Source: an uncultured Candidatus Saccharibacteria bacterium (lineage in GTDB: Bacteria; Patescibacteriota; Doudnabacteria; UBA920). Taken from it: a stretch of 64,000 nt of DNA. The DNA is taken from assembly GCA_964532005.1 (NCBI GenBank), contig CAZHER010000001.1, positions 55,502 to 119,501 of the forward strand. Reading direction: 5' to 3'. This document shows positions 1 to 64,000 of this stretch, piece by piece (positions within the stretch are counted from its first letter, which is position 1; every line of letters starts with the position of its first letter). The position numbers and the translations under genes were made by a program. Under the pieces are notes generated by a model. The model saw only the letters and a program-made list of their open reading frames with translations, ran no database searches and was not told where the DNA came from.

Positions 1-51
1 AGAGCAAAGTATGGAATAAACAAAGCATCGGATACAGGAGAGGTTAACACT

Positions 52-2691
52 TTGTATGTGATCCCGTTTTTGGGTTATGCCAGCTATTTGGTCCCTGGAA
101 CTACAAACGACGCAGCCTATTTCCCACCTAAAATCCCTGAGATAAGAGTAAAAGTATATGCAAACACTGATGCGGGTAGAGCAGCGTATTTAGCAGATAA
201 AGACAAACCACCAGAGGATAGTGACAACCAAGGAGGCACAAGTACCGCAGCCACTGGCGGCTCAGCAATTGGTGATATAATCAATCAATTTGTTACGATA
301 CAAATTCTGATATTTACCCGAATTATTTACTGGCTGTTTGCAAATGTTTTGGCCCCGTTGATTGAAGCTTTACTGCAAGTCCACCCATACAAAGACATTT
401 TTGTTGAGGTTATTTATTTAGGTTGGCAGTTGATCCGCAACCTTTGTAACATATTCTTTATTGTTGTTTTGCTTGTAATCGGTCTAGGAACTTTGTTCCG
501 GGTAGAAAACTATAATTATAAGCATTTGTTGGTTAAGGTTGTTATAGCAGCTTTGTTAGTCAACTTTAGCTTGGTATTTGGTCAAGCTATTCTAGGTGTT
601 GCCGATACAGTGCAAGCACAGTTTTTACCCGACAGTGCCAATGTTATTCGCGCTTTGGGCAGCAAGCTCATGGTAGATCCGATAAATACTCTTACTCAAG
701 ATGAAAATTTTAGAGTAGGAAACTCAACGAGCGCTGGGGCGTCTTTTGCCAATATCGCCCGTCCAATGTTTGCTTTTGCTTTGGCTTTAGGTGCATTTTT
801 TGCATTTATTGCTATTGCAGCATTTTTAGTGATTCGGTTAGTGGCTTTGTGGGTGTTGCTTTTGGTATCCCCAATTGCTTATGTGGCAAACATACTTCCA
901 ATGACCAGCAATTACGGCAAAGAGTGGTGGAATAAGTTTTTAAAATATGCTTTTATGACCCCTGTGCTGGCATTTTTCTTGAATTTAGCCGCTGTGTTTG
1001 CCACCACATTTTTAAAGGACCAAGCAAGCTTTCAGAAATTGATGAGCGCACAGAATGTTGAAGGAACTATTAGCGAGTTTGTTTTTCTTGCCGGTAGCCA
1101 AATTTTGGTAATTCTGTTTATTCTAGTGGGTCTAAAAGCTGCCGCCAGTTCAGGTACCTATGGTGCCGCTGCAGTTACAGAATTTGCCGAGAAAGGGATG
1201 AAGAAGCCGTTTCAATGGGCTGGTAGCAAAGCTTTGGCAGGGACCAAAGCCGGAGCTGAAAGAGGATTTGAGGCCATACAGAATAGAGCTGGAATTACCT
1301 TAGATCCGCGGTTGTTAAAAAAAGCTGGTTCAGAATATTTTGCCGAGCAAAAAGCAAAGCGCTTGCAAGCCAGAGCCACGCGTAATTTTATGGGTATGAA
1401 GCACGGCCCCAAACTAGGAGATGCTAAAAGTAATTTTGAAGCTTATGCCAATTGGCGCGGGTTCAAAAGAGCTGTTTCGAGCGGTCCTTTGGGTTGGCGC
1501 GGTGCTGGGTATTACCAAAAAAAATATAACGAGGCTTCACCTTATGCCAGCCTAAAGACCGATGCAGAAAGAAAGCTCATGACAGATAAACGTTTTTATA
1601 ATAATAAAGCTTTGAAAAATAGAGAACCAGACAAACAACGATTGGAAATAGAGCTTAAAACTGCTGAATCGGACTATAATGCAAATCCCAAAGATGATGC
1701 TAAAAGAGCAGCGTTCGAAGATAAGCAAAACGAGTACAAGCAGTTTATGAGAACCAAGATCAATCCGTTGACTGAAGAAAATGAAAAAATAACAGCTGAA
1801 TTGGACAAAGACGAGCAATTAAAAAAAGATCTTATTGACCCAAGGACAAAACAAAAAGGGATTGCGAGTTGGGATGACGATATGCAAAAAGAGTGGCGCG
1901 AAAAAAAGGAATCTTACGACAAAAAAATTACTGAAAGAAAAAGGCCGGAAGGCTATGCAGCTATTGCTGCTCACCACCACTTATTGAGCGATGAAGAAAA
2001 GAAAATTTCTCATATTGACGACTCCGATCGCTTAGTGCAGTTGTATAAAGATGCGTTTGCTCAAGGGGATAGATATAAAGCAGAAGCAGTACTTCACAAA
2101 CTTGCTAAAGATACCAATTTTAACGAAATTACCACAGAACTATATGGCGGGATGAGCAGGGATCATAGCAAAAGACTTTTTGAAGATTTTGGGGAGCATT
2201 TTGGAGTAGATGAACATGGGGTTTTAGAACTGGCTTCGGAAGTTGGGTATATAAATGAAGGGGTTAATATGTATAATGGCGCGCGTTTAACTACCGTGGA
2301 TAAGCATGGTCATATGAAATGGGCAGAAAAACAACAACATGAAGCTGCCATAGAAGCCCAAATGAAAAAGGTTGAGCCGCAAGGACAAGCTAGGAATTTT
2401 TGGCGAGGATCTTTTGTGGATGAGCAGCAAAACGACAAGGGCGGTAAAGATTTTACATTGCACGGTGCAGGTATCAAAATTCTTGAAGATTCATTGTCAA
2501 AAGGAGCAGGTTTGAGAGGCGTAGCCGAACGTATGCAAGAATATAACAGAAATGCTATTGCAAAAGCCATCAGAGACGAAGTAGAAAAAAATCCAGCCGC
2601 AGCACGTGAAAGTGTTAAAAAGCTATACAACAATAAAGATTTAATGAGAGCTCTAGAAATGGGTAAATATGATTCTAATGTTTCCAAATAA
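52..2691 (+). CDS. VirB6/TrbL-like polytopic membrane protein with a ~500-aa K/E/D-rich C-terminal extension; may be 5'-truncated by the window edge
   Basis: The N-terminal ~350 aa hold 6-7 predicted hydrophobic helices, as in TrbL/VirB6 proteins. It lies immediately upstream of PrgI-like and VirB4 genes. The reading frame is open upstream of the TTG at 52 to position 1, with a GGAGAGG RBS at 37-43. Confidence 0.55.
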   Translation: MYVIPFLGYASYLVPGTTNDAAYFPPKIPEIRVKVYANTDAGRAAYLADKDKPPEDSDNQGGTSTAATGGSAIGDIINQFVTIQILIFTRIIYWLFANVLAPLIEALLQVHPYKDIFVEVIYLGWQLIRNLCNIFFIVVLLVIGLGTLFRVENYNYKHLLVKVVIAALLVNFSLVFGQAILGVADTVQAQFLPDSANVIRALGSKLMVDPINTLTQDENFRVGNSTSAGASFANIARPMFAFALALGAFFAFIAIAAFLVIRLVALWVLLLVSPIAYVANILPMTSNYGKEWWNKFLKYAFMTPVLAFFLNLAAVFATTFLKDQASFQKLMSAQNVEGTISEFVFLAGSQILVILFILVGLKAAASSGTYGAAAVTEFAEKGMKKPFQWAGSKALAGTKAGAERGFEAIQNRAGITLDPRLLKKAGSEYFAEQKAKRLQARATRNFMGMKHGPKLGDAKSNFEAYANWRGFKRAVSSGPLGWRGAGYYQKKYNEASPYASLKTDAERKLMTDKRFYNNKALKNREPDKQRLEIELKTAESDYNANPKDDAKRAAFEDKQNEYKQFMRTKINPLTEENEKITAELDKDEQLKKDLIDPRTKQKGIASWDDDMQKEWREKKESYDKKITERKRPEGYAAIAAHHHLLSDEEKKISHIDDSDRLVQLYKDAFAQGDRYKAEAVLHKLAKDTNFNEITTELYGGMSRDHSKRLFEDFGEHFGVDEHGVLELASEVGYINEGVNMYNGARLTTVDKHGHMKWAEKQQHEAAIEAQMKKVEPQGQARNFWRGSFVDEQQNDKGGKDFTLHGAGIKILEDSLSKGAGLRGVAERMQEYNRNAIAKAIRDEVEKNPAAARESVKKLYNNKDLMRALEMGKYDSNVSK

Positions 2692-2701
2692 GATATTGTA
2701 A

Positions 2702-4000
2702 ATGGCTTTAGATTTAACAGCACAATCTACAAAGGAATTTGTTCTTGAAAGGATCAAGGATGCTATTGAGTATGATGATCAGCAAGCTGCCGGAGAGGTG
2801 TTGAAAATTTTTCGGGAAGAAATGGTTGGGCAGTTGAGCAGGGTCGAAGCAGATCCAGAGTTATATAATTTATATAGGCAGTCGTGGATCACCGCTCAAT
2901 TTATCAAGTTATCCAGTATTCCCGAAGATGAGTTTTTCGATTTGATAAAAGAACACTTAATAGATGGGTTGAAGTTAAAAGATTACGATATAGTCGAGAA
3001 GATCGGTTTAAGAATATCTTTTATCCAAATTGAGGAAGATCAAGTAGTTTTTATGGAAAATCTTCTGGAGATAATACAGAAGAATAGCGGCGTTTTGGGT
3101 AGTAATAATTTGAAGTTAGGTGGTCGTACAGTTTTACCCACTATTGCAAACTGGTTATTGGACTACGACAATTACCCCTCGCAGTCAGCGCAAAAGTCAG
3201 ATTATGAGCAAATTGCCTATTTAAGTAAAAGCCCAAATGTCGCCGCGCTTTCCGATGAAGAAAAAAGGATTTTAATGGACATTCTTGACTGTTATGATTC
3301 ATTAAGAAATCTTTTAGCATATTATAAAAAATTGCCGGAAGTTGAGGATGATGAGATAAAGCCAGAAGATTTGCATTTGTATTACCCCGGAGCAATTTTC
3401 GTGGATGATTTAGAGAGCAACGGGCCTGCTGGTCCCGTAGAAAGTAGTACGAAAACAGGTGCTGAGACTGTTAAACCTGTTCCTGCTGTTGTACCCAAAA
3501 TAGAAACTCCGGCACCAAAATATCAACCCCCACTTGAACCTAAGCCAGCAGTGAAGCAGGACAGCTATGTTTTAGAAAAAACAGAGCCAAAACCCGAGCC
3601 TGCAAAAAGCGTGGCCGAACAAGTAAAAGAAGCGGTAGAGAAAAATGAGTATAAAGCGCCAGCAAGACCGTTGTTAAATATTCAGGATTTTTTGAACGAG
3701 CGGCATAATAAAAATAACAACCGGGGCGGTTTGGTGTTCGACGCCGCCGCGGTTCCAGTTTCGGGTTCGCATCAATCTGAAAAGCCCAAAGTCCCTCTTA
3801 CGTCAAAATCAGAACCCACACCAACTAATCCCAAAGTTAGTACAGAACCTGCTTTGCCAAAGGTCCCAGAAAATTTGCCAGTCAAAGCAGAATTAGCAAG
3901 AGCCTCTGCCACTCAACCATCAGCAGTTTCCAATCAGTCAGGCAAAACAGAAGAAATAGCAAAAAAATTAGAAGAGCTGAGAAAGCGCAAGAAAACATAA
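2702..4000 (+). CDS. hypothetical protein with a Pro/Lys/Glu-rich low-complexity C-terminal half, T4SS-associated
   Basis: Long ORF tightly linked between the VirB6-like and VirB4 genes. PEPKPAVK-type proline-rich repeats. No recognisable catalytic motifs. Confidence 0.5.
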   Translation: MALDLTAQSTKEFVLERIKDAIEYDDQQAAGEVLKIFREEMVGQLSRVEADPELYNLYRQSWITAQFIKLSSIPEDEFFDLIKEHLIDGLKLKDYDIVEKIGLRISFIQIEEDQVVFMENLLEIIQKNSGVLGSNNLKLGGRTVLPTIANWLLDYDNYPSQSAQKSDYEQIAYLSKSPNVAALSDEEKRILMDILDCYDSLRNLLAYYKKLPEVEDDEIKPEDLHLYYPGAIFVDDLESNGPAGPVESSTKTGAETVKPVPAVVPKIETPAPKYQPPLEPKPAVKQDSYVLEKTEPKPEPAKSVAEQVKEAVEKNEYKAPARPLLNIQDFLNERHNKNNNRGGLVFDAAAVPVSGSHQSEKPKVPLTSKSEPTPTNPKVSTEPALPKVPENLPVKAELARASATQPSAVSNQSGKTEEIAKKLEELRKRKKT

Positions 4001-4003
4001 AAT

Positions 4004-4762
4004 ATGCAGCCTCAACAAGCAGAGCGACTTAAAAGAATGATTAGCACTTCCACTATCCTGTCTCAGCAGGAAAAACAAGAGTGGATGGATTTGCTAATAG
4101 TGATGAACGACAAGCAAGTTTCGGAATTGGAAACTATTTTGACTGCGCCAGAAGAGCAAAAATCCAATTTGAGCCATATTTCAAATCTACCTTCTTCTGT
4201 TGCCCAAACAGTTTTAAAATCAAGTCCCGTACCAGTAGCCAAATATCCTTTATCTAAGCCGAGAATTGTAAAACCAACAGCGTTTAAAGATTGGGAAGCT
4301 AAATTAAGAAGAACTTTGCAGGAAAAAGAGTTGAGTTCCGGGCCAGATGAGAAAACTTTACCAGCACACGTGTTAGGCAATGCAATCCCCACCAAACGAG
4401 AAATAACTCAACCTAGATCCCAGGAAGCAACCCCTTTGCACAAGAGCGCTTTAGTTCATACGGAGCCAACAGTAAAAATAGTTGAACCTAAAGATGTTCA
4501 GAATTTGAATGTGGCGACTATGAAAGCAATGGGATCTCAACTAAACGAAGTGCTGAAAAAAGCTGTTTTGGCCTCAAATTATTTTGAAGTTTTATTTTAT
4601 TTAGAGAAAAGCCCCCTATATCAGGCATATTTGGCAACAGGACGGGAAGCCCTGAAAGATCCGGCTAATACTTTTCCTGCAACTTTGGATGGTAAACAGC
4701 TTTTGACAAAAGCTGAATTTGAAGCTTTTTCTGACCTGTTAAAATCGATGCAAACGGGGTAG
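4004..4762 (+). CDS. hypothetical protein, T4SS-associated
   Basis: ORF starts 4 nt after the previous stop. No motif recognised. Confidence 0.45.
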   Translation: MQPQQAERLKRMISTSTILSQQEKQEWMDLLIVMNDKQVSELETILTAPEEQKSNLSHISNLPSSVAQTVLKSSPVPVAKYPLSKPRIVKPTAFKDWEAKLRRTLQEKELSSGPDEKTLPAHVLGNAIPTKREITQPRSQEATPLHKSALVHTEPTVKIVEPKDVQNLNVATMKAMGSQLNEVLKKAVLASNYFEVLFYLEKSPLYQAYLATGREALKDPANTFPATLDGKQLLTKAEFEAFSDLLKSMQTG

Positions 4763-4788
4763 TTTTATGGTATAATTGAGGGGAAGAT

Positions 4789-5247
4789 ATGCAATATAAT
4801 GTTCCCCAATTTACTGATGTAGAAGACAAGCTGGTAGCCGGCTTGGGATTTAAGCAGTTTGGGATCTTGTTCGGAGTAGGGGTCCTGATGTTTTTAACTT
4901 GGAACATTACAAAAAGCGTAGCTTTGCTAATTATTGTTGGCGTATTTTTAGGACTTCCTGCTTTGGCCATAGTGTTTATTAAGGTTAACGGGCGTCCTTT
5001 ATACAATTCGTTGTTTGCCTTGGCAGGTTCCGCTTTTGAAGCAAAACATTTTGTTTTTCACAAGCAGGGCATGACGTTGGCCGAAAATAAAGAGACTGCG
5101 GTAATTAAAGAAGAGACGCCAGCCCAAGCCACTGGCACGGCAATGGTAAGAATAAAACAGCTAAATTATTTGTTACAGCAACAAGCATCAGAAGAACAAC
5201 TGCTCATTCAACATATAGCAGATGGAAACAAAACAAAAGAAACATAA
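4789..5247 (+). CDS. PrgI/TcpE-family (VirB3-like) small membrane protein
   Basis: About 150 aa with two adjacent TM helices (GILFGVGVLMFLTW... LLIIVGVFLGLPALAIVFI) directly upstream of VirB4. It has the size, topology and position of PrgI/VirB3. RBS GAGGGGA sits upstream of the ATG. Confidence 0.55.
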   Translation: MQYNVPQFTDVEDKLVAGLGFKQFGILFGVGVLMFLTWNITKSVALLIIVGVFLGLPALAIVFIKVNGRPLYNSLFALAGSAFEAKHFVFHKQGMTLAENKETAVIKEETPAQATGTAMVRIKQLNYLLQQQASEEQLLIQHIADGNKTKET

Positions 5248-5911
5248 TAAATCCGTAAATCCGACCCAGTCGTTTTTACGTACCAAAGAGATCAAAGGGG
5301 ACACCATGATCATGGATGACGGTACTTTGCGTGCTGTTTTAGCCGTGTCCTCAACTAATTTTGATCTGAAAAGTCAGAGCGAGCAAGATGCACTAATTTT
5401 TGCGTACCAAAGATTTTTAAATTCATTAGACTTTTCCATTCAAATATTAATGCAAAGCAGGCGAATGGATATCGCCAGTTATACCGAAAAGATTAAGGAT
5501 ATAATGGAGAAACAAACCAATGAATTGCTTCGGATGCAAACCGCAGAATATATTGAATTCGTTAACCGCTTGGTGGAAACTGGAAATATCATGAACAAGA
5601 ATTTTTATTGCATTATTTCGTATAATGAAAGTATTGGATCTGACAAGGTGGGGTTTTTTGCATCGTTATTTACTAAAAGCCGAGCCAAGGCCATTGCCCA
5701 AAGAGAAGCCAATTTTGAACACCATAAAGCAATGTTGGAAGAACGGGTGACCAGCGTTTCCAGCAATCTCAATGGCATGGGCTTGCGTGCTGTGAAACTC
5801 AACACAGAGCAGATAATAGAGTTGATTTATAACTCATATAATTTTGAATCAGCTCCACAGATCGATGCCAGCCAGCTGGAAAATGTCACTTTAACAGAAG
5901 AAACAAAATAA
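5222..5911 (+). CDS. VirB4/TrbE-family N-terminal domain, encoded as a separate ORF (split VirB4)
   Basis: The segment DGTLRAVLAVSSTNFDLKSQSEQDALIFAYQRFLNSLDFSIQI resembles the N-terminal region of VirB4/TraC/TrbE. Its stop lies 1 nt before the ATG of the ATPase ORF, in a different frame. Confidence 0.55.
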   Translation: METKQKKHNKSVNPTQSFLRTKEIKGDTMIMDDGTLRAVLAVSSTNFDLKSQSEQDALIFAYQRFLNSLDFSIQILMQSRRMDIASYTEKIKDIMEKQTNELLRMQTAEYIEFVNRLVETGNIMNKNFYCIISYNESIGSDKVGFFASLFTKSRAKAIAQREANFEHHKAMLEERVTSVSSNLNGMGLRAVKLNTEQIIELIYNSYNFESAPQIDASQLENVTLTEETK

Positions 5912-5912
5912 A

Positions 5913-7754
5913 ATGGGATTATTTGATTTAAACGAAGAACAATTAAAGAAAAAGAAAGAAGAGCTGGGAAAGCTGAAGGGAACTCTGGATGAGAATGCCC
6001 GTCTGGCTGAAGTGGAAAAGAACTACCGAGAAGGGCTCACTACGTTAAAAGATCTACTGGCCCCTTCGGCTTTACATTTTGAAAGCAACAGGTTTCAGCT
6101 GAACAACAAGTATGCCAGAACTTTTTTCGTGCTCGCATATCCCAGAATGCTTTCTACTAACTGGCTGTCCTTTATTATCAACTCTGAGGGTGAGTTGGAT
6201 GTATCAATGTTTATTTACCCGATTGACTCAGCTGTTATTTTAAAAAAACTTAAGTCAAAAGTTGGAGAAATCGGTTCACAAATAAGCATAAACCAGGAAA
6301 AAGGAATGGTCAGGGATCCAATGCTGGAAACGGCGTATAAAGATGTCGAAAGCTTGCGCGATGACCTTTCGCAAGGCACAGAAAAATATTTCCGCTTCGC
6401 TTTATATTTCACTATTTATGCAGAAGATGAAAAGGAATTGGAGAAAAATTCTACAATCTTAGAAAGCTCCCTTGGCGCTAAACTTGTTGTCACCAAGAGG
6501 GCATTGTTTCAGACCGAGGCCGGGTTTAACTCCTCTTTACCTCTTGGGCTAGATGAATTGGACATTGCAAACAATTTAAATACCTCGCCGCTGTCCACAA
6601 CATTTCCCTTTGTATCTTCCGATTTAACAGGAAATGACGGAATTTTGTACGGAATAAACAGACACAACAACAGTTTGATTCTGTTTGATCGGTTTAAAAT
6701 GGAAAATGCGAACTTTGTTGTTTTTGCAAAATCTGGTGCTGGAAAATCATATGCTATTAAGCTCGAAGTTTTGCGTTCATTAATGGTAGGTACTGAAGTT
6801 ATTATAATTGACCCAGAAAATGAGTATAAGCATTTGTCCGACGCAGTGGGAGGCACCTACTTAGGAATTTCGCTAAACTCCGACTTCCGCATTAACCCTT
6901 TTGACCTGCCATCTGCAATAGAAGACGAAGATACCGCAGATATTTTACGCAGCGGCATTATTAACCTATTAGGCTTGTTTAACCTCATTCTAGGCAAGCT
7001 AGACCCTACAGAAGAGGCTCTGTTGGACAAGGCCCTATGGCAGACGTATGCTAAAAAAGACATCACTGAAGCTAGCGATTTACGCACTGTAGAGCCTCCT
7101 GTGATGGCAGATCTTATTGAAGTTTTGAACGATATAGTTGGGGCGGAAAGCTTGTCTCAGCGGTTGACCAAATTTACTGAGGGGACTTTTGCGGGACTGC
7201 TAAACCAACCAACTAATGTTACCTTAAACAATCAGTTGCTTACTTTTTCTATACGCGACTTGGAAGAAGAACTTCGCCCTATTGCTATGTATATTATTTT
7301 GGGGCATATATGGAACTTGGTTAGAAGCGAATTAAAGCGCCGAATTTTGGTTTTGGACGAAGCTTGGATTATGATGCAACACGAAGATTCCGCCAGGTTT
7401 GTATTTGGAATTGCCAAGAGATGTAGAAAGTATTATTTAGGACTGACCACCATAACCCAGGACGTAGCTGACTTTATGAGCAGCCCGTATGGTAAGCCGA
7501 TCGTGACGAACTCATCTATCCAGCTTCTATTAAAGCAAAGCCCGGCAGCTATCGAGGTTATTGCTGAAACATTTTTCCTAACCGAAGGAGAAAAATATTT
7601 GCTTCTGGAAAGCGAAGTCGGCGAAGGTATCTTCTTCGCCGGCCTAAAGCACGCCGCTATTAAAATATACGGCTCATACGTAGAGGACCAGATTATCACA
7701 ACAGATCCAAAACAGCTCTTGGAGATTAAGCAGAGCAAAGAAGAGGTAATTTAA
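5913..7754 (+). CDS. virB4: VirB4-like type IV secretion ATPase (C-terminal ATPase domain)
   Basis: Walker A FAKSGAGKSYAIK and Walker B RILVLDEAWIMMQ. Overall VirB4/TraE-like organisation. Confidence 0.8.
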   Translation: MGLFDLNEEQLKKKKEELGKLKGTLDENARLAEVEKNYREGLTTLKDLLAPSALHFESNRFQLNNKYARTFFVLAYPRMLSTNWLSFIINSEGELDVSMFIYPIDSAVILKKLKSKVGEIGSQISINQEKGMVRDPMLETAYKDVESLRDDLSQGTEKYFRFALYFTIYAEDEKELEKNSTILESSLGAKLVVTKRALFQTEAGFNSSLPLGLDELDIANNLNTSPLSTTFPFVSSDLTGNDGILYGINRHNNSLILFDRFKMENANFVVFAKSGAGKSYAIKLEVLRSLMVGTEVIIIDPENEYKHLSDAVGGTYLGISLNSDFRINPFDLPSAIEDEDTADILRSGIINLLGLFNLILGKLDPTEEALLDKALWQTYAKKDITEASDLRTVEPPVMADLIEVLNDIVGAESLSQRLTKFTEGTFAGLLNQPTNVTLNNQLLTFSIRDLEEELRPIAMYIILGHIWNLVRSELKRRILVLDEAWIMMQHEDSARFVFGIAKRCRKYYLGLTTITQDVADFMSSPYGKPIVTNSSIQLLLKQSPAAIEVIAETFFLTEGEKYLLLESEVGEGIFFAGLKHAAIKIYGSYVEDQIITTDPKQLLEIKQSKEEVI

Positions 7755-7770
7755 AAGGAAAGCCGCAGAC

Positions 7771-9834
7771 ATGCTTTTACTAGACGGCTCCAATAACAAA
7801 TCTGGGGGTGATTCATTCAAAAAATATTTGGCAGACCAGGCTAAAAGAGAAGTTTTGAATCGCTCTCAAGATTACTTAAACGAAAACTTCTCCGACAGCG
7901 GAGATGATTTTGATTTTTCTGACGCTTTAGACGGAGGGTCGATTAAGGATTCCTTAAAATCCAACTTGAAGAAGCGGGCGAAAAAAGAAATAATTGGCCG
8001 TTCCCAAGATTACTTAAACAAAAATCTCTCCGACAGCGGAGATGATTTTGATTTTTCTGCATTAGATCAAGGGAGCTCGGTAAAAGATGTTCTAAAAGAT
8101 AATTTGAAGAAGCGGGCGAAAAAAGAGTTACTGCAAAGATCCCAAGACTATTTAAATGAAAAAAATCCTTTTGGTGAAGAAGGGGGAGGAAAGTTTGATT
8201 TTGCAGATAATGCCGGTGATAAGTCTCTAAAACAAATTTTTAAGGACAACGCAAAGGATATAGCTAAAGATCAATTGGCAAAACAAGGAGAAAGACTTTT
8301 TGATTATGCTCAAGAACAAAATCCCAGACTAGGAGGTTTGCGAGAAGCGTTTTATGATCCCAAAAATGACGACTTTTCCAAAAGATTTGCTGGAATTAAA
8401 GGCACAAATAAAGAAAAAATAAAAAAGCAGGTAGAACAAATACTGGACGAAGAGGGTAAAGAAGCTTTAAAGAAAAGGATTAAAAAAGAGATTGAACAGT
8501 ATTTAGAAAAATATGGAAAAAGGACTGCAACTGAGGAGGCACAACATTTAGCTAACAAAGGATTAAAGTATGGGGTCAGGAGAGGTGTTACCAAAACTGC
8601 AAAAACTGCTGTTAAGACAGGTATAGAATCAGCTGCAAAAACTGGAATCAAAGCCGGAGCCAATGTTGGTGCCAAGGTTGGGGCTACGGCAACAGCAGAA
8701 GTCGGCTTGGAAGCAGGTGCAGAATTCTTAGGAGCAGCCGGTGCTGTAGAAACTTTCGGCATCAGCGAAATACTTGCACAGCTAATTGTTATTGCAATAA
8801 GTTTGGGTATATCAGATGCAATTGATGGTGCGGAATGTTTATTGAAAAGGGATTACAAGCAAGCTTTTCATTTTTTCTTGCGAGCCGCAACTAAAATAGG
8901 AGTTTTTATTTTATTTATAGTAATTACAATAATAAGTTTTGCTATTTTAAATATTTTTGGTTTATTAATACCAGTTATCTTAATCGATCTGTATTGGTCG
9001 CTTAGTGCTATTCCTTTTGTACAAGATATGGCTTTGGCTCAAGGTTTAGTTTGGTGGGAAAAGCTAATTATAGTGTTAATGAACCTGTTAATAATTTTTG
9101 CCATAGGTTTGTATACCCTAATGGGCTTGTATATTTGGTGTAATATAGGGTCATTGGCAGGTACTACTGTTGGGGGACCTGTTGGCACAGTGATCGGGGG
9201 AGTAATAGATACGGCAACAACAGCAAAAGGGTCTTATTGTGAAGCGTTTCAAAAAGTGGGCTCCAGCACAGGAGGTTCAGGAGGGGGTCAAACTGGGGAT
9301 GGAGGCGGAGGCCAGACTGGCGGCCAGATCCCATCGGGAATGGTAGATGCTAAAACCGTGGTGCCGGACTTAGTGGTGGAAATGCGTTATGCCACGACCA
9401 ACAATTTCATGAACAAAGTTTTGTATAAAGCAGAGGGCACGCCAGGAAACAGGTGTTTGCTCAAAAGTTCGGTTGCTGATAATTTAAAGAAAGCACAAAC
9501 TGCCCTGGCGCAAAAAACCCCTGCAGGAATGAAGTTAAAGGTTTTGGATTGCTACAGGCCTGTTGAAGTACAACAAGAAATGTATGACTGGGGCAAGCCG
9601 TTGGGACATGTCCCAAAATACATTGCTGAACCAGGAAGCGGCAAGCATCCAAAAGGTGAAGCTATTGACTTAACTATAGTAGACAGTAGCGGAAAAGAAC
9701 TTTCTATGCCTTCAGATTTTGACGAGTTTTCTTCTAGAGCAGGCGGTTCAAATGCCAACTCACGCATTTTGGAACAGGTTATGGGAGCGGGCGGATTGAG
9801 CCGTATAGCCAGCGAGTGGTGGCACTTTAATTAA
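7771..9834 (+). CDS. membrane-embedded cell-wall hydrolase fusion: N-terminal acidic tandem repeats, polytopic TM segment, Gly-rich linker, C-terminal peptidase M15 (VanX/D-Ala-D-Ala dipeptidase-like) domain
   Basis: Three ~47-aa repeats (RSQDYLN.N.SDSGDDFDFS...). Three to four hydrophobic helices. A GGSGGGQTGDGGGGQTGG linker. The C-terminal EMRYATTNNF...EAIDLTIVD region resembles VanX-type M15 zinc peptidases. Confidence 0.6.
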   Translation: MLLLDGSNNKSGGDSFKKYLADQAKREVLNRSQDYLNENFSDSGDDFDFSDALDGGSIKDSLKSNLKKRAKKEIIGRSQDYLNKNLSDSGDDFDFSALDQGSSVKDVLKDNLKKRAKKELLQRSQDYLNEKNPFGEEGGGKFDFADNAGDKSLKQIFKDNAKDIAKDQLAKQGERLFDYAQEQNPRLGGLREAFYDPKNDDFSKRFAGIKGTNKEKIKKQVEQILDEEGKEALKKRIKKEIEQYLEKYGKRTATEEAQHLANKGLKYGVRRGVTKTAKTAVKTGIESAAKTGIKAGANVGAKVGATATAEVGLEAGAEFLGAAGAVETFGISEILAQLIVIAISLGISDAIDGAECLLKRDYKQAFHFFLRAATKIGVFILFIVITIISFAILNIFGLLIPVILIDLYWSLSAIPFVQDMALAQGLVWWEKLIIVLMNLLIIFAIGLYTLMGLYIWCNIGSLAGTTVGGPVGTVIGGVIDTATTAKGSYCEAFQKVGSSTGGSGGGQTGDGGGGQTGGQIPSGMVDAKTVVPDLVVEMRYATTNNFMNKVLYKAEGTPGNRCLLKSSVADNLKKAQTALAQKTPAGMKLKVLDCYRPVEVQQEMYDWGKPLGHVPKYIAEPGSGKHPKGEAIDLTIVDSSGKELSMPSDFDEFSSRAGGSNANSRILEQVMGAGGLSRIASEWWHFN
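7858..8290 (+). repeat. in-frame tandem DNA repeats (about 3 x ~140 bp) inside the CDS 7771-9834
   Basis: Near-identical nucleotide blocks: cgttcccaagattacttaaac...gacagcggagatgattttgatttttctg...ttgaagaagcgggcgaaaaaag. Confidence 0.7.
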
Positions 9835-9848
9835 CAGCAATAAAGATT

Positions 9849-10667
9849 ATGGATAATTTACCACATAACAACCCAGAAGCGGTTACTGAGTCAGAATCGG
9901 AACAAGATTACAAACATGATTATCGGGATAGGGAAATCGGCCGACAGTATTTTCCTATTGCTGCCTATGTTGGAATTATTGTAGCAATATTGGTGGGAGC
10001 TCTGATTATCGGTTTTAGTATTATAATTTCTTCAGGAAAGTATCCTCAATTGGCTGGCGATCGAGATAGTAAGCTGGCCGGGCCATCTGTCAACACAGGC
10101 TCGCAAATACAAAACGTTCCCCCAAATGCTGAAATAAAATTATTAGATGAGTACCCGTTTATGGGTTCAAAAGACGCCCCTATTACCATGGTGGAATTTG
10201 CAGATTTTCAGTGCCCATTCTGCAAGGAGTTTCATGATAAAGCTTTGGGGAAAATAAAGTCGGAGTATGTTGATTCAGGAATTGTTAAATTTTATTTTTT
10301 ACATTTTCCTTTTCTCGGGTCTGAATCGAACGCAGCAGCTGCCGCAGCCGAGTGCGCCAGACAGCAAAATAAGTTTTGGGAATTTCACGATCTATTGTAC
10401 AAGAATCAAGGGATGGAAAACGGCGGAGCTTTTGAAGATAAAGCTTTGTTAAAATTGGCAGGCCAATTAGAGTTAAATCTGGACAAATTTAATTCTTGCA
10501 GGGCCAACCCCAAAACAGCGGAAGCAGTAAAACAGCAACTAGATATAGGCCAGCAGCATGGGGTTGAGGCCACACCCACGGTTTTCATCAATGGAGCAAA
10601 ATATGAAGGTTCTAATCCTTTTTCAGCTTATCAGAGCTTAATAGAGGTGCTGAAAAGTAAAAAATAA
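9849..10667 (+). CDS. membrane-anchored DsbA-like thiol-disulfide oxidoreductase (thioredoxin fold)
   Basis: N-terminal TM helix. CPFC active site in the context FADFQCPFCKEFHDK. Confidence 0.7.
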   Translation: MDNLPHNNPEAVTESESEQDYKHDYRDREIGRQYFPIAAYVGIIVAILVGALIIGFSIIISSGKYPQLAGDRDSKLAGPSVNTGSQIQNVPPNAEIKLLDEYPFMGSKDAPITMVEFADFQCPFCKEFHDKALGKIKSEYVDSGIVKFYFLHFPFLGSESNAAAAAAECARQQNKFWEFHDLLYKNQGMENGGAFEDKALLKLAGQLELNLDKFNSCRANPKTAEAVKQQLDIGQQHGVEATPTVFINGAKYEGSNPFSAYQSLIEVLKSKK

Positions 10668-10673
10668 AATTGC

Positions 10674-10699
10674 TTGACCGGGCATAAATATGTTATAAT
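10674..10699 (+). promoter_or_regulatory. putative sigma70-type promoter with extended -10 (TGtTATAAT) and a TTGACC -35-like hexamer
   Basis: ttgacc at 10674-10679 and tgttataat at 10691-10699, about 35 nt upstream of the ATG at 10733. The spacer is short (14 nt) but is compensated by the extended -10. Confidence 0.4.
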
Positions 10700-10732
10700 T
10701 TAGCCAGTAATTATTCTTTAGAAACAAAAATA

Positions 10733-11893
10733 ATGAATAAAAAAGCTATAGCCATACTCGGGGGAATATTCCTTTTGATTGTATTGGCTCTGGGTTTGCT
10801 TATATTCCTAAGGTCACGAAATTCCAGCGACAACACAAATCAGAATTCTAATGATCAAGTTCAGGTTCCTGACCCTCAAAATAATACTGAACCAGAACCT
10901 GAACCAGAACAGCCTAGTGTCAACAGGGCAGAAAAACTTACCGACGGCGATGTTGTGGCTCCTGCGTTGTATTACAACGGACAAGGGATTTCTTATTTTG
11001 ACCAGCAGGGCCGTTTGTTTACCACCGACCTAGAAACTTCCGGCGATAAGGTATTGCTCAGCAACAAACGAGAAATTACCATCCCTTTGAAAGCCAACAT
11101 GATTAATGTTTATTGGGCACCGTCGGGACAAAATTTTATTGCTGAGTTGCAGTCCGGTGGAAAATCTATTTGGAGCTATTATGACGGCACCAAAGGATCA
11201 TATGTAGATATACCGTCACAAGTTCAGTCATTGGATTGGTTTGGCACAAGCGGAAAAATTTTGTTTGTCTGGCAGGATGAAACAGGAAAAGCTTATCTCA
11301 ATTCAGGAAACCCAGATACTACTGAATATCAAGTCTTAACTGACTTGTACGAGGCAGACAATAAGATTGTTGTTTCCCCTAACGGACGCAGTGTTTTATT
11401 TTACCGCTTTAACAATGCCGGAACCCAAAATTCTATCAATTTTGTTTCCCCTGACGGCAAAGTGTTCAAATCCATTGTAAAAGAAGGATATAATACGGGT
11501 GTAAAATGGTCTCCTGACAGCAACAAGTTCTTGTTCAATAGAAGAGATCCCGCAACTCAAAAGTTAGCACTATGGGTAGGAGATCTGACTTCAGGTGAGA
11601 TAAAAAGCTTGAACGTTGAAACTACTTTAGAAAAAACGGTATGGTCACGAGACGGACAAAATGTGTACGCCGCTGTGCCGAATAAAGGAATAGCCGGACA
11701 AGGCTTAACAGAAGACGTGCTATATAAAATAACAGTTTCCAGCACCCTGAGACAGCAATATGATTTCGGTGTGCCTGCTGACGCCAGAAATATGTTTGTT
11801 GACCAATCCGAGAGTAAGATTTTCTTCAAAAATTATCAAGATCAATATTTGTACTATTTCAACGTTCAAAATAGTTCAAACTCAGGACAGTAG
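10733..11893 (+). CDS. secreted/membrane-anchored beta-propeller (PD40/TolB-like repeat) protein
   Basis: N-terminal TM/signal. Repeated WAPSGQ / SPNGRS / WSPDSN motifs typical of PD40-like propeller blades. Confidence 0.45.
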   Translation: MNKKAIAILGGIFLLIVLALGLLIFLRSRNSSDNTNQNSNDQVQVPDPQNNTEPEPEPEQPSVNRAEKLTDGDVVAPALYYNGQGISYFDQQGRLFTTDLETSGDKVLLSNKREITIPLKANMINVYWAPSGQNFIAELQSGGKSIWSYYDGTKGSYVDIPSQVQSLDWFGTSGKILFVWQDETGKAYLNSGNPDTTEYQVLTDLYEADNKIVVSPNGRSVLFYRFNNAGTQNSINFVSPDGKVFKSIVKEGYNTGVKWSPDSNKFLFNRRDPATQKLALWVGDLTSGEIKSLNVETTLEKTVWSRDGQNVYAAVPNKGIAGQGLTEDVLYKITVSSTLRQQYDFGVPADARNMFVDQSESKIFFKNYQDQYLYYFNVQNSSNSGQ

Positions 11894-11909
11894 TAATTTT
11901 TAAAATATT

Positions 11910-11950
11910 CACCCCTTCTTTCTTTTAAGAAGGGGTGTTATTATTTATTT
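11910..11950 (+). terminator. rho-independent terminator
   Basis: 9-bp perfect stem caccccttc/gaaggggtg with a 10-nt loop, followed by ttattatttattt. Confidence 0.6.
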
Positions 11951-13297
11951 ATGAAAGAAAAAACAGTATATTTTTGTACAAATTGCAATTTTCAAACTCC
12001 TAGATGGCAGGGAAAATGTTCTGAATGTGGTGAATGGAACACTTTTGAAGAAAGAGTCATAACAACCTCTAAATCAAAAAATTCCTCTTATTCAAGCTTG
12101 AATTCGGGAAAGATTGTATCTTTAAGCCAGGTGGGCGATATGAAATTCGAGCGTTTAAGTTCTGGAATAGGAGAACTGGATAATGTGCTGGGTGGAGGCA
12201 TAGTTCCCGGAAGCTTGTTGCTATTGGGGGGAGACCCAGGAATTGGCAAGTCCACCTTGGCTTTGCAAGTGGCTTTGAACATGGGTTCTGCCAACGGAAC
12301 CGTTTTATATATATCTGGGGAAGAATCAGCACAGCAAATAAAAATGAGGAGCAGAAGAATTCCAAGCGGAACCGATATACAAATTTTAGGGGAAACTAAC
12401 TTGGAGACTATCCTAGATGTTTTGGTGAATACTAAGCCTAGTATAGCAATTATAGATTCCATTCAAACGTTGAACTCCCAAGAAATTGGCGGTGTGGTCG
12501 GCGGGGTAAGCCAACTTAGTTATTGCACCAATGCTTTAATGCGAGTAGCAAAAGAGAACCATATTGCAATTTTGCTTATTGGGCACGTAACCAAAGAGGG
12601 AATGCTGGCAGGGCCAAAAACAATTGAACATATGGTGGATACGGTTTTGTATTTGGAAGGGGATCGTTTTTTAACTTTGCGTCTACTGCGTAGCAGTAAA
12701 AATAGATTCGGAAGTGTCGGAGAAGTTGGTGTGTTCGAGATGACTGAACAGGGGTTGAAAGAAGTAGTCAATCCATCATTGCTGTTTTTGGAAAACCGGG
12801 GATCGGCACTGCCCGGAAGTTGCGTCGCAGCAGTACTAGAAGGGAATAAGACACTGTTTCTAGAAGTACAAGCACTGACCAGTCCCTCTTCTTTCGGCTA
12901 TCCAAAGCGTGCTACGTCAGGCTTCGATGTAAACAGACTACAGTTGCTTTTGGCTATCCTGCAAAAAAGCTTAAAACTCGAACTGAATGCCCACGATGTG
13001 TACATAAATGTTGCAGGAGGTTTTAAAATCCAGGAAAGAGCAGCAGACCTAGCAGTGGTGATGGCAGTGCTCTCATCTTTTAAAAACAGAGCTTTACCTG
13101 AAGATTTGGTTGCTTTTGGTGAAATTGGCCTACTTGGAGAATTGCGCGCTGTTAGCCAATCAGATCGTAGGCTAAAAGAAGCTCAAAAATTATCTTTTAA
13201 AAACATTATTATAGGAGGACAGGCAAAAGGGGTCTCAAAAGATAAATCAGTGTTTTCGGTTTCAAAAATACAAGAGTTGGTGAAGTTTTTAGGATAA
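11951..13297 (+). CDS. radA: DNA repair protein RadA/Sms
   Basis: N-terminal C4 zinc finger (CTNCNFQTPRWQGKCSECGEW). RecA-like Walker A GDPGIGKST. Lon-like C-terminal domain. Confidence 0.9.
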   Translation: MKEKTVYFCTNCNFQTPRWQGKCSECGEWNTFEERVITTSKSKNSSYSSLNSGKIVSLSQVGDMKFERLSSGIGELDNVLGGGIVPGSLLLLGGDPGIGKSTLALQVALNMGSANGTVLYISGEESAQQIKMRSRRIPSGTDIQILGETNLETILDVLVNTKPSIAIIDSIQTLNSQEIGGVVGGVSQLSYCTNALMRVAKENHIAILLIGHVTKEGMLAGPKTIEHMVDTVLYLEGDRFLTLRLLRSSKNRFGSVGEVGVFEMTEQGLKEVVNPSLLFLENRGSALPGSCVAAVLEGNKTLFLEVQALTSPSSFGYPKRATSGFDVNRLQLLLAILQKSLKLELNAHDVYINVAGGFKIQERAADLAVVMAVLSSFKNRALPEDLVAFGEIGLLGELRAVSQSDRRLKEAQKLSFKNIIIGGQAKGVSKDKSVFSVSKIQELVKFLG

Positions 13298-13300
13298 GTC

Positions 13301-15355
13301 TCATTCTTGGTGAGTAACTGATATTATAGGCTCTATTTTTTGAAGAAGAAGTGGGAAGCGAGCAAGGCTTTTGTCCTGTTTAAACAGAGCTGTTGCTGCG
13401 ATTTGGGCTATTTCAGCCATTTCTGAAGTGAAATATCTGGAAAATTGGAAAGAAAATCCACTTTGTTCAGTTCCAAACAGATTACCAAAACCTCTTTGCT
13501 TCAGATCTTGTTCTGCTAAAGCAAATCCGTCCAAACAGTTGGCGAAAAATTTCAATCTTTCATAATTTTTGGCATCTCCAGAGCTCGAAAACAATGCACA
13601 AAAACTTTTTTGTCCTGCACGGCCAACCCTGCCTCTTAGTTGGTGGAGTTGGGCAAGTCCAAATCTTTCTGCTCCTTCAATAATAATCCAGCTTGCCCGT
13701 GGAATATCTATGCCAATTTCAATGACCGAAGTTGCTACTAATATTTTTATTTTTCCTTGACTGAATTCTGACATCACTTGCTCTTTATCAACTCCTTTCA
13801 TTGATCCATATAGCAGCCCCATCGGAATATTTTTAAATGGTCCCGATTTTAGTTTTTCATATTCTTCCTTTACGGATTTAATTTGCGAAGTCTCACTATC
13901 TTCAACTCTAGGTGTGACAATGAATGCCTGCTCGCCATTCTTGATGGCATCGATTAGTACTGAATAAATTTTTTGTCGGTCACTTTCTTGAGCAAGAAGA
14001 GTGGAAATTTTTTTTGTCCCAGAGGGTATAGTGTAGAGAGTTGAAATTTTTAAGTTACCGTAAAACGACAACGCTAGGGTTCTGGGAATTGGTGTTGCCG
14101 ACATGGATAGAAGATGAGGGACAAGTTTTTGATACTGCACTTGCTTAAGCACAAAAGATCGTTGGTTTACTCCAAACCTGTGCTGCTCGTCAATAATTGC
14201 CAATCCCAACTTGTTAAAACTTACTTCTTTTTGGAGAATTGCGTGTGTACCAATTAAAATTTGTATTGATCCTGACGCGGTTTTTTCCAATAGCTCCGCT
14301 TTGTTTTTTACATTGGTACCGTTGGATTCAGCGAAATTCTTAGTTAAAAATCCGATAGAGCATTCTGGTAGAAATTTTTTAAAATATGTATAGTGCTGGG
14401 AAGCAAGTATTTCCGTCGGTGCAAGAACACAGGTTTGCCAACCGGAAATTGCATTGTTTAACGCTGCCAAGACCGCCACCAAAGTTTTTCCACTACCAAC
14501 ATCGCCTTGTAACAGACGAACCATTTGTTCGCCTGACGATAGGTCTTGCATAATGTCCCACAAAGCTCTTTTTTGGCTAGCAGTAAGCTGGAACGGCAAA
14601 GTTTTTAGAGTTTTGGCAACCTGTTCGGTTTGCAATTCTATTGGCGGTGCAGACACTTTTGCTTGTCTGGATTGCTGTAATCCAGCCGCCAATTGGTGTA
14701 CAAACAGCTCTTCAAAAGCTATTCGGTTTTTGGCCAGCTCCAGTTCTTGATCGTTGTCTGGAAAATGAAGGTCTAGTATTGTCTTATTTATATTGGGTAG
14801 GCGATATTTTTTTAATATTTTCTTTGGAAGTATTTCGGGTTCTTGCTCTGCATAAGGCAATGCTGAAGTAATGATGTTTCTCAGAGTTTTGTTTGAAATC
14901 ACCGAACTGCCCGAATAAACAGGTACAAGTCGACCTGTATGTACTGAATCGGAGCTCAGCTTTTCATAAATAGGATTCTGTAACTGCAAAACATTTTTGT
15001 AGTAAGTAGCGGTCCCAGCTAGGGCAATGTCGTCGCCGGCAGAAAGGGCTTTGGCAATATAGGGTTGGTTAAACCAAATTATTTTAATGGATCCTGTTTT
15101 ATCGGATACAACTGCTTCCGAGCGACTCATTCGTCCCCGGAAAGCAAAAGACGCTGAGACGGATTTTACCTGTCCCCGTATTGTCACAGCTTGCCCCGTT
15201 TTGATTTTTGAGATGGAAACTATTTGCCTAAAATCTAAATATCGCAAAGGAAAATGCCAAAGCAAATCCTTTATGGTATTAATTCCTATTTTTTCAAGAT
15301 TTTTGGCAACAGCAGGACCAACTTTGGGTAGAATTGTGACTGGATCGTGTGTCAT
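13301..15355 (-). CDS. recG: ATP-dependent DNA helicase RecG
   Basis: DVGSGKT Walker A, DEQHRFG, SATPIPRTL and the wedge/OB N-terminal region. Length is typical (684 aa). Confidence 0.9.
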   Translation of the reverse strand: MTHDPVTILPKVGPAVAKNLEKIGINTIKDLLWHFPLRYLDFRQIVSISKIKTGQAVTIRGQVKSVSASFAFRGRMSRSEAVVSDKTGSIKIIWFNQPYIAKALSAGDDIALAGTATYYKNVLQLQNPIYEKLSSDSVHTGRLVPVYSGSSVISNKTLRNIITSALPYAEQEPEILPKKILKKYRLPNINKTILDLHFPDNDQELELAKNRIAFEELFVHQLAAGLQQSRQAKVSAPPIELQTEQVAKTLKTLPFQLTASQKRALWDIMQDLSSGEQMVRLLQGDVGSGKTLVAVLAALNNAISGWQTCVLAPTEILASQHYTYFKKFLPECSIGFLTKNFAESNGTNVKNKAELLEKTASGSIQILIGTHAILQKEVSFNKLGLAIIDEQHRFGVNQRSFVLKQVQYQKLVPHLLSMSATPIPRTLALSFYGNLKISTLYTIPSGTKKISTLLAQESDRQKIYSVLIDAIKNGEQAFIVTPRVEDSETSQIKSVKEEYEKLKSGPFKNIPMGLLYGSMKGVDKEQVMSEFSQGKIKILVATSVIEIGIDIPRASWIIIEGAERFGLAQLHQLRGRVGRAGQKSFCALFSSSGDAKNYERLKFFANCLDGFALAEQDLKQRGFGNLFGTEQSGFSFQFSRYFTSEMAEIAQIAATALFKQDKSLARFPLLLQKIEPIISVTHQE

Positions 15356-15398
15356 ATAAAATAAAATAACCTCGCCGTTGTGTTCGAGGTTTTCTTAG

Positions 15399-15474
15399 TG
15401 GTGCTCCCGGCAGGGATCGAACCTACGGCCTTCTCCTCCGGAGGGAGACGCTCTATCCACTGAGCTACGGAAGC
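15399..15474 (-). tRNA. tRNA-Arg (anticodon CCG)
   Basis: Reverse complement GCTTCCGTAGCTCAGTGGATAGAGCGTCTCCCTCCGGAGGAGAAGGCCGTAGGTTCGATCCCTGCCGGGAGCACCA folds as a cloverleaf. The anticodon loop CTCCGGA gives CCG. The 3' CCA is encoded. Confidence 0.85.
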
Positions 15475-15482
15475 CGATTCTT

Positions 15483-15950
15483 CTAAAACCGGAGTTTATG
15501 AATTAGCCGCTGTACAAAAGTTTCTTCTGTGCTGGAATGTTCCGGTACCTCTCTTAGTAAGATTTCCCTAACTGCATCAGGATTTTGGGTTTCTAGTTCT
15601 ACAAGAATAGTGCGGTTAATGTAAGCCGTGGTTTCAATATTTAAAGTTTTGTGATTTTCGTTATCTACAATCCAAAAGTATTTCATTTGGGCGTAGGGGA
15701 TAAAACTCCGCTCTATTCTTATTCCTTCCGATGTCAGACTAATATTAACTTTTCCAGGTTGGTGCATAGCAAAAATTAAAATAAAAATCGCTATAATGCC
15801 TAGACTGATTGCACCAAAATAGTCTTTCTGAAATATTTCAAAAGCAATAATTAGGACCACTATGATCCCCAAAGTCCCATACCAAGCTATATTTTTGGGA
15901 TAGTGTCTAAATTCAGCTGCCTCCCATGACAAGAATGTTGTTTCAGCCAT
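15483..15950 (-). CDS. hypothetical membrane protein (two TM helices plus a small C-terminal domain)
   Basis: ORF with hydrophobic segments GTLGIIVVLIIAFEIF and AISLGIIAIFILIFA. No recognised motif. Confidence 0.45.
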   Translation of the reverse strand: MAETTFLSWEAAEFRHYPKNIAWYGTLGIIVVLIIAFEIFQKDYFGAISLGIIAIFILIFAMHQPGKVNISLTSEGIRIERSFIPYAQMKYFWIVDNENHKTLNIETTAYINRTILVELETQNPDAVREILLREVPEHSSTEETFVQRLIHKLRF

Positions 15951-16083
15951 TTTTATTTCTTAGCTTCTTTCTTAGGTTTTTTCTTGTTCCTATTCTTTTT
16001 TTGAGCGTTATTTCCTTTGGCCATACAGATATTGTTTACATTTATATTATAACACAGGCTAGAAGTAATCTTGCCAGCCAGAC

Positions 16084-16171
<88 letters not shown>

Positions 16172-16334
16172 TAAAAATTCATAGTATTAGCTATATTATA
16201 ACAGTAATTTTATGTATACAAAAACGGCCTTATCTCTAGAATTCGGCCGTTGTTTGTTTTATTTTTCTTTCCGTATTTCAATCATTCCGGAGTGGCTGAC
16301 CAATTTGGTTGGGCAACCAGCCAAGAAAGATGAT

Positions 16335-17474
16335 TTATTCTGGCTGTTCTGCTATATATCCGCCGGTCAAGGTTCCTGATTCTACCGGTTCAGTTTCTTC
16401 CGGGTTCGGTTCCACAGGCTTTTGAGTTTGCCCGGTTACGGATGGTTTTGTAGTGTTTGCGCTCTTTACTTGTCCCGAAGTTGCAGTAGCTGCAGTTGTT
16501 GCGACCTCAACTGTTTGTGCAATGAGTAAGCCGTCTTTTTTTACAGCTGACACGGAAACTTGAGCTTTCAAGGGGAGAGAACCAAGTTTAAGAATATTAT
16601 CGCCCTGCTTAATTTGTGTCTCTTCAGTGATGGAGAGATATTCTGAGCCTACTAAAATCTGGTGCTTGTTTAAACTAATATACTGGACAGTGCCTGATAC
16701 ATTAATTATCTGTTCTACCAGTTCCATCAGTTCGGGATCATTTACTGCTGTTATTAAAGTTGCCAATGTTTTTTCTTGGTCTTCGGTTGCCTGCAAGGTG
16801 CTGTCTGCTATTTCTTTTGTTGCTTCTTGTTCAGGAACGGTTTTAAGCAAATCTTTTTGTTGATTGTTAACAGCAATTAACTCTTTAAATAGAGTTGAGT
16901 CATTATTAGCGATGGCATCTGTGGCTGCTACTGAAGGCACCAGCGCAAATGTTTTTTCCGTCTGCTCCTTAAGTACATTCAGTGCTTCTGCTTGCTGGTC
17001 CGGTGTACTGTCTTTGTTCAGTACGGTAGATACTTCTTCTATGCGCTTTTGGGAATATGATAACTCCAACTTTGCTTTTTTAGTCTGATCGGTTGTTATT
17101 GCCACCCTGGTTCGTTCAGCTGCTAGTTTGAACTTGTACAAACTGTCTCCCGGCAAACTGTGCTGAGCTGCTACTACAAACTGAGTTCCACCAATAAATA
17201 AGAACACCGCGGTCATAGGAATAATGGCAATCTTGAAAATGTTTTGAAGCTTTTGCTGCCAGGGTACATGTATCGCATAAACGTATTTGTTGCGTTTTAC
17301 TGGTACAGGCACGCTGTTTTTTGGCAAAGATATTGCAGGCTGTATAGTGCTTAAAAGTTCTGAAAGTTCTTCTTTATGCTCCGGATGCATCGCTAAAACG
17401 GCTTTCAGAGTTTTACCACGTGAAAGTTCAAAAATGCTGCTATCTAATATTTCTTCAATTGATTGTTTTTCCAT
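16335..17474 (-). CDS. putative anti-sigma factor / single-pass membrane protein cotranscribed with the ECF sigma factor
   Basis: Starts 8 nt after the sigma factor stop on the same strand. One TM helix (IAIIPMTAVFLFIGGTQFVVAA) divides a cytoplasmic N-terminus from a large extracytoplasmic region. Confidence 0.5.
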   Translation of the reverse strand: MEKQSIEEILDSSIFELSRGKTLKAVLAMHPEHKEELSELLSTIQPAISLPKNSVPVPVKRNKYVYAIHVPWQQKLQNIFKIAIIPMTAVFLFIGGTQFVVAAQHSLPGDSLYKFKLAAERTRVAITTDQTKKAKLELSYSQKRIEEVSTVLNKDSTPDQQAEALNVLKEQTEKTFALVPSVAATDAIANNDSTLFKELIAVNNQQKDLLKTVPEQEATKEIADSTLQATEDQEKTLATLITAVNDPELMELVEQIINVSGTVQYISLNKHQILVGSEYLSITEETQIKQGDNILKLGSLPLKAQVSVSAVKKDGLLIAQTVEVATTAATATSGQVKSANTTKPSVTGQTQKPVEPNPEETEPVESGTLTGGYIAEQPE

Positions 17475-17481
17475 TTTAGCT

Positions 17482-18084
17482 TTATTCCTGATTTAGATTC
17501 AGAGAGTCGATTATACTTTTCAGCTTTGTTATTGCTCGATGTTGGACTACTCGTACTGCCCCTTCGGTTTTTCCTGTCATTTCGGCAATTTCAGCATTTG
17601 TAAGGTCTTCATAAAATTTTAGTCTTATAACAGTTTGCTGTTCCGCTGGTAGTTCTCGGAGAATTTTAAGAAGAATTTTTTGATCGAACTGGAGATTTAC
17701 ACTATCTACAACATTGGTTTCATACTCCAACGTATTTTCCAGATCGTCTAGAGGCAAAAGTTGTTTTTTGACCCTGTAATAATCTATAACCCTATTTCTT
17801 GCTATCTGGTAGATCCAAGATTCGAAGGATTTGGCTTTATCTAAAGAAGATAGAGAGGTAAAAGCTCTGATAAACACTTCTTCTGTTATGTCCTCGGCGA
17901 CTTCCTGATGGCTAACTCGGAAATATACAAATCTATATATTTTATCAAAATAAAGATCGTATATTTTGGCGAAAGCTGAATCTTTGCCGCTTTTTGCCTC
18001 ATTTAAGAGATTTTCCAAACGGTCTGACCCAGATCCAAAAATTGATTTTAAGCTACCGTTATTATAGACGAGATTGTTAGACAT
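17482..18084 (-). CDS. RNA polymerase sigma-70 family ECF-type sigma factor
   Basis: Region 2 (IYRFVYFRVSHQEVAEDITEEVFIRAF...WIYQIARNRVIDYYR). Region 4 HTH (LTNAEIAEMTGKTEGAVRVVQHRAITKLK). Confidence 0.8.
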   Translation of the reverse strand: MSNNLVYNNGSLKSIFGSGSDRLENLLNEAKSGKDSAFAKIYDLYFDKIYRFVYFRVSHQEVAEDITEEVFIRAFTSLSSLDKAKSFESWIYQIARNRVIDYYRVKKQLLPLDDLENTLEYETNVVDSVNLQFDQKILLKILRELPAEQQTVIRLKFYEDLTNAEIAEMTGKTEGAVRVVQHRAITKLKSIIDSLNLNQE

Positions 18085-18147
18085 ATGTTACAGGTTCAGA
18101 ATTAGCACAAAACCACCTAATGGTGGTTTTATTCTAGCACAATTCTT

Positions 18148-18241
<94 letters not shown>

Positions 18242-18293
18242 AAATACTGGTATATATTATCATAAACACATTTTCATTTCCAGGGCTATTGGT

Positions 18294-18899
18294 CTAGTCT
18301 TTGGCCAGTACAAATGCCCATATTTTGTTTACACCTTGGAGTTTGAGGATATGCGCGGCAGATTCTAGGGTTGAGCCTGTCGTTGCCACATCATCGATCA
18401 AAATAATATTTTTGGCTTTGATGGCAAGTGAAAGTTTTTGGTTTATTGCAAAACAATTTTTCATGTTTTTTGCACGATCTTTGGCAGTTAAGTCTTTTTG
18501 GGTTTTTGTATTTTTATGTCTGGTAATCAAATTTATACAAGGTATCTTTAAAAGATCACCTAAAGTTTTGGCTATTAGCGTACTTTGATTAAAGCCGCGC
18601 CAACGAATCCTTCGTTTGTGTAAAGGTATGGGGCACAAAATGAAATCTTTCATTATGTTTTTGAAACGGTCATCCATAGCATTGAAGGAAATATTACTTA
18701 GACTAGCAAAAATTTCAGGCATAAACAGATACTTTCCCGTAATTATCAAATTATTTATGGGTTCTTTATATTCAAAAATGTAAATTAGAGCTTCAATATT
18801 TGGTGTGAATGGACTAGTCATGGAGCCAGACGTCGTAAGTTTAGCAACTTTGCTTAATCCAATCGTACATTTAGGGCACAAAAAACTCCCTTCCTTCAT
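18294..18899 (-). CDS. comFC: ComF-family (ComFC-like) phosphoribosyltransferase-domain protein
   Basis: N-terminal Cys pairs (CPKCTIG...). C-terminal PRTase motif IILIDDVATTGSTL. Confidence 0.7.
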   Translation of the reverse strand: MKEGSFLCPKCTIGLSKVAKLTTSGSMTSPFTPNIEALIYIFEYKEPINNLIITGKYLFMPEIFASLSNISFNAMDDRFKNIMKDFILCPIPLHKRRIRWRGFNQSTLIAKTLGDLLKIPCINLITRHKNTKTQKDLTAKDRAKNMKNCFAINQKLSLAIKAKNIILIDDVATTGSTLESAAHILKLQGVNKIWAFVLAKD

Positions 18900-18982
18900 G
18901 CATTGAATACATTTGAGAGGGAAGAGAGCTTTTAGAACCTGACTAAGTAATTTTTTAACTGTTGAAATCAGATGCTTCCTTT

Positions 18983-21541
18983 TTATGCCGGCACAGGGAT
19001 TTTATTCTTTTTAATTTGCACGTTAATAGCCAGTTCATGCTTTTTTACTTCTACGGTCACAACAGCGCCCTGTCTGAGATTTTGTGAAATTATCATTTCT
19101 GCTAACGGATCGCTGATAAGGTCTTGAATGTTCTTACGAATAAACCTTGCTCCTTGCGCCTTGTCAAAACTTCTTTCAGCTATAAATTTGGATACTGCTG
19201 AACTCGTTTTTAATTCAACATTTTGAGGTTGTAACCGTTTTGCTAGATCTGAGATCTGCATACTGGCTATTTTTTTGAGCTGAGCAAAACCAAGAGGTTG
19301 GAATACAAGAACTTTGTCTATACGGTTAAGCAGTTCTGGTCGTAGCTCTTTTTTTAGGCTCTCCATGACACTTCCTTTAATTGTTTCGTATTCTTTTTCA
19401 AGCTTTAACTTTTCCGGTACTTGTTCATTTTGATCGGCAAAACCAATTTTTGCAGCTTGAAGTGTCAGTTCGCGCATTCCAATGTTTGAAGTCATGATAA
19501 TTACAGTGTTGGCGAAATTTACTCGCTTTCCGCCTGCATCGGTAAGTTGTCCGTCTTCCAGTATTTGTAATAGGATATTGAACACATCGGGATGTGCTTT
19601 TTCAATTTCGTCAAAAAGAATTACTGCATAAGGCCTTCGGCGTACTGCTTCGGTTAGTCTTCCGCCTTCTTCATACCCCACGTAACCAGCAGGGGCGCCG
19701 ATTAACCTTGCAACATTATGGCGTTCCATAAATTCAGACATATCAACTCGAATTAAAGCTTCAGGATCTCCAAATACTTCCTGTGCAATTACTTTGGCTG
19801 TTTCTGTTTTTCCAACACCGGTAGGACCCAAAAATACAAATGATCCTATAGGACGGTGTGGGTCGGTAATGCCGGCTCTGCTCCGTCTTATGGTTTTGGC
19901 AATTTCTATAATTGCTTCGTCTTGACCTACAATGCGAGATTTTAGCGTTTTTTCAAGATTGACTAGTTTTCCAATCTCGTTGTGAGAAAGCCTTTGCAGT
20001 GGAATTTTTGTCATAAGAGAAACAGTGTTGGCTATATCTTCTGCAGAAATGGATTGGGTTGGTTTGAATTCCTGTTCCGATTCGCTTTTTTCAATTTCGG
20101 CTTTCTGTTTTAACAATTTTTCCTCTTGGGTTCGTAAGTGAAGCGCAGTGTTAAAATCTTGAGCCAAAACCGCCTTGGTTTTCTCTTCTTCCAGAGCTTT
20201 GAGATCGTGTTCAATCTTCTTTTTGTTGCGCAGCGCTTTTGATATCCCTTGGCTACTGCGGAGGAAAGCCGCAGTTTCGTCTACTAGATCAACAGCTTTA
20301 TCAGGCAGGAAGTGGTCTTGAATGTACCTGCTTGAAAGTTCAACAGCCGCCAAAATTGCTTCGTCGGAAATGGAGATGTTATGATGTCGTTCGTAATTGG
20401 GCCGCAAGCCTTTTAGAATTTCTACCGATTCTTCTTTGCTCGGCTCTTCAACTAGTATTGGCTGGAATCGGCGTTCTAATGCAGCATCGTGTTCAATATG
20501 TTTTTTGTATTCTGCCAGCGTAGTTGCACCGATTGCTCTAAGCTCGCCGCGAGCTAAAGCTGGCTTTAAAATATTGGCCGCATCCAAGCTCCCTGTTGTT
20601 GCGCCGGCGCCCACCATGGTATGAAGCTCGTCGATAAACAAGATGATGTCCGGATTTGCTTTAACTTCGTCTATGATTTGTTTCAACCTGTTTTCAAATT
20701 CCCCCCTGAACATTGAACCTGCGACAATAAGAGCAAGATCTAGATCAAGAATTTTTTTGTCTAACAAACTGTCGGGAACTTCTCTTTTACTAATGGCTAA
20801 GGCCAGTCCTTCTACTATGGCAGTTTTTCCAACACCTGCTTCGCCAATTAATACCGGATTGTTTTTAGTGCGTCTGCCCAGAATGCTAATTAGGCGTTCA
20901 ATTTCTTTTTTTCGGCCTATGACCGGGTCCACTTGTCCTTGTGCAGCCTTTTTTGTTAAGTCGGTAGTGAAGTATTCCAGCATGTTACCCTTTTTCATAT
21001 CTATGTTTTGAGGCATTCCTTGTTGTTGTCCCTGAGAGCCTGCTGGATGGTTGTGTCCAGGTTCGTTTGGAGAAATTTCAGGGAATTTTGAAATATTCTC
21101 AAACACTGCTAGCAGATTTTGCTCCAATTCCGCAGTATCAATTCCTAATTTAGAAAGAATAACTTTTGCTTTATTGTTTTGTGCAGTTATGAGGCCATAT
21201 AAGAAATGTTCGGTTCCGATAAACTGATAACCATATTGACTTGCAATAATAGCAGATTTTTCTATTGCCAATTTAAGATTTTCTGACAAAATTGGTTTCC
21301 AAGTCGCTGTATGGTTATTGTAATCAATTATTTCTATTTCTTGTCGTACTATTGCCGGAGAAATTTTTGCCTTTATTAAAATTTCTGCTGCAAATGAACT
21401 TTTTTCAGCGATAACTCCATACAAAAGATGTTCCGTTCCAATGTGATCGTGTTGAAGCTCTTCTGATATTAACTGCGCTGAAATAAGCGCATTTTTTGCT
21501 CTGCTTGATAAACGTTCAAGAATAAATGTAAAGTTGTTCAT
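18983..21541 (-). CDS. clpC: Clp/Hsp100 family ATPase with two AAA+ modules and N-terminal Clp_N repeats (ClpC/ClpB-like)
   Basis: Walker [11 protein letters not shown] and [12 protein letters not shown]. Clp N-domain repeats. Short middle domain. 852 aa. Confidence 0.85.
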
Positions 21542-21653
21542 AAAGTAATTTTGGGCAAATTGTGATGCCTAATATACGTTATTATAACATATTTGTCAAG
21601 ACAAGTCTTATTGTTTGATATACTACTTCTGTAATTATAAACGGATACAGTTC

Positions 21654-22148
21654 ATGATTAGTTCCAGAAAACCTAAAAAAAATTTAAAAGAACCAGATTC
21701 ATTAGATCATGGATATGACTATGCCATTTTTTTGCTGGGGCTTCGTATGAGAACTCAGGGCGAGATCGAGTTTAAAATGAGAGAACGAGGGTATTCGCCG
21801 AAAGTAATTGTCAATGTGACAGAACGTCTCCTAGAAAATAAATACATAGACGACGAAGAGTATCTTGAAGTTTATCTGAACAACTTTAAAAATTATGGTA
21901 CATACGGATTGTACATGATAAAAAAGAAATGTATTGAACGCAGGTTGCCTAAAGATTTAGTGGACAAAAAATTGACCCAACTTTTAACTGAAGAAGATGA
22001 GATGATTATTGCCAAACGCTATGCTGAAAAGACACTGGGTACCAGTACAGGAATAAAAAAATTGCCTTATGAACAAAGGCAAAAATTTTTAAGAAAACTT
22101 CTTACTAGAGGTATAAGAATAAGTGTTGGCAAAAAGCTTGCTGGTTAG
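21654..22148 (+). CDS. recX: RecX family regulatory protein
   Basis: Three-helical-repeat RecX signature (YAIFLLGLRMRTQGEIEFKMRERGYSPKVI...). The start was moved to the internal ATG at 21654; the track ORF begins at 21615. Confidence 0.65.
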   Translation: MISSRKPKKNLKEPDSLDHGYDYAIFLLGLRMRTQGEIEFKMRERGYSPKVIVNVTERLLENKYIDDEEYLEVYLNNFKNYGTYGLYMIKKKCIERRLPKDLVDKKLTQLLTEEDEMIIAKRYAEKTLGTSTGIKKLPYEQRQKFLRKLLTRGIRISVGKKLAG

Positions 22149-23045
22149 TTATGTTCCCATCTGGCGAAGCCTTTTAACACGCTCTTCGATAGGTGGATGG
22201 GTATTGAACAAGTTGGCTAACCAAGATATCTTTCCATCCCTGCCCTTTAAGGGGTTAACAATATAGAGATGGGCTGTTGCTTTATTCGCTGCCTCTAAAG
22301 GCTCTTTGTCAGAACTAATCTTTTCCAAGGCAGAAGCTAAAGCCTCTGGGTATCGGGTAAGCAGTGCTCCCGACGCATCTGCTAAAAACTCCCTTTTCCT
22401 ACTTACTGCTAATTTGATTAGAGTTGCCACTATTGGTGAAAGAATTGCCAGGATAATCCCAATAAGCAGAAAAATTTGATTACCTTTTCCATTGTCGCTA
22501 TCCTTATCGCCCCAAATTGAGATTCGAACAAACCAATCGGCAATGAGAGTGACAATTCCGACAAGTACAACGACCAGGGTCATGAAACGGATATCATAGT
22601 TGCCAATATGTGATAGTTCGTGGGCTGTAACTGCTTCCAGCTCGGATTTATTAAGTTTTTCTAAAATCCCGGTTGTGTAACATATAACAGCATGCTTCGG
22701 GTCACGGCCAGTAGCAAAAGCGTTTGGGGCGCTGTCATTTATTATATAAATCTTAGGCATGGGTAATCCAGCAGTTATTGCCAGGTTTTCTACTGTTCTG
22801 TAGAGTTCTTGATTTGTCTGGCTGGTTACAGGGTGTGCCTTAGAAATTGCCAGGGTTATGGAATCAGAAAAATAATATGAGAAAAGTGATGAAATACTGC
22901 TGAACAGAACTGCAACAACAAGCAGCGCCGGTTCATTGTAGGCAACAGAAAATATCCAGCCTAATCCAATTATAAAAATTAGGAAAACGAAAATGAGCAA
23001 TGCAGAATATGCTCTATTTTTTGATATTTCAGTGTAAGTGAGCAT
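22149..23045 (-). CDS. htpX: HtpX-like M48 zinc metalloprotease
   Basis: HELSHI zinc-binding motif. Four TM helices. Typical HtpX length. Confidence 0.85.
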   Translation of the reverse strand: MLTYTEISKNRAYSALLIFVFLIFIIGLGWIFSVAYNEPALLVVAVLFSSISSLFSYYFSDSITLAISKAHPVTSQTNQELYRTVENLAITAGLPMPKIYIINDSAPNAFATGRDPKHAVICYTTGILEKLNKSELEAVTAHELSHIGNYDIRFMTLVVVLVGIVTLIADWFVRISIWGDKDSDNGKGNQIFLLIGIILAILSPIVATLIKLAVSRKREFLADASGALLTRYPEALASALEKISSDKEPLEAANKATAHLYIVNPLKGRDGKISWLANLFNTHPPIEERVKRLRQMGT

Positions 23046-23048
23046 TAG

Positions 23049-23597
23049 TTAGAACTTGACTTCAACAGGCTTGCTTTCAGCACCATTGTCATCGATGTCA
23101 AAAAATTGCCGTGCAGTAAATCCCAGCATCTTGGCAAACAAGTTGGTTGGAAAAACTTGGACTTTGGTGTTGAAATCTCTGACATTACCATTGTAGAAAC
23201 GGCGAGCAGCCTGAATTTTGTCTTCAGTATCGGTCAGATCTGACTGAAGCTGCATGAAATTTTGGTTGGATTTAAGATCTGGATAGTTTTCCGCCACCGC
23301 AAACAAACTTTTTAAAGTTCCAGAAAGAATGTTTTCGTCTTTCAGTTTTTCATCCATATTTTGTGCTCCCATGGCTTGGGTTCGGGCTTCGGTAACTTTT
23401 TGTAGCACACCAGATTCCTGGGCAGCATAACCCTTTACGGTATTTACCAAGTTAGGAATTAGATCATAACGACGCTTTAATTGCACTTCAATGTCGCTCC
23501 ATGCTTCGTCTACGCGATTACGGGAAGACACTAAAGAATTATAGATGAACACCAGTATGGCAATAATGGCCACTATTACTATTATTGGTATTAACAT
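23049..23597 (-). CDS. lemA: LemA family protein
   Basis: N-terminal TM helix followed by the conserved LemA region (NRVDEAWSDIEVQLKRRYDLIPNLVNTV). Confidence 0.8.
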   Translation of the reverse strand: MLIPIIVIVAIIAILVFIYNSLVSSRNRVDEAWSDIEVQLKRRYDLIPNLVNTVKGYAAQESGVLQKVTEARTQAMGAQNMDEKLKDENILSGTLKSLFAVAENYPDLKSNQNFMQLQSDLTDTEDKIQAARRFYNGNVRDFNTKVQVFPTNLFAKMLGFTARQFFDIDDNGAESKPVEVKF

Positions 23598-23671
23598 TGT
23601 GTTTAATTAATTTTAATGACTAAGCCAGTAAATCTAGTATATCATGTTAGGGAAAAGATATAAAAATTTGT

Positions 23672-23700
23672 TTGACAAACATCTCCCCTGTAAGTATAAT
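23672..23700 (+). promoter_or_regulatory. consensus sigma70 promoter (TTGACA-17 nt-TATAAT)
   Basis: Exact TTGACA at 23672-23677, a 17-nt spacer and exact TATAAT at 23695-23700 on the + strand. No ORF with an RBS follows for ~250 nt. Confidence 0.6.
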
Positions 23701-23706
23701 ATCTTT

Positions 23707-23879
23707 AATATGTTCAATTTTGCTATTCAAGCCATTTCTATCCGTCCAATTTTGACCAAGAATATTGGTCTCCTTGCAGATGGCCTAAGAGTAGCAAAAA
23801 TTACTACATAGAACATAAATCTTCTATATAAACGTAAAACCGCTACTAGGGCCAAGCCACAGCAGCGGTTTTTCTTTTG
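23707..23879 (+). ncRNA. candidate small RNA transcription unit (consensus promoter to intrinsic terminator, ~170 nt), identity unknown
   Basis: Bounded by the consensus promoter at 23672-23700 and the hairpin ccgctact/agcagcgg plus T-run at 23840-23879. The only internal ORF (33 codons) lacks an RBS. Confidence 0.35.
23840..23879 (+). terminator. rho-independent terminator-like hairpin with T-run
   Basis: ccgctact..(13-nt loop)..agcagcgg forms an 8-bp stem with one mismatch, followed by tttttctttt. Confidence 0.5.
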
Positions 23880-23955
23880 TAAGGAAGAAATTCTGAGCAA
23901 ACCGGCTATTTATAGCCAAAAAGAACAAGGGGGAATACTAACATAAGGAGACGTT

Positions 23956-24132
23956 ATGGACGGACATCATTGGTTAGAAAAGTTTCCGGGCAGCAGAAGC
24001 GCGGAATCCAAGAACAGTGAGCCCGAAGCTGTGGAAGAAACTCCGGCAGCTGAGGAAAACAAGGTGGAAAGCACGGTTCCGCAACACCGTTCTTTCTTTG
24101 GCGACCCTGACACAAATTGGGGCATGGAATAA
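23956..24132 (+). CDS. small acidic hypothetical protein (58 aa) in a GC-rich island
   Basis: AAGGAG RBS 5 nt upstream of the ATG. The ORF is missing from the supplied track (below the length cutoff). Local GC is clearly above background. Confidence 0.35.
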   Translation: MDGHHWLEKFPGSRSAESKNSEPEAVEETPAAEENKVESTVPQHRSFFGDPDTNWGME

Positions 24133-24165
24133 CAACTTCGGTTGAATAAAGAGGAGAGAGATTGT

Positions 24166-24405
24166 ATGGATGAAAAATTGCCGCTTGGATTTGTGGTCCA
24201 CAAAAGCCACAAAACCTTCTACGACACACCATCAGGTGCAAGAGGTTATAATCAACCTCGGCTTCGATGCAGGTGTTGTCGAAAAACCGGGCTCGGATTA
24301 AAATTTGCTTGCAAAAAAGCAACAGAGATCCAGCCTGTCCAGCCGCCGAGCAGCCAGCTCAATGAAACCGCCGAAAATGCCACAGCGATCGCCGTGGCAT
24401 TATAA
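24166..24405 (+). CDS. small Cys-rich hypothetical protein (79 aa; CRCCRKTGLGLKFACKK) in a GC-rich island
   Basis: GAGGAG RBS 7-9 nt upstream of the ATG at 24166. The track lists the longer TTG-initiated form (24142..24405). A terminator follows. Confidence 0.4.
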   Translation: MDEKLPLGFVVHKSHKTFYDTPSGARGYNQPRLRCRCCRKTGLGLKFACKKATEIQPVQPPSSQLNETAENATAIAVAL

Positions 24406-24425
24406 GCTCCCTAAATAACTACATT

Positions 24426-24474
24426 AGCGCAACAAGTTTACTCCCACGTAATACTTTTGCGCTTTTTTTTTTTT
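24426..24474 (+). terminator. rho-independent terminator (7-bp stem agcgcaa/ttgcgct, long loop, T11)
   Basis: The stem is followed by a run of 11 T residues just upstream of gatC. Confidence 0.5.
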
Positions 24475-24499
24475 GCTTTTATTTATATATAATTAGTTC

Positions 24500-24781
24500 A
24501 TGTTAACTGATGAAGAGGTATTAAAAATAGCAGATCTAGCACGTATCGAATTACAGCCGGAAGAAGTAGAAAAGTTCAAAGCCGGACTTTCTACGGTTTT
24601 AGATTATGTTGCCGATTTGCAAAAAGTAGATACTGAACATTTGGAAATTGTAAGTTCGGTTACCGGGTTGGAAAATATTCAACGGGAGGATGCTCCGATA
24701 GTAGCCGAAAACAGGGGTCAAATTTTGTCCGGGGCCCCAGAAACCAAAGATGGGCTGTATAAAGTTAAATCAATTTTGTAA
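24500..24781 (+). CDS. gatC: Asp-tRNA(Asn)/Glu-tRNA(Gln) amidotransferase subunit C
   Basis: 93 aa with GatC-like sequence, immediately upstream of gatA and gatB. Confidence 0.85.
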   Translation: MLTDEEVLKIADLARIELQPEEVEKFKAGLSTVLDYVADLQKVDTEHLEIVSSVTGLENIQREDAPIVAENRGQILSGAPETKDGLYKVKSIL

Positions 24782-24783
24782 CT

Positions 24784-26253
24784 ATGGAGCGATTAAGCCT
24801 TTCGGAATTTAGGAAGAATTTGGATGCCAAAGAAGTTTCGTCAAAAGAATTGGCGGAATATTTTTTAGGGCAGGTTAAAAATCAAAATCCAGAGTTAAAC
24901 GCATTTATTACAATTACCGAAGAACAAGCACTGGCACAAGCAAAGGAGGCGGATGAGTACATGTCTTCGGGGGGATCTAATCCTGCATTATGCGGAATAC
25001 CATACGCTGTAAAAGATCTTTTTTGCACAGCCGGAGTACGTTCTACTGCTGCTTCTAAAATTTTGGACCAGTATCTTCCTCCCTATGACAGTACCGCTGT
25101 GGTAAAAGCCAAAGAGCAGAAAGCAGTAATGTTAGGAAAAACTAACTTAGATGAATTTGCACATGGTTCTTCTGGCGAAACTTCTGCGTACGGACCGACG
25201 AAAAATCCATGGGACAAAACTAGAATGCCTGGAGGGTCTTCCAGCGGTTCGGCAAGTGCAGTGGCGGGGGGTTTAGTCCCATGGGCATTAGCAACGGAGA
25301 CGGGCGGTAGTATCAGACAGCCCGCATCGCTTACTGGTGTTTCTGGGTGGAAACCAACATATGGCAGAGTGAGTCGCTATGGTGTGATTGCTATGGGTTC
25401 TTCATTAGATAGTCCAGGAGCCATGGCTCGCTCTGTAGAAGACTTGGCAATTGTTGCAGAAGCTATTTCCGGAGAAGATGTCAAAGACGGGACCACAGGC
25501 AAAATATCCGTCCCTTCCTACTTTTCTAATCTTTCCGAAAATGTTAAAGGATTAAAAATAGGTATTCCAGATGAGTACTTTATAGACGGCATGGAATCGG
25601 ACGTCAAGCAGATGGTAATGGAAGGAGTCAAAGAATTGGAAAAATTGGGAGCCCACCTAGTTCCCGTAAGCTTGCCAAACACTAAATACGGCTCTTTAGT
25701 ATATGCTATTGTTTGTCCGAGCGAAGTGAGTTCGAATTTGGCAAGATATGACGGTATACGATACGGTCATGTCAGTGCCGAAGCCAAGGATTTACTGGAA
25801 ATATATATGAAAAGCAGAGCAGAAGGTTTTGGAGATGAGGCAAAACGCAGAATCATGACAGGTACTTATGTTTTGTCAGCTGGGTACTACGATGCATATT
25901 ACAAAAAAGCTCAAAAAGTGCGCCGTTTGATACTAAATGAATTCGAGGAAGTTTTCAAAAAAGTGGATGTGCTGGCAGCCCCATCTAGCCCCAACGTAGC
26001 TCTGCAGCTGGGAACAGCAGCCAATGACCCATTGTTTGGTTATATTGCCGATCAATTAAATATTCCGTCCTCGCTCGCTGGGCTTCCAGGAGTTTCCATG
26101 CCATGTGGTTTTGGTAAGCCGGCGGATGGCGCCGATGTGTTTTTACCGGTTGGATTGCAAATTATGGGCAAGCAGTGGGATGAACAGAAAGTTTTCAATG
26201 TTGGTTACGCGTTTCAAAAAGTAACAGACTGGCATCTTAAGTTTGCACAATAA
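24784..26253 (+). CDS. gatA: Asp-tRNA(Asn)/Glu-tRNA(Gln) amidotransferase subunit A (amidase)
   Basis: Amidase signature GGSSSGSASAVA. 489 aa. Operon position. Confidence 0.9.
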   Translation: MERLSLSEFRKNLDAKEVSSKELAEYFLGQVKNQNPELNAFITITEEQALAQAKEADEYMSSGGSNPALCGIPYAVKDLFCTAGVRSTAASKILDQYLPPYDSTAVVKAKEQKAVMLGKTNLDEFAHGSSGETSAYGPTKNPWDKTRMPGGSSSGSASAVAGGLVPWALATETGGSIRQPASLTGVSGWKPTYGRVSRYGVIAMGSSLDSPGAMARSVEDLAIVAEAISGEDVKDGTTGKISVPSYFSNLSENVKGLKIGIPDEYFIDGMESDVKQMVMEGVKELEKLGAHLVPVSLPNTKYGSLVYAIVCPSEVSSNLARYDGIRYGHVSAEAKDLLEIYMKSRAEGFGDEAKRRIMTGTYVLSAGYYDAYYKKAQKVRRLILNEFEEVFKKVDVLAAPSSPNVALQLGTAANDPLFGYIADQLNIPSSLAGLPGVSMPCGFGKPADGADVFLPVGLQIMGKQWDEQKVFNVGYAFQKVTDWHLKFAQ

Positions 26254-26255
26254 TT

Positions 26256-27779
26256 ATGGAAATCAAATCAGGCTACAAACCGGTTATAGGATTAGAAATA
26301 CACGTACAACTTGCTACTAAGAGCAAGATGTTTTCACCAGCGCCAAATAACCCTAACGAAAAAGTTCCGAACACCAACATAGATGAAATTGTCACCGCTG
26401 AACCAGGAACTTTGCCAGTGGTAAACAAAGAAGCTGTTCGCCTTGGTGTTATGGTAGGAATGGCTTTAAATTGTGAAATTCCTGAGTTTTCAAAATTTGA
26501 CCGAAAACATTATTTTTATCCCGACCTTCCCAAAGGTTATCAAATTTCTCAGTACGATGAGCCTGTTGCACAGAATGGCTATGTGGACATTGCAATACCT
26601 GACACATCTGCTGAAAGTGGTCAAAGGATAAAAAGAGTTCGTATTACTCGGGCTCATTTGGAGGAGGATGCTGGAAAGAATGTTCATCCAGAAGGGTTGC
26701 CGTATTCCTTGGTTGACTACAATCGCGCCGGAGCGCCGTTGCTTGAAATAGTAACGGAACCAGATATTGAAAGCGCCGAAGAAGCAAAGCTATTTTTGCA
26801 GGAATTACGTAATATTGTTCGTTATGTGGGGGCTAGCGATGCAGATATGGAAAAAGGAACTATGCGCTGTGAGCCGAACATCTCTGTCAGGAAACCTGGC
26901 CAAACCGAATTGCCCAACTATAAGGTTGAGGTGAAAAATATTAACTCTTTTAAGTTTGCTGAAGCTGCAATTAATTATGAAATTCCGAGACAGATTGAAA
27001 TGCTTGAATCAGGCCAAACTCCGAAACAGGTAACAATGGGGTGGAATGAAAAGTTGAATCAAACCGTTGAGCAACGAAGCAAAGAGGAGGCTAATGATTA
27101 CAGATATTTTCCCGATCCAGACTTACCGGTAATGCATTTTATATCGGATTATTTAGAAGATTTACGCGGAAAGTTGCCAGAGCTTCCCGCTGCAAAGCGA
27201 GCGAGGTTTAAAGAAGAATATGGTCTACCCAGTGCCGACATTGAAAATTTAATTTCGTGGAAAGAACTTACATATTATTTTGAAGACACTGTAAGCGAGA
27301 TCAAAGCCTGGCTCGAAGCGGACAGCTCTGCAGGTCAAGTTGAGCAGGACACAACAAAGCTTATTAAGCTTGCAGCCAACTGGTGCTTGCAGGATTTTTC
27401 CGCTTTGTTAAATGCGCAGTCCATTAGTCCTATTGATGCAAAAGTTAGTCCCGAAAACATGGCAGAGTTGATAAAACTCATCAGTGCTGGAACAATTTCG
27501 GCTTCCGCCGCAAAGCAGGTGTTTAAGGTGATGTTTGAAAAGGGCGGGGAACCAGACAATATTGTGCAGGATTTAGGTTTATCGCAAGTCAGTGATGAAA
27601 GCGCAATCACTGCCGCAATACAGAAGGTAGTTACTGACAATGAAAAAGCTGTTGTCGACTTTAAATCTGGCCATGAAAAATCTTTTGGCTTTTTGGTAGG
27701 GATGGTAATGAAAGAAATGAAGGGCCAGGGTAATCCTCAAGTTGTGAATGAGCTGTTGAGGAAAAAACTGTCTGAATAA
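26256..27779 (+). CDS. gatB: Asp-tRNA(Asn)/Glu-tRNA(Gln) amidotransferase subunit B
   Basis: GatB/GatE catalytic region. C-terminal GatB/YqeY domain. Confidence 0.9.
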   Translation: MEIKSGYKPVIGLEIHVQLATKSKMFSPAPNNPNEKVPNTNIDEIVTAEPGTLPVVNKEAVRLGVMVGMALNCEIPEFSKFDRKHYFYPDLPKGYQISQYDEPVAQNGYVDIAIPDTSAESGQRIKRVRITRAHLEEDAGKNVHPEGLPYSLVDYNRAGAPLLEIVTEPDIESAEEAKLFLQELRNIVRYVGASDADMEKGTMRCEPNISVRKPGQTELPNYKVEVKNINSFKFAEAAINYEIPRQIEMLESGQTPKQVTMGWNEKLNQTVEQRSKEEANDYRYFPDPDLPVMHFISDYLEDLRGKLPELPAAKRARFKEEYGLPSADIENLISWKELTYYFEDTVSEIKAWLEADSSAGQVEQDTTKLIKLAANWCLQDFSALLNAQSISPIDAKVSPENMAELIKLISAGTISASAAKQVFKVMFEKGGEPDNIVQDLGLSQVSDESAITAAIQKVVTDNEKAVVDFKSGHEKSFGFLVGMVMKEMKGQGNPQVVNELLRKKLSE

Positions 27780-27784
27780 TGAAT

Positions 27785-28711
27785 TTAAAAGTTTATCTGT
27801 TCGGTAGGTTTTGACAACCAAATAATATTCTTGTTTCTTTTCCACCACGTCATTTGCCTTTTTGAATATTGGTTGATTGCGATTTCCAGTTTTGTTTCGG
27901 TTTCTTTTTTATCCATTTTATTCTGCAAATACAAACTTCCAAATCTATATTCAAGGCCAAGGTTCCACATTCTTTGCCAAGAAACCCCTTGTTTATGCAA
28001 GATTTTGATTTCGTGAAACATGCCGTTTTTTATTCTTTGAGCAAGTCTAAGTTTAATCTTATTTCGTAGTGTCTCAGGTTCGGTTTTTATCCCAATCCAT
28101 TTTACGGTATAAGGACTGCCATGCTTCACTTTCGGAATTGACTTACCGGTGCTTGTAATAATTTCTATGGCCCGTATGAGTCGGCGCGGATTTTTTGCAT
28201 CAATTTTTTTTGCCCTAGCAGGGTCTAGTTTTGTTAGCTTGGCATACAGCTGCTTAGCAGTAAGTTTTTCAAGTTTTCGTCTTAGTGTATGATTTGGTTT
28301 GACTTTAGGGAACCGTTGTTCGTATATGACAGCATCTAGCCAATGTGCTGTGCCACCGCAAAGAATCGGAACTTTTTTTCTTTTTAGAATTGCTGTTATG
28401 ACCTTTTTCCCATACTTTTGGAATTGGGCAACGCTATACTGCCTTTTAGGACTGGCAATGTCTATTCCGTAATGGACAACTCCTTTGTACAGGTAGATTG
28501 TTTTTCCATCTTTTTTTGTCCATCGACCGCTAATTTTGCCAGTGCCTATGTCCATGCCACGGTAAATTTGCCTGCTGTCTACTGATAACACTTCACCTCC
28601 CAGTTTTTTAGCCAATTTTACAGCCAATTCGCTCTTACCGCTTGCAGTAGGGCCGACTACAGCAATTATTTTTGGTTTCATGTCCATGGTGCTATAATTT
28701 GAGAAAAGCAT
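27785..28711 (-). CDS. miaA: tRNA dimethylallyltransferase
   Basis: P-loop GPTASGKS and the MiaA core (LSVDSRQIYRGMDIGTGK). Confidence 0.85.
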   Translation of the reverse strand: MLFSNYSTMDMKPKIIAVVGPTASGKSELAVKLAKKLGGEVLSVDSRQIYRGMDIGTGKISGRWTKKDGKTIYLYKGVVHYGIDIASPKRQYSVAQFQKYGKKVITAILKRKKVPILCGGTAHWLDAVIYEQRFPKVKPNHTLRRKLEKLTAKQLYAKLTKLDPARAKKIDAKNPRRLIRAIEIITSTGKSIPKVKHGSPYTVKWIGIKTEPETLRNKIKLRLAQRIKNGMFHEIKILHKQGVSWQRMWNLGLEYRFGSLYLQNKMDKKETETKLEIAINQYSKRQMTWWKRNKNIIWLSKPTEQINF

Positions 28712-28740
28712 ACCATATTTGAAAATTAATTTCTAAGCTT

Positions 28741-29298
28741 ATGCAAAACAAAATTTTATATACAATACTGGCGGTTCTAGTAGTCGCTCTTATTGGTTTG
28801 TATATCTACGGTAAAAACCAGGCACAAGCGCCGACAGTTGAGACTCATAACGAAAATCAAAACACTGCATCGTTGCTCACAGCCCCAGAAAATATTAATT
28901 CCAATCCGTCTGCAAATAATGCTAGCACTCAAGCTAATGCTGAAACTGAAAATAACCAAAACTCAAATTCTAACAGTCAAGGACAGTATTCCGATGAGTC
29001 GGACATACAAGGGAATGACGCTGCCGTGCAGGAGATTATATACGACGGTTCCAAGTTCAGCCCCTCTTCTATGACAGTAAAAAAAGGGGACATAGTAATT
29101 TTTAAAAATAACAGCGATGGCGGGTTTTGGCCTGCTTCCGGACCTCACCCTTCCCACACCAATTACCCTGAATTTGATGCAAAATCTTCAGTGGGGGCAG
29201 GAAAAACTTTTCAATTCAAATTTAACAAGGTTGGAAATTGGCCATTTCATGACCATTTAAATCCATCAGCAACAGGCAGCATCAAAGTCACTGAATAA
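28741..29298 (+). CDS. secreted cupredoxin-like domain protein
   Basis: N-terminal TM/signal, N/Q-rich linker, and a C-terminal beta-sandwich-like region with His-rich motifs (GPHPSHTNYPEFD, FHDHLNP). It lacks the canonical type-1 copper Cys ligand, so this is a fold-level guess only. Confidence 0.4.
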   Translation: MQNKILYTILAVLVVALIGLYIYGKNQAQAPTVETHNENQNTASLLTAPENINSNPSANNASTQANAETENNQNSNSNSQGQYSDESDIQGNDAAVQEIIYDGSKFSPSSMTVKKGDIVIFKNNSDGGFWPASGPHPSHTNYPEFDAKSSVGAGKTFQFKFNKVGNWPFHDHLNPSATGSIKVTE

Positions 29299-29313
29299 AG
29301 GATTTAGTAAAAG

Positions 29314-29349
29314 AACTCTCTAATTTTTTAAGTTTAGAGAGTTTTTTTG
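29314..29349 (+). terminator. rho-independent terminator
   Basis: Perfect 10-bp stem aactctctaa/ttagagagtt with a 10-nt loop, followed by T6. Confidence 0.7.
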
Positions 29350-29399
29350 GTTAGTATGGAAAAAATGTTATAATTTATTGGTAATTGGGAGAAGTTAGC

Positions 29400-30215
29400 A
29401 TGGAAAATAGCCAAATTTATGGACATTCAGCCATACAAAAAACTTTGTCAGCAGAGCTGGAAAAAGGTGATTTATCTCATGCGTATTTATTTTTTGGACC
29501 CGAGGGGGTAGGGAAGTTTAGTTTGGCGAAGCAATTTGCAAAGCAAATCGCTAACAACAGCCCTGCCGATATCTTTGAGCTTGATTTGTCTGAGAATGGA
29601 ACTATAGGTGATTTGCGGCAATTCTTGTCCACCATTTCAGTTAAGCCAGTTTTGGCTAATCGTAAAGTTGCCATTATTAACAATTTCGAATTAGCTTCTG
29701 ATCTTTTGGGCAACGCAATGCTAAAAACTTTAGAAGATCCTACACCCAGCACCGTAATAATTCTAGTATCATCAAGACAAGTGCTTCCAACAATAATTTC
29801 TCGTTGCCGAGTTTTAAGTTTTGGCAGACTTCAGCCGGAAGAAATTAAACAGTTAGCTGGTGCGTTGCAGTTAAATGTGACAAATGAACAGATATTACTT
29901 ACTGCCGGCTCACCCGCCAGACTAATAAAATTGTTTGACACAGGGGACCTGCGGAAAAAAGTTTCAGATTGGAGTAGTAAAATGGTTGATGCTCAAAATT
30001 TTGAAATCAGTAGCAAGCTGTTGTTGATCTCCGAGCTCGGTACAGAAGATACGGAAGTTTTGCGACAAGTTTTGCTTGCTTTTATAGAACGGTTGCGTCA
30101 AAGGTTGTCTGCATCCCCTCAGTTGGCCGAACAGATCAGAAAGGCAATGGAGGGATTGGATTTATTAAGATTTAATTTAAATAAAAAACTAGTTTTGCAG
30201 CGGGTGCTGCTCTAA
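29400..30215 (+). CDS. holB: DNA polymerase III delta-prime subunit-like (AAA+ clamp loader subunit)
   Basis: P-loop-like FFGPEGVGKFSLAKQFAKQI and clamp-loader-like organisation. Start taken at the ATG at 29400, preceded by GGGAG. Confidence 0.7.
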   Translation: MENSQIYGHSAIQKTLSAELEKGDLSHAYLFFGPEGVGKFSLAKQFAKQIANNSPADIFELDLSENGTIGDLRQFLSTISVKPVLANRKVAIINNFELASDLLGNAMLKTLEDPTPSTVIILVSSRQVLPTIISRCRVLSFGRLQPEEIKQLAGALQLNVTNEQILLTAGSPARLIKLFDTGDLRKKVSDWSSKMVDAQNFEISSKLLLISELGTEDTEVLRQVLLAFIERLRQRLSASPQLAEQIRKAMEGLDLLRFNLNKKLVLQRVLL

Positions 30216-30224
30216 ACAAAAAAT

Positions 30225-31280
30225 ATGAAAATATTAAAAACAATTTCAATATTTGCAGTGATAGTATTTTTGGGTGCTTCATGTAATTTGTTCGGAGGCG
30301 GCGGAAGCGACAACTCTAAAACCAACAAGCAAGCAGGTGTTTTGCGTTCCGCCAACGGCGGGACTGACTGGCAAGCCGCCAACTCTATTAAAGACAAAGC
30401 AGATGCAACTTTGGCAGGAACAAACGTATCTGGTATGAAGTTCAAGCCAAACTCAACAGATGTTATTTACATGTCCAGCTCTAACAAAGGAATGTTTGTT
30501 TCTGAGGACGGTGGTAATTCTTGGCGCTCAATTTTGTCTGATTTCAGCGTTTACGATTTTACTTTTGACCCATACAATGCCGATATTATCTATATCGCAG
30601 GGATGTCTTTAAATTATGGGCGCGTGTTGGTTACAAAGGATGCCGGGAAAACATGGCAAGAAATTTATAACGAAGGTGTTACTGGAAATCCGGTGAAGTC
30701 TATTTTGGCCGAAACCAGCCAAAGATTATATATTGGTTTAGAGTCTGGAAATTTAGTGAAAAGCGAGGATAGTGGGTTGAGTTGGAAGCTGGTCCACAAT
30801 TTTAAAAATCGGGTAGGCCCGATCAAAACTTATAATGGCAGTTTGTATGTTATGACCAAGAAACAAGGTTTGTACAAAAGCGCTGACGGACTAAACTTTA
30901 CAGGGGTGACATATGACGTGGGTCAAGAAAAAACTTTGGTTGTATTTAACAAATCCGGCGATTTTAACAATTTTGTATTAGGACTAAATACTATATACTT
31001 AGCTACAGCCAATGGGTTGTTTCATAGCCTAGATCAAGGCGCAACCTGGGCCAAACTTGTTTTGCCGGTTCAGGACCAGTCAGCCACAATACTTGCTTTA
31101 GGGGTTAGCCCGGCAACCGACAGTGTAGTGTATACTGCAGTTAAGTCTACTATATATAAGACAACGGACGGTGGTAGTACTTGGCAAACTCAAAACGCCA
31201 ATACACAATCTCAAATCGGATCGATATTGGTTCACCCTCAAAACCAGCAAGTAGTTTATGCCGGAGCATTTAATAAGTAA
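30225..31280 (+). CDS. lipoprotein with BNR/Asp-box repeats (sialidase/Ycf48-like beta-propeller)
   Basis: Lipobox LGASC. Repeated SxDxGxTW motifs (SEDGGNSW, TKDAGKTW, SEDSGLSW, TTDGGSTW). Confidence 0.6.
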   Translation: MKILKTISIFAVIVFLGASCNLFGGGGSDNSKTNKQAGVLRSANGGTDWQAANSIKDKADATLAGTNVSGMKFKPNSTDVIYMSSSNKGMFVSEDGGNSWRSILSDFSVYDFTFDPYNADIIYIAGMSLNYGRVLVTKDAGKTWQEIYNEGVTGNPVKSILAETSQRLYIGLESGNLVKSEDSGLSWKLVHNFKNRVGPIKTYNGSLYVMTKKQGLYKSADGLNFTGVTYDVGQEKTLVVFNKSGDFNNFVLGLNTIYLATANGLFHSLDQGATWAKLVLPVQDQSATILALGVSPATDSVVYTAVKSTIYKTTDGGSTWQTQNANTQSQIGSILVHPQNQQVVYAGAFNK

Positions 31281-31301
31281 ACGAAACTTAATCAATAGCC
31301 A

Positions 31302-31847
31302 ATGTTAGAACAGAGTAAACCACAATTTGATAAGGCGATAGAACATTTTCACCATGAACTATCTAGCGTCAGAACAGGCAGAGCTAATCCCGCTTTGCTT
31401 TCAACAGTTATGGTGGACAGCTATGGGGTCAAAGTTCCTATTGCTCAGGTTGCCAATGTTACTGTTAGCGATGCAAAAACTTTAACTATCAGCCCATGGG
31501 ATAAAAGTCAGTTGCAGGAAATCGAAAAAGGCATTATTTCAGCCAATTTGGGATTCATGCCCGGCAACGATGGAAATGTAATAAGAATAAATCTCCCCCC
31601 TTTAACCGAAGACCGCCGCAAAGAGATGGTAAAGTTGGTAGGGCAAATGGCAGAAAGTGCCCGCATTGCAGTAAGGCAGGTTAGAGAAGAAGTAATGAAA
31701 GAATTGAAGCGTGGGGAATCCGCAGGAGATATTACCAAAGACGACTTGGTGCATCAGCAGAAAAAATTGCAAGATATGGTTGATGATTATAACAACCAGA
31801 TCAAAGTTGGTGCTGATGAAAAAGAGCAAGAATTAATGACAATTTAA
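31302..31847 (+). CDS. frr: ribosome recycling factor
   Basis: 181 aa with typical Frr sequence (VRTGRANPALLSTVMVDSYG...). Confidence 0.9.
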   Translation: MLEQSKPQFDKAIEHFHHELSSVRTGRANPALLSTVMVDSYGVKVPIAQVANVTVSDAKTLTISPWDKSQLQEIEKGIISANLGFMPGNDGNVIRINLPPLTEDRRKEMVKLVGQMAESARIAVRQVREEVMKELKRGESAGDITKDDLVHQQKKLQDMVDDYNNQIKVGADEKEQELMTI

Positions 31848-31854
31848 ACTAAGA

Positions 31855-32991
31855 ATGTTAATTACTATACTAATTTTTGTAATAGTTTTAGGGCTACTGG
31901 TATTTGTTCATGAAGCAGGCCATTTCATTGCAGCTAAGCGTAGTGGAATGCAGGTTCACGAATTTGGCTTCGGTTTCCCCCCACGGCTTATTGGTTTGCA
32001 AAAAGTGGAAGGGCAATGGCGCGTGGTATGGCGTAAAACTCCGGCAGAATCCGAAAATACCATTTATTCCATCAACTGGATTCCTTTAGGCGGGTTTGTA
32101 AAAATTCTCGGAGAAAATAATGATTCAGTTGAAGACCCGAAAAGTTTTATTAATCGACCTTTTTGGCCTCGGCTGTTGACTTTGGCCGCCGGAGTCCTAA
32201 TGAATGTTTTGCTGGCCTGGGTATTGCTGTCTGCGGGGTTTATGATAGGGATGCCGGTTGCCAGCGAAGGCGATGATTTACCTAAAGGAGCAGTATTAAG
32301 TGACGAAAAGGTTGCGGTACTGGATATAATTCCTGATTCACCAGCGGCAAAAGCAGGACTGCAGTCTGGTGACACAATCTTAAGATTAGATGGGAATGAG
32401 ATTAAAAATATAGAATCGGTTCGTGATTATATATACAACAATAAAGGGAAAAAAATAGTTTTTGAAGTTCAGCGTTTAGATAAATCTATTAGTGCCGAAG
32501 TGCAGTCCGATGCCAATCCACCAGCTAATTCTGGTCCAACCGGGGTGGGTTTAGCTACGGTCGGAGAGCTAACTTTGCCTTGGTACAATGCTTTGTGGCA
32601 AGGTGCTGTAACAACGTTTAATCAACTTCGAGCAATAGTTGAAGGTTTGATTGGATTATTCAGCACTGGCGACGGTTTGCAAAATATTGGCGGTCCAGTC
32701 AAAATAGCCCAGTTGACCGGCCAGGTAGCGAGAATAGGATTTATTCCGCTTTTGCAATTTGTAGCTTTCCTGTCTTTGAATCTGGCTTTATTAAACAGCT
32801 TGCCAATTCCCGCTTTGGACGGTGGCCGTATGCTTTTCCTTGTTATTGAAAAAATCCGCGGCAAGCGCAATAATCCGCAGTGGGAACAAAGTGCAAACGC
32901 CATTGGGTTTATACTTCTTTTACTACTAATGGTGGTAGTGACTGCGCGAGATGTAATTTCAACAACGTTATTTAAGAACATTATTGGATAA
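31855..32991 (+). CDS. rseP: RseP-like site-2 protease (peptidase M50) with PDZ domain
   Basis: HEAGH zinc motif in TM1. Central PDZ domain. C-terminal LDGG motif. Confidence 0.85.
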   Translation: MLITILIFVIVLGLLVFVHEAGHFIAAKRSGMQVHEFGFGFPPRLIGLQKVEGQWRVVWRKTPAESENTIYSINWIPLGGFVKILGENNDSVEDPKSFINRPFWPRLLTLAAGVLMNVLLAWVLLSAGFMIGMPVASEGDDLPKGAVLSDEKVAVLDIIPDSPAAKAGLQSGDTILRLDGNEIKNIESVRDYIYNNKGKKIVFEVQRLDKSISAEVQSDANPPANSGPTGVGLATVGELTLPWYNALWQGAVTTFNQLRAIVEGLIGLFSTGDGLQNIGGPVKIAQLTGQVARIGFIPLLQFVAFLSLNLALLNSLPIPALDGGRMLFLVIEKIRGKRNNPQWEQSANAIGFILLLLLMVVVTARDVISTTLFKNIIG

Positions 32992-34450
32992 TATGGACAA
33001 ATCATTTGAAAAAAAGGGGTTAACCAAAAAATCGGAAAATATCTCCGATTGGTATCATGACGTGGTTCTGAGAGCGGAGTTGGCGGAATATTCAGAAGTA
33101 AAAGGATGCATGATACTGCGCCCAAATGGGTATGGTTTATGGGAAAAAGCCCAAAGCGTTTTGGATACTTGGTTTAAAGAGGGCGGGGTTCAAAATGTCT
33201 ATTTTCCTTTATTTGTCCCGATGAGTTTATTTGAAAAAGAAAAAGAGCATGTTGAAGGTTTTGCCCCCGAACTTGCTGTGGTTACTCACGGTGGAGGAGA
33301 AGAATTGGCCGAGCCTTTGGCCATTCGCCCAACTTCAGAAACCGTCATTACGCAAAAATTTGCAGAGTGGATTTCCAGTTACCGGGATCTTCCAATGAAG
33401 CTAAATCAATGGTGTAACGTGGTGCGTTGGGAAAGGCGAACGTATCCTTTCATGCGCACTTCAGAGTTTTTATGGCAAGAGGGACATACCGCACATGCTA
33501 ATACCGAAGATTCTATGAAAATGGTGAGAGAAGCTTTGGAGTGGTACAGGAAGTTTTATGAAGAATATTTTGCAATTTCTGCATATGTCGGACTTAAGAG
33601 CGAAAACGAAAAATTTGCTGGCGCTGACGCTACTTATTCCATAGAATTGGTTATGCCGGATGGAAAAGCTTTGCAAGCAGCCACCTCTCATTATTTAGGA
33701 ACCAATTTTGGAAAGGCTTTCAACGTAACTTATTTGGATGATAAAGGAGAAAAACAGTTAGTGCATCAGACCTCTTGGGGTTTTTCTACTCGTTCTATTG
33801 GCGGTTTGGTCCTGACCCACGGTGACGATTCGGGTCTTGTTTTGCCCCCTCAAGTAGCCTTAACTCAAGTTGTTGTTATTGTTTTGGGAACCAAAAACGA
33901 AGAAGAACAGAATCAATTAGCTGAGTATGCTGAACAGATCGTTGCCAGTCTAAAACGTAAAGGAATACGAGTCAGGCTCGACGCCGATACCCAACGTAGC
34001 CTGGGCAATAGAATCAATAATTGGGAATTAAAAGGCGTGCCACTAAGAATAGAGATAGGAGTAAAAGAATTTGAGAAAAGAGAAGTAAAACTGGCTCGGC
34101 GCGATAACTTTGAAAAATCTTTTATCTCTATAGACGGAATAGAAAATTCGGTTGCCGATATACTTACTTCAATACAGGCCAGCTTGTTGGAAAAATCAAA
34201 ATCGGAAAAAGATCGACTGACAACAACCGCAAGTAACTTCGATGAATTTAAAAAAATCATGGCTGAAAGCAAAATGTTCATCCGAGCTTTTTGGTGCGAA
34301 GATCCGGCATGCGAGATGAAAATTAAAGAGCAGACCAAGGCGGTTACAAGAGTTCTAGAATTGGACCAGATAGATACAAATGAGCAGAATACTTGCGTGC
34401 ATTGTGGGAAATCAGCCAAGCGCAAGTGGCTTTTTGCCCAAAGTTATTAG
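32984..34450 (+). CDS. proS: prolyl-tRNA synthetase, archaeal/eukaryal-type (class II, C-terminal Zn-binding domain)
   Basis: 488 aa. Class II motifs. No bacterial-type insertion (editing) domain. C-terminal Cys cluster CEDPACE...CVHCG. Confidence 0.85.
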   Translation: MDNMDKSFEKKGLTKKSENISDWYHDVVLRAELAEYSEVKGCMILRPNGYGLWEKAQSVLDTWFKEGGVQNVYFPLFVPMSLFEKEKEHVEGFAPELAVVTHGGGEELAEPLAIRPTSETVITQKFAEWISSYRDLPMKLNQWCNVVRWERRTYPFMRTSEFLWQEGHTAHANTEDSMKMVREALEWYRKFYEEYFAISAYVGLKSENEKFAGADATYSIELVMPDGKALQAATSHYLGTNFGKAFNVTYLDDKGEKQLVHQTSWGFSTRSIGGLVLTHGDDSGLVLPPQVALTQVVVIVLGTKNEEEQNQLAEYAEQIVASLKRKGIRVRLDADTQRSLGNRINNWELKGVPLRIEIGVKEFEKREVKLARRDNFEKSFISIDGIENSVADILTSIQASLLEKSKSEKDRLTTTASNFDEFKKIMAESKMFIRAFWCEDPACEMKIKEQTKAVTRVLELDQIDTNEQNTCVHCGKSAKRKWLFAQSY

Positions 34451-34492
34451 ATAATTTACAGAAACCAGCAATTGCTTTAATATACTAGAATA

Positions 34493-35545
34493 ATGTTTGA
34501 TTCAGTTTTTAAAAGGTTTTCAAAAGATCTGGGGATAGATCTTGGAACGGCAAATACCCTCGTCTATGTAAAAGGCAAGGGTATTGTTATCAATGAACCT
34601 TCGGTTGTGGCAGTAAATCAAAGAACTAAGCAAATTTTGGCGATTGGAACTGAAGCCCAAAGAATGGTTGGTCGTACACCTGCTCACATTGTTGCTAATA
34701 GACCTTTGGTTTCGGGGGTTATTTCCGATTTTGAAGTGACCGAACAGATGCTCAGGTATTTTATAGACAAAGTTCACAATGAAACATATTCATTTCTCCG
34801 CCGTCCGCGCGTTGTCATTGGAATACCTTCCGGCGTAACCGAAGTAGAAAAGCGCGCCGTGCAAGATGCTGCTATTAATGCAGGGGCCAGACAAGCTTTT
34901 TTGATAGAAGAGCCAATGGCAGCTTCTATCGGAGCGCGTCTTCCTGTTCAAGAGGCACAAGGCTCAATGATAGTTGACATAGGTGGCGGAACTTCAGAAA
35001 TAGCGGTACTGTCCTTGGGTGGGGTTGTAATTTCTAGAAGTGTACGCGTGGCAGGAGACGAAATGAATAATAATATAGTTCAATACGTCCGCGATAATTT
35101 CAATTTACTTATCGGGGTTCGTAGTGCCGAAGAAGTCAAAATTAGTATTGGCTCTGCTTATCCTTTGTCAGAGCCAATGCAAGCCCGTTTGCGCGGCCGC
35201 GATTTAATTTCCGGGTTGCCAAAAGAAATCACAGTCAACGATACCCATATCCGAGACGCTTTGAAGCAGTCCGTGAGAACTATTGTCAATAACGTAAAAG
35301 CTGTAATTGAAGAAATTCCGCCAGAGATTATTTCGGATATTATGAGTCGAGGAATTATTTTGGCAGGCGGCGGCGCTTTATTACGAGGTTTGGATGCCTT
35401 ACTTTCGGAAGAGACCCAGATGCCAGTAACTATTGCGGACGATCCTCTCACCGCTGTTGTTCGGGGCGCTGGTATAGTAGTTGAAGATTTAGAGCATCTC
35501 TCCGAAGTTTTGCTCGTCACCGATTACAGCAGGATTCCCCGCTAA
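34493..35545 (+). CDS. mreB: rod shape-determining protein MreB
   Basis: Actin-fold motifs IDLGTANT and DIGGGTSE. Confidence 0.9.
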   Translation: MFDSVFKRFSKDLGIDLGTANTLVYVKGKGIVINEPSVVAVNQRTKQILAIGTEAQRMVGRTPAHIVANRPLVSGVISDFEVTEQMLRYFIDKVHNETYSFLRRPRVVIGIPSGVTEVEKRAVQDAAINAGARQAFLIEEPMAASIGARLPVQEAQGSMIVDIGGGTSEIAVLSLGGVVISRSVRVAGDEMNNNIVQYVRDNFNLLIGVRSAEEVKISIGSAYPLSEPMQARLRGRDLISGLPKEITVNDTHIRDALKQSVRTIVNNVKAVIEEIPPEIISDIMSRGIILAGGGALLRGLDALLSEETQMPVTIADDPLTAVVRGAGIVVEDLEHLSEVLLVTDYSRIPR

Positions 35546-35564
35546 ATTCTAAACATCAAAACAA

Positions 35565-36371
35565 ATGCGTTTTATCTACACCAAAGTATTTATGTGGTTC
35601 AGTATCTGCCTGGTGGTTTTGGTTGTTTTGTTGTTTTTGCAGTACAGAGGCTGGCTTTCTCCCGTGGAATACGTAATTGCACAAGCACCACGCCCTTTGG
35701 CAAGACTGGTGAGCGGGGTAGTGGTTCCAGTCAAAAATTTTACCGGCACAATATTCTCTTTAAAAAAATTGGCTAGTGAGAACACCAGACTTGAAAGTGA
35801 GTTAATGCAAGCAAAACTCAAGGTCGCTGAAAATGAAAGACTTTCTTCTGAAAACAGCTTATTGAGGCAAGAATTGGGATTTAAGAATAAAAGCGCTTTG
35901 CAACTCCAGCCGTGTTCCGTGTTGTCACGGGATCCCGAACAGTTGGCAGATGCTTTGGTAATAGATTGCGGAGAAAATCATCAGGTCAAGGAAGGCCAGG
36001 CTGTAATGTCCCAAGGATATTTGGTTGGAAAAGTTTTCCACGTAGGAAAATTCAGCAGCACTGTATTTTTAATTACCAATGCTGAGTCTTCCGTAGACGC
36101 ACAAATATTAAATCCCGGCTCAGAGCGGGTAACTGGTGTTATTAAAGGATCTTATGGATCAGGGATTGTGATTGATTTCGTTTCGCAGAACAGCAAACTT
36201 AACAAAGGAGATCTTGTTACTACTGCAGGGATTTCCGGAATAATACCCAAGGATATTTTGATCGGCGACGTTGGCCAGGAGCTGTCTAGGCCGGAGGATT
36301 TGTTTAAAAAATCCAGTATCGCTTCCCCGATAGATTTTAGAAATCTAGATTTTGTGTTTGTTGTAAAATAA
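35565..36371 (+). CDS. mreC: rod shape-determining protein MreC
   Basis: N-terminal TM and coiled coil, then a beta-rich domain. Position after mreB. Confidence 0.75.
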   Translation: MRFIYTKVFMWFSICLVVLVVLLFLQYRGWLSPVEYVIAQAPRPLARLVSGVVVPVKNFTGTIFSLKKLASENTRLESELMQAKLKVAENERLSSENSLLRQELGFKNKSALQLQPCSVLSRDPEQLADALVIDCGENHQVKEGQAVMSQGYLVGKVFHVGKFSSTVFLITNAESSVDAQILNPGSERVTGVIKGSYGSGIVIDFVSQNSKLNKGDLVTTAGISGIIPKDILIGDVGQELSRPEDLFKKSSIASPIDFRNLDFVFVVK

Positions 36372-36379
36372 AGTCGCGC

Positions 36380-36916
36380 ATGAGATATTTGATTTATACA
36401 GCAGTTATTATAGTTAATTTTGTTTTGGCCAAAGATCTTTTTGGACATTTTACCTTTGCCGGCGCAATTCCCAACTTAAATCTGCTTCTGATTATAATAA
36501 CTGCAAGCGAATCCGAAAAACTTGATTTTTTGTTTATTTCGGTTATCGCCGGACTTATTACTGACATTGGTTTTGGTTTGCCTATAGGTACTTTTTCTTT
36601 GGGGTTTTTGTTGACCGGGCTCCTGGTCTATTATCTTTTTCATGGTCCTTTATCGATCAGTCTTAGTTGGAAAAATTTTGGTTTGGTGGCAGTAGCAGGT
36701 GTTGTATTTACATATCTTTGGACCGTAACATTTAGCAAGTTAGCCATGATAATGGGGGTACTACCGTTTTCTTTTTCTTATGCGCAGTTCACAAAATTGA
36801 TCTTTTTTATTGTTTTATATAATCTGACATTGGCTTTTCCCATGTTCCTTACCTATGCTTATATAACCAGCAGAATTGATTCGAGATCAGTCAAGAAATC
36901 GCAGTATATATCATAA
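36380..36916 (+). CDS. mreD: rod shape-determining protein MreD-like polytopic membrane protein
   Basis: Hydrophobic 178-aa protein between mreC and PBP2. Confidence 0.55.
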   Translation: MRYLIYTAVIIVNFVLAKDLFGHFTFAGAIPNLNLLLIIITASESEKLDFLFISVIAGLITDIGFGLPIGTFSLGFLLTGLLVYYLFHGPLSISLSWKNFGLVAVAGVVFTYLWTVTFSKLAMIMGVLPFSFSYAQFTKLIFFIVLYNLTLAFPMFLTYAYITSRIDSRSVKKSQYIS

Positions 36917-36918
36917 CC

Positions 36919-38892
36919 ATGACGCACGACGACCCATTTGAAATTTACCAAGATGCAAAAACCCGACCCCGGGCCGGCCGGAGTTTAGATTGGGAAGAAT
37001 CTGCACTGGATTCCGAAAGCGAAGTCGAAGGATTTGTCAATAATCAGGCAGAAGGGCAGAGTTCTCGCAGGTCAGCTTGGTCTTTGTATGCCGGAATTAC
37101 AGCAGTATGTTTCATACTTGTTGCCAAGCTATTTAGTCTCCAGATAGTGCAAGGTGAGCATATGCGCGAATTGGCAGAAGGCAACCGACTCCGCAACAGG
37201 ATTATATTAGCCCCACGGGGATATATCACCGATCGGACCGGTTCGGTCATTGCCCGAAATACGGCTAGTTTTAGTTTGGTGGCAATTCCAGCCGATTTGC
37301 CAAAAGAGGGTTGGCGCGATGAAGTTGAAAAATTGTCCATACTCCTGCCGATAAACAAAGATGAGGTCATTCAAAAATTGGACAACGCAGATAAAAGATC
37401 TCTGCAGCCAATACCGTTGAAGCAAGATTTGTCCCAAGAACAAAGTATTTTGTTCCAAACCAGGGCTAATGAATTTTATGGATTTTCCGTTGAGAGCATA
37501 CCGATTCGCGAATACCCAAATCCTTTAGTGTTCTCCCATTTACTAGGTTATACTGGAATAATTTCTCCTGAAGAATTGGCTGAAAAAAAAGACAAGGACT
37601 ATGTTTTGAACGACTTTATTGGCAAGTCAGGGATTGAACTAACGTACGAGGACTATATCCGCGGAACTAACGGAGTAACTCAAACTGAAGTTGATGCGAC
37701 CGGCAAGTCAGTAAAAGTTATTGGCACCAATGACCCCAAGCCCGGAAATACCGTTGTTCTGAACATAAACCAAGGATTACAAGAAGCTTTGTATCAAGCG
37801 TTTCAGAAAATTTCCCCCAATGCTAAAGGTGCGGCTGTTGCAATGAATCCAAAAACAGGGGAAGTTTTAGCTTATTTATCACTGCCAGGATATGATAATA
37901 ATTTGTTTGCTCCCGGAATTTCCACCGCAGACTACCAAAAATTAACTAATGATCCAGCTTTGCCTTTGTTTAACCGGCCTATTGCGGGAACATATCCGCC
38001 CGGTTCAACAGTCAAACCAATGGTTGCCGCCGCTGTATTGCAGGAAAAAATCGTTACCGAAAATACAGTAATTGTAGACAAAGGATCTTTGGTCATCCCG
38101 AACCAATTTAATCCCAATATTAATTACACTTTTCGTGGTTGGAATTTGGCAGGGCTAGGACCAATGACCGTCCGCAGTGCAATTGCAAAAAGTAGCGACA
38201 TATATTTTTATACCGTGACCGGCGGACACTATTCCAGCTCCATAAAGGGACTTGGCGCAGAAAAGTTGGCTGAGTATTACAGAAAGTTTAATTTGGGCCA
38301 GCCAACCGGAATAGATTTAAAAGGAGAAAAAAGTGGGCTTGTTGCAGATCCAACATGGAAACAGCGCTATTTCAAGGATGATGCAGTAATGTCTAAGTGG
38401 TATTTGGGAGACACATATCACATTGGCATAGGACAAGGGGATATGTTGGTTACTCCGATGCAGGCGACATTATGGACATCTACAATTGCCAATAATGGTC
38501 AAGGTATGAAACCGGTCTTGATCCGGCAAGTGACCGACAGTAAAGGCAATATTATTTTTAAATTTTCCCCGCAAGTAATTTCCAATCCGGGCATTGAACC
38601 TGCATATATGAAAATAGTTCAAGAAGGGATGAGAGAAACTGTAACATCAGGTTCGGGGAGATCTTTAGACTCCTTGTCGGTCCCGGTTGCCGGAAAAACA
38701 GGAACATCACAATTCGACGGATCAGATCCTAGCCGAACCCATGCTTGGTTCGTATCTTATGCTCCGTATAACGATCCTAAAATTGTTTTGACTGTGCTTG
38801 TGGAAGCTGGCGGCGGCGGCGACACAGCAGCTGTTCCAATTGCCAAACAAGCCTACTCATGGTGCATACAAAATAATTGTTTTGATAAATAA
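36919..38892 (+). CDS. mrdA: penicillin-binding protein 2 (peptidoglycan D,D-transpeptidase)
   Basis: N-terminal TM, PBP dimerisation domain, and the transpeptidase motifs STVKP, SSD and KTGT. Confidence 0.85.
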   Translation: MTHDDPFEIYQDAKTRPRAGRSLDWEESALDSESEVEGFVNNQAEGQSSRRSAWSLYAGITAVCFILVAKLFSLQIVQGEHMRELAEGNRLRNRIILAPRGYITDRTGSVIARNTASFSLVAIPADLPKEGWRDEVEKLSILLPINKDEVIQKLDNADKRSLQPIPLKQDLSQEQSILFQTRANEFYGFSVESIPIREYPNPLVFSHLLGYTGIISPEELAEKKDKDYVLNDFIGKSGIELTYEDYIRGTNGVTQTEVDATGKSVKVIGTNDPKPGNTVVLNINQGLQEALYQAFQKISPNAKGAAVAMNPKTGEVLAYLSLPGYDNNLFAPGISTADYQKLTNDPALPLFNRPIAGTYPPGSTVKPMVAAAVLQEKIVTENTVIVDKGSLVIPNQFNPNINYTFRGWNLAGLGPMTVRSAIAKSSDIYFYTVTGGHYSSSIKGLGAEKLAEYYRKFNLGQPTGIDLKGEKSGLVADPTWKQRYFKDDAVMSKWYLGDTYHIGIGQGDMLVTPMQATLWTSTIANNGQGMKPVLIRQVTDSKGNIIFKFSPQVISNPGIEPAYMKIVQEGMRETVTSGSGRSLDSLSVPVAGKTGTSQFDGSDPSRTHAWFVSYAPYNDPKIVLTVLVEAGGGGDTAAVPIAKQAYSWCIQNNCFDK

Positions 38893-38899
38893 TTTAGCA

Positions 38900-39739
38900 A
38901 TGGAATTAATTAACGGCCGAAAAATAGCAAAGCAAATTTACGAAACCTTTCCATCTCGGTTGAGCCGGCTTGGTTTTGTTCCGGTTTTGGCAGATATCAT
39001 AGTGGGGAATGATCCGGTTTCCATGTCTTATGTAAAAATAAAAAACCGGACCGCGAAAGCCCACGGCCTAGGTTTTCATACCGAGCACCTGCCAATAGAT
39101 TCAGCGCTTGAGCAGATACAAGACTCAATCCGCCGTATCCAAAATGACAATCAGGTATCGGGTTTGATAGTTCAGCTGCCTTTACCAAGCACAGTGGATC
39201 AAAACGTTGCTTTGGACATTATCGATCCTGACATAGACGTAGACTGCATTGGACCAAAGATGAACCAAATGTTTTACGACAATAAGTCCCCTTGGCTTCC
39301 ACCTACCGCAGGGGCAATCTGGGAAATTCTACAAAGCTTACCCAATGACTTCAGTAATAAAAAAATTGGTGTTGTCGGACAAGGAGAGTTGGTTGGCAAG
39401 CCGATTACGCATTTATTGCGTCAGGCCGAGTGCAATGTTGTAGTGGCAACCCAGTTGGATACTGACCTAAAAAGCGTTATAGACACCTGCGACATTGTAA
39501 TTTCCGGTACGGGCAAGGGAGGTCTTATTACAGGAGAGATGCTAAAGCCAGGAGTTGTTCTTATCGATGCAGGTACTTCTGAGTCGGGGAGTAGTATTGT
39601 TGGGGATGTAGACAGCGCATCGGTGGGCCAAATTGCTGCTATGTTGTCTCCGGTCCCAGGCGGCGTTGGTCCGGTAACAGTTGCCAAATTATTGGATAAT
39701 GTAATTGCTGCTGCCGAAAAAAAGTTCCAAAAAAATTAG
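38900..39739 (+). CDS. folD: bifunctional methylenetetrahydrofolate dehydrogenase/cyclohydrolase
   Basis: FolD catalytic and NAD(P)-binding regions (GVVGQGELVGKP). Start taken at the ATG at 38900, since the track ORF overlaps mrdA. Confidence 0.8.
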   Translation: MELINGRKIAKQIYETFPSRLSRLGFVPVLADIIVGNDPVSMSYVKIKNRTAKAHGLGFHTEHLPIDSALEQIQDSIRRIQNDNQVSGLIVQLPLPSTVDQNVALDIIDPDIDVDCIGPKMNQMFYDNKSPWLPPTAGAIWEILQSLPNDFSNKKIGVVGQGELVGKPITHLLRQAECNVVVATQLDTDLKSVIDTCDIVISGTGKGGLITGEMLKPGVVLIDAGTSESGSSIVGDVDSASVGQIAAMLSPVPGGVGPVTVAKLLDNVIAAAEKKFQKN

Positions 39740-39813
39740 ATTAAAACAACAGTCCCGCCACGACTGTTGACATATTGTAAATTTTCCTTATACTTAACCC
39801 CAGACTTAACATA

Positions 39814-40281
39814 TTGAACATGAATAAAAAATATTTACTTACCCAAGAAGGATTGGTCAAACTGAACGAAGAATTGAAGCATTTGGTTAATGATAAGAGA
39901 AAAGAAGTAATTGAAAGAATTCGCGAAGCAGTGGCTCACGGTGACTTGTCTGAGAATGCTGACTATGCTCAGGCTCGCGAAGAGCAGTCATTTATAGAAG
40001 GCCGCATTGAAGAAATAGAGGACATGATCAAAAATGCAGAAATTATCAGTACTAGTCAAAAGCACAATGCAGTAAGTATTGGTTCAACGATCAAGGTAAA
40101 AGTAGAAGGGGAACAGAAAGAGTACACCATTGTGGGAACGAATGAAGCCAATCCCATGGAAGGCAAGATTTCCAATGAATCTTTGGTAGGCAGCGCCTTG
40201 TTAGGTAAAAGGGTAGGAGACAAAGCTATTGTACAAACCCCGGCAGGAGACAAAGAGTACGAAATAGTGAGTATTGGCTAG
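39814..40281 (+). CDS. greA: transcription elongation factor GreA
   Basis: 155 aa with an N-terminal coiled coil bearing acidic tip residues and a C-terminal FKBP-like domain. Confidence 0.85.
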   Translation: MNMNKKYLLTQEGLVKLNEELKHLVNDKRKEVIERIREAVAHGDLSENADYAQAREEQSFIEGRIEEIEDMIKNAEIISTSQKHNAVSIGSTIKVKVEGEQKEYTIVGTNEANPMEGKISNESLVGSALLGKRVGDKAIVQTPAGDKEYEIVSIG

Positions 40282-40297
40282 CTAAAAATAACAAAAT

Positions 40298-40320
40298 AAC
40301 CGCCCTTTTGGGCGGTTTTA
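40298..40320 (+). terminator. rho-independent terminator
   Basis: aaccgccc-tttt-gggcggtt followed by a T-run. Confidence 0.75.
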
Positions 40321-40447
40321 ATATTGAAAATTTACACACATATATCATATATTATAGCAGATTTTTGATATTTTGTCAAGCATGTCAAAAATCAATAAAT
40401 TTGGTATAATTATAGGTACTAAATCCTAATTTTTTGAATTTTTATTT

Positions 40448-41935
40448 ATGAACGACAGGCTTGAAGATATTGTTTCGTTCCGTCGTAAAAAACTGGAAAA
40501 TTTTGTGGCTGCTGGGCACAATCCATTCCCTTCAACTACTAAACGAACCCATACAAACCAACAGGTGCAAGACAGCTTTGATAGTTTGGAGAGCTCCAAA
40601 GCTTCTGTTACCGTTGTCGGCAGAATTCGCAGTTTGCGGAATATTGGCAAGCTTTGCTTCGTAAGTATTGAGGACGGTACTGGTCGTATTCAAACTTTGG
40701 TGAAGTCAGATGTTGTCGGCGATGAAAAGTTTAATTTCTTTGTGGATAATTTTGACATTGGCGATTTTGTAGAATTTACAGGAACCTTGTTTGTAACTAA
40801 GACCGGAGAAAAAACCGTCCAAGTTGCTGACTATGCTGTTTTAGCAAAATCGCTCTTACCGCTTCCTTCAGAACATTACGGCTTGGAAGATTTAGAACAG
40901 AAATTGCGGAAGCGCTATTTAGATATTTTGTTAAACCCAGAAAATAAAGAATTGTTTGTTAGGAAGAACAAGTTCTGGTCTTCCATGCGTCAGTTTTTAG
41001 TTTCAAAAGGATTTTTAGAATTGGAAATGCCAGTTCTGGAGCCAACCCCAGGTGGTGCTGAGGCAGAGCCGTTTGTTACCCATCACAATGCTTTGGATCG
41101 CGATTTTTTCCTCCGCATTTCCTTGGAGCTGCCTTTAAAAAAAATGCTGGTGGCGGGGTATGAAAAAGTTTTTGAAATCGGACGAATTTTTCGGAACGAA
41201 GGTATTTCCACAACTCACTTACAAGACTACACGCAAATGGAATTTTATTGGGCTTACGGCGATTTTCAAAAACTTATGGACTTTGTCCGAGATATGTACC
41301 AATATGTCATTCAGGAAACTTTTGGCAGTTTGCAGATTACTTCTGGCGGCGCAACCGTGGATTGGAGCGGTGAATGGAGCAAAGTCGACTACATTGCTTT
41401 GTTCAAAGAGCATACGGGAATTGACTTGGAAACTGCGGGAGATGATGAGTTGAAAAAGTATGCTGACACCCAAGGGATTAAGTATGAAAATTTTGCCCGC
41501 CGTGGCAGATTGATAGATTTGATTTTCAAAAAGGTGCGCGGCAACATTCCAACAGGCAAGCCGGTTTTTTTGATAAACCAGCCTATTGAGCTTGAGCCGC
41601 TAGCCAAGCGCGATCCTAATAACCCCAAGGTTGTCCAGAGAATGCAGATTATTGCTTACGGTACAGAATTAGGCAAGGGGTTTGGTGAGTTGAATGACCC
41701 TATTGACCAGAGGAAACGGTTTGAAGAACAAATGGAGCTGCGTGCGGCCGGAGACAGCGAAGCCCAGCAACTTGATGAAGATTATGTTGAAGCTATGGAA
41801 TACGGAATGCCACCAGCAGCTGGATTTGGTTTGAGCGAACGTTTGTTTGCCGTGTTGGCCGATCGGTCCATTCGTGAGACAGTAATTTTCCCGCCAATGA
41901 AGGCGGAATCGAAGCCAGAAGGGACCGAGAACTAA
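40448..41935 (+). CDS. lysS: lysyl-tRNA synthetase, class II
   Basis: N-terminal OB anticodon-binding domain. Class II motifs 1-3 (FRNEG, GFGLSERL). Confidence 0.9.
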   Translation: MNDRLEDIVSFRRKKLENFVAAGHNPFPSTTKRTHTNQQVQDSFDSLESSKASVTVVGRIRSLRNIGKLCFVSIEDGTGRIQTLVKSDVVGDEKFNFFVDNFDIGDFVEFTGTLFVTKTGEKTVQVADYAVLAKSLLPLPSEHYGLEDLEQKLRKRYLDILLNPENKELFVRKNKFWSSMRQFLVSKGFLELEMPVLEPTPGGAEAEPFVTHHNALDRDFFLRISLELPLKKMLVAGYEKVFEIGRIFRNEGISTTHLQDYTQMEFYWAYGDFQKLMDFVRDMYQYVIQETFGSLQITSGGATVDWSGEWSKVDYIALFKEHTGIDLETAGDDELKKYADTQGIKYENFARRGRLIDLIFKKVRGNIPTGKPVFLINQPIELEPLAKRDPNNPKVVQRMQIIAYGTELGKGFGELNDPIDQRKRFEEQMELRAAGDSEAQQLDEDYVEAMEYGMPPAAGFGLSERLFAVLADRSIRETVIFPPMKAESKPEGTEN

Positions 41936-41955
41936 GGAAATTAATTTTTTACAAA

Positions 41956-43305
41956 ATGTTGGACATAAAATTCATCAGGGAAAATGCTGAACTGGTCAAG
42001 AAAGCCATTACAGATAAAAGGGTAAATTTGGATTTGGATCAGTTGCTAGAAATTGACCAGCGTCGAAGAGCTTTAATGGCAGAAACCGAAACTTTGCAGG
42101 CAACAAAAAATGCTGTATCAAAAGAGATTCCAAATCTTGGCGAGGAAGAGCGCAAGGTAAAGATTTTGGAGATGAAGGAAGTTGATTCGAAACAGGAACT
42201 TTTGAATTCGCAGTTAAAAGAAGTTGATGTAGAATTTCAAAATCTGATGTTGTTGGTACCAAATATACCTTCGCCGTTGGTACCGGTTGGGGCGGATGAT
42301 ACCGCAAACGTTCCTTATACATACTGGTCTCCGGCTCTGGGTTCGATAGACGCAAAAGACGAATCTAAAGTTTCAGAAGTCCCGTCTAAGTTTGAATTTG
42401 AAGTCAAAGACCATGTTGAGCTGGGGAAAAATCTTGATCTTATCGATACTGAAAGAGGTGTAGAAACTTCCGGTTTCCGTGGTTATTATCTGAAAAACGA
42501 AGCAGTGCTAATGCAGTACGGTCTGCTTTGGCATGCCTTGAAAAAACTTCAGGAAAAAGGATTTACTTTGATGGTACCTCCTGTTTTAGTGAGGGAACAC
42601 GCTTTGGTTGGCAGCGGCCATTTTCCAACAGGCAAGGAGGAAATCTATCGGGCAGGCAATGCTGCCGCTTTTGAAGAAGAAGCCACCAAAGAGCCTATAT
42701 ACTTGGCGGGAACTTCTGAGCCTTCGTTGCTCGCGTATTACAAAGACATGGTACTTGACGAGTCCCAGCTGCCAATTCAGGTTTGTGGCATAACCCCATG
42801 CTATAGAAGTGAAATTGGTAGTTACGGCAAAGATACCAAAGGAATTTATAGGATTCATGAGTTTATGAAAGTTGAGCAGATGATTGTGTGCAAAGCGGAC
42901 GTTGCCGAGTCTGACGAGTGGTTGGAAAAATTGCGTGAAATAAGCCAAGAAATTTTGCAGGATCTAAAATTGCCCCACCGAGTTTTAAGTATTTGTACTG
43001 GCGACATGGGCGCTGGGAAATACAAAATGTATGATATTGAAACATGGATGCCTTCACGCGGAAGCTATGGCGAGACTCACAGTGATTCAAATCTTACCGA
43101 CTGGCAGTCAAGGCGGTTGAATATTCGCTATAAAGATAAGGAAGGGAATATTAAATTTGCTTACACATTAAACAACACAGCTATTGCCAGCCCGCGCATT
43201 CTTATTCCAATATTGGAAAATTATCAGCAAGCTGATGGGAGTGTGGTGGTGCCGGAAATTTTGAGACAGTATGTAGGCAAAGATGTAATTGTTCCGGTGA
43301 AATAA
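41956..43305 (+). CDS. serS: seryl-tRNA synthetase
   Basis: N-terminal coiled-coil arm and a class II core. Confidence 0.9.
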   Translation: MLDIKFIRENAELVKKAITDKRVNLDLDQLLEIDQRRRALMAETETLQATKNAVSKEIPNLGEEERKVKILEMKEVDSKQELLNSQLKEVDVEFQNLMLLVPNIPSPLVPVGADDTANVPYTYWSPALGSIDAKDESKVSEVPSKFEFEVKDHVELGKNLDLIDTERGVETSGFRGYYLKNEAVLMQYGLLWHALKKLQEKGFTLMVPPVLVREHALVGSGHFPTGKEEIYRAGNAAAFEEEATKEPIYLAGTSEPSLLAYYKDMVLDESQLPIQVCGITPCYRSEIGSYGKDTKGIYRIHEFMKVEQMIVCKADVAESDEWLEKLREISQEILQDLKLPHRVLSICTGDMGAGKYKMYDIETWMPSRGSYGETHSDSNLTDWQSRRLNIRYKDKEGNIKFAYTLNNTAIASPRILIPILENYQQADGSVVVPEILRQYVGKDVIVPVK

Positions 43306-43314
43306 TAATTGTAA

Positions 43315-44589
43315 ATGAATCAATTTTTGAAACAAAAATTAAAAAGCTATTTGGGTACGTTAACGAGAAGAATTATTGCCAAGTATAACCCCAAGATAGT
43401 TGGCATAACTGGAAGCGTAGGCAAAACTTCTACTAAAGAAGCTGTATATGTTGCTTTGAATCAAAAGTTCAGAGTTAGAAAGACAGAGCGAAATTATAAC
43501 AACGAGTTTGGGTTGCCGTTGACGGTAATAGGCGCGTCCAGCCCCGAGGGGAGTGCTTTAAAATGGATTTATGTTCTAGCCAAAGCCGTATCCTTGGTTT
43601 TGGTCAATCAAAAGTATCCGGATATTCTGGTTCTTGAGATGGGGATAGATCGCCCCAATGATATGGATTACCTAGTTTCTTTGGCCAGGCCGAATGTAGC
43701 AGTAGTTACTACAATCGGAATGTCCCACTACCAGTTTTTCAGTAATCTTGCTGAGATAGAACACGAAAAAGGCAAGATTGTAGAGGCGGTGGACCAAGCC
43801 GGGTTCGTAGTTTTGAATGCGGACAATGAGCCAGCGTTGAGACAGCGCAGCAAAACTCAAGCAAAAGTTATTACTTATGGACGTGATATTGAAGCCTCTG
43901 TAGTTTTGGATAGTTTTGTTGAGAATTTAGACAGCAAAGTTTCAACTCGTCTGGTTGTTAAATATGGCGGCGAGAGAAGCGAGATTGATATTCCTGCCGT
44001 AGGGGAAACCCATATTTCCGCAGTGCTTGCAGGAATAGCAGTTGCTAAGATTTTGGGTGTAGAGCAAAGCTTGCTTGCCAAAGGTATGTTGAATTATAGA
44101 CCAGCCCCGAGTCGCCTTAATGTGATCGGCGGTATTAAACATTCGGTCATTATTGACGACAGTTATAACGCAGCCCCTGATTCTATGAGAGAGGCTTTAG
44201 GTCTGTTGAAAAGAATGCCTCATGATCATAAGATGGCCGTTTTAGGAAGCATGCTTGAATTGGGTGGGATGTCAGAACAAGAGCACGTGAAAGTTGGAAA
44301 AGTGGTGGCAGAAATAAAACCAGACCATTTAATTACCATCGGGGAAGAAGGGAAAATTATTGCCGATAGCGCCAAAAGCTCTGGCATGGATTCAAATAGG
44401 GTTTTGGAATTTGATACTGCAGATGAAGCTCGTAAGACCGTGCAGAATTTGCTGGAGCCAGATTCGGTAATTTTGGTTAAGGGGTCACAGGGTGTGAGAA
44501 TGGAAAAAATTGTAACAGAAATTATGGCTGAACCGATGCGCGCCGGCGAATTAGTATGCCGTCAATACGGCGCATGGTTAAAAAGATAA
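43315..44589 (+). CDS. murF: UDP-N-acetylmuramoyl-tripeptide--D-alanyl-D-alanine ligase (Mur ligase family)
   Basis: Mur ligase P-loop GITGSVGKTSTKE. MurF-like N-terminal domain. Confidence 0.8.
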   Translation: MNQFLKQKLKSYLGTLTRRIIAKYNPKIVGITGSVGKTSTKEAVYVALNQKFRVRKTERNYNNEFGLPLTVIGASSPEGSALKWIYVLAKAVSLVLVNQKYPDILVLEMGIDRPNDMDYLVSLARPNVAVVTTIGMSHYQFFSNLAEIEHEKGKIVEAVDQAGFVVLNADNEPALRQRSKTQAKVITYGRDIEASVVLDSFVENLDSKVSTRLVVKYGGERSEIDIPAVGETHISAVLAGIAVAKILGVEQSLLAKGMLNYRPAPSRLNVIGGIKHSVIIDDSYNAAPDSMREALGLLKRMPHDHKMAVLGSMLELGGMSEQEHVKVGKVVAEIKPDHLITIGEEGKIIADSAKSSGMDSNRVLEFDTADEARKTVQNLLEPDSVILVKGSQGVRMEKIVTEIMAEPMRAGELVCRQYGAWLKR

Positions 44590-44592
44590 AGC

Positions 44593-45597
44593 ATGGAAAG
44601 AAGACGGTTGGATCCCAGAGCAAGATTTCAGCATGCGCATTTTACCCGCAAGCTCCAAAAAGCCAGAAATTACAAAAGAAATAATAGACCTAGATCCGAG
44701 GATAGATTGCAGGCCGGACTTCAAAAGATAGGCTTGGCAGGCTTGGCAACGCAAATTGGGTTGGCGGGGCTTTTGATTTTTTTGTGTTATGTGTTGTACG
44801 TTCCCAACCCTTTATTTGTAAGAAAAGTATATTTTGAGGGGATGAGTATACAGCATCAGACCGCAGCAGAAAACAGCGTCAAAAAATATTTTCTGCAAAA
44901 GCCTTGGTACAACCCGTCTTTTAACATGCTGTTTATCAACCAAAACAGCTTGGCAAATTTCGTGGCCAAGGAAGTGCCAGTTGTTTCTAAAATTGAAAAA
45001 ATTGATAAAAATTGGAAGGAGCGAACTATTGAAGTTGAGATCATCGAAAAATACGAGAGATACCTGGTTGTTAGACCGGAAGACAGGCTGGTACTGTACA
45101 ACGACGGTACTGTTGCGGGAAGTTTAGGAAAATTGGAAGGTGATTTACCTCAAAGCGGTTCGGTTGTGTCGGTAAGTGTGAATGACAGAAGCAAGGTAGA
45201 TATATCATCGCAATATTTCGATCAGAATATAATTGATTTTATAGAAAATTCTGCCGTCATGCTTCCTGAGTATACTGGACAAAATTTTATGTACTTCAAA
45301 GTGTTTTTGTCAGATCAGGAGCAAGGCGAATCTAATGAATTCTTCAAACTTTGGAATAAAGCAGCTTTGGAGGCGGTTTTGGCCAAAAAGCCGGAAGCAG
45401 GCAAAAGCAATCCTGCCGTGATGAGAATAGTTTTAGAGCCTGGTTTGGATCTTGCGTCTACAGCTGAGAGGCTGAAATTGCTATTGGAACAAACCACACC
45501 GGACAGGTACAGAAATATTTTGTATGTTGATATGCGTTTGCAAAATCGAGCATATTTGTGTTTAATTAATACTCCATGCGATAGTTCTAATCCTTAA
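44593..45597 (+). CDS. FtsQ/DivIB-like cell division protein (single TM + POTRA-like region)
   Basis: Basic N-terminus, one TM helix (LAGLLIFLCYVLYV), an extracytoplasmic domain, and a position immediately after murF. Confidence 0.4.
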   Translation: MERRRLDPRARFQHAHFTRKLQKARNYKRNNRPRSEDRLQAGLQKIGLAGLATQIGLAGLLIFLCYVLYVPNPLFVRKVYFEGMSIQHQTAAENSVKKYFLQKPWYNPSFNMLFINQNSLANFVAKEVPVVSKIEKIDKNWKERTIEVEIIEKYERYLVVRPEDRLVLYNDGTVAGSLGKLEGDLPQSGSVVSVSVNDRSKVDISSQYFDQNIIDFIENSAVMLPEYTGQNFMYFKVFLSDQEQGESNEFFKLWNKAALEAVLAKKPEAGKSNPAVMRIVLEPGLDLASTAERLKLLLEQTTPDRYRNILYVDMRLQNRAYLCLINTPCDSSNP

Positions 45598-45605
45598 ATA
45601 ATTTT

Positions 45606-46292
45606 ATGAAAAAAGAAACTTTTGTCCTATCGGTCGGCGGATCGGTTTTGGTTCCCAATGAAATAAACAATAAGTTCTTGAAAAGTTTTTTGGCTTTAAT
45701 CCGTCAGCAGGTGAAAAAGGGTAACCGTTTTATTTTGGTTGTGGGTGGCGGAGCGCCGGCAAGAAATTATCAAAATGCTCTCAAGTCGAGCATAAAGCCG
45801 GATAAGAGTGTACTTGATTGGATGGGCATTGCCGCAACCCATCTCAATGCCAATTTGATGCGTCATGCGTTGGGTGAACTGGCGGAAAAAGCCATAGTAA
45901 CAAATCCAGAAAAGCCTGGAAAAATGAATCGACCGGTGTTGGTTTCTGGAGGATGGAAACCAGGACGCAGTACAGACTACGAAGCTGTGATGTTGGCGGA
46001 TCATTTTGGTGCTTCGACAATAATAAATATGAGCAATATTGATTATGTGTATGATAAGGATCCAAGGAAGTTTAAAAACGCTAAAAAAATCCAGCTTATT
46101 GATTGGAGCTCATTTCAAAGAATTGTTGGTACTAAGTGGAACCCTGGAGCAAATGTGCCTTTTGATCCGACTGCAACAAAATACGCCAAAGCAAGAAACC
46201 AGAAGGTTATTATCTTAAATGGCAATGACATTCAAAATTTGGCGTTAGCTTTGAGCGGAAAAGGTAAATTTAAGGGAACGGTCGTAGCTTAG
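45606..46292 (+). CDS. pyrH: UMP kinase, archaeal-type (amino acid kinase family)
   Basis: SVGGSVLVP and VVGGGAPARNY motifs. The ~228-aa length matches archaeal-type PyrH rather than the ~240-aa bacterial type. Confidence 0.7.
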   Translation: MKKETFVLSVGGSVLVPNEINNKFLKSFLALIRQQVKKGNRFILVVGGGAPARNYQNALKSSIKPDKSVLDWMGIAATHLNANLMRHALGELAEKAIVTNPEKPGKMNRPVLVSGGWKPGRSTDYEAVMLADHFGASTIINMSNIDYVYDKDPRKFKNAKKIQLIDWSSFQRIVGTKWNPGANVPFDPTATKYAKARNQKVIILNGNDIQNLALALSGKGKFKGTVVA

Positions 46293-46294
46293 TT

Positions 46295-47815
46295 TTAATT
46301 GACTTTATACTGGGTTATATATATAGTTGTGCCCAGGTACGGCATCACATCCTCGTATTCGCGTTCTTGAATTTGTGTCCAATTAGACGGGGTCATTGGT
46401 TTGTCGCTACTATATGCTTTCGTCCAAACCAGCCACACAGTATCTTCCGCTAAAACTGATGTTTTTAGATCTGCGGCCAAATCGTTTTCTGCAAGAAGGG
46501 CGGTACCGTCATAATGTGCAAGTTCACTAACTTTGGCCCTTCCATTTGTATAAAGCTTGGGAGAGTTCTGGGTTTTTGAATAATATTTTAAGTTAAAGTA
46601 TTCAAAAGGAGTGCCAACAATAGTTTTGTCTTTGTTGCCGTTGGCGTATTGGTTTAAATATGCGGCAGCCCCTGCCATTCCAGGTTTGGTAGCAGCTCCT
46701 TGTTCGTACCAAAACCCGCCAAAAGCAATCAAGTTAAGCCCAACTACCAATACTGATATTGTCCTAAAACCAATACCCTGTTTCCACTGGGAAATCCACA
46801 GTGCCAAGGCTATTAAATATAGCGGGCCGATTAAAACAAAATATCGAATTAAATATACGGAGCTGGTGTGCCCTTGTAAGCGGTTGATCATTAAAAACAA
46901 GAGCGCTCCGGCAAACGGGGCAAGTATACCAAGTAAAATTAGCCATTTTTCTTTCTGTTTTATAGTCTTAGTGAACCCATATAGCATTGCCATGGCAAAT
47001 ACGGTTACGGCAATCAACATCCATTCAGTTGGAATTTTTCCGCTGTGCCAGCCAAATGTCAGATCCCAAAATGTATACGGAATACTCCATCGTGTCATTG
47101 CCCATATCCAAAATCCTTCTTGGACTTGGCCGAGCTGGAACAGAAACGGTTTCAGCCAAGGGATGTATAAAATAGCTACCGCAATAGTTGAACCAAGGAA
47201 AGGCAAATATTTACGCCAATCTTTCCCGTAAGTTTTTATTAAATATCCTAAGGCGTAAATCCCTAAAGCGATTAAATTGAAAGACAGATAGTAGTGTGTA
47301 TAAATTAAGCTTGCTCCAAAAACAGCAAACAGCATATACAAAATCCACATTCTTTTTACGTTGCCCCGGTAGTAAAGTGCGGCAAGTAGCGACGCGGTTG
47401 CAGCGAGTAACAACATCACTCCCAAAGTGTACATACGGGCTTCCAAACTCCCTCGGTGTATTTGGAAAAAATTAACGGCAAGAAACACGGCACTTAAGAT
47501 GGCAGCTTTCTTGCTGAAAAAATATTTTTCTACCAAGTAATAGGTGAGCCATATAGCAATGATCCCGCAAAAAACTGAGAATCCTCTGAGCCAGAAAACC
47601 GATTCGCCGAAAATTCCTACCCAGAATCTGAGTAATATATAGTACAACGGAGGGTGAACATCGGTTGCCAATCTTTGCATCATTTCCCCCCATGGGTAAC
47701 GAAGCATAAGTGCAGAAAAGGCTTCGTCGTGCCAGAGAGAAATTTTTGTCAGGCTGTATAGTCTCAGGATCAGACCCCCGGTCAAAATTCCTGTGAGCCA
47801 ATAATATTTTTTCAT
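46295..47815 (-). CDS. GT-C fold glycosyltransferase, ArnT/PMT-like (GT39/GT83 family)
   Basis: N-terminal loop DE motif (LWHDEAFS) after TM1. About 11 TM helices. C-terminal soluble domain. Confidence 0.7.
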   Translation of the reverse strand: MKKYYWLTGILTGGLILRLYSLTKISLWHDEAFSALMLRYPWGEMMQRLATDVHPPLYYILLRFWVGIFGESVFWLRGFSVFCGIIAIWLTYYLVEKYFFSKKAAILSAVFLAVNFFQIHRGSLEARMYTLGVMLLLAATASLLAALYYRGNVKRMWILYMLFAVFGASLIYTHYYLSFNLIALGIYALGYLIKTYGKDWRKYLPFLGSTIAVAILYIPWLKPFLFQLGQVQEGFWIWAMTRWSIPYTFWDLTFGWHSGKIPTEWMLIAVTVFAMAMLYGFTKTIKQKEKWLILLGILAPFAGALLFLMINRLQGHTSSVYLIRYFVLIGPLYLIALALWISQWKQGIGFRTISVLVVGLNLIAFGGFWYEQGAATKPGMAGAAAYLNQYANGNKDKTIVGTPFEYFNLKYYSKTQNSPKLYTNGRAKVSELAHYDGTALLAENDLAADLKTSVLAEDTVWLVWTKAYSSDKPMTPSNWTQIQEREYEDVMPYLGTTIYITQYKVN

Positions 47816-47838
47816 AGTCTCGTGGTTAATTTAAATTT

Positions 47839-49569
47839 TTATGGGATTTTATAAACTGCTAAAATGACTTGGCCGAATTTGTTTCGTCTTTCTAAGTTGA
47901 GCCTTGCCTGAGGCCAGTTCTCTTTGAATTTTTTTATATCGAACACTGTCGTGGTGGTGAATATTACCTCATCACCGGATTTTAGATTTTTTAGCTTCCA
48001 GATATCGGGAGGATTAACCTTCGTATAGGGCTGGTTTTTTCGATTACCAGGATTTGTTCCATCCACGGTTGTTAAATAGTCTACAGTTTGCAAAAAGAAT
48101 TCGTCTAATACCAAAAATGTATTCTCTCTGGTGTGACGGTTTGGAAAATTTGCAGGAATCTTGCCGGCCGGAATACTTTTTGAATCATTATCGAACCCGT
48201 TTAAATAATTGCTTACGCCGGTAAGGTCAGAACGAAAACTGAGATATTGTTCTGCACTGGCACTGCTCAAACCAAAGTATAAGTAATAACTTTGTAAAAT
48301 TAATGCACCGGCAAATACAGCAACCACAAGCCATGACATTGTTGTAAGAAGTTTTTGTTTAATTCCAGAAAGCCAGTTCCAGTATAAAGATCTTGTTTTT
48401 TGAACAAAGTCTACGGCAATTATTATTCCCCAAGCGCTTAAAATAAATACCGGTGGAATTACGCCTATGCTGCGTAAGCCGTGAGGGATCCCTTCTGCAG
48501 TGGTTACAGCAGGCAGCATCATACCCCAAAACCAACCTGCCAATAGAAAATGTTTCCAGTCATCACCGTGCTTGTTGGGGTAAAAAATATATCTTATAGC
48601 TAACAATGTTGAGAGTACTAGAGCTAAGGCAAAGAAAGGTGAAACCACAGCTGGCAGAAATGGTTGACCTGAAACATTGTGCCGCCAGTTTAAGTCGCCT
48701 TCATAAAAAAATCCCAATAAACTTTGTTTGGTCGTTTCACCTAGGGTGGCTAGAAGTTTCCCTTTGTTGAGATCTGGGTTAAATATACTAACTTGACTGC
48801 TTCTACCGACGAATGACCCAGGATGAGTATAAAAGTAGTGAGCTAGCGGAAAAATAACAATAATGAAAGTTATGATTAAGGTTATCGCCGGGGAGACAAA
48901 ACGCCTAGTCCAAAAGAACTGCGGTTTTCTAATAACATCAAAAATCCAAGGCCAGATTAAGGCGATACCCAAGATAGGAACCATTACTCTGTAAGCGATG
49001 TAAGTATAAAATCCGAGTGCAAAAACAGATCCTGTAAATATGGACCACAAAATTCTTTTCACTTTTGTGGGCGACGAATATAGACACAGTATTCCCCAAA
49101 CAACAGCAGCGGCAAATAGGGGAATGAGGTTGGCACGAAAAGCCGTGCGCGACAAGGTAATGTGCCAAGTGGACACAGCCATAAGGAAAGCGGACAACAA
49201 TCCAATGTATACTGCGCGCTTCGAGTTATCTGGGGAAGCAGTGTTAAATATTTTGAATAATTTTCGAGCCACAAGAAAGCATAATAATACGGCTATGACG
49301 CCGACAACTGCTGATACAATGTGGTGTTGCCATGGTCCTTTTCCGAAAAGCTCAACACTTCCCCAGAGCATGTAAAAAAATAGTGCTTCACGACCATTGC
49401 CTCTTTCGTAAAACGGTTGAAGCTGACCTTGTTGCATCAGATTGATATCTAACCCATTTGCTGCTTCGTCGGGAAACAATCCCCCTGGTAGTTCAGTTAT
49501 TTGGTAAAATCTGAAAAATATGGCCAATGCCACTATGAATATTAAGGTAAAAATTTGTTTTTTTGTCAT
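47839..49569 (-). CDS. GT-C fold glycosyltransferase, ArnT/PMT-like (GT39/GT83 family), paralog
   Basis: DE motif (FPDEAANG). Polytopic. Tandem to the previous GT-C gene. Confidence 0.7.
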   Translation of the reverse strand: MTKKQIFTLIFIVALAIFFRFYQITELPGGLFPDEAANGLDINLMQQGQLQPFYERGNGREALFFYMLWGSVELFGKGPWQHHIVSAVVGVIAVLLCFLVARKLFKIFNTASPDNSKRAVYIGLLSAFLMAVSTWHITLSRTAFRANLIPLFAAAVVWGILCLYSSPTKVKRILWSIFTGSVFALGFYTYIAYRVMVPILGIALIWPWIFDVIRKPQFFWTRRFVSPAITLIITFIIVIFPLAHYFYTHPGSFVGRSSQVSIFNPDLNKGKLLATLGETTKQSLLGFFYEGDLNWRHNVSGQPFLPAVVSPFFALALVLSTLLAIRYIFYPNKHGDDWKHFLLAGWFWGMMLPAVTTAEGIPHGLRSIGVIPPVFILSAWGIIIAVDFVQKTRSLYWNWLSGIKQKLLTTMSWLVVAVFAGALILQSYYLYFGLSSASAEQYLSFRSDLTGVSNYLNGFDNDSKSIPAGKIPANFPNRHTRENTFLVLDEFFLQTVDYLTTVDGTNPGNRKNQPYTKVNPPDIWKLKNLKSGDEVIFTTTTVFDIKKFKENWPQARLNLERRNKFGQVILAVYKIP

Positions 49570-49621
49570 GTTGGTTTCTAGCTTGAGACAGCAACCTTTT
49601 CTTGCTAAAATATATAGGAAT

Positions 49622-49993
49622 ATGGCAGATTTGGAAGCAAAACCCTCAATTTATCAAAAAATACTGGCCAGCTCAGGTTTGGTCTCTTTTTTATGGGCGG
49701 CGACAATTGTCACTATTATTATAACATTTATTATTACCTACTTTAAGGCAAGAAGCGGCTTATCTACGGTTGCCCTTCACTATAACGTTATTATAGGAGT
49801 TGATATGCTGGGAAAAAGTTGGGAACTCTTTTTTATACCTTTATCGTCAACAGGAATCGGAATAATAAATTATTTAGTTTATCGTTTTGCAATTCCCAAG
49901 GGAGATTTTTTGGGCACTTTAACCGCCTTATCTAGCTGGTTGGTAGCGCTAATTTTATGTACAGCTTTATTATTCTTATTTTCAGTGAATTAG
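49622..49993 (+). CDS. small polytopic membrane protein, unknown function
   Basis: Start moved to the ATG at 49622 (preceded by AGGAA); the track ORF start lies inside the upstream minus-strand gene. Three to four hydrophobic helices. Confidence 0.45.
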   Translation: MADLEAKPSIYQKILASSGLVSFLWAATIVTIIITFIITYFKARSGLSTVALHYNVIIGVDMLGKSWELFFIPLSSTGIGIINYLVYRFAIPKGDFLGTLTALSSWLVALILCTALLFLFSVN

Positions 49994-49996
49994 ATT

Positions 49997-51667
49997 ATGT
50001 TTCGTAAAAGATCTTTTAGGGAGCGATTATGGGAGATTTTGCCAGGGCTTCAAATATGGACTGTTTTTATTGGCGCTATTCTTTTATCTTATTATAAGCC
50101 AGTATGGGCAGCTTCTTTTATCGTTTGTTTTGATCTATATTGGCTTTTGAAAGCAGTAAATGTCTCTTTGCATTTAATTGCCAGTTATAGAAAATTTAGA
50201 TTTTTTGTCACCATAGACTGGCTTGATTATGTTGAACGTTTGGCAAATTTGTCCGATTATACAAAATTTTTAAAGGAGCAGGAAAATAAAAGTTCTATTA
50301 AGCTCCAGCGCAACTATTTTAAGGAAGAAAGAGAGCGCCTGCTTTCCGGAATTGCCCGACCTCTAATTAAAACCGATTATAGAGATTATTACCATTTAGT
50401 AATAATTCCCTTTGTTGATGAAAGCTTCGAAGTTCTTCAATCCACTTTAGACTCCTTGACTAAGTCGCGATATCCAATGGACAGAATAATGGTAATTTTG
50501 GCTACTGAAGAACGAGCCGGCGAGCCTGCACAAGAGGTTGCGGCGAAGATTCGGGAAATATATGCAAAATATTTTTATAAATTTTTCGTAACAGTACACC
50601 CGGATGGGTTACCTGGCGAGATAAAAGGCAAGAGCGCCAATGCTAGCTATTCCGTGCAGTCGGTAATGCCTGACCTAGAAGCAGACGGCATAGCAATTGA
50701 TCAAGTTTTGGTTGCAAATTTTGACAGCGATACGGTAATTCATCCTCAATATTTTGCTCGAGTAATATACGAATTTTTAACTTCGGAAAAGCCTTACAGA
50801 CGCAGTTATCAGCCAATTACTATATACAACAACAATATTTGGGACAGCCCAGCATTTATCCGCGTGGTATCAGTTTCTAATTCGTTCTGGCAATTTACTG
50901 AAGGATCCCGACCTGATCGACTTCGTACTTTCTCCTCTCATTCCATGACCTTGCGGTCTTTGGTAGATGTAGGTTTTTGGAAAAAAGATTTGATTAATGA
51001 AGATGGGTATATTTTTTGGCAGTGTTATTTACGGTACGATGGTGATTATGCCGTTGTTCCCTTATTGATCCCGGTTTCCTTAGATACTTGTTTGGCCGAA
51101 ACTTTTTGGCAAACCTTGAAAAATCAGTACAAACAAAAAAGACGATGGGCTTACAATGTCGAATATTATCCCCATTTGGTTCCGAAACTTTTAAAAAGCA
51201 AGGCGCCACTTTTTGACCGGATGTATAAGCTATGGCAATACGTAGAAGGTGATTTTAACTGGGCTGCTGCCAGTGTATTGATTTCTATTTTGGGGTGGCT
51301 TCCTTTAATGATTGGAGGACAGGAATTTTTACAAAGCGTCGTTGCTTTTAATTTACCACTGGTCACTAAAACTTTAATGACCACCGCAACCTTGTTTTTG
51401 ATAGCCAGTGTTTACATTAATTTAATCTTACTGCCGCCCCGACCTAAGAAATACGGAATTAGTAGGAGTATAATGATGTATTTACAATGGTTTTTGGTAC
51501 CAATTGTATCGGTTGTTTTTGGTAGTTTGCCTGCAATTGAAGCTCAGACACGGCTGATGCTCGGGTTTTACCTGGAATTTTTTGTGACTCCCAAAGCTCG
51601 CAAAGGTGAAAATACCGCATTGCAAATGAAGGAAATGCAAACTTCAGCCCCAGTAAAAGGAAACTAA
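49997..51667 (+). CDS. membrane-integrated processive family-2 glycosyltransferase (cellulose/chitin synthase-like)
   Basis: D,D,D and the QxxRW-like motif KQKRRW. TM helices at both termini. Confidence 0.65.
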   Translation: MFRKRSFRERLWEILPGLQIWTVFIGAILLSYYKPVWAASFIVCFDLYWLLKAVNVSLHLIASYRKFRFFVTIDWLDYVERLANLSDYTKFLKEQENKSSIKLQRNYFKEERERLLSGIARPLIKTDYRDYYHLVIIPFVDESFEVLQSTLDSLTKSRYPMDRIMVILATEERAGEPAQEVAAKIREIYAKYFYKFFVTVHPDGLPGEIKGKSANASYSVQSVMPDLEADGIAIDQVLVANFDSDTVIHPQYFARVIYEFLTSEKPYRRSYQPITIYNNNIWDSPAFIRVVSVSNSFWQFTEGSRPDRLRTFSSHSMTLRSLVDVGFWKKDLINEDGYIFWQCYLRYDGDYAVVPLLIPVSLDTCLAETFWQTLKNQYKQKRRWAYNVEYYPHLVPKLLKSKAPLFDRMYKLWQYVEGDFNWAAASVLISILGWLPLMIGGQEFLQSVVAFNLPLVTKTLMTTATLFLIASVYINLILLPPRPKKYGISRSIMMYLQWFLVPIVSVVFGSLPAIEAQTRLMLGFYLEFFVTPKARKGENTALQMKEMQTSAPVKGN

Positions 51668-51671
51668 GATT

Positions 51672-52754
51672 TTGATGTCAATACATTATTTAACCTATTT
51701 TTTTATAGCTCTGGCCTCAGCATTGGTTATAACACCACTAGTTCGTTTTTTAGCTGTGCGTTTGAGGTGTGTAGATATTCCCAGACCGCCACGGAACTTA
51801 CATTCCCGCCCAATTCCCAAGCTTGGTGGACTAGCACTGTTTATTGCTTTTGTTTTGTCGTTGTGTGCATATCTGGTGTATGGCAACCCCGATTTTAATA
51901 TTATCCCTTTAAAGTTTTTTGTCGCAATTATTGGCGGTGCAGCAGTCCTTATGATAGGAGGTTATTTGGATGACAGATATGATTTGTCCGCAAAGTATCT
52001 ATGGATTTTTCCTGCACTAGCATCGCTGGTAGGTGTGTATGCCGGTATTGGGGTAGGTATCACATTTATTACCAACCCATTTGGTGCGCCGATTTCTCTA
52101 GATTTCGGAGTGCTCGGAATACCAGCATCGGCAGTTTTTGTCTGGTTTTGGATGGTTGGAATGATGTTTACTACAAAATTTTTAGATGGTATAGACGGTT
52201 TGACTGGAGGGATTTCCTTCATTGCAGGGTTTGCTTTGTTTTTACTTTCGCTCGGTCCAACAGTTAACCAACCCATGACAGCAACTTTAGCAATTATATT
52301 TTGCGGAGCTTTGCTTGGTTACCTGGTCTATAGTTTTTATCCCGCAACTATTTTTTTCGGAGAGGGCGGCAGTACCCTAACCGGTTTTATCCTCGGGGCA
52401 TTGTCTATAATTTTAGGAGGAAAAATTGCCACCGCGCTTTTGGTTATGGGTATTCCTATTCTCGATGTGGCTTGGGTAATTACCCAGCGTATTTTTAGGG
52501 GTAAAAGCCCTTTTAAAGGAGATCGACTGCATTTGCATTTTCGTTTGTTGGATTTAGGGTTTTCCCAGCGCCAAACAGTTTTAATATTATACGCAATATC
52601 CGCTTTGTTTGGACTGACTGCAGTTTATTTGCAAAGCTTCGGTAAGCTAGTTGCGCTTTTGATTCTATTCACAGTAATGGTGGCGCTTGGCGTGGCAGTT
52701 GTTTCTTTGTACAAAAGGAGAGAGAATGCAAAGCCGATCCAAAAACCGGATTGA
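51672..52754 (+). CDS. glycosyltransferase family 4 polyprenyl-phosphate N-acetylhexosamine-1-phosphate transferase (WecA/TagO/MraY superfamily)
   Basis: About 10 TM helices. Motifs DDRYD, FLDGIDGLTGG and the C-terminal GDRLHLHFRLL. Confidence 0.7.
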   Translation: MMSIHYLTYFFIALASALVITPLVRFLAVRLRCVDIPRPPRNLHSRPIPKLGGLALFIAFVLSLCAYLVYGNPDFNIIPLKFFVAIIGGAAVLMIGGYLDDRYDLSAKYLWIFPALASLVGVYAGIGVGITFITNPFGAPISLDFGVLGIPASAVFVWFWMVGMMFTTKFLDGIDGLTGGISFIAGFALFLLSLGPTVNQPMTATLAIIFCGALLGYLVYSFYPATIFFGEGGSTLTGFILGALSIILGGKIATALLVMGIPILDVAWVITQRIFRGKSPFKGDRLHLHFRLLDLGFSQRQTVLILYAISALFGLTAVYLQSFGKLVALLILFTVMVALGVAVVSLYKRRENAKPIQKPD

Positions 52755-52847
52755 CAAAATTAAAATTTTTTGAGATAATGCCACACGGTAATTCCTATTC
52801 AGGGATTTTATTTTGCCCACGGGCATAAAACTAGGAGGATAAACAAA

Positions 52848-53192
52848 GTGGCAAAGAAAGTTGCCAAGAGTGCAAAGAAAAAAGTTCTTGCAGTAAAAAT
52901 TGAGCAACCCCCGACAATCTGCAAGGAACTGAAAATACAGGTTTACGCCCTGAATTGGATACGTGTAGAACGCCTGTTTCGCAAGAACAGCCATAGCCCA
53001 AAGGCAGAGTGGAAAGGAAAGAATATTTCCATTTTGGCAATTGAAGGTTATGGTCGCCGCCGCGACAGAATCAGACAGGATAAAACCATCACAGAGTCAG
53101 TCCGCCGAGCTAAGATCTACGATCTAGAGAAAGCCCTGGACCGGTTTGTGATAAACTACACCTGCTATATGGGCAAGTTAATCTGTAAGTAG
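52848..53192 (+). CDS. small basic hypothetical protein (GTG start)
   Basis: AGGAGG RBS 8 nt upstream of the GTG. 114 aa, Lys/Arg-rich. Followed by a hairpin plus T-run near 53204-53250. Confidence 0.45.
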   Translation: MAKKVAKSAKKKVLAVKIEQPPTICKELKIQVYALNWIRVERLFRKNSHSPKAEWKGKNISILAIEGYGRRRDRIRQDKTITESVRRAKIYDLEKALDRFVINYTCYMGKLICK

Positions 53193-53311
53193 CAACCTCA
53201 TTTCAGCGCCGGAGAACCCTCAATTCCCCGGCGCTTGTGTTTTATTGACATTTATTGGTATTTTTGGTAGAATTATTCAGTATTTATTTAAATAATCTTT
53301 ATATATAAATT

Positions 53312-53617
53312 ATGATCGCAATTATACAGACTGGCGGAAAGCAGTATTTGGTTTCCAAAGGAGATAAAATTCAGGTAGAAAAGTTGGCAGGGGAAAAGGA
53401 CACTGTTTTGATCTTTGATAAAGTGTTGGCTACTTTTGACGGTAGCAAATATCAGCTGGGAAAACCTTTTCTAGATGGAGCTAAAGTTGAAGGCAAAGTG
53501 TTAAGCCAGGGTCGTGGCGACAAGATCCGCGTTTTCAAGTATAAGGCTAAAAGCAAATATCGACGCACCCAAGGACATCGCCAGAGCTATACCGAAGTAG
53601 AAATTACTAAAATTTAG
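53312..53617 (+). CDS. rplU: 50S ribosomal protein L21
   Basis: MIAIIQTGGKQYLVSKGDKIQVEKL is a typical L21 N-terminus. 101 aa. Confidence 0.9.
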   Translation: MIAIIQTGGKQYLVSKGDKIQVEKLAGEKDTVLIFDKVLATFDGSKYQLGKPFLDGAKVEGKVLSQGRGDKIRVFKYKAKSKYRRTQGHRQSYTEVEITKI

Positions 53618-53668
53618 TTCTAGATTTCAAAACCCGCAACGGTGGGTTTTAAATTTACCCAATACAAA

Positions 53669-53700
53669 GACCTCCTGAATAAGGAGGTCTTTGTTTACTT
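53669..53700. terminator. bidirectional rho-independent terminator between rplU (+) and the GT2 gene (-)
   Basis: Perfect 10-bp stem aaagacctcc/ggaggtcttt with a 7-nt loop, flanked by A-run and T-run. Confidence 0.7.
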
Positions 53701-54600
53701 GCTAATAGACTTGTCGGTTTTAAAATGGTTCACAACCAGCTTCAACCAATATCTAGACCAGATTCCCAAATATACAAAAATAGTCATCAGAAGATTGGAC
53801 TTATGTCTGTAATGTTTATTGTAGTAGATCCACATGGCGTTGTGAAAATGGTATAGTGCAAATTTGGAAGCCTTTTTAGAAGACTGGCCTTTGTAGTGGT
53901 AGGAATAAGTTTTAGGGTAGTACCAAATTTTGTATCCTGCTTTGCGAGTTCTGTAGCAAAGATCTACATCTTCGCCGTACATAAAAAAATCTTCATCAAA
54001 TCCGCCAACTCTGCGGTAGCATTCGCGGGATATCATCATATATGCTCCAACAATGCAGTCAACTTGAGTTTCTTGGTCAACGTGTTTGTTTAGCACATTG
54101 TAAGCCCCAAACTTTTTCGGAAATAAATATTGCAATCCCGATAGTCTGTAGAAAGCAACTTTTGGGTTTGGTTCGCTACGTCTGGAGGCCCAGTCAATTT
54201 CTCCGTTGGCTTTAATGAGCTTACAGGAGGACATACCAATATTGGGATGGGCTTTCATGAAATCAACCATAACCTGGAAGATGTCTTCGGCAAGTTTTGT
54301 GTCTGGGTTCAATAGCAATAGGTAGTCGCCTTTAGCTATTGCCATCCCTTTGTTATTGCCTTTGCCAAACCCTTCATTTGTATTTTCAATAAGGGTAGTT
54401 TTTTCAGCAATTTCAGGGTTGCTTAAATACTGTTCGCGAATCATTTCTAGCGTTCCGTCGCGCGAGTCATTGTCCACTATTATTACTTCATAATTGTATT
54501 GTGTTTTAGACGCATAGACAGCATCCAAAGTGACGCGCATTTCGTCTTTAGCGCGGTAGGGAACTATGATAATTGACAGGTCGATATGTTTTGGATCCAT
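53695..54600 (-). CDS. family-2 glycosyltransferase
   Basis: GT-A N-terminus (IIIVPYRA...) and the DXD-like IIVDNDSRDGT. Confidence 0.75.
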   Translation of the reverse strand: MDPKHIDLSIIIVPYRAKDEMRVTLDAVYASKTQYNYEVIIVDNDSRDGTLEMIREQYLSNPEIAEKTTLIENTNEGFGKGNNKGMAIAKGDYLLLLNPDTKLAEDIFQVMVDFMKAHPNIGMSSCKLIKANGEIDWASRRSEPNPKVAFYRLSGLQYLFPKKFGAYNVLNKHVDQETQVDCIVGAYMMISRECYRRVGGFDEDFFMYGEDVDLCYRTRKAGYKIWYYPKTYSYHYKGQSSKKASKFALYHFHNAMWIYYNKHYRHKSNLLMTIFVYLGIWSRYWLKLVVNHFKTDKSISK

Positions 54601-54615
54601 AACAGTAATTTAATA

Positions 54616-55617
54616 TTATGTAAATAATTTGGCTAATTCAGTTTTTGAAATTTTACGGTTTTGGGCTATGGCTTTTCTTTTTCTCCACATTACCGGAAGT
54701 TGCTTGAGCATTTCCGGTATGGCAGCCAAAGTTGAAGTTTCAAAAAATAAAATAAATGCATGCATTGCCAGTTCTCGGATGAAGAATTGTGGATAAAACC
54801 AAGGCGTATTTTTTAAAAACAGGAATATATGGTTTTTATAGTTTAGTTTGCGCACCCGCGGATTTATGGATTTGTGAAATTTTAGGAATGAGAAAAATTT
54901 TTTATACCCACCTGGGCTGGAGCCAGCGGCGCGGCCATGGTAGGCCACGGCTTTGGGAACAAAAGCACATTTCCATCCAGCATTTGTCATACGAAAACCT
55001 AGGTCCACATCTTCCCAGTAAGAATGAAAATCTTCGTCATAGTATTCAAACCGGCCGTCCTCGCGCTTGAATTTCACATCTTCCAAAGCTGACTTTCGAT
55101 ACATTGGACCTGCTCCAGATACTGCAACTACAGAAATTTGGTTGTCATACTGGCCATCATCAACTTCATGTTGTCCTCTGTCCCGTCCGCGGCCCGATTT
55201 AGAATACACAACACCAGTGGTATCTATTATATTTAGAGGTTTATTGTTTTCAAAATCATAACGCAGAAGTTTGCCGGTTGCAGCCCCGACCTTAGGGTCT
55301 GCCCCGAACACTTTTAGCATTTCTTCTACGTATGTTGGTGTCATTATCAGGTCCGGATTAACCAGTTGGAAGAATTCAGAATTACTTTGTGCAAAATATT
55401 CATTGTGCCCGCGCGAGAAACCTATGTTGTATCCAGGGTCTATTATCTTTACCTGTGGAAAATGTTCTTTTATGTATTCTTTGCTGTTGTCGTCATTTCC
55501 AGCAATAACTGCAACGAATTCCGTGTCTTTGTAGGTTTGGTTGAGAGCTGCGGTAAAGACCGGCTGAATAAATTTTATACTGTTATACACAACTTGTATT
55601 AAGGTAACTCTGGGCAT
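54616..55617 (-). CDS. family-2 glycosyltransferase (possible rhamnosyltransferase, given rfb linkage)
   Basis: GT-A fold motifs (VTLIQVVYNS..., DDN, YYDEDF/EDVD). Confidence 0.65.
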   Translation of the reverse strand: MPRVTLIQVVYNSIKFIQPVFTAALNQTYKDTEFVAVIAGNDDNSKEYIKEHFPQVKIIDPGYNIGFSRGHNEYFAQSNSEFFQLVNPDLIMTPTYVEEMLKVFGADPKVGAATGKLLRYDFENNKPLNIIDTTGVVYSKSGRGRDRGQHEVDDGQYDNQISVVAVSGAGPMYRKSALEDVKFKREDGRFEYYDEDFHSYWEDVDLGFRMTNAGWKCAFVPKAVAYHGRAAGSSPGGYKKFFSFLKFHKSINPRVRKLNYKNHIFLFLKNTPWFYPQFFIRELAMHAFILFFETSTLAAIPEMLKQLPVMWRKRKAIAQNRKISKTELAKLFT

Positions 55618-55725
55618 AAAAATACTTAATTTAGCTTAATTATAGCAAAATTTGACTCAAAAAAAAGCAGGACAAACTGTGGGAGTTTGTCCGTACTTTA
55701 CCTGCTTTGTGCAGCATGAAATCAA

Positions 55726-56382
55726 TCAGACGCGGAACAGGGCAAATGCCAAGCATTCTGCAAGGTGTGGGTTGACATCGCCTTTGGTAAGAGCGATGTA
55801 CAGGTCGGCGAACGAAGCCCAAAATTCGTTATTGAGATTGCCGCCCTTGTAGGCATTAACCTCTTTTTTCTTGTATAGAACGCCGATCCGATTGGTTTTG
55901 TTGTGGTAACGCCCGCCATCTGCAGGCATAATACCCCAACTCACCCATTCGTTCCCATAGAGTTCTGCTCGCGGTGGCAGTTTGCCACCATGTGCTGCTC
56001 TCAAGTTGCTTTCGCTTGCCTGAAGAGTTGGACCAAGCAGAATGTGGTTTTTGTCGTAAGGGTTTCCCGGCTCTTCACGGGCGGTTACCAGACAGTGATG
56101 CCCATCTGTTACGAGAACCAGCACCCCTGGACCAGTCGTATCTTCCAGCATCGGCTGGTTCCACTCTGCAACTTCTCGGCTCCCGGTCTGGACATAAAAC
56201 CCTGCCAAGCGGAAAAACTTTCCATCGCTTCGGCTGTATTCCCACCGTCCGTCGTTGTTTCTGTATGCCCACGGCTCAATACCATCGAGCGAGCCTGGGC
56301 TTACAACCATTGTTGAATTGGCTCTTTGTTCTTCGAGCCATTTTTCCAATTGTGTTTTCATTATTACTGCAATTTCCTCCAA
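55726..56382 (-). CDS. single-domain NDP-hexose 2,3-dehydratase-like protein (Hexose_dehydrat family), GC-rich, likely horizontally acquired
   Basis: The motif REEPGNPYDKNHILLGPTLQASESNL resembles the conserved K/RxEPGN...PT.Q...SN core of EvaA/TylX3-type dehydratases. Local GC is well above neighbours. The start could instead be the ATG at 56361 (GGAGG upstream). Confidence 0.45.
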   Translation of the reverse strand: MEEIAVIMKTQLEKWLEEQRANSTMVVSPGSLDGIEPWAYRNNDGRWEYSRSDGKFFRLAGFYVQTGSREVAEWNQPMLEDTTGPGVLVLVTDGHHCLVTAREEPGNPYDKNHILLGPTLQASESNLRAAHGGKLPPRAELYGNEWVSWGIMPADGGRYHNKTNRIGVLYKKKEVNAYKGGNLNNEFWASFADLYIALTKGDVNPHLAECLAFALFRV

Positions 56383-56550
56383 ATGTTCTTTGTATTTACT
56401 TTACCCAAACCAAACTCAGGCTTGGGTTAAGCAGGCAGTTTTAAAAAGCAAAACTGGCTAAAAATTATCTCACAAAATATCTGTTTTGTCAACTCTGTGA
56501 GTCGTAGTTGTTGGTTAAAATAAATCTAAAATCTTGCTATAATTAACATT

Positions 56551-57567
56551 ATGAAATTACTTGTTACCGGTGCAGCCGGATTCATTGGTTCAAATTTTGC
56601 AAGGTATTGGGCAGAAAATTATCCTCAAGACGAAATGGTGGTTTTAGACAAGCTTACCTATGCAGGCAATCGCGCCAATCTAGAACCACAACCCCAAAAT
56701 CATACTTTTATTGAAGGCGATATTGCCGACGAAGCCATTGTAAGAAGGGCCATGCAAGGTTGTGATACTGTAGTCCATTTTGCCGCCGAAAGTCATGTCG
56801 ACCGAAGTATTACCGATCCTTATGTTTTTACGCGCACCAATGTGCTCGGAACCAATGTTTTACTCGAAGTAGCCAGACAGCTAGGTGTTAAAAGATTTCA
56901 TCATGTTTCAACCGATGAAGTTTTTGGAGCGATTCCTTTGGACCAAGCAGTTAAATTTAACGAAACCACCCCATACGACCCGAGCAGCGCTTACTCTGCC
57001 AGTAAAGCAGGAAGCGACCATTTAGTGCGTGCATATAGCAGAACATATGGTTTACCAGTTACCATAAGCAACTGTACTAACAATTATGGTCCTTACATGT
57101 ATCCAGAAAAATTTATACCGCGATCCATTATCCGGTTGCTTAATGGAGAAAATGTTCGATTGTATGCTCCAGGAAATCAAGTTCGCGACTGGTTGTTTGT
57201 CCGTGACCACTGTCGGGCCATTGACTTGATTTTGCAAAAAGGAAAAGTTGGTGAAACTTACTGCATCGGCGGGATGACCCAAGAAATTACCAACAAGCAA
57301 GTGGCAGAAACTATTATTCGTCTCATGGGTTTGCCAGAAAACAGGCTGGAAATGATTACCGACCGTCCTGGTCATGACGAAAAATATGCGTTGGACTGGA
57401 GCAAAATTAACACCGAACTTGATTGGAAACCAGAATACGACTTTGAGGCCGGCCTCAAAGAAACAATAGGTTGGTACACTAATAACCGCCAATGGTGGGA
57501 AGAAACTGCCCGAGAAAGCGAACAGTTTTACCAGAAAAAAGGCGAAGCTGTTATAGAACAAAAATAA
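56551..57567 (+). CDS. rfbB: dTDP-glucose 4,6-dehydratase
   Basis: GAAGFIGS Rossmann motif. YxxxK (YSASK). Typical 338-aa length. Confidence 0.9.
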   Translation: MKLLVTGAAGFIGSNFARYWAENYPQDEMVVLDKLTYAGNRANLEPQPQNHTFIEGDIADEAIVRRAMQGCDTVVHFAAESHVDRSITDPYVFTRTNVLGTNVLLEVARQLGVKRFHHVSTDEVFGAIPLDQAVKFNETTPYDPSSAYSASKAGSDHLVRAYSRTYGLPVTISNCTNNYGPYMYPEKFIPRSIIRLLNGENVRLYAPGNQVRDWLFVRDHCRAIDLILQKGKVGETYCIGGMTQEITNKQVAETIIRLMGLPENRLEMITDRPGHDEKYALDWSKINTELDWKPEYDFEAGLKETIGWYTNNRQWWEETARESEQFYQKKGEAVIEQK

Positions 57568-57577
57568 TTTTTTAGAA

Positions 57578-58144
57578 ATGAAAGAAGAAAATTCACAACC
57601 GGAAGATTTTATTACCAACACCGAACTTCAAGATGTATTGGTAATTTCCAGGCCAACATTTCCAGATGACCGCGGATTTTTCCGTGAGTCTTTCCGCAAA
57701 GCCGACTTGGAAGCCCGTCTAGGGGAAGCGGTGGAATTTGTTCAGGCCAACCATTCAAGGTCAGTAAAAAATACTTTGCGCGGGGTTCATATTGCTCCAT
57801 GGCATAAACTGGTAAGTGTAACGCGAGGTGAAGTGCAGGCGGTAATTGTAGATGCCCGTCCAGACTCACCGACTTTTGGCAAACATTTTTCTTTGGTGAT
57901 AGGCGACTCTAACCGGTCTTCGATATTTATTCCAGCTGGGTGTGGCAACTCATTTGCAGTTTTAAGCGACGAAGCAGACTATACATATTTAACAACTGAC
58001 TATTGGGCTCCAGGAAAAGAGCACAGCGTAAAATATAATGATCCAGACTTGGCAATACCTTGGCAAATCACAGAGCCCGTTGTGTCTGACCGCGACCAGT
58101 CATGCCCGTCTTTGCGCGAAGTATATCCCGATAAATTCAAATAA
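57578..58144 (+). CDS. rfbC: dTDP-4-dehydrorhamnose 3,5-epimerase
   Basis: Cupin-like RmlC sequence (RGVHIAPWHKLVSVTRGEV...), 188 aa. Confidence 0.85.
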   Translation: MKEENSQPEDFITNTELQDVLVISRPTFPDDRGFFRESFRKADLEARLGEAVEFVQANHSRSVKNTLRGVHIAPWHKLVSVTRGEVQAVIVDARPDSPTFGKHFSLVIGDSNRSSIFIPAGCGNSFAVLSDEADYTYLTTDYWAPGKEHSVKYNDPDLAIPWQITEPVVSDRDQSCPSLREVYPDKFK

Positions 58145-58148
58145 ACTA

Positions 58149-59072
58149 ATGAATAAAATTTCCGAAACAGGAGACAATTCTGTAATTTTGGGAGCTCATG
58201 GGACTTTGGGGCAGCAGCTGGCCAAAGTTTTTCCCAAAGCCTTGACTTTTGATCGGGCCGAGCTTGATGTAACCGATTTTTCAGCAGTGCGCGAAAAACT
58301 TTCCACAATCCCAAACTTGGCAACTGTTTTTAACTGTGTTGCATGGAATGATGTAGATGGTGCAGAAACCAATCGCGACGGAGCTTTTTTGTTAAATGAA
58401 ACTGTGCCTCGGTATTTAGCTGAAATATGTAAAGATTTAGGCGCCACACTTGTACATTACAGTACCGGCTTTGTTTTCGATGGCACAGAAGAAAGTTATA
58501 AAGAAGATGCACAGCCGAAGCCCCTTTCTGTCTACGCGGAGTCTAAATATAAAGGGGAACAGGCAGTAATAAATTCCGGAGCTGATTACTACTTAATTCG
58601 GACCAATGTTTTGTTTGGACCGAAGGGGAAAAGTGACGCCAGCAAACCGGCTTTTGTAGATATTATGATCGGCCTCAGCAAAAAAACCAACTTAATTAAA
58701 GTTGTGGAGGACGAAGTATATAGTATAACCTATGCTCCCGATCTGGCTTCAACAACTAAAAATTTGTTGCTCGAACAAAAGCCAGTAGGTGTTTATCATA
58801 TTGTAAACTCGGGTTATGCCAGTTGGTACGGCTTGGCCACGGAAATTTTTACAAAGCTCGGCTTTACCATTAGCACCACAGCTCCTGCCGAAGGCACGGA
58901 CACAACCCCCGATGGAAAGCATATTGCTTTATTGCCCGTTGCAGGAAAAGAATTTCCCCGACCGGCCAAGCGTCCTGCCAAAGTGGTTTTAGAAAACACC
59001 AAACTGCCCAGTTTGCGCATGTGGCAGGAAGCTTTGGCAGAATATTTATCAACTAACAATAGCAATTCTTAA
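58149..59072 (+). CDS. rfbD: dTDP-4-dehydrorhamnose reductase
   Basis: RmlD-like Rossmann protein. Start taken at the ATG at 58149, just after the rfbC stop. Confidence 0.8.
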   Translation: MNKISETGDNSVILGAHGTLGQQLAKVFPKALTFDRAELDVTDFSAVREKLSTIPNLATVFNCVAWNDVDGAETNRDGAFLLNETVPRYLAEICKDLGATLVHYSTGFVFDGTEESYKEDAQPKPLSVYAESKYKGEQAVINSGADYYLIRTNVLFGPKGKSDASKPAFVDIMIGLSKKTNLIKVVEDEVYSITYAPDLASTTKNLLLEQKPVGVYHIVNSGYASWYGLATEIFTKLGFTISTTAPAEGTDTTPDGKHIALLPVAGKEFPRPAKRPAKVVLENTKLPSLRMWQEALAEYLSTNNSNS

Positions 59073-59077
59073 TTTTT

Positions 59078-59830
59078 ATGAAAGGCATCATTCTCTCTGG
59101 CGGTGCAGGCACCAGGTTATTCCCGCTCACCAAGGTAACTTCAAAACAACTTTTGCCGATTTATGACAAACCGATGATTTATTATCCATTGGAAAAGTTG
59201 ATAAACGCAGGGATAAAAGAAATTTTGATCATAGTTGCACCAGACCATTGCGGCGATTATATGCGCGTTTTAGGCAGTGGCAAAGATTTTGGTCCGGGCG
59301 TTCGTTTTACTTACGAAATTCAAGACAAGCCCGAAGGCCTAGCCCAGGCTTTTATAATTGCAGAAAACTTTTTGGATGATGGCGACAGCTCAACTTTAAT
59401 TTTAGGGGACAATATTTTTGATGATGAAATTGTTGATGCTGTAAAAAACTTTGAGTCTGGGGCAACAATCTTTGTCACTAAAGTCCCCAAGGAAGATTTA
59501 ACCAGATTAGGCAATGTTGTTTTAGACAAAGATTGGAATGTGTTGGACATAGAAGAGAAACCCAAAAACCCGCGGTCGCCTTATGCCCAGCCGGGGATTT
59601 ATATCTATGATAATCAGGTAGTGGAAGCGGCCAAAAGTTTGAAGCCATCGGCAAGGGGAGAACTGGAAATAACCGACTTAAATAATTGGTATCGAACCAA
59701 TAGCAAGTTGAAAGCAGTTGAACTAAAAGGAACTTGGATAGATGCCGGTACTATAGATGCATATTTTGAAGCCAATTCCTGGGCTTACAAAAAATCCAAA
59801 TCAGATTTGGCCGCTAAAGGCTTAAGCTAG
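59078..59830 (+). CDS. rfbA: glucose-1-phosphate thymidylyltransferase (short form)
   Basis: GGAGTRLFPLT nucleotidyltransferase motif. 250 aa. Confidence 0.85.
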   Translation: MKGIILSGGAGTRLFPLTKVTSKQLLPIYDKPMIYYPLEKLINAGIKEILIIVAPDHCGDYMRVLGSGKDFGPGVRFTYEIQDKPEGLAQAFIIAENFLDDGDSSTLILGDNIFDDEIVDAVKNFESGATIFVTKVPKEDLTRLGNVVLDKDWNVLDIEEKPKNPRSPYAQPGIYIYDNQVVEAAKSLKPSARGELEITDLNNWYRTNSKLKAVELKGTWIDAGTIDAYFEANSWAYKKSKSDLAAKGLS

Positions 59831-59865
59831 AAAAAACCCCCAAAAATAGGGTATTAACCAAGGAC

Positions 59866-59894
59866 TTGACAAAAAGTCATTTTTGTGTTAATAT
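59866..59894 (+). promoter_or_regulatory. consensus-like sigma70 promoter (TTGACA-17-TAATAT) overlapped by a 9-bp inverted repeat
   Basis: ttgaca at 59866-59871, a 17-nt spacer and taatat at 59889-59894. The inverted repeat gtcattttt (59876-59884) / aaaaatgac (59907-59915) and a direct repeat aaagtcat flank the -10. Confidence 0.5.
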
Positions 59895-59945
59895 ATAAAG
59901 TCATATAAAAATGACACTTATAAATTACCCATTATATTAAATTTT

Positions 59946-61376
59946 ATGACCAATAACGTATCAAACAAGCAGAAAATAGAGTTCACTCCGGAAACGGCAG
60001 CTATGTTTGGCGTATCTGAGCACAAAGAAGCTACCCCAATAGATACAGAAACCATGGTTCCTGCTAATCTGCCAATCATCGATGCTGTGGGCACTACCGA
60101 AAAAAGCGAAGTTGCCGAACTGGCTGAATTGCCACATGAAAACCTTGATATGGAAGAAATCCAGCCAATTCCAGAGACTCCAGCTAATTCAAATTCAAAA
60201 GCTCGCGCAATATATATTGCCAAGTCCGTGGCGCCATATTTGGGAATTTTTCTTGTTGGTATTTTCTTGTATCAATACTTTTTTTCCGATTTTTCAGTAG
60301 GTAGTTTTATCAAAACCAACGACACTGCTACTGTTACCCAAACACAAGCCGAAGTCAACGAACGTTTGGTTGCGCTGAAGCAGGAAAAAGCTGGTGAATA
60401 CGCTAAGTGGATCAAGCAATTCTTTTATGAAGTTACAGATCCCGCAGTGATAGAAATGGACAATGATATTTCCGGCAACGGCTTGACTAATTTTGAAAAG
60501 TTCATGCTGAACTTAAACCCAAAGGCATATGACACTTTGGGGCTGGGTCAACCAGATGGACAAACAGTAATGGATGGAACTAACCCTTGGACCGGTAAAC
60601 CGATGACGGACAATCAGAAAAAAATTGTTGAACTATATTTTGACAGACAACTGATTTCTAACCGTCTTGCTGCAGGTAGTTTAAAGCTTGCTCAAAATAG
60701 TATTGCCAACGCCAGCGGTTCTCCAAACAACAACGGCTATGAAAATCCAAGTAACTATTCTTTTGTCGATGGCACGGGTACGGTGGGTGCAACTAATTCA
60801 GCTTCTAGTTCAGGCGGTGGTCAAGTTGCCGGAACTTACACCAACCAACCCCAGCAGATCTTGGGAACTTCTTCAACAGGATCTACGAGTACCGGTCAGG
60901 GAAGCGCTTTGCAGGGGCTGGATATTAACGCAGACATAGCCGGAGAGCTAAGCATTCCAGCAAATGGGATTAAAGCCCCTTTGGTTTTCACTAAGGACAC
61001 GAAGAATTTTGAATCTGATCTGACCAAAGGTGTGGTTCATTACCCTGGAACTGCAATGCCCGGTTCGGTAGGAACAGCATATATATCCGGCCACTCAAGT
61101 GGATATTCTTGGCAACGTAATGCATACAAAAATATTTTCCGCGGTTTGAACAATGTTAAAGATGGAACTTCATTTACCATTACAGTTACTTTAAAAGATA
61201 ATCGCAAAGCGACTATTCATTACGTGGTCCAGACCAGAAAAGAGTTTGCTCCAAATGACCAAGCTCAGTTTGTGCAAACTGCCGAGGCCAGAGTAGCTTT
61301 ATCTACTTGTTGGCCACTGGATACAACTTCTCGTCGTTTGGTTCTGTTTGCAAAACAGACCCAGGTAAGCTTCTAA
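59946..61376 (+). CDS. sortase-family transpeptidase with a long N-terminal extension and membrane anchor
   Basis: The C-terminal domain carries catalytic-triad-like H (YISGHSSG), C (ALSTCWP) and R (TSRRLV). N-terminal TM helix (LGIFLVGIFLY). Confidence 0.6.
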   Translation: MTNNVSNKQKIEFTPETAAMFGVSEHKEATPIDTETMVPANLPIIDAVGTTEKSEVAELAELPHENLDMEEIQPIPETPANSNSKARAIYIAKSVAPYLGIFLVGIFLYQYFFSDFSVGSFIKTNDTATVTQTQAEVNERLVALKQEKAGEYAKWIKQFFYEVTDPAVIEMDNDISGNGLTNFEKFMLNLNPKAYDTLGLGQPDGQTVMDGTNPWTGKPMTDNQKKIVELYFDRQLISNRLAAGSLKLAQNSIANASGSPNNNGYENPSNYSFVDGTGTVGATNSASSSGGGQVAGTYTNQPQQILGTSSTGSTSTGQGSALQGLDINADIAGELSIPANGIKAPLVFTKDTKNFESDLTKGVVHYPGTAMPGSVGTAYISGHSSGYSWQRNAYKNIFRGLNNVKDGTSFTITVTLKDNRKATIHYVVQTRKEFAPNDQAQFVQTAEARVALSTCWPLDTTSRRLVLFAKQTQVSF

Positions 61377-61402
61377 CACATAGATAAATGGGCTATAATA
61401 TT

Positions 61403-61434
61403 GGGATTCCGCTAATCTGGAATCCCTTTATTTT
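61403..61434 (+). terminator. rho-independent terminator
   Basis: Perfect 8-bp stem gggattcc/ggaatccc with an 8-nt loop, followed by tttatttt. Confidence 0.7.
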
Positions 61435-61495
61435 GGCTTATTTTAAAGAGTTTTTTGTGTGGGGCAGGCAGATTTATGAGGCTTTATTGGGGGTC

Positions 61496-61524
61496 TTGAC
61501 AAAATATAGGAAAAGTGATATAAT
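61496..61524 (+). promoter_or_regulatory. consensus sigma70 promoter (TTGACA-17 nt-TATAAT)
   Basis: Exact hexamers at 61496-61501 and 61519-61524. Confidence 0.65.
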
Positions 61525-61530
61525 ATTAAG

Positions 61531-61767
61531 TCATGGTTGAAAAGGGCAGAATTCAGGTTTTACAAGGGTTTCGGGTAGATTTTTGGCCAACTTCCTTAAG
61601 GAAATGGACAGAAATGTGCCCGGCATTCGCGCCGCGGCCTATACGTGTAGGCCGTGAGCGCAAGCTCAACGGCACGTAAGATATAAACGTTAACAGCAAA
61701 ACGTTTCTGGTTTTTTGACAAAGATGACCAATGCTGAGGTCGTCAGATGGATTGGAGGATCCAAAAA
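61531..61767 (+). promoter_or_regulatory. long (~240 nt) GC-rich structured 5' leader with an internal terminator-like hairpin (candidate attenuator/riboswitch, class unknown)
   Basis: Lies between the consensus promoter and the RBS/ATG at 61768. Contains the hairpin cggccta-tacgtg-taggccg. A 7-bp hairpin aaacgtt/aacgttt (61685-61706) is followed by ctgg and T6. Confidence 0.35.
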
Positions 61768-62565
61768 ATGAAAAAATTTTTCGCAACAATCGTAACATTG
61801 GCAATCGTTCTGTCTTTATTCGTTCCAGCCGTCGCACAGCGCGGTGGCACAGCTTCCGCGAAGACCTTTTTGGGTCAGGAAAAAAACGTTTCGATTCGGG
61901 TTGCCGGAGGCTTTGCCGATGGTAATTTGACCCGCCGTTTAGCGGCACAGGAATATCGAATGAAGTCAGGTAGCAAATGGGCGTTTACTGCTGAGGGTGA
62001 CGGCGAGGACTTTGTCATCGTCATTACCTGCAAGATTGTGAAGAATGGGTCGAGAACCCAGACGGACAATTTGCAGAAGGCAGTGAATAAGAACGCACGG
62101 GAGGAGATCAATCAGACGCGCCGGGCGACAGGCGAAGCAAAAGAAAACCTTCGCCGAAACATACCCCGTGGTCCTAACGGAATTCTCCGCGACCTCGGTG
62201 GCGAGCTAGGCGGTATCTGGATTGAACGGCAAGGCAACAAAAGAATTCAGCAACAGGAAGACAGGATGCAGTCGGATCGCTTTTCACAAGAACGCAATGA
62301 CGTAATTGTCACCGTTCAGTGGATCGTTCCGGGAACAACAAAGCCGACTCATGAATGGGTTGGTAGCGGTGTTTTACATCGTGGTACCCGTGACGAATTC
62401 GGGATTATTAAGACCAAAATCGCCGACAACACGTTGGCTGAAGATGGTCTGCCAGAAGGAACGGTCATAACTGACCGGTCCTATCAGGGCATTGCCGAGA
62501 TCGCTTTCAAAAGAGCAATCAAAGAAGAAGGCGGATCTTTCCCAAATCAAACAATCGGACGGTGA
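61768..62565 (+). CDS. secreted hypothetical protein (signal peptide), GC-rich, likely horizontally acquired
   Basis: GGAGG RBS 10 nt upstream of the ATG at 61768. Signal-peptide-like MKKFFATIVTLAIVLSLFVPAVA. Much higher GC3 than flanking genes. Confidence 0.55.
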   Translation: MKKFFATIVTLAIVLSLFVPAVAQRGGTASAKTFLGQEKNVSIRVAGGFADGNLTRRLAAQEYRMKSGSKWAFTAEGDGEDFVIVITCKIVKNGSRTQTDNLQKAVNKNAREEINQTRRATGEAKENLRRNIPRGPNGILRDLGGELGGIWIERQGNKRIQQQEDRMQSDRFSQERNDVIVTVQWIVPGTTKPTHEWVGSGVLHRGTRDEFGIIKTKIADNTLAEDGLPEGTVITDRSYQGIAEIAFKRAIKEEGGSFPNQTIGR

Positions 62566-62597
62566 CCGCCGTCCCAAACCACAGACTAGGAGATTAT

Positions 62598-63776
62598 ATG
62601 AAACAGATGAAACTAAGGGCGGTCATCACGATGTTGACTGCTTGGGCAATCGTTATGTCGTCGCTTTCGCCACTTATGGTGCGCGAGGTGTCGGCTCAGA
62701 CCAAGACTGCCGTCGTTGAAGGCGAGTTAGATCTAAATAAACTCAGAAAACTCAGCCCAGATGACCCGGCATACTACCGTTCGCCGAACGTGCGTTTTCT
62801 CTCAATGAATTTTAACAAGGCACAACGCGCGGATTTCACTTACCTTGTCGGTTCTTCGCCGCAGATTCGGGGTGGTGCAAAAACACAACCTCAAGCTGAC
62901 GAAGAGGATGTTCCGAACGACCGCGTTCGGGATATTGAGACAATGTCTAAGGGCATGACACTTTCCATTGTGAAATTGCCGACAGAAATGCCGGTTCGCG
63001 ATGCGGAAGGAAAGATTGTCCGTGCAAACGGCAAGGTTGTCATGGAACCAGTTATGGTTCGCCAAAAGAAAGGTTCGGGACAGTTACTCATGGTTTTGAA
63101 GTGTGCCAATTGGTCACGAGAGGTCGGATATGATCCGATCCCACCTCAACCAATTGACAACACCTGTAGAGACTTTAACCCAAACCCCACCCCGACGGCG
63201 AATCGAAACGATAAAGGTGAGATCATTTCCTATTCTTACGACTTCGGCTGTGGCAATAAAGCTACAGTCGCCGTTGAAGTGAGAAAAGAGAAAGAGGTTT
63301 GCAATTGCACTCCTGGGTCTTACACACCCACTCTTTTCAATCGCGGGAAGGGGGATGAAACCGCTAACGTGTCAAACATTGCCTCAATGAAGGAGTTGAA
63401 GAGCAGCCCTGCCTTTACGGTTAAGGAAGCTCTGATAGCTCGTTTCGGCGAAGCGACCATGACGAACGGCAAAGACAAGGATTGGGAGTTAATTCTCCGA
63501 GAAATGGATAAGTTCAAGCAAGGCATCGCAGATGTCCGGCTGAAATATTTATATCTTGAAGTTGACCTTTGTCCGACCGCGGCGGGAACGAACAATGTTC
63601 TCTTTCACGCCATTGCCGATGACGATCAGCCGCCGATCGTTAAAAAGCGGAATTGGGGAAAGATCCTTAAATGGGTCATTCCGATTATCGTCACGGTGGC
63701 GATAATTCTCATTGTGCGGGGTGGTGGAGGTTTGAAAAAGCCGATACCTATTCCACCGAGAATCACACCTCCGTGA
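62598..63776 (+). CDS. secreted Cys-rich hypothetical protein with signal peptide and C-terminal TM anchor, GC-rich
   Basis: AGGAG RBS upstream of the ATG at 62598. Signal peptide (MKLRAVITMLTAWAIVMSSLSPLM). About 10 Cys. C-terminal helix VIPIIVTVAIILIV followed by RGGGG. Confidence 0.55.
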   Translation: MKQMKLRAVITMLTAWAIVMSSLSPLMVREVSAQTKTAVVEGELDLNKLRKLSPDDPAYYRSPNVRFLSMNFNKAQRADFTYLVGSSPQIRGGAKTQPQADEEDVPNDRVRDIETMSKGMTLSIVKLPTEMPVRDAEGKIVRANGKVVMEPVMVRQKKGSGQLLMVLKCANWSREVGYDPIPPQPIDNTCRDFNPNPTPTANRNDKGEIISYSYDFGCGNKATVAVEVRKEKEVCNCTPGSYTPTLFNRGKGDETANVSNIASMKELKSSPAFTVKEALIARFGEATMTNGKDKDWELILREMDKFKQGIADVRLKYLYLEVDLCPTAAGTNNVLFHAIADDDQPPIVKKRNWGKILKWVIPIIVTVAIILIVRGGGGLKKPIPIPPRITPP

Positions 63777-63860
63777 TGGTTGATTTTCATTTTTTTGATA
63801 TAAAGTTCGCTCCTTGTTGTATGACCAGCAACAAAGGGTTACCCTCAGGGAGCGACTCTA

Positions 63861-63901
63861 GAACGCGTATGATCTTTCGAGGTTGTACGCGTTCTTTTTT
63901 T
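63861..63901 (+). terminator. rho-independent terminator
   Basis: 9-bp stem gaacgcgta/tacgcgttc followed by T8. Confidence 0.7.
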
Positions 63902-64000
63902 GATTTTGCTAGGTTTTGTAACAAAACTTGGGTTTAGGTCGTTCTATAATTATAGAGGGCAAGAGAAATCGCTTGCTTTAGGAATATTTGGTATAATATG

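Follow-up and report, generated by a model that had tools for sequence, protein, structure and literature searches.

Does the block of genes for a type IV secretion system (T4SS) that opens this 64,000-nucleotide stretch of a Doudnabacteria genome (hereafter the window) specify a conjugation apparatus or a machine of another kind? A preliminary description regarded it as a monoderm-style (MPF_FATA-related) T4SS in a CPR genome, and this reading is supported by the nearest relatives of its VirB4 ATPase, all of which come from MAGs of Patescibacteria/Doudnabacteria. Most likely, the region is the 5'-truncated core operon of a chromosomal, vertically inherited Patescibacteria-type T4SS that functions as a contact-dependent translocon rather than as a conjugation apparatus. 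T4SS clusters of this kind are ordinary, being carried by nearly all CPR (Patescibacteria) bacteria. A survey published in 2025 found the system, with the same architecture and without a relaxase, in 2,417 of 3,035 CPR genomes, and relaxases in only 103 of the 3,035 (Quinonero-Coronel et al., PMC12102498). The Saccharibacteria T4SS was shown to be essential for epibiotic growth, and in S. epibionticum (SEML1_0006-0019) essentiality extends from the T4SS genes to the peptidase and lysozyme encoded downstream (Wang et al. 2023, PMC10633639). Accordingly, such systems can no longer be called poorly characterised, as the preliminary description had it.

The block was originally described as contiguous and confined to one strand, and the ORF list of the window bears this out, with all of the genes present in a tight operon on the + strand:

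1..2691, + strand: VirB6/TrbL-like polytopic membrane protein with a hydrophilic C-terminal extension of ~480 aa ('extended VirB6'); Pfam TrbL; 5' end missing
2702..4000, + strand: unknown protein A, 432 aa
4004..4762, + strand: unknown protein B, 252 aa
4789..5247, + strand: PrgI/VirB3-like protein with two TM segments; Pfam PrgI
5222..5911, + strand: TrsD/TraD-like (Pfam 'TraC-like') protein, 229 aa; NCBIfam, PF26593, hhalign
5913..7754, + strand: VirB4 ATPase, 613 aa; NCBIfam conju_CD1110, Pfam, Walker motifs
7771..9834, + strand: membrane protein at the VirB1 position with a C-terminal M15 domain, 687 aa; Pfam Peptidase_M15
9849..10667, + strand: membrane-anchored DsbA-like thiol-disulfide oxidoreductase (CPFC); Pfam Thioredoxin_4, DSBA
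10733..11893, + strand: PD40/TolB-like beta-propeller protein with an N-terminal anchor; weak matches to Pfam PD40 and NCBIfam TolB propeller
11910..11937, no strand assigned: terminator-like hairpin with an 11-bp stem, flanked on either side by T-runs and located between radA and the propeller gene

The intergenic gaps in the operon span 1-65 nt, and the single overlap, between the PrgI and TrsD genes, is 26 nt. The operon probably extends to 11893, with the PD40/TolB-like gene as the last one, because this gene, whose product starts with a hydrophobic segment, is retained in 70 of the 77 relatives and is followed by the hairpin; its position is the same in every locus testable for gene order.

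Profile searches supported the assignments of PrgI, VirB4 and the M15 domain, whereas the window VirB6 fell just below the cut-off of Pfam TrbL (25.2 bits against 25.9, that is, 0.7 bits short; residues 165-345). TrbL was matched independently by 8 of the 24 VirB6 orthologues (best E-value 2.6e-9), and a JGI orthologue has TrbL_3 on record. The window protein contains six to seven hydrophobic stretches, and its ORF is open back to position 1, where it is cut by the end of the window and of the contig; the ENA scaffold starts 233 nt upstream. Full-length orthologues comprise 1000-1430 aa and begin with a signal or an anchor, as exemplified by the L076 orthologue of 1003 aa, which has an N-terminal anchor. 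It had been suggested that VirD4 or a relaxase might lie upstream of position 1; in the relatives, this place is occupied instead by three unknown ORFs, two of them with N-terminal hydrophobic segments and none a transfer gene. Homologues of VirB3/PrgI and VirB6 near virB4 are a feature of the Patescibacteria-clade T4SS. The PrgI-like protein scored 33.9 bits with the Pfam profile (cut-off 27), and its hydrophobic segments are located roughly at residues 15-37 and 44-66.

The two proteins encoded between VirB6 and VirB3 are restricted to Doudnabacteria, helical, partly disordered and soluble, with no TM segment in either. Protein A starts with an all-helical domain of ~215 aa, continues with a lengthy Pro-rich stretch that is disordered, and ends in a basic helix that is conserved. 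Protein B contains an N-terminal three-helix motif, EKxEWLxLLxLMNDKQLxELExIL, followed by a Pro-rich disordered linker with the motif LSHIxNLP and a helical C-terminal domain of ~90 aa. A comparison with the VirB8/PrgL- and PrgB-like folds had been proposed for these proteins, and they resemble neither, being all-helical and partly disordered. No VirB8-like component (PrgL/TraM, with an NTF2-like fold and an N-terminal TM segment), VirB2-like pilin array or adhesin was found in the window.

The VirB4 protein matched P-loop_TraG (88 bits), CagE_TrbE_VirB (27.5 bits), AAA_10 and DUF87 in Pfam and, among the NCBIfam models, the CD1110-family VirB4 (conju_CD1110; 351 bits, cut-off 325; profile positions 157-728 of 752). 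Its Walker A motif, AKSGAGKS, is at residue 272 (nt 6726-6749) and the Walker B motif, ILVLDE, at residue 478 (nt 7344-7361). Homologues number in the hundreds, are consistently ~614 aa long and show about 80% identity. The preceding TrsD-like protein, for which PF26593 TraC-like is on record, was matched by the NCBIfam models VirB4_plasma (profile positions 92-238, E-value 4.7e-10) and TrsD (positions 27-201 of 201, E-value 1.6e-6), and its match to positions 20-123 of the CD1110 VirB4 profile is collinear with that of the VirB4 ORF. In an hhalign comparison, it matched the protein encoded ahead of VirB4 on a Pontibacillus plasmid with a probability of 99.7%. The TrsD-like protein corresponds to the N-terminal part of the full-length VirB4 of monoderms, and a separate gene of this type adjoining virB4 is another feature of the Patescibacteria-clade T4SS. 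The two ORFs (229 and 613 aa), originally taken for a VirB4 in two pieces, are instead two conserved genes: a TrsD match is found beside VirB4 in 74 of the 77 relatives, with at least half of the protein covered in 71 and a median identity of 58%.

The GC content of the window is flat, near 0.40, and the neighbours of the cluster are housekeeping genes (ClpB, GatAB, MreBC, PBP2, tRNA synthetases and similar). All 63 testable Doudnabacteria loci are collinear in gene order, and across the class the median identity of VirB4 is 79%, compared to 57% for RadA and 47% for RecG. The closest VirB4 relatives by similarity share 72-95% identity, whereas identity is no more than 29-37% for the best plasmid-encoded VirB4s, which come from Actinomycetota and Bacillota. 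Virtually every ORF of at least 120 aa in the 64 kb was scanned with Pfam, and no relaxase, T4CP or VirB11 emerged, in agreement with the preliminary description; nor was any found just upstream of VirB6 in the relatives. A chromosomal context without a relaxase or coupling protein in the cluster characterizes the Patescibacteria-clade T4SS, whereas conjugative MPF_FATA T4SS possess a relaxase and a VirD4/TcpA-type coupling protein, neither of which is present within the window.

These data bear on two explanations other than a resident, intact system. Given that the TrsD and VirB4 ORFs lie in different frames, 1 nt apart, and are jointly collinear with full-length VirB4 models, VirB4 could be viewed as a pseudogene frameshifted at 5911/5913 in a decaying system. 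We give this view practically no credence: the two-gene layout, with varying junctions, recurs in nearly every relative and on a Bacillota plasmid, the length of the VirB4 homologues is constant, both proteins are under strong constraint, and pGO1-type systems, like 1,664 CPR loci, have TrsD as a named gene of its own. The conservation of the layout rules this candidate out. The cluster could also be part of a Gram-positive conjugative plasmid or ICE, integrated or mis-binned, with the relaxase and coupling protein just outside the window, considering that its gene order is like that of monoderm conjugation clusters, that the best NCBIfam model for its VirB4 is a conjugative-transposon family, and that it is located at a contig end. 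However, the cluster does not differ in GC content from the remainder of the window, the 64 kb contains neither an integrase, a relaxase or a T4CP nor a repeat boundary, the three upstream ORFs of the relatives include no transfer gene, 63 of 63 loci show identical chromosomal synteny with radA and recG, VirB4 is better conserved than either of these genes, and the closest plasmid VirB4 is only 37% identical. An origin of this kind is therefore extremely improbable; GC content, synteny and VirB4 conservation largely rule it out. The possibility of an ICE or of contamination by ordinary Firmicutes DNA, raised at the outset, is likewise at odds with the housekeeping flanks of the same GC content and the class-wide synteny.

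The membrane protein at the VirB1 position begins with a charged region that contains a tandem repeat of 46 aa (nt 7867-8156), followed by four to five TM helices, a linker rich in Gly and, at the C-terminus, an M15 domain (PF01427, 94 bits, residues 523-687 of 687, nt ~9337-9834). Alignment to VanX (1R44) indicates that the zinc ligands and catalytic residues are retained (R596 in DCYRP, H626, D633, E682 and H685), and the catalytic residues are conserved in all three fused M15 variants. The domain is VanX/DdpX-like and a predicted D-Ala-D-Ala peptidase; its NCBIfam scores, 99.9 bits for DdpX (cut-off 176) and 39 for VanX (cut-off 320), are below the equivalog level. An M15 domain is found in only 3 of the 12 detectable homologues (three protein clusters). 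Close relatives, with 93-95% identical VirB4, carry an SLT domain, a gene of ~212 aa and DsbA at this position, and most Doudnabacteria loci have no enzyme domain there, so the hydrolase is not indispensable to the machine. The M15 and SLT orthologues share the N-terminal and TM module up to '...SYCEAF', with a single junction, which suggests that the usual SLT lytic transglycosylase domain was replaced by the VanX/DdpX-like M15 domain in the window lineage. In place of an SLT and/or CHAP hydrolase, the window thus encodes M15 only, and the hydrolase was rightly singled out as non-canonical. This apparent swap is new and the sole unusual detail of an otherwise ordinary CPR T4SS cluster. Four TM helices are clear; if the N-terminus is cytoplasmic, they would leave the M15 domain on the inner side of the membrane, and an outward orientation requires a fifth helix, which is weakly hydrophobic. 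VanX and DdpX are cytoplasmic dipeptidases, so that any wall-remodelling role of the domain in the window is an assumption. The adjacent DsbA-like protein (Thioredoxin_4, 127 bits; DSBA, 50 bits; both Pfam) contains an N-terminal TM segment and the CPFC motif at residues 122-125, and a DsbA gene is found here solely in loci in which the preceding membrane protein is extended at its C-terminus (6 of 6 such loci).

How the parts might work together can be outlined from knowledge of VirB-type systems. VirB4, with TrsD, would dock via PrgI on the VirB6 channel, and the pair would power assembly and the passage of substrates across the single membrane. The tethered hydrolase domain would face outward, with the adjacent DsbA aiding its oxidative folding, and would locally remodel peptidoglycan so that the machine could span the wall, the role of VirB1. 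In view of the Saccharibacteria Tn-seq data and the 2025 survey, the machine is probably a contact-dependent translocon required for living on a host cell rather than a device for conjugation.

Other functions can be envisaged for the enzyme and for the machine as a whole. The C-terminal enzyme could be an outward weapon or feeding tool directed against the host wall, a swappable 'polymorphic' cassette (none, SLT or M15) with the ~200-aa gene that follows SLT encoding an immunity protein or partner. This would fit the domain exchange at one constant boundary, behind a conserved module and a Gly-rich linker, the distribution of M15 and SLT, which does not follow the similarity of the N-terminal modules (the N-terminus of P0126 is L076-like, yet P0126 has M15), the fast evolution of the ~212-aa downstream gene, which has no detectable homologue even in other SLT-bearing loci, and the fact that most lineages manage without any enzyme; moreover, the nearest M15-domain relatives are proteins of ~200-240 aa, about half of the 40 inspected having an N-terminal hydrophobic segment, consistent with export. 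Nevertheless, we deem it improbable, given that a linker of only ~30 residues joins the domain covalently to a polytopic membrane protein, an arrangement suited to action on the cell's own wall, that there is no evident cleavage site or secretion signal, that the monoderm VirB1 analogues PrgK and TraG are likewise membrane-anchored and modular, and that the M15 version lacks a candidate immunity gene. An option that is likewise unlikely, if marginally less so, is that the T4SS serves DNA import or competence, in the manner of H. pylori ComB or archaeal Ced, and would deliver host or environmental DNA to the products of the adjacent radA, recG, comF and recX. Both radA and recG follow the cluster wherever they were found, radA keeping its place in all loci where gene order could be examined and recG lying on the opposite strand in 54 of 54; a ComF-family gene (18294-18899) and recX (21615-22148) are nearby, the survey reported the same linkage in class ABY1 and suggested functional coordination (PMC12102498), the relaxase and T4CP are absent, as expected of an importer, and there is a weak match to CedB (49 bits). 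Conversely, the operon is set apart from radA by a strong terminator-like hairpin, recG is encoded on the other strand, the cluster yielded no recognizable DNA-binding component, and the linkage could be mere frozen synteny in a slowly rearranging lineage. According to Wang et al. (2023), transformation of S. epibionticum depends on ComEC, and the comEC mutant is viable while the T4SS is essential; hence DNA uptake by the ComEC route is not the essential role. More speculatively, and again improbably, both ideas could be combined in an inward importer that feeds host-derived DNA to the radA/recG/comF/recX genes, invariably linked to it in Doudnabacteria, and whose swappable hydrolase cassette (none, SLT or M15, with a separate DsbA for each enzyme form) is tuned to the wall to be breached, possibly that of the host.

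The window shares with the Patescibacteria-clade T4SS the chromosomal location, the set of VirB6, PrgI/VirB3, TrsD and VirB4 without a relaxase or nearby T4CP, the peptidoglycan-acting enzyme encoded just 3' of virB4, and the radA, recG and comF neighbours, as reported for class ABY1. It differs in showing no VirB2-like pilin array, in the presence of proteins A and B between VirB6 and VirB3, in the fusion of the M15 domain to a polytopic module, and in the adjacent DsbA and the TolB-like propeller; of these features, the helical proteins A and B, the M15 fusion, DsbA and the propeller are not mentioned in the main text of the survey (PMC12102498).

With the MPF_FATA systems of the pGO1/pSK41/pIP501 type, the cluster has in common a monoderm architecture devoid of outer-membrane core components, whereas those systems are plasmid-borne and, unlike the window, possess a relaxase, a T4CP, a VirB8-like protein (TraM/TraH) and a hydrolase of the SLT+CHAP type. 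Their order TrsC-TrsD-TrsE-TrsF-TrsG, that is, VirB3-like protein, separate TrsD, VirB4, membrane protein and wall hydrolase, recurs here. A more specific counterpart is the plasmid NZ_CP062975.1 of Pontibacillus sp. ALD_SL1 (CD1110-family), with a VirB4 36% identical over 93% of the length, preceded by a 274-aa gene that is a clear TrsD homologue. The order of a large membrane protein, a small membrane protein, TrsD, VirB4 and a peptidoglycan hydrolase is common to this plasmid and the window (VirB6...VirB3-TrsD-VirB4-hydrolase), which supports the likeness to minimal Firmicutes-type conjugative T4SS noted in the preliminary description. Unlike the window, the Pontibacillus cluster includes a pilin-like Mbov_0395 gene and an M23 DD-metalloendopeptidase, and it lacks counterparts of proteins A and B, of DsbA and of the propeller.

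With VanX/DdpX (MEROPS M15D; PDB 1R44), the hydrolase shares the PF01427 domain, the zinc ligands and the catalytic residues, but the window domain is ~14-18 residues shorter between the Arg and the first His and ends 2 residues after the last His, and it is the C-terminal part of a 687-aa polytopic membrane protein rather than a soluble cytoplasmic enzyme of ~200 aa. With PrgK (pCF10) and TraG (pIP501) it shares the design of a membrane-anchored modular peptidoglycan hydrolase encoded beside VirB4. PrgK and TraG carry SLT, CHAP or LytM domains and a single N-terminal anchor, in contrast to the 4-5 TM helices, repeat-containing cytoplasmic region and M15 domain of the window protein; their SLT fold family is nonetheless also carried by the orthologues of the window hydrolase gene in close relatives.

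The T4SS of the Doudnabacteria window is encoded by nine genes on one strand (positions 1-11893; spacing of 1-65 nt, with a single 26-nt overlap), and HMM searches of the individual ORFs bore out the gene labels of the preliminary description, which had delineated a module at 1-10667 from the sequence alone. VirB6 scored 25.2 bits with Pfam TrbL, marginally under the cut-off of 25.9; TrbL was matched independently by 8 of 24 VirB6 orthologues, and TrbL_3 is recorded for the orthologue in the JGI relative, a contig with a VirB4 95% identical to that of the window. PrgI (Pfam, 33.9 bits) exceeds its cut-off, and VirB4, in which both the Walker A and Walker B motifs are intact, matches Pfam P-loop_TraG (88 bits) and the NCBIfam model of the CD1110-family VirB4 (351 bits; cut-off, 325). 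Peptidase_M15 (94 bits) is the C-terminal end of a 687-aa membrane protein, and the product of the adjoining gene has a Thioredoxin_4/DsbA match and a CPFC motif. A gene for an N-terminally anchored PD40/TolB-like propeller (10733-11893) comes next, as it does in 70 of the 77 relatives, and a hairpin with an 11-bp stem and flanking T-runs (11910-11937) lies between this gene and radA; we therefore extended the unit to 11893. No VirB2-like pilin ORF was detected in the window, including the intergenic space. The VirB6 ORF is open back to position 1, and its 5' end is lost at the edge of both the window and the contig; full-length orthologues comprise 1000-1430 aa with an anchor at the N-terminus. 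The accessible contigs reach 195-233 nt beyond window position 1, and the ENA scaffold carrying the identical gene set begins 233 nt upstream of it. In L076 (54-3543), a locus with a 93% identical VirB4, and in the JGI relative, VirB6 is preceded by three uncharacterized ORFs of about 220, 543 and 397 aa, the latter two of which have a hydrophobic segment at the N-terminus; the last one is Cys-rich. Conservation of these ORFs in other Doudnabacteria loci is weak; they are probably part of the T4SS cluster, beyond the window.

The preliminary description considered VirB4 to be encoded by two ORFs. Two ORFs are indeed present, and the arrangement is that of a conserved TrsD gene followed by VirB4, with a TrsD match upstream of VirB4 in 74 of the 77 loci (median identity 58%). 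The 229-aa ORF, for which Pfam "TraC-like" is recorded, matches the family model of TrsD/TraD from end to end and also aligns with the VirB4 models of Mbov_0397 (positions 92-238) and CD1110 (positions 20-123); the 613-aa ORF covers CD1110 positions 157-728. By these profile matches, the two ORFs are jointly collinear with a full-length monoderm VirB4. A frameshifted VirB4 pseudogene was rejected given that the TrsD/VirB4 split is conserved across relatives. We also considered whether TrsD might be paralogous to the N-terminal domain of the 613-aa VirB4, but the similarity is weak (BLASTP E 4e-4, hhalign probability 2.8%), and this idea was dropped because collinearity with the full-length VirB4 profiles was preferred. 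Of the homologues of 690-807 aa, P0080 and P0092 were considered as potential natural TrsD-VirB4 fusions, but both lack a TrsD-like N-terminus, and the TrsD profile produced no match to PDB sequences. A Pontibacillus plasmid carries a clear TrsD homologue at the equivalent position (hhalign, 99.7%).

Between VirB6 and PrgI lie the genes for proteins A and B, both without TM segments, which are conserved in position among Doudnabacteria and share only about 25-28% sequence identity. For A (432 aa), AF2 predicts with confidence an all-helical domain of 215 residues; beyond it lie a long disordered stretch rich in Pro and, at the C-terminus, a basic helix that is conserved. For B (252 aa), a small N-terminal helical motif is predicted, and a disordered linker, in which an LSHIxNLP motif is conserved, leads to a helical C-terminal domain of ~90 residues. 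The comparison with VirB8/PrgL and PrgB folds proposed in the preliminary description gave no support for either, and these assignments were rejected for both proteins. The profile of B yielded no match to PDB sequences, and a concatenated A+B query recovered family A alone. The T4SS core genes have three companions, namely these two helical, disordered proteins, which are restricted to the class, and the TolB-like propeller.

The wall-hydrolase position of the operon is an exchangeable slot that is empty or occupied by an SLT or M15 domain, with its own DsbA. In all loci, the product of the gene after VirB4 has a charged and variable N-terminal region, with 4-5 TM helices behind it. This protein ends past the helices, at about 350 aa, in most Doudnabacteria, whereas in one subclade it extends into an enzyme domain, with the DsbA gene next. 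In the closest relatives, L076 and the JGI contig, the enzyme domain is an SLT lytic transglycosylase, and a ~212-aa gene separates this gene from DsbA. The window protein has a module common with the SLT versions as far as "...SYCEAF" and a Gly-rich linker, after which comes an M15 domain of the VanX/DdpX-like type; the 212-aa gene is missing from the window locus. Only 12 homologues were detectable among 5.8 billion proteins (3 with M15, 5 with SLT and 4 with no recorded domain). Because the M15 or SLT type is not in step with the similarity of the N-terminal modules, these comparisons suggest cassette exchange of the enzyme domain.

Several further features of this region were observed. In its 5' part, the gene with the hydrolase domain contains a 138-nt (46-aa) tandem repeat (7867-8156; about 2.1 copies, ~80% identity) that encodes 'RSQDYLN..SDSGDDFDF...KDxLKxNLKKRAKKE' units, each with a small perfect hairpin, TCTCCGACAGCGGAGA. 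In another subclade (L012, L016, L021, L028, L031, L036, L047 and others), the post-VirB4 gene encodes ~800-1200 aa without a Pfam domain and with the TM helices close to the C-terminus; the cytoplasmic N-terminal region is therefore highly expandable. Between the post-VirB4 membrane protein and the DsbA or propeller gene, many relatives (L076:13684-14322, L001:11282-11833, L012:14974-15540 and similar loci) encode a fast-evolving protein of ~150-210 aa with an N-terminal hydrophobic segment, which has no counterpart in the window. In size and anchor, this protein would be compatible with a VirB8-like or a partner/immunity protein; a profile search of PDB sequences with the ~180-aa downstream proteins of relatives gave no match. 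The M15 domain was rejected as a remote homologue of the post-SLT 212-aa gene, to which it shows no similarity.

Residues R596, H626, D633, E682 and H685 of the M15 domain correspond to VanX Arg71, His116, Asp123, Glu181 and His184, although the window domain is shorter than VanX and scores under the equivalog cut-offs. Its best match in metagenomes is 40% identical, and none of the matches is T4SS-linked; the nearest non-T4SS relatives come from higher-GC organisms and are mostly proteins of ~200-240 aa, in which an N-terminal hydrophobic segment is common, and phages yielded two weak matches (31-32% identity). DsbA adjoins only where the upstream protein has the C-terminal extension (6/6 such loci: SLT in four, M15 in one and no recognized domain in one). 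This association, together with the obligatorily outside location of SLT, argues that the enzyme domain is extracytoplasmic, a topology beyond the reach of hydropathy alone.

An origin of the T4SS from an ICE or from contamination, raised in the preliminary description as a possibility to be checked, was rejected because the flanks are ordinary chromosome (ClpB, GatA/B, MiaA, RRF, RseP, ProRS, MreB/C, PBP2, FolD, GreA, LysRS, SerRS, Mur ligase, rhamnose biosynthesis, sortase), the GC content is flat at about 0.40, synteny is conserved and the best-matching plasmid-borne VirB4s (Embleya, Streptomyces, Pontibacillus) reach an identity of only 29-37%. The 64-kb window encodes neither a relaxase or coupling protein nor a VirB11 or integrase. 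In the comparison of 77 Doudnabacteria loci, 63 of which were testable for gene order, VirB6, PrgI, TrsD, VirB4, propeller, RadA and opposite-strand RecG were collinear in 63/63. Conservation within the block is highest for VirB4 (median identity 79%, compared with 57% for RadA and 47% for RecG), which has hundreds of ~614-aa homologues at ~80% identity, the named ones from Patescibacteria or Doudnabacteria; a scan of species-representative genomes identified 80 loci, nearly all labelled Candidatus Doudnabacteria or generic CPR.

The remainder of the window contains additional features:

17482-18084, minus strand: ECF-type sigma factor, within 15483-18084
16335-17474, minus strand: DUF5667 protein, with a DUF5667 gene at the equivalent site in the JGI relative
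15483-15950, minus strand: DUF5673 protein; the stretch 15483-18084 is interleaved with tRNA-Ser and tRNA-Arg genes
23956-24132: putative small protein gene, 58 aa, good ribosome-binding site
about 24167-24405: putative small protein gene, 79 aa, good ribosome-binding site
24500-24781: 93-aa ORF directly 5' of the amidase/GatB genes
59946-61376: 476-aa protein with a C-terminal sortase domain

The first three genes may form a sigma/anti-sigma unit. The 0.9-kb region 23598-24499, which lacks long ORFs and Rfam families at E<0.05, probably holds the two small protein genes. The sortase gene adjoins several glycosyltransferases and an operon for dTDP-rhamnose biosynthesis (56551-59830); these envelope functions may be relevant to surface display in this monoderm.

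Composition, conservation, chromosomal context and intact catalytic motifs are directly established; by analogy with VirB systems, VirB4 and TrsD would dock via PrgI onto the VirB6 channel and energize transport across the single membrane, while the tethered hydrolase, folded by DsbA, would open the wall. The literature suggests that such a T4SS would serve host-cell contact rather than conjugation. DNA import is a possible alternative, considering that radA and recG (11951-15355, recG on the opposite strand), a ComF-family phosphoribosyltransferase gene (18294-18899, minus strand) and recX (21615-22148) cluster directly 3' of the T4SS, and that the radA and recG linkage is kept across Doudnabacteria loci where found, as reported for class ABY1, in which comF, recG and radA adjoin the T4SS (PMC12102498). 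However, this reading is weakened by the terminator-like hairpin after the propeller gene and by the ComEC-independent essentiality of the Saccharibacteria T4SS.

CPR bacteria account for a large share of bacterial diversity and live attached to other microbes. Few of their machines have been shown to be indispensable to this lifestyle, and in the one tractable model the T4SS is one of these. Tn-seq demonstrated that the T4SS is required for epibiotic growth of Saccharibacteria (Wang et al. 2023; PMC10633639), and the peptidase and lysozyme genes directly 3' of virB4 are essential as well (per PMC12102498). VirB4 was found in 2,417 of 3,035 CPR genomes, forming a CPR-specific clade inside the monoderm MPF_FATA class, with TrsD as its commonest companion (1,664 copies adjoining virB4); PrgI/VirB3 and VirB6 homologues are present, VirB8 and VirB1 are rare, relaxases occur in 103 genomes only, and T4CP genes are mostly distant from virB4 (Quinonero-Coronel et al. 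2025; PMC12102498). The main text of this survey mentions neither the SLT-to-M15 swap with linked DsbA nor the two class-restricted helical disordered proteins and the co-inherited propeller. The preliminary interpretation was correct in outline and the finding is real: the window holds a Doudnabacteria instance of a system published in 2023-2025. It brings no new kind of system but a clean example with a sharper parts list, the points of which are cheap to test biochemically and could help separate the core of the machine from its adaptive parts.

Follow-up and report, generated by a model that had tools for sequence, protein, structure and literature searches.

VanX and DdpX are located in the cytoplasm and PcgL in the periplasm, and all three have been characterised as D-Ala-D-Ala dipeptidases. 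A VanX homologue of Synechocystis is reportedly a D-Ala-D-Ala dipeptidase as well, and to our knowledge all characterised members of the VanX family are dipeptidases. VanX and DdpX (M15D, PF01427; PDB 1r44) are free-standing proteins of about 200 aa, whereas the PF01427 module described here is the C-terminal part of a T4SS membrane protein (687 aa), with a predicted location outside the membrane. The module is about 40 residues shorter than VanX, of whose 202 residues 159 can be aligned, and, unlike VanX, it contains a pair of Cys residues. Its closest relatives, with 35–48% identity, are free-standing PF01427 proteins from Cyanobacteria, Bacteroidota, Actinobacteria and others (P0019–P0138). 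These are predicted to be exported and share with the module the Cys pair and all catalytic residues, but they are single-domain proteins with a signal or lipoprotein peptide of their own, retain a C-terminal tail and an 8-aa loop that are lost in the T4SS-fused modules, and none among those listed is linked to a T4SS. A related zinc enzyme, ChiX of Serratia marcescens, is a LAS/M15-like L-Ala-D-Glu endopeptidase of peptidoglycan that opens the wall for chitinase secretion and is required for it (PMC5778951).

Wall enzymes are also encoded within T4SSs: PrgK (pCF10), TraG (pIP501), CwlT (ICEBs1) and TcpG of monoderms and VirB1 of diderms resemble the 687-aa protein in being T4SS-encoded and membrane-anchored with a wall-enzyme domain. 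Its gene comes directly after that of the VirB4 ATPase, just as prgK comes after prgJ in pCF10. The canonical SLT domain is present in orthologues of the 687-aa protein. However, those hydrolases pair a glycosidase, either SLT or a muramidase, with a peptidase of the CHAP, NlpC/P60 or M23 type (PMC12102498), whereas a single M15D enzyme is found here. Furthermore, unlike the anchors of PrgK-type proteins, the anchor in this case is a large family-specific scaffold (a 330-aa helical N-terminus and a four-helix core) that is enzyme-less in most genomes, and the T4SS itself is chromosomal and non-conjugative.

A case alike in position comes from Candidatus Southlakia epibionticum ML1, in which SEML1_0007, an essential protein of 1113 aa encoded just downstream of VirB4, is listed with a C-terminal "Hedgehog/DD-peptidase" fold and "Peptidase M15B" as top hit (Wang et al., 2023, Cell, Table S2); "peptidase and lysozyme homologues" are also mentioned by Quinonero-Coronel et al. 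(2025; PMC12102498). SEML1_0007 shares with the 687-aa protein the Saccharibacteria origin, the position after VirB4 and a C-terminus of the LAS/M15 superfamily (ECOD). It has no Pfam hit, and because the proteins that it matches best in structure are "Peptidase M15B" and "Peptidase M23", its domain is VanY-like or other, not of the PF01427 VanX type. The earlier note did not recognise the architecture as that of a described T4SS component, but it is not wholly without record, since an M15-superfamily domain after VirB4 was already listed for Southlakia. The two proteins agree in position and C-terminal fold superfamily; a scaffold profile search returned no strong match near the length of SEML1_0007, only a weak N-terminal one to P0175 (1159 aa, E = 1.1e-5), so that homology of their N-termini is at most putative. 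A lysozyme/CHAP protein, SEML1_0006, is encoded separately in Southlakia, whereas no such gene is present in the T4SS cluster analysed here.

A chromosomal T4SS locus in Saccharibacteria

The gene (7771..9834, + strand, exactly as the earlier note had delimited it) was called as an ORF of 687 aa and encodes a Saccharibacteria T4SS post-VirB4 scaffold with a C-terminal VanX-type M15 module. Its ATG, preceded by an AAGGA Shine-Dalgarno-like motif, lies only 16 nt past the stop of the gene for a VirB4-type T4SS ATPase (5913..7754, + strand; Pfam P-loop_TraG 88 bits, CagE_TrbE_VirB and AAA_10). Further upstream are a PrgI/VirB3-like T4SS protein (4789..5247, + strand; PF12666, 33.9 bits), an ORF at 5222–5911 with a TrsD/VirB4-N-like match, and a VirB6/TrbL-like T4SS membrane protein (52..2691, + strand) whose Pfam TrbL score of 25.2 bits falls just under the cutoff of 25.9. 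The last ORF is probably incomplete, being truncated where the window (the whole 64-kb stretch of DNA that was analysed) begins; its orthologues are 1106–1146 aa long and have TrbL_3. Directly downstream, a membrane-anchored DsbA-like thioredoxin is encoded (9849..10667, + strand; Thioredoxin_4 126.7 bits, DSBA 49.8 bits), with an N-terminal TM anchor and CPFC at residue 122. Apart from the ORF at 5222–5911, NCBIfam and Pfam were uninformative on the unknown T4SS neighbours and on a 211-aa accessory protein found in some related loci (see below).

The gene thus stands in a T4SS operon directly after VirB4, in keeping with the T4SS link that had been claimed for it. The order VirB6, two unknown genes, PrgI, TraC-like, VirB4, scaffold is strict in all loci that are long enough, and the order from PrgI to the scaffold is kept in 12 loci, as judged by tblastn in L002–L010 and from gene tables for L011, L012 and the P0182 locus. 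The scaffold gene lies between VirB4 and genes for a PD40-repeat protein and RadA, and VirB4 identity across the Saccharibacteria loci is 78–93%. The organism was placed in Saccharibacteria because its VirB4 is 92–93% identical to that of MAGs from this group. The M15 fusion itself recurs beside VirB4 in L001 and L011, two further genomes; a search of other genomes for it had been recommended.

The idea that the system is conjugative had to be given up: it is a chromosomal, vertically conserved T4SS of Patescibacteria/Saccharibacteria. A conjugative or mobile element is ruled out by the conserved synteny across Saccharibacteria, by the housekeeping neighbours and by the lack of any relaxase or coupling protein within the 64-kb window. 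The T4SS of Saccharibacteria is known to be essential for epibiotic growth and to be devoid of DNA-transfer components (PMC12102498, PMC10633639). The window also holds genes for the organism's own wall, namely PBP2, MreB/C, a Mur ligase and a sortase.

Scaffold, linker and VanX-type module

The 687-aa gene is genuine and under purifying selection, because orthologues exist at 80% (P0002) and about 49% identity and dN/dS is low: in comparison with the L011 orthologue, it is 0.043 for the M15 module, the best-conserved section, and 0.081 for the membrane core. The same architecture is seen in P0002 and in P0006/P0017. A decayed or non-functional M15 domain is ruled out by the value of 0.043 together with the intact catalytic residues.

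The protein begins with three tandem 46-aa repeats (residues 17–154; 7819..8232, + strand), which were recognised by Tandem Repeats Finder (138-nt period, about 2.1 copies, 78–81% identity), by protein self-alignment (z = 11–22 over shuffles for the pairwise unit scores) and in the AF2 secondary structure. The units are anchored on RSQDYLN (residues 31, 77, and 123) and FDF (47, 93, and 142), and in each a Lys/Arg-rich helix leads into an acidic DDFDF/KFDF loop; AF2 places helices at 14–40, 59–89, and 104–131 with low-pLDDT loops between them. The number of copies differs between orthologues. These repeats had been described as acidic, which is only half right, given the Lys/Arg-rich helices and a net charge of only −3 over residues 1–160. 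They are followed by a Lys-rich, all-helical region (residues 155–327; 8233..8751, + strand; from composition and predicted helices) that is presumed to be cytoplasmic. The N-terminal region has a family-wide mean of 40 K+R and 35 D+E.

The conserved membrane core (residues 328–498; 8752..9264, + strand) was delineated by hydropathy, invariant columns, AF2 and positive-inside analysis. Hydropathy and AF2 secondary structure give four clear hydrophobic helices at about 331–351, 374–394, 395–415, and 431–456, with a hairpin break at 393–395 and two short helices after them, in agreement with the polytopic membrane domain proposed earlier. The signature of the core is ILAQLIVIAISLGISDAIDG ... QGLVWWEK; the 687-aa protein thus has the conserved family pattern (LIVIAISLG..DA.D and QGLVWWE), together with both invariant Cys residues. 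In alignments of 12 and 42 sequences, C457 and C490 are invariant and D349 and D352 near-invariant, the two Asp residues being in helix 1, which also bears a polar stripe. A fifth TM helix at 458–480, which would give an N-in/C-out topology, was rejected on account of a family-wide mean hydropathy of only 0.59 and conserved polar DWW-type motifs. The core helices have AF2 pLDDT values of 72–86; the full-length model is of low confidence overall (pLDDT 61.6), and its fold search against PDB gave nothing significant, with a best E-value of 0.43 that came from the M15 part.

The core is joined to the enzyme by a Gly-rich flexible linker, STGGSGGGQTGDGGGGQTGGQIPS (residues 499–522; 9265..9336, + strand), which was read from the sequence and has low pLDDT; such a linker had been noticed before at this place. 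It is the least conserved segment of the protein (59% identity to L011). Equivalent linkers precede SLT in orthologues, and the linker is the junction where one module is exchanged for another.

The C-terminal part (residues 523–687; 9337..9831, + strand) is a VanX-type (M15D) zinc D,D-peptidase module by its Pfam match and catalytic residues. PF01427 Peptidase_M15 scores 94.1 bits over the whole module (cutoff 27, E = 1.3e-26), and 98.7 bits in the orthologue P0006, compared with 27.2 bits for PF02557 VanY on the same domain. By fold, VanX is closer to the module than any LAS enzyme that acts on peptidoglycan, by a factor of two, and the VanX-like assignment made from the sequence is upheld. 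The module scores 99.9 bits against the NCBIfam equivalog for DdpX (PRK10178, NF007557; cutoff 176) and 39 bits against that for VanX (NF033115; cutoff 320), and is therefore not an orthologue of either. Pfam and NCBIfam searches found no SLT or lysozyme domain in the 687-aa protein. The zinc ligands, whose conservation the earlier note had wished to see verified, are intact: H626, D633, and H685 (codons 9646–9648, 9667–9669, and 9823–9825) are invariant in a 70-sequence alignment and align to H116, D123, and H184 of VanX, while E682 in SEWWH (9814–9816) and R596 in DCYRP (9556–9558) align to E181 and R71. In VanX, these are the zinc ligands, the base Glu (E181) and the transition-state Arg (R71) (bioRxiv 10.1101/2023.10.13.562161; PMC5778951). 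Y540 and D651 are also kept, in conserved RYAT and FD motifs.

The module differs from its free-standing relatives at two places. It stops two residues after the EWWH motif (the protein ends in EWWHFN), whereas the tail past EWWH has a median of 19 aa in 69 relatives, and it has an 8-aa deletion after residue 660. The truncated tail is common to P0002 and P0006/P0017. The Cys pair, C562/C594, is at least 90% conserved among the exported relatives and absent from cytoplasmic VanX. The consistent loss of the ~19-aa tail and the 8-aa loop in T4SS-fused modules suggests an altered substrate access.

Exchange of enzymes on the scaffold

The N-terminal 500 aa define a small family, for which a profile search among 1.84 billion representatives gave 42 clusters at E ≤ 1e-10. 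The family is found after VirB4 in Saccharibacteria and in one Doudnabacteria MAG, and the majority of its members have no enzyme at all; a dedicated hydrolase is therefore not a general requirement of this T4SS. One clade carries an SLT module or, less often, an M15 module, and no other type was seen. SLT stands at the equivalent position in the orthologues P0003, P0005, P0007, P0008, P0014, and P0160. Both modules occur in both scaffold sublineages, from which it follows that the module is an exchangeable cassette. For example, the scaffold core of the 687-aa protein is 65% identical to that of SLT-bearing P0003 but only 55% to that of M15-bearing P0006, which in turn is nearest to SLT-bearing P0007 (62%). 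A single origin of the M15 fusion is unsupported, as the M15-bearing scaffolds do not group together. An alignment-based homologue search added only P0182, which bears SLT, and P0183, which has no module; a search with the M15 module alone missed the parent protein and its fused orthologues, so that its list cannot argue against other fusions. The swap of wall-enzyme modules on a T4SS subunit is real and unusual, yet it is a variation on a known theme.

The accompanying genes change with the module. The DsbA-like gene is present in all five module-bearing loci and in none of the seven informative module-less loci, and its product is a probable folding partner of the putatively exported module. 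The SLT forms have an extra downstream gene for an exported, membrane-anchored, Cys-containing protein of 211–214 aa; the M15 forms lack it, and dsbA follows directly.

Location and action of the M15 module

We infer that the module faces the outside, that its substrate is peptidoglycan and that it has a role in T4SS assembly or function. Several observations point to the outside. Peptidoglycan is the only substrate of SLT, and 12–16 Cys residues are present in the SLT modules; the DsbA-like gene co-occurs with the modules; by the positive-inside rule, loop 1 (4.0 K+R) is cytoplasmic and the C-terminus outside; among the 69 free-standing M15 proteins nearest to the module, 58 show a hydrophobic, signal-like stretch at the N-terminus; and C562/C594 are kept as in the exported relatives. 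There is a problem of parity: four membrane helices place both termini on one side, and no signal peptide is present in the charged N-terminus of 330 aa. The outside model therefore requires that helix 1 is not an ordinary membrane-spanning helix.

An exported, tethered D,D-peptidase that acts on wall peptides beside the T4SS is the reading we prefer, and judging from the sequence we put its chances slightly above even. The gene product is a lineage-specific membrane subunit encoded after VirB4 in the chromosomal T4SS of Saccharibacteria, which in most genomes is a scaffold only, with its Lys-rich helical N-terminus and a four-helix core ending in a Cys-bracketed loop. In one clade, a wall-enzyme cassette has been added at the C-terminus by way of a Gly-rich tether, and the gene for a membrane-anchored DsbA-like oxidoreductase has been acquired with it; the cassette is usually an SLT lytic transglycosylase, but a VanX-type (M15D) zinc D,D-peptidase in this locus and in two related lineages. 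Outside the membrane, the linker would keep the module within about 10 nm of the T4SS, where it may hydrolyse D-Ala-D-Ala-type bonds in stem peptides, whether to trim pentapeptide donors or to open D,D cross-links. The mesh of the wall by the channel would thereby be loosened or kept un-cross-linked, and the M15 module would be the peptide-side counterpart of the glycan-side action of SLT. The equivalence to a wall hydrolase is drawn from the orthologous scaffolds, in which a linker of this kind is likewise followed by SLT, and from the interleaving of M15 and SLT forms in scaffold similarity. SEML1_0007 of Southlakia and ChiX of Serratia serve as precedents for this reading. Cutting of stems or cross-links, which the earlier note had already suggested, is plausible for this module.

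A counterpoint to the peptidoglycan substrate is that the characterised PF01427 enzymes are strict dipeptidases. Another is that LAS enzymes that work on peptidoglycan have open active sites without a capping loop (PMC4087270). The module may instead be a strict D-Ala-D-Ala dipeptidase at the cell surface, which would leave peptidoglycan uncut and hydrolyse free D,D-dipeptide at the epibiont–host interface, for instance in nutrient scavenging or signal removal by an organism unable to make amino acids. The closeness of the fold to VanX and the retention of every VanX catalytic residue, with Y540 and D651, speak for this, and the nearest relatives form a large exported clade annotated as D-Ala-D-Ala dipeptidases; PcgL is also named as such an enzyme in the literature. 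However, the module takes the place of SLT on the same T4SS subunit, which argues for wall cutting, a small diffusible substrate gives no reason for a tether to a secretion machine, and the lost tail and loop point to a change in what reaches the active site. We hold a strict dipeptidase to be unlikely.

Alternatively, the C-terminal enzymes could be weapons that breach the wall of the actinobacterial host where the two cells touch, perhaps after cleavage of the linker, with a logic like that of polymorphic toxins. The layout, in which a linker joins a variable C-terminal enzyme to a conserved N-terminal part, would fit such a logic, as would the presence of both enzymes in both sublineages, the 211–214-aa gene, accessory or immunity-like, that always follows the SLT forms, and the fact that a T4SS devoid of DNA transfer is essential for epibiotic growth. 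Nevertheless, the polytopic scaffold is conserved in all these T4SS loci, the enzyme-less ones included, which is the pattern of a structural subunit and not of a secreted effector. The 24-residue tether restricts the reach of the module to the producer's own envelope unless it is cleaved off, the M15 form has no immunity-like gene, and two module types are far fewer than in true polymorphic toxin families. We hold a weapon to be doubtful. Least of all do we expect both termini to be cytoplasmic, with the module tuning the cell's own precursor pool near the T4SS by hydrolysing cytoplasmic D-Ala-D-Ala: four predicted hydrophobic helices, a charged N-terminus without signal peptide and the cytoplasmic natural substrate of VanX agree with this N-in/C-in arrangement, but it is made very improbable by the alternative Cys-rich SLT module, which has no cytoplasmic substrate, by the co-acquired gene for an exported DsbA-like protein, by the K/R-rich loop 1, by the exported relatives with their conserved Cys pair, and by the harm that a wall-building cell would suffer from destroying its own D-Ala-D-Ala pool.

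Returning to the tethered wall peptidase, a small lineage-specific family of T4SS subunits is defined here, one clade of which has equipped the subunit with a wall enzyme, predicted to be exported and being either a glycan cutter or a VanX-type peptidase, and with a DsbA-like helper. This bears on how ultra-small epibionts pass a secretion channel through a Gram-positive-like wall. It also raises the question whether the VanX fold, deprived of its C-terminal tail, can act on peptidoglycan; in that case, the large clade of exported "D-Ala-D-Ala dipeptidases" from Cyanobacteria, Bacteroidota, and Actinobacteria may need re-annotation. A bolder and rather improbable extension is that a structural T4SS subunit serves as a platform for wall-cutting cassettes (SLT with its accessory or immunity-like gene, or a VanX-derived peptidase) that are exchanged repeatedly between lineages, and that loss of the tail and loop has converted a strict dipeptidase into a stem or cross-link peptidase at the epibiont–host contact, possibly acting on the host wall. 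If this were true, a polymeric substrate would be known for a PF01427 enzyme for the first time, and the module would be among the determinants of host breaching by CPR epibionts.

The peptidase gene and its C-terminal domain

The gene at 7771–9834 (+ strand) encodes a protein of 687 aa and starts 16 nt past the VirB4 stop codon, with an AAGGA motif ahead of the start. All of the elements that the earlier note had described, namely repeats, a membrane segment, a Gly-rich linker, and a peptidase domain, are present. The repeat DNA has a 138-nt period and about two copies (Tandem Repeats Finder), and at the protein level a 46-aa unit occurs three times, the copies scoring 11–22 standard deviations above shuffled controls when aligned in pairs. 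The description of these repeats as acidic holds only in part: in each unit, a predicted Lys/Arg-rich helix gives way to an acidic DDFDF loop that is disordered, and the net charge of residues 1–160 is only −3. From hydropathy and AlphaFold2 secondary structure, four membrane helices are located at about residues 331–351, 374–394, 395–415, and 431–456, with a break in the helix at 393–395. The Gly-rich linker (499–522) then leads to the peptidase domain (523–687), which matches Pfam PF01427 (Peptidase_M15) with 94.1 bits against a cutoff of 27.

This C-terminal domain is a VanX-type (M15D) zinc peptidase, in agreement with the earlier note, and it appears to be catalytically competent. VanX (1r44) is its only match in a phmmer search against PDB sequences, and in the alignment R596, H626, D633, E682, and H685 correspond to VanX R71, H116, D123, E181, and H184, whose functions are documented (bioRxiv 10.1101/2023.10.13.562161; PMC5778951). 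These five positions, including the zinc ligands H626, D633, and H685, are invariant across an alignment with 69 relatives, taken from a search that did not recover the query's own parent protein, and an AlphaFold2 model built from this alignment is confident (pLDDT 93.5, pTM 0.89). The module is also the best-conserved part of the protein, being 88% identical to that of the 80%-identical orthologue at the related locus L011, with dN/dS of about 0.04. It does not reach the NCBIfam equivalog cutoffs for DdpX and VanX, and therefore is not an orthologue of either. Furthermore, signal or lipoprotein peptides and a conserved Cys pair are found throughout a large PF01427 clade from Cyanobacteria, Bacteroidota, Actinobacteria, and further phyla, whose members are exported proteins annotated as “D-Ala-D-Ala dipeptidases.”

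T4SS locus, scaffold family, and module exchange

The gene order at the locus is VirB6/TrbL-like, two unknown genes, PrgI (VirB3-like), a TraC/TrsD-like ORF, VirB4, the peptidase gene, a DsbA-like thioredoxin, a PD40-repeat protein, RadA, and RecG. From VirB6 to the gene after VirB4, this order is strictly conserved in all related loci long enough to cover it, and their VirB4 proteins are 78–93% identical to that of the window. The VirB6/TrbL-like ORF (52–2691) is listed with 879 aa from a TTG start while its orthologues have 1106–1146 aa, and its real start probably lies ahead of the window; VirB2-like pilin arrays adjoining VirB6, as reported in Southlakia, would therefore fall outside it. 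The TraC/TrsD-like ORF (5222–5911, 229 aa) shares 26 nt with the end of the PrgI gene and matches TrsD/TraD and the N-terminal part of mycoplasma-type VirB4 in NCBIfam, and TraC-like in Pfam. It is conserved across all loci with 56–86% identity and may represent a VirB4 N-terminal-like domain encoded as a gene of its own. The PD40/TolB-like beta-propeller protein and RadA always lie 3′ of the T4SS cluster in the window (10733–15355) and all related loci, and in the window RecG also follows, on the opposite strand; this conserved proximity to recombination genes might bear on a function such as DNA uptake. The rest of the window is occupied by chromosomal housekeeping genes (GatA/B, MiaA, MreB/C, PBP2, Mur ligase, tRNA synthetases, glycosyltransferases, and sortase), and neither a relaxase nor a coupling protein is found within the 64 kb. 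Thus, the apparatus is not a conjugative T4SS, as had been assumed, but the chromosomal, non-conjugative, MPF-FATA-like T4SS of Patescibacteria (Quinonero-Coronel et al., 2025; PMC12102498), which is essential to epibiotic growth (Wang et al., 2023; PMC10633639).

The part of the protein ahead of the module belongs to a small family. A profile of this scaffold finds only 42 clusters at E ≤ 1e-10 among 1.84 billion representative proteins, mostly of 350–500 aa, and all members found in a search with the core come from Candidatus Saccharibacteria MAGs, except for one from a Doudnabacteria MAG. In species-representative genomes, 8 of the 10 scaffold genes end just past the second invariant cysteine without an enzyme, and one clade bears a C-terminal module behind a Gly-rich linker. 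This module is a lytic transglycosylase domain (SLT) in the homologues P0003, P0005, P0007, P0008, P0009, P0014, P0160, and P0182, and M15 in the window protein, P0002, and P0006/P0017; the fusion beside VirB4 recurs in two other genomes, L001 and L011, as the earlier note had proposed to check. The M15-bearing scaffolds form no single group by core identity. The window core is 65% identical to SLT-bearing P0003 and only 55% to M15-bearing P0006, whose own nearest scaffolds are SLT-bearing P0007 (62%) and P0009 (60%), while the M15 modules of the window protein and P0006 are 65% identical. Both modules thus occur in both scaffold sublineages, which implies two or more exchanges or, alternatively, recombination within the linker; the enzyme is an optional, exchangeable module. 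In the L004 locus, the C-terminal part of the module-less scaffold ORF (about 10780–10927) ends in a bare Gly-rich stub, GGGGDFGGGGAGGSVDN, which resembles SLT-form linkers and is almost identical (...GPSGGGGDFGGGGAGGSVDN) to the pre-SLT linkers of P0007, P0008, and P0009, suggesting a remnant of a lost module.

SLT loci also contain a gene of 211–214 aa between the scaffold gene and dsbA (L012, 7794–8429; L002, 11629–12267; also the P0182 locus). Its product has a signal peptide, an ectodomain of ~150 aa that contains a 4-Cys motif, and a TM anchor at the C-terminus, and it matches nothing in Pfam or NCBIfam. Because this gene is missing from M15 loci, the swapped cassette seems to be SLT plus this gene versus M15, and the protein may regulate the SLT module or be its immunity-like partner.

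Location of the module

Several independent lines predict that the module lies outside the membrane. The SLT alternative, whose modules hold 12–16 cysteines, has only an extracytoplasmic substrate. Among 42 family members, the mean K/R count is 4.0 in loop 1, 1.4 in loop 3, and about 1.4 past helix 4, which by the positive-inside rule puts the C-terminus outside. An N-terminal hydrophobic, signal-like stretch is found in 58 of the 69 nearest free-standing relatives, and the window protein has in common with these relatives the Cys pair C562/C594, which is conserved to at least 90% and replaced in VanX by Ile and Gly. Furthermore, each of the five module-bearing loci with enough sequence beyond the module (L002, L011, L012, the P0182 locus, and the window) has directly downstream a gene (9849–10667 in the window) for a DsbA-like thioredoxin that is membrane-anchored at its N-terminus and contains a CPFC motif. 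This gene is missing from all seven module-less loci that are informative, in which no more than about 100 nt separate the scaffold from the PD40 gene. Its restriction to enzyme-bearing scaffolds suggests joint acquisition with the module, as an aid to folding.

There is a parity problem: four helices would leave both termini on one side, yet the charged N-terminus of 330 aa has no signal peptide. A fifth helix at 458–480 was ruled out (mean hydropathy 0.59); in the scaffold core (8752–9264, residues 328–498), the invariant C457 and C490 flank a conserved non-TM segment. The simplest reconciliation would be that helix 1, a strongly conserved segment in which D349/D352 are near-invariant and which has a polar stripe, does not span the membrane in the usual way.

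Possible substrate and relation to known wall enzymes

The organism makes peptidoglycan, since MreB/C and PBP2 as well as Mur ligase are encoded in the window (34493–38892, 43315–44589); together with a 476-aa protein carrying a C-terminal sortase domain after a ~330-aa N-terminal region (59946–61376), they point to a monoderm, wall-bearing envelope. In the best-supported reading, which we hold to be somewhat better than an even bet, the module would hang from a membrane subunit of the T4SS on a flexible tether of ~24 residues, on the external face of the cell membrane. There it would hydrolyse D-Ala-D-Ala-type bonds in the stem peptides of the wall around the cell itself, next to the channel, as the peptide-side counterpart of the SLT module. 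Specificity is the chief caveat. VanX is a D-Ala-D-Ala dipeptidase, as are, to our knowledge, the other characterised PF01427 enzymes. LAS enzymes (the wider M15-like superfamily) active on peptidoglycan have an open active site without a capping loop (PMC4087270). The T4SS-fused M15 modules consistently lack the ~19-aa tail after EWWH and an 8-aa loop that the free-standing relatives have, losses that could open the site. A strict dipeptidase at the cell surface is a serious rival, albeit an unlikely one. A host-directed, polymorphic-toxin-like module, somewhat less likely still, draws some support from the exported, membrane-anchored 211–214-aa protein that accompanies the SLT form only.

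Monoderm T4SS wall hydrolases combine SLT or muramidase with CHAP, NlpC/P60, or M23 (PMC12102498). The descriptions of these enzymes include no M15D module, and a full-text search of the literature turned up no such case. However, Southlakia SEML1_0007, an essential protein of 1113 aa just 3′ of VirB4, is annotated with a C-terminal “Hedgehog/DD-peptidase” fold and “Peptidase M15B” as top match (Wang et al., 2023, Table S2), and Southlakia “peptidase and lysozyme homologues” are mentioned by Quinonero-Coronel et al. (PMC12102498), so the idea has a partial precedent within Saccharibacteria. Modular wall hydrolases with PF01427 domains are known as well, and in Serratia, ChiX sets an example of a LAS peptidase in service of a secretion process (PMC5778951). 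In the representative library, the Lys-rich N-terminal part of the scaffold profile weakly matches three large PrgK-like proteins, P0175, P0180, and P0181 (single TM helix, inspected in P0175), with multiple wall-enzyme domains (C39_2 + M23; glucosaminidase + SLT + C39_2; M23); this may reflect composition or a shared cytoplasmic N-terminal region of monoderm T4SS hydrolases.

Altogether, the original observation is confirmed and its interpretation partly supported. What is new is the recognition of the module as VanX-type, a defined scaffold family, the exchange of SLT and M15 cassettes, and the co-acquired DsbA-like gene. The protein belongs with T4SS-associated wall enzymes rather than to a new category, and its interest would rise if the module cuts peptidoglycan or acts on the wall of the host.

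Follow-up and report, generated by a model that had tools for sequence, protein, structure and literature searches.

Analysis of a 64,000-nucleotide stretch (hereafter the window) of a Saccharibacteria-like genome from the Patescibacteria indicates, from sequence comparison with related loci, that the segment at positions 23940-24480 is composed of two genuine small-protein genes, ORF1 and ORF2, located behind what is likely to be a previously undescribed transcription attenuator. We are confident that both genes are coding, consider it probable that the upstream attenuator controls them and, with slightly more reserve, favour a model in which both are carried by a mini-operon that is restricted to certain lineages, is inserted between lemA and gatCAB and is governed by this attenuator. 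In this model the unit, which lies entirely on the plus strand, would run from a promoter (23672-23700) through a short open reading frame, ORF0, and a four-segment terminator/antiterminator (together 23710-23878) to ORF1, ORF2 and a terminator (24426-24474). For annotation purposes, ORF1 and ORF2 are best treated as real genes and not as an RNA gene, and labelled as hypothetical small proteins, not as toxin, bacteriocin or RiPP.

ORF2 (24166-24405) encodes a basic protein of 79 amino acids (pI 9.5), in which a core spanning residues 8-52 is followed by a tail. The family comprises four members among 1.84 billion representatives, all encoded directly upstream of gatC; relatives are found in three further lineages (four loci), only at the position between lemA and gatC, the family being represented in the window, L001/L002, L083 and L084/L090. 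Substitutions in the core number 105, 59 and 153 at codon positions 1, 2 and 3, respectively, which is a gatC-like distribution (position 3 > 1 > 2), amino acids are conserved through synonymous changes, and the ORF2 frame is the sole frame open in all four lineages. Moreover, four residues, H15, C35, C38 and C49, are invariant in all four members (alignment A3). Since relatives occupy the same position, substitutions are of the coding type and these residues do not vary, ORF2 is, on comparative grounds, a real gene for a conserved small protein. Frame conservation in homologous loci, which the first-pass annotation had put forward as a check, held for ORF2 in four lineages and for ORF1 in five. 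Searches of genome, metagenome and viral contig collections with an ORF2 profile gave no confirmed relative. An 81-amino-acid protein from L085 with a similar H-x18-CxxC-x9-C spacing was considered as a homologue and rejected (hhalign probability below 1%).

We also weighed a reading in which the ORFs are spurious and the segment specifies a structured non-coding RNA, either one of RNase P, tmRNA and SRP or a large RNA of a new kind. The fold of the segment is unusually stable, with z values of -3.8 over 23900-24480 and -4.1 over the coding part (17 other windows: +0.19 ± 1.26), as are those of the homologous segments of L001 (z -3.7) and L084 (z -4.1), and ORFs occur on both strands, with minus-strand ORFs of 122, 81 and 78 amino acids overlapping the segment, in line with the overlap first reported. 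However, the L083 segment has a z of only -0.9, folding the ORF2 region as a consensus gives a weak structure that lacks covariation (-11 kcal/mol, covariation term +0.25), and the minus-strand ORFs are not conserved: across all related loci only the annotated frames stay open. The coding-type substitutions and amino acid conservation of ORF2, together with the conserved Shine-Dalgarno (SD) sites, further argue against this reading. The first-pass rejection of RNase P is upheld by a covariance-model scan of 23700-24600 that included RNase P, tmRNA and SRP, in which no known RNA was matched and a threshold of E ≤ 10 yielded only noise; Rfam at gathering thresholds found just three tRNAs in the whole window and ARAGORN found no tmRNA in it. 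The segment is not a structured RNA, and we regard the RNA reading as highly improbable. The unusual stability of the ORF1-ORF2 mRNA is left unexplained by our model.

The sequence CRCCRKTGLGLKFACKK, with its CRCC motif, is present in ORF2 as originally claimed, and the protein is Cys-rich by comparison with a proteome sample, in which Cys accounts for 0.4% of residues. The extra Cys of the CRCC motif is not conserved among family members, and the invariant pattern is His-x19-Cys-x2-Cys-x10-Cys, located within the basic core and followed by a variable, low-complexity, Ala-rich C-terminal tail. All four members thus carry four conserved Cys/His ligands with the spacing of a zinc knuckle, as expected of small zinc-ribbon or zinc-knuckle proteins, and H15, C35, C38 and C49 probably bind one zinc ion in a putative knuckle. 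The suggestion of a metal-binding peptide is therefore compatible with ORF2, given one His and three Cys invariant across the four members. We infer that the basic core may bind nucleic acid or the ribosome. The only sequence resemblance detected was to the DnaJ zinc finger, and this was non-significant (PDB chain E 0.33; PF00684 E 0.045); a PDB profile search with ORF2 gave nothing beyond this match. Like the CXXCXGXG fingers of DnaJ, ORF2 has an invariant CxxC at a predicted beta-strand end accompanied by a further Cys and a His, but it lacks the GxG and has one His and three Cys in place of two CxxC pairs. The DnaJ central domain was rejected as an assignment, since the best E of 0.045 was reached by one of the four members and CxxCRxxG occurs once in place of the repeated CXXCXGXG. 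AlphaFold2 models of ORF2 were poor (pLDDT 53 with two sequences, 54 with four). If confirmed, these findings would define a family of small His-Cys3 proteins.

ORF1 (23956-24132), which is listed as a gene in NCBI/ENA data, encodes an acidic (pI 4.6), probably disordered and very fast-evolving peptide of 58 amino acids. An SD-led open frame occupies this position in five lineages (the window, L001, L083, L084/L090 and L086) and the frame stays open despite a nucleotide identity of approximately 30%; in shuffled ORF1 sequences the chance of this is 0.016-0.06 per lineage. A conserved G-rich box, AAGGGGGAA (23927-23935), lies upstream of the ORF1 SD and is shared by the window, L001, L084/L090 and L086, with a degenerate version in L085. 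Substitutions are spread near-evenly over the codon positions (132/115/140). Homology at the protein level is weak (E 0.01 over six residues, with L084), the ORF1 products of the window and L084 having only HWLEK and a C-terminal GME in common, and no sequence alignable with ORF1 was found in the ORF1-like gene of L086. ORF1 is probably translated into an acidic, disordered peptide whose sequence is almost unconstrained; the peptide may partner ORF2, or the act of translating it may be more important than the peptide itself.

The small bicistron, with products of opposite charge (pI 4.6 and 9.5) and a cargo that differs between lineages, invites comparison with a toxin-antitoxin-like or inhibitor-effector pair in a variable island, in which an acidic disordered antagonist would be matched with a basic nucleic-acid-binding effector, and the Ala-rich C-terminal tails could conceivably destabilise the proteins. 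We consider this improbable. Neither a recognised family nor obligate pairing, both expected of a type II toxin-antitoxin module, was found: Pfam, NCBIfam and PADLOC contain no matching toxin, antitoxin or defence family, and in L086 the ORF1-like gene stands alone. Furthermore, ORF1 of L083 is not acidic (pI 6.6), a nearly unconstrained sequence is unusual in a specific antitoxin, and relatives are absent from the phage and plasmid collections searched.

More improbable still is a role for ORF1 and ORF2 as RiPP precursor or as secreted peptides of the bacteriocin kind. Their small size, the Cys content of ORF2 and the lack of known homologues would fit such a role; nevertheless, the surroundings and the layout of the peptides speak against it. 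Only housekeeping genes lie within approximately 10 kb of ORF1 and ORF2, the neighbourhood encoding RecG, a sigma factor, ClpC, RecX, HtpX, LemA, GatCAB, MiaA, DNA polymerase III delta', RRF, RseP and ProRS, and over this distance there is no modifying or maturation enzyme of, for example, the YcaO, radical SAM or Lan type, and no exporter (including an ABC exporter), immunity gene or peptidase. Neither peptide has a signal peptide, the double-glycine or Sec leader of class II bacteriocins, or the N-terminal leader and C-terminal core of RiPP precursors, and the conserved N-terminal Cys-bearing core and variable C-terminal tail of ORF2 are the reverse of most RiPP precursors. Homology searches with both peptides revealed no known family for either, and searches of Pfam, NCBIfam, PHROGs and PADLOC with ORF0, ORF1, ORF2 and the alternative cargos gave nothing significant. 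The sole match in the family searches, to a restriction-enzyme model (E 0.026), was dismissed as noise. The toxin, bacteriocin and RiPP possibilities raised in the first-pass annotation consequently find no footing in these databases or in the neighbourhood.

Both SD sites previously described are borne out by direct reading of the sequence, namely AAGGAG (23945-23950) with a 5-nt spacer for ORF1 and GAGGAG (24151-24156) with a 9-nt spacer for ORF2, and an AGGAG-type SD ahead of ORF2 is kept in L001, L083 and L084. Such sites are rare in this genome, a loose SD motif preceding just 9 of the 53 window genes, and yet one stands in front of every cargo ORF across the related loci. The claim that local GC lies far above background was overstated: an excess exists, but the segment, at 0.468 against 0.412 ± 0.032 (mean and sd for the window), ranks among the highest 5% of 541-nt windows, a level attained in nine separate parts of the window. 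This modest excess holds up at third codon positions, with GC3 values of 0.53 (ORF1) and 0.46 (ORF2) compared with 0.383 ± 0.046 in 53 window genes.

The unit ends in an intrinsic terminator (24426-24474), a long imperfect hairpin (24426-24463; -14.1 kcal/mol, z -4.1 on folding) followed by a T-run that had been counted as 11 T and in fact comprises 12 (24463-24474). Counterpart hairpins at the end of the unit in L001 and L083 differ in sequence from that of the window. The neighbouring unit (24488-24781), which lies outside the element, consists of a -10 box (TATAAT, 24488-24493) and a leaderless gatC (Pfam GatC) with its ATG at 24500. In L005, the RecX-HtpX-LemA-gatC synteny is retained with a lemA-gatC gap of just 67 nt, the insert of approximately 900 nt is absent and the TATAAT-6 nt-ATG arrangement at gatC is identical. 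Because this arrangement exists where the insert does not, the gatC promoter is ancestral, with the insert located upstream of it. The earlier description of a horizontally acquired island is supported in part, by the absence of the insert from the syntenic L005 and by the SD usage and raised GC3, whereas no mobility genes and no homologues from outside were found, and neither flanking repeats nor att-like sites were detected around the insert. No further copies of the leader were found by nhmmer in the window or in the 91 loci covered.

Upstream of ORF1 lies a sigma-70 consensus promoter, TTGACA-17-TATAAT (23672-23700), which matches at 12 of 12 consensus positions. Perfect matches occur three times in 64 kb, and sites with at most one mismatch number seven versus 0.57 expected. 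L001, L084, L085, L087 and L089 also have this promoter ahead of the leader, and in the window it would drive the leader and, probably, the whole unit. Since no conserved promoter was found between the leader terminator and ORF1, the two genes would be transcribed only by read-through. The leader, which lies outside 23940-24480 and was missed by the first-pass annotation, is present in seven lineages (eight loci), where it precedes differing small SD-led cargo genes. No part of the unit is better conserved: the leader equals gatC in this respect and far exceeds the cargo. The cargo at the locus varies among lineages; L086, for example, has the ORF1-like gene and no ORF2.

The leader begins with ORF0 (23710-23811; MFNFAIQAISIRPILTKNIGLLADGLRVAKITT), a near-leaderless frame of 33 codons. 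Its ATG lies 9 nt past the -10 hexamer, a position that is fixed across relatives, and the frame is open in eight loci from seven lineages (33-39 codons), as would be expected for the 5'-terminal short ORF of a leader-peptide attenuator. Segment 1 (GCTATT, 23722-23727; GCTACT in relatives) pairs with segment 2 (GGCCTAAGAGTAGC, 23782-23795), which is also the 5' strand of the antiterminator and ends 13 nt ahead of the ORF0 stop codon; across loci the stop codon lies 13-28 nt past segment 2. Segments 3 and 4 form an intrinsic terminator hairpin (CCGCTACT...AGCAGCGG; -18.6 kcal/mol, z -3.6) that is followed by TTTTTCTTTT (together 23836-23878). The leader as a whole folds with a z of -5.4.

In each of the four lineages that were folded whole, the unconstrained minimum-energy structure consists of 1:2 together with 3:4, in agreement with the eight-sequence consensus. 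The 1:2 duplex has an energy of -7 to -16 kcal/mol, and the 2:3 duplex, at -18 to -24 kcal/mol in eight of eight loci, is comparable to the terminator (-17 to -24 kcal/mol). Pairing of 2:3 is complete on the four-lineage alignment, where two of the five pairs of the GGCC helix have changed on both sides, and the terminator hairpin is likewise conserved, C-G pairs having become U-A through changes in both strands; these covariation counts are small, the sample being seven related lineages. Mutually exclusive 3:4 (with its U-run) and 2:3 pairings, with 1:2 sequestering segment 2, are the arrangement expected of a leader-peptide transcription attenuator.

When segment 1 is masked, the minimum-energy fold switches to 2:3 in L084, and L083 requires the first 60 nt to be masked. 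Under the same masking of segment 1, the window and L001 still adopt the terminator at equilibrium, so antitermination in these two would need to be under kinetic control. When masking extends through segment 2, all four lineages return to the terminator. If ORF0 were untranslated, 1:2 and 3:4 would form and transcription would stop; were it read to its stop codon, with the ribosome covering segment 2, the terminator would also form and stop transcription. A ribosome stalled in the Ile-rich middle of ORF0 would leave segment 2 free to pair with segment 3, no terminator would form and the cargo would be expressed. That the attenuator is ribosome-mediated in this manner is a plausible proposal, to which we give slightly less than an even chance.

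The principal competitor to ribosome sensing is a riboswitch-like or protein-binding attenuator, in which 1:2 would act as the P1 stem of a domain that binds a ligand or a protein, ORF0 would be an incidental frame, untranslated or translated to no effect, and the basic ORF2 protein might bind the leader and so autoregulate. The 1:2 / 2:3 / 3:4 logic is just as typical of riboswitch expression platforms. The conserved residues of ORF0 fall for the most part on RNA that is paired, namely segments 1 and 2 and an invariant CCAA/UUGG hairpin, so ORF0 could be incidental, and the peptide alters while RNA pairing stays, as in the change from KNIG to KNIW in L089. Tandem regulatory codons are also absent. 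On the other hand, the ATG is held at a fixed distance from the -10 box, and the frame stays open throughout the eight loci and tolerates an in-frame 3-nt indel in L083 and L084, and differences fall in excess at third codon positions (44/53/80). Ile is enriched exactly where stalling would act, contributing 4-6 of codons 4-22 (19 codons) compared with a background of 7%, a 3- to 4-fold enrichment with P 0.001-0.04 per locus, the loci not being independent. In L086 an ATG-TAA mini-ORF and a hairpin take the place of the leader, which again suggests ribosome involvement, and a scan of 23700-24600 against Rfam at E ≤ 10 gave no riboswitch or cis-regulatory leader match. We infer that ORF0 is translated and regard the riboswitch-like alternative as rather unlikely. 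Sensing of Asn or Gln codons, with a link to GatCAB, was rejected: within ORF0 such codons show no enrichment and are not strictly conserved.

The genomes of Patescibacteria are tiny, few of their regulators are known and, to our knowledge, descriptions of cis-regulatory RNAs from this group are almost lacking. If confirmed, a leader that combines a near-leaderless sensor ORF with a conserved terminator/antiterminator would provide a concrete, testable example of transcription attenuation in these bacteria and define a locus with rapid cargo turnover. Like the trp, his and ilv attenuators, the putative system has a promoter-proximal short ORF over four segments that pair as 1:2 and 3:4 or as 2:3, with the ORF0 stop close behind segment 2 and Ile over-represented in the sensing stretch; unlike them, it has no tandem regulatory codons, its mRNA is near-leaderless with no SD, and its cargo consists of orphan small proteins and not of a biosynthetic operon. 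In the ermC, cat and ARE-ABCF attenuators, the cargo genes confer resistance and stalling is peptide- or codon-dependent, and in classic erm and cat leaders remodelling frees a ribosome-binding site and not a terminator. As in those leaders, a stall on a short leader ORF would remodel the RNA and switch the cargo on; here, in contrast, the target is a terminator and no stalling motif was identified in ORF0. A further parallel comes from mycobacteria, in which leaderless polycysteine short ORFs are reported to act as Cys-responsive attenuators (bioRxiv 10.1101/834739). The two cases would share a leaderless short ORF that is first in a polycistronic transcript and whose translation controls what lies downstream, and they differ in that ours is from Patescibacteria, ORF0 has no poly-Cys run and an explicit intrinsic terminator/antiterminator is present.

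A role for the cargo in the translation-stress response is speculative and, in our estimation, unlikely. Less likely again is the full extension of this idea, in which the conserved 170-nt leader would represent a new class of attenuator through which Patescibacteria sense ribosome stalling, perhaps caused by slow Ile decoding, and which controls interchangeable, fast-evolving cargo at a fixed site by gatCAB, the cargo, including ORF2, being RNA- or ribosome-binding translation-stress effectors made short-lived by their Ala-rich C-termini. As a minor observation, 26 nt of ORF0 (23723-23748) show partial complementarity to the start of ORF1 (23957-23982).

Two small plus-strand ORFs lie between lemA and gatC, namely ORF1 (23956-24132; 58 aa, pI 4.6), which is preceded by the Shine-Dalgarno (SD) sequence AAGGAG with a 5-nt spacer, and ORF2 (24166-24405; 79 aa, pI 9.5, including CRCCRKTGLGLKFACKK), which is preceded by GAGGAG with a 9-nt spacer. 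Both ORFs and both SD sites are present as described in the first-pass annotation, as are minus-strand ORFs overlapping the segment (122, 81 and 78 aa), and the NCBI/ENA data already list ORF1 and ORF2 as unnamed genes. Since even a loose SD motif is found in only 9 of the 53 genes of the window, the two SD sites are more unusual than could have been known initially. The genome is largely without SD motifs, and several genes, gatC included (24488-24502), begin 6-10 nt past a TATAAT box and look leaderless. The few SD-led genes include one for a PrgI-family protein (4789-5247); such proteins are components of type IV secretion-like systems. A long, imperfect hairpin (24426-24463; -14.1 kcal/mol, z -4.1) ends the unit and is directly followed by 12 T residues, one more than previously counted for this terminator. 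The GC content, described earlier as far above background, was overstated: the segment has a GC fraction of 0.468 versus 0.412 +/- 0.032, which ranks in the top 5% among windows of its size, a level reached by nine regions of the window, although an excess is visible at third codon positions (GC3 of 0.53 for ORF1 and 0.46 for ORF2, versus 0.383 +/- 0.046 for 53 genes). Three further genes with SD motifs and raised GC3 (0.51-0.52), at 55726-56361 (minus strand), 61747-62565 and 62598-63776 (both plus strand), encode one NDP-hexose 2,3-dehydratase and two proteins without a Pfam match; they make up a compositional class like that of ORF1 and ORF2 and may have been acquired.

Only three relatives of ORF2 (P0002, P0003 and P0004) came up in an index search and in full HMMER searching of 1.84 billion representatives; each is located directly upstream of gatC, with another small ORF before the gene. 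Between the window and the related locus L001, the N-terminal 50 codons of ORF2 contain many synonymous changes, and pairwise differences in the ORF2 core at codon positions 1/2/3 among four lineages are 105/59/153, a pattern like that of gatC (108/45/241). The ORF2 frame is also the sole one of six that is open in all four lineages, and these comparisons strongly support ORF2 as a real gene. Its invariant residues include H15, C35, C38 and C49, together with G8, F9, V11, S14, G27, R32, R39, G42, L43, L45, K46, K50 and K51. Because Cys accounts for only 0.4% of the proteome sample, yet three Cys and one His are invariant, these residues point to a single metal site, which might bind zinc. The metal-binding peptide suggested at first pass is consistent with these four residues as a predicted site; the 'CRCC' motif is present, but its extra Cys is not conserved among the relatives. 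None of the libraries searched (Pfam, NCBIfam, PHROGs, PADLOC) recognises the family, the sole resemblance being to the DnaJ zinc-finger region, where the match is not significant, and AlphaFold models are poor (pLDDT 53-54). The C-terminal tail of ORF2 cannot be aligned between lineages, yet is repeatedly Ala-rich at its end. Ala-rich, non-polar C-termini (AIAVAL, ASAAVA, SAAAH, QQAAAAG, QAFAATQ) occur in small proteins of different families encoded at this position (window 24385-24402; L001 4220-4237; L083 765-782; L087 2350-2370; L089 1846-1866) and are, speculatively, reminiscent of C-terminal degradation tags.

The related loci L001, L083 and L084/L090 each have an open frame with an SD, 51-72 codons long, at the ORF1 position. 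Nucleotide identity between lineages is only about 30% and substitutions are nearly even over codon positions (132/115/140); the frame is open in each lineage, with a chance after shuffling of 0.016-0.06 per lineage (product about 5e-7 for four lineages). Frame maintenance therefore makes the coding status of ORF1 well supported. Similarity of the product is minimal, being restricted in L084 to a common HWLEK and a C-terminal RS[FL][FW]G...[WF]GME, and nothing could be aligned with the ORF1-like gene of L086. We read ORF1 as translated, either into a disordered acidic peptide or in such a way that translation would outweigh the product in importance. The toxin, bacteriocin and RiPP identities raised in the first-pass annotation are unsupported: no family matched, neither maturation nor export genes occur within about 10 kb, and conservation in ORF2 falls on its N-terminal core and not on a C-terminal core peptide. 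That the adjacent genes form a toxin-antitoxin-like pair is weakened by the presence of ORF1 alone in L086, by its non-acidic counterpart in L083 and by the lack of a match to any toxin or antitoxin family. ORF1 and ORF2 are a genuine orphan small-protein gene pair, one of which probably has a zinc knuckle.

The earlier rejection of RNase P holds, as a permissive Rfam scan of 23700-24600 gave only noise, without RNase P, tmRNA or SRP; at gathering thresholds the whole window yielded three tRNAs only, and ARAGORN detected no tmRNA. The segment is nevertheless unusually stable (fold z -3.8), with z -4.1 versus shuffled controls for the ORF1-ORF2 coding part (23956-24405), compared with +0.19 +/- 1.26 (minimum -2.66) in 17 other 450-nt windows. 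Homologous segments gave -3.7 (L001), -0.9 (L083) and -4.1 (L084), and the ORF2 region has only a weak consensus fold in four lineages (-11 kcal/mol), without covariation support. The stability excess, though real, is lineage-specific and is not accounted for by conserved base pairs; with neither covariation nor an Rfam or ARAGORN match, a conserved RNA gene was rejected. A near-perfect 13+13-nt palindrome (24376-24401; 92% complementary, AATGCCACAGCGA/TCGCCGTGGCATT) lies at the 3' end of ORF2, directly before the stop codon.

The locus is flanked upstream by genes for ClpC-like, RecX, HtpX (M48) and LemA proteins and downstream by gatC, gatA and gatB; among species-representative genomes the closest GatA proteins are from Patescibacteria/Saccharibacteria MAGs (67-72% identity). 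With GatC relatives as anchors, the DNA upstream of gatC was read in further lineages. Conservation across the intergenic region is highest in a leader (23672-23878), which occurs in seven lineages and lies outside the segment flagged earlier. In L085 the leader precedes a 70-aa and an 81-aa ORF; the latter has H-x18-CxxC-x9-C spacing, and was rejected as an ORF2 relative since the similarity is not significant. L087 and L089 carry the leader with different cargo (143 and 127 aa, homologous to each other, E 1e-6). L086 (2092-2190) has, in the leader's place, a promoter, a start-stop mini-ORF (ATG-TAA) and a hairpin that is rich in GC and has a T-run; these are followed by the G-rich box also seen in the window and by the ORF1-like gene, with no ORF2. 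The leader is absent from L088 and L091, neither of which has a relative of ORF1 or ORF2 (an unrelated SD-led ORF of 84 aa is present in L088), from L003 and L004, where secA adjoins gatC without cargo, and from L005 (RecX-HtpX-LemA-gatC), in which the lemA-gatC gap is only 67 nt and the gatC promoter has the same leaderless arrangement as the window. On the P0012 contig, genes for products of 66 and 82 aa likewise lie upstream of gatC. An SD site precedes every cargo ORF, and the leader is single-copy in the window with no extra copy in 91 loci. Neither flanking repeats nor mobility genes were found, and phage and plasmid collections gave no relatives. From this locus-by-locus distribution, the unit is a lineage-restricted insert in which the leader is constant and the cargo turns over.

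The leader, more than the two ORFs first flagged, carries most of the interest of the finding. It begins with a perfect sigma-70 promoter, TTGACA-17-TATAAT (23672-23700), among three perfect matches in 64 kb, followed nine nt later by the ATG of the near-leaderless, 33-codon ORF0 (23710-23811), and ends in a strong terminator (23836-23878; -18.6 kcal/mol); the fold z of the whole leader is -5.4. Two copies of GCTAYT make up segments 1 and 3, two of AGYAGC make up segments 2 and 4, and these allow either a terminator state (1:2 + 3:4) or an antiterminator state (2:3). Unconstrained folding gave the former in the four lineages folded whole, in agreement with an 8-sequence consensus, whereas RNAalifold on four lineages chose 2:3 instead. 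The 2:3 duplex is 100% paired on the four-lineage alignment, two of the five GGCC-arm pairs have changes in both partners (GGCC/GGCC to GAUC/GGUC in L084), and its strength (-18 to -24 kcal/mol) is comparable to that of the terminator (-17 to -24 kcal/mol) in 8 of 8 loci. When segment 1 was masked to simulate a ribosome at an early position in ORF0, 2:3 became the minimum-energy fold in L084, L083 required masking of the first 60 nt, and the terminator was still preferred in the window and L001; masking through segment 2 restored the terminator in all four lineages. ORF0 has its stop codon 13-28 nt past segment 2. As no conserved promoter was found between the leader terminator and ORF1, ORF1-ORF2 would most simply be transcribed by read-through. 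The attenuator is previously undescribed and architecturally classical, and its structure, with modest covariation support, suggests that it controls ORF1-ORF2, which would be its cargo in this Patescibacteria lineage. The layout is that of classical attenuators, with ORF0 as a near-leaderless sensor ORF; attenuation by leaderless short ORFs has documented precedent in mycobacteria (bioRxiv 10.1101/834739).

Translation of ORF0 is favoured by its fixed ATG position, a frame open in eight loci (33-39 codons), an in-frame 3-nt indel, an excess of third-position changes (44/53/80) and by Ile at 4-6 of codons 4-22 (7% background). However, most of its conserved residues fall on RNA that is paired, in segments 1 and 2 or in an invariant CCAA/UUGG hairpin, and there is no tandem regulatory codon. 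A riboswitch-like or protein-binding element is a serious rival; it has no Rfam match in the permissive scan. We hypothesise that the attenuator is ribosome-mediated; the leader might sense Ile, and the cargo might have a role in translation stress.

Several smaller features accompany the leader. Directly 3' of its terminator is a small hairpin, TTGTAAGGAAGAAATTCTGAGCAA (23877-23899), kept in relatives with a differing stem sequence (e.g. GTGCCGAA...TTTGGTGC in L085 and L087). The G-rich, SD-like box AAGGGGGAA (23927-23935), which precedes the ORF1 SD by approximately 20 nt and has no start codon after it, is kept in L001, L084/L090 and L086 and is degenerate in L085. A 26-nt stretch of ORF0 (23723-23748) is 73% complementary to the ORF1 translation-initiation region (23957-23982), which may reflect long-range pairing or be coincidental. 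The sequence AGTATATCA (23636-23646), located upstream of the leader promoter, is conserved in L001, L085, L086 and L087; on the minus strand it reads as the extended -10 element TGATATACT, probably the lemA promoter.
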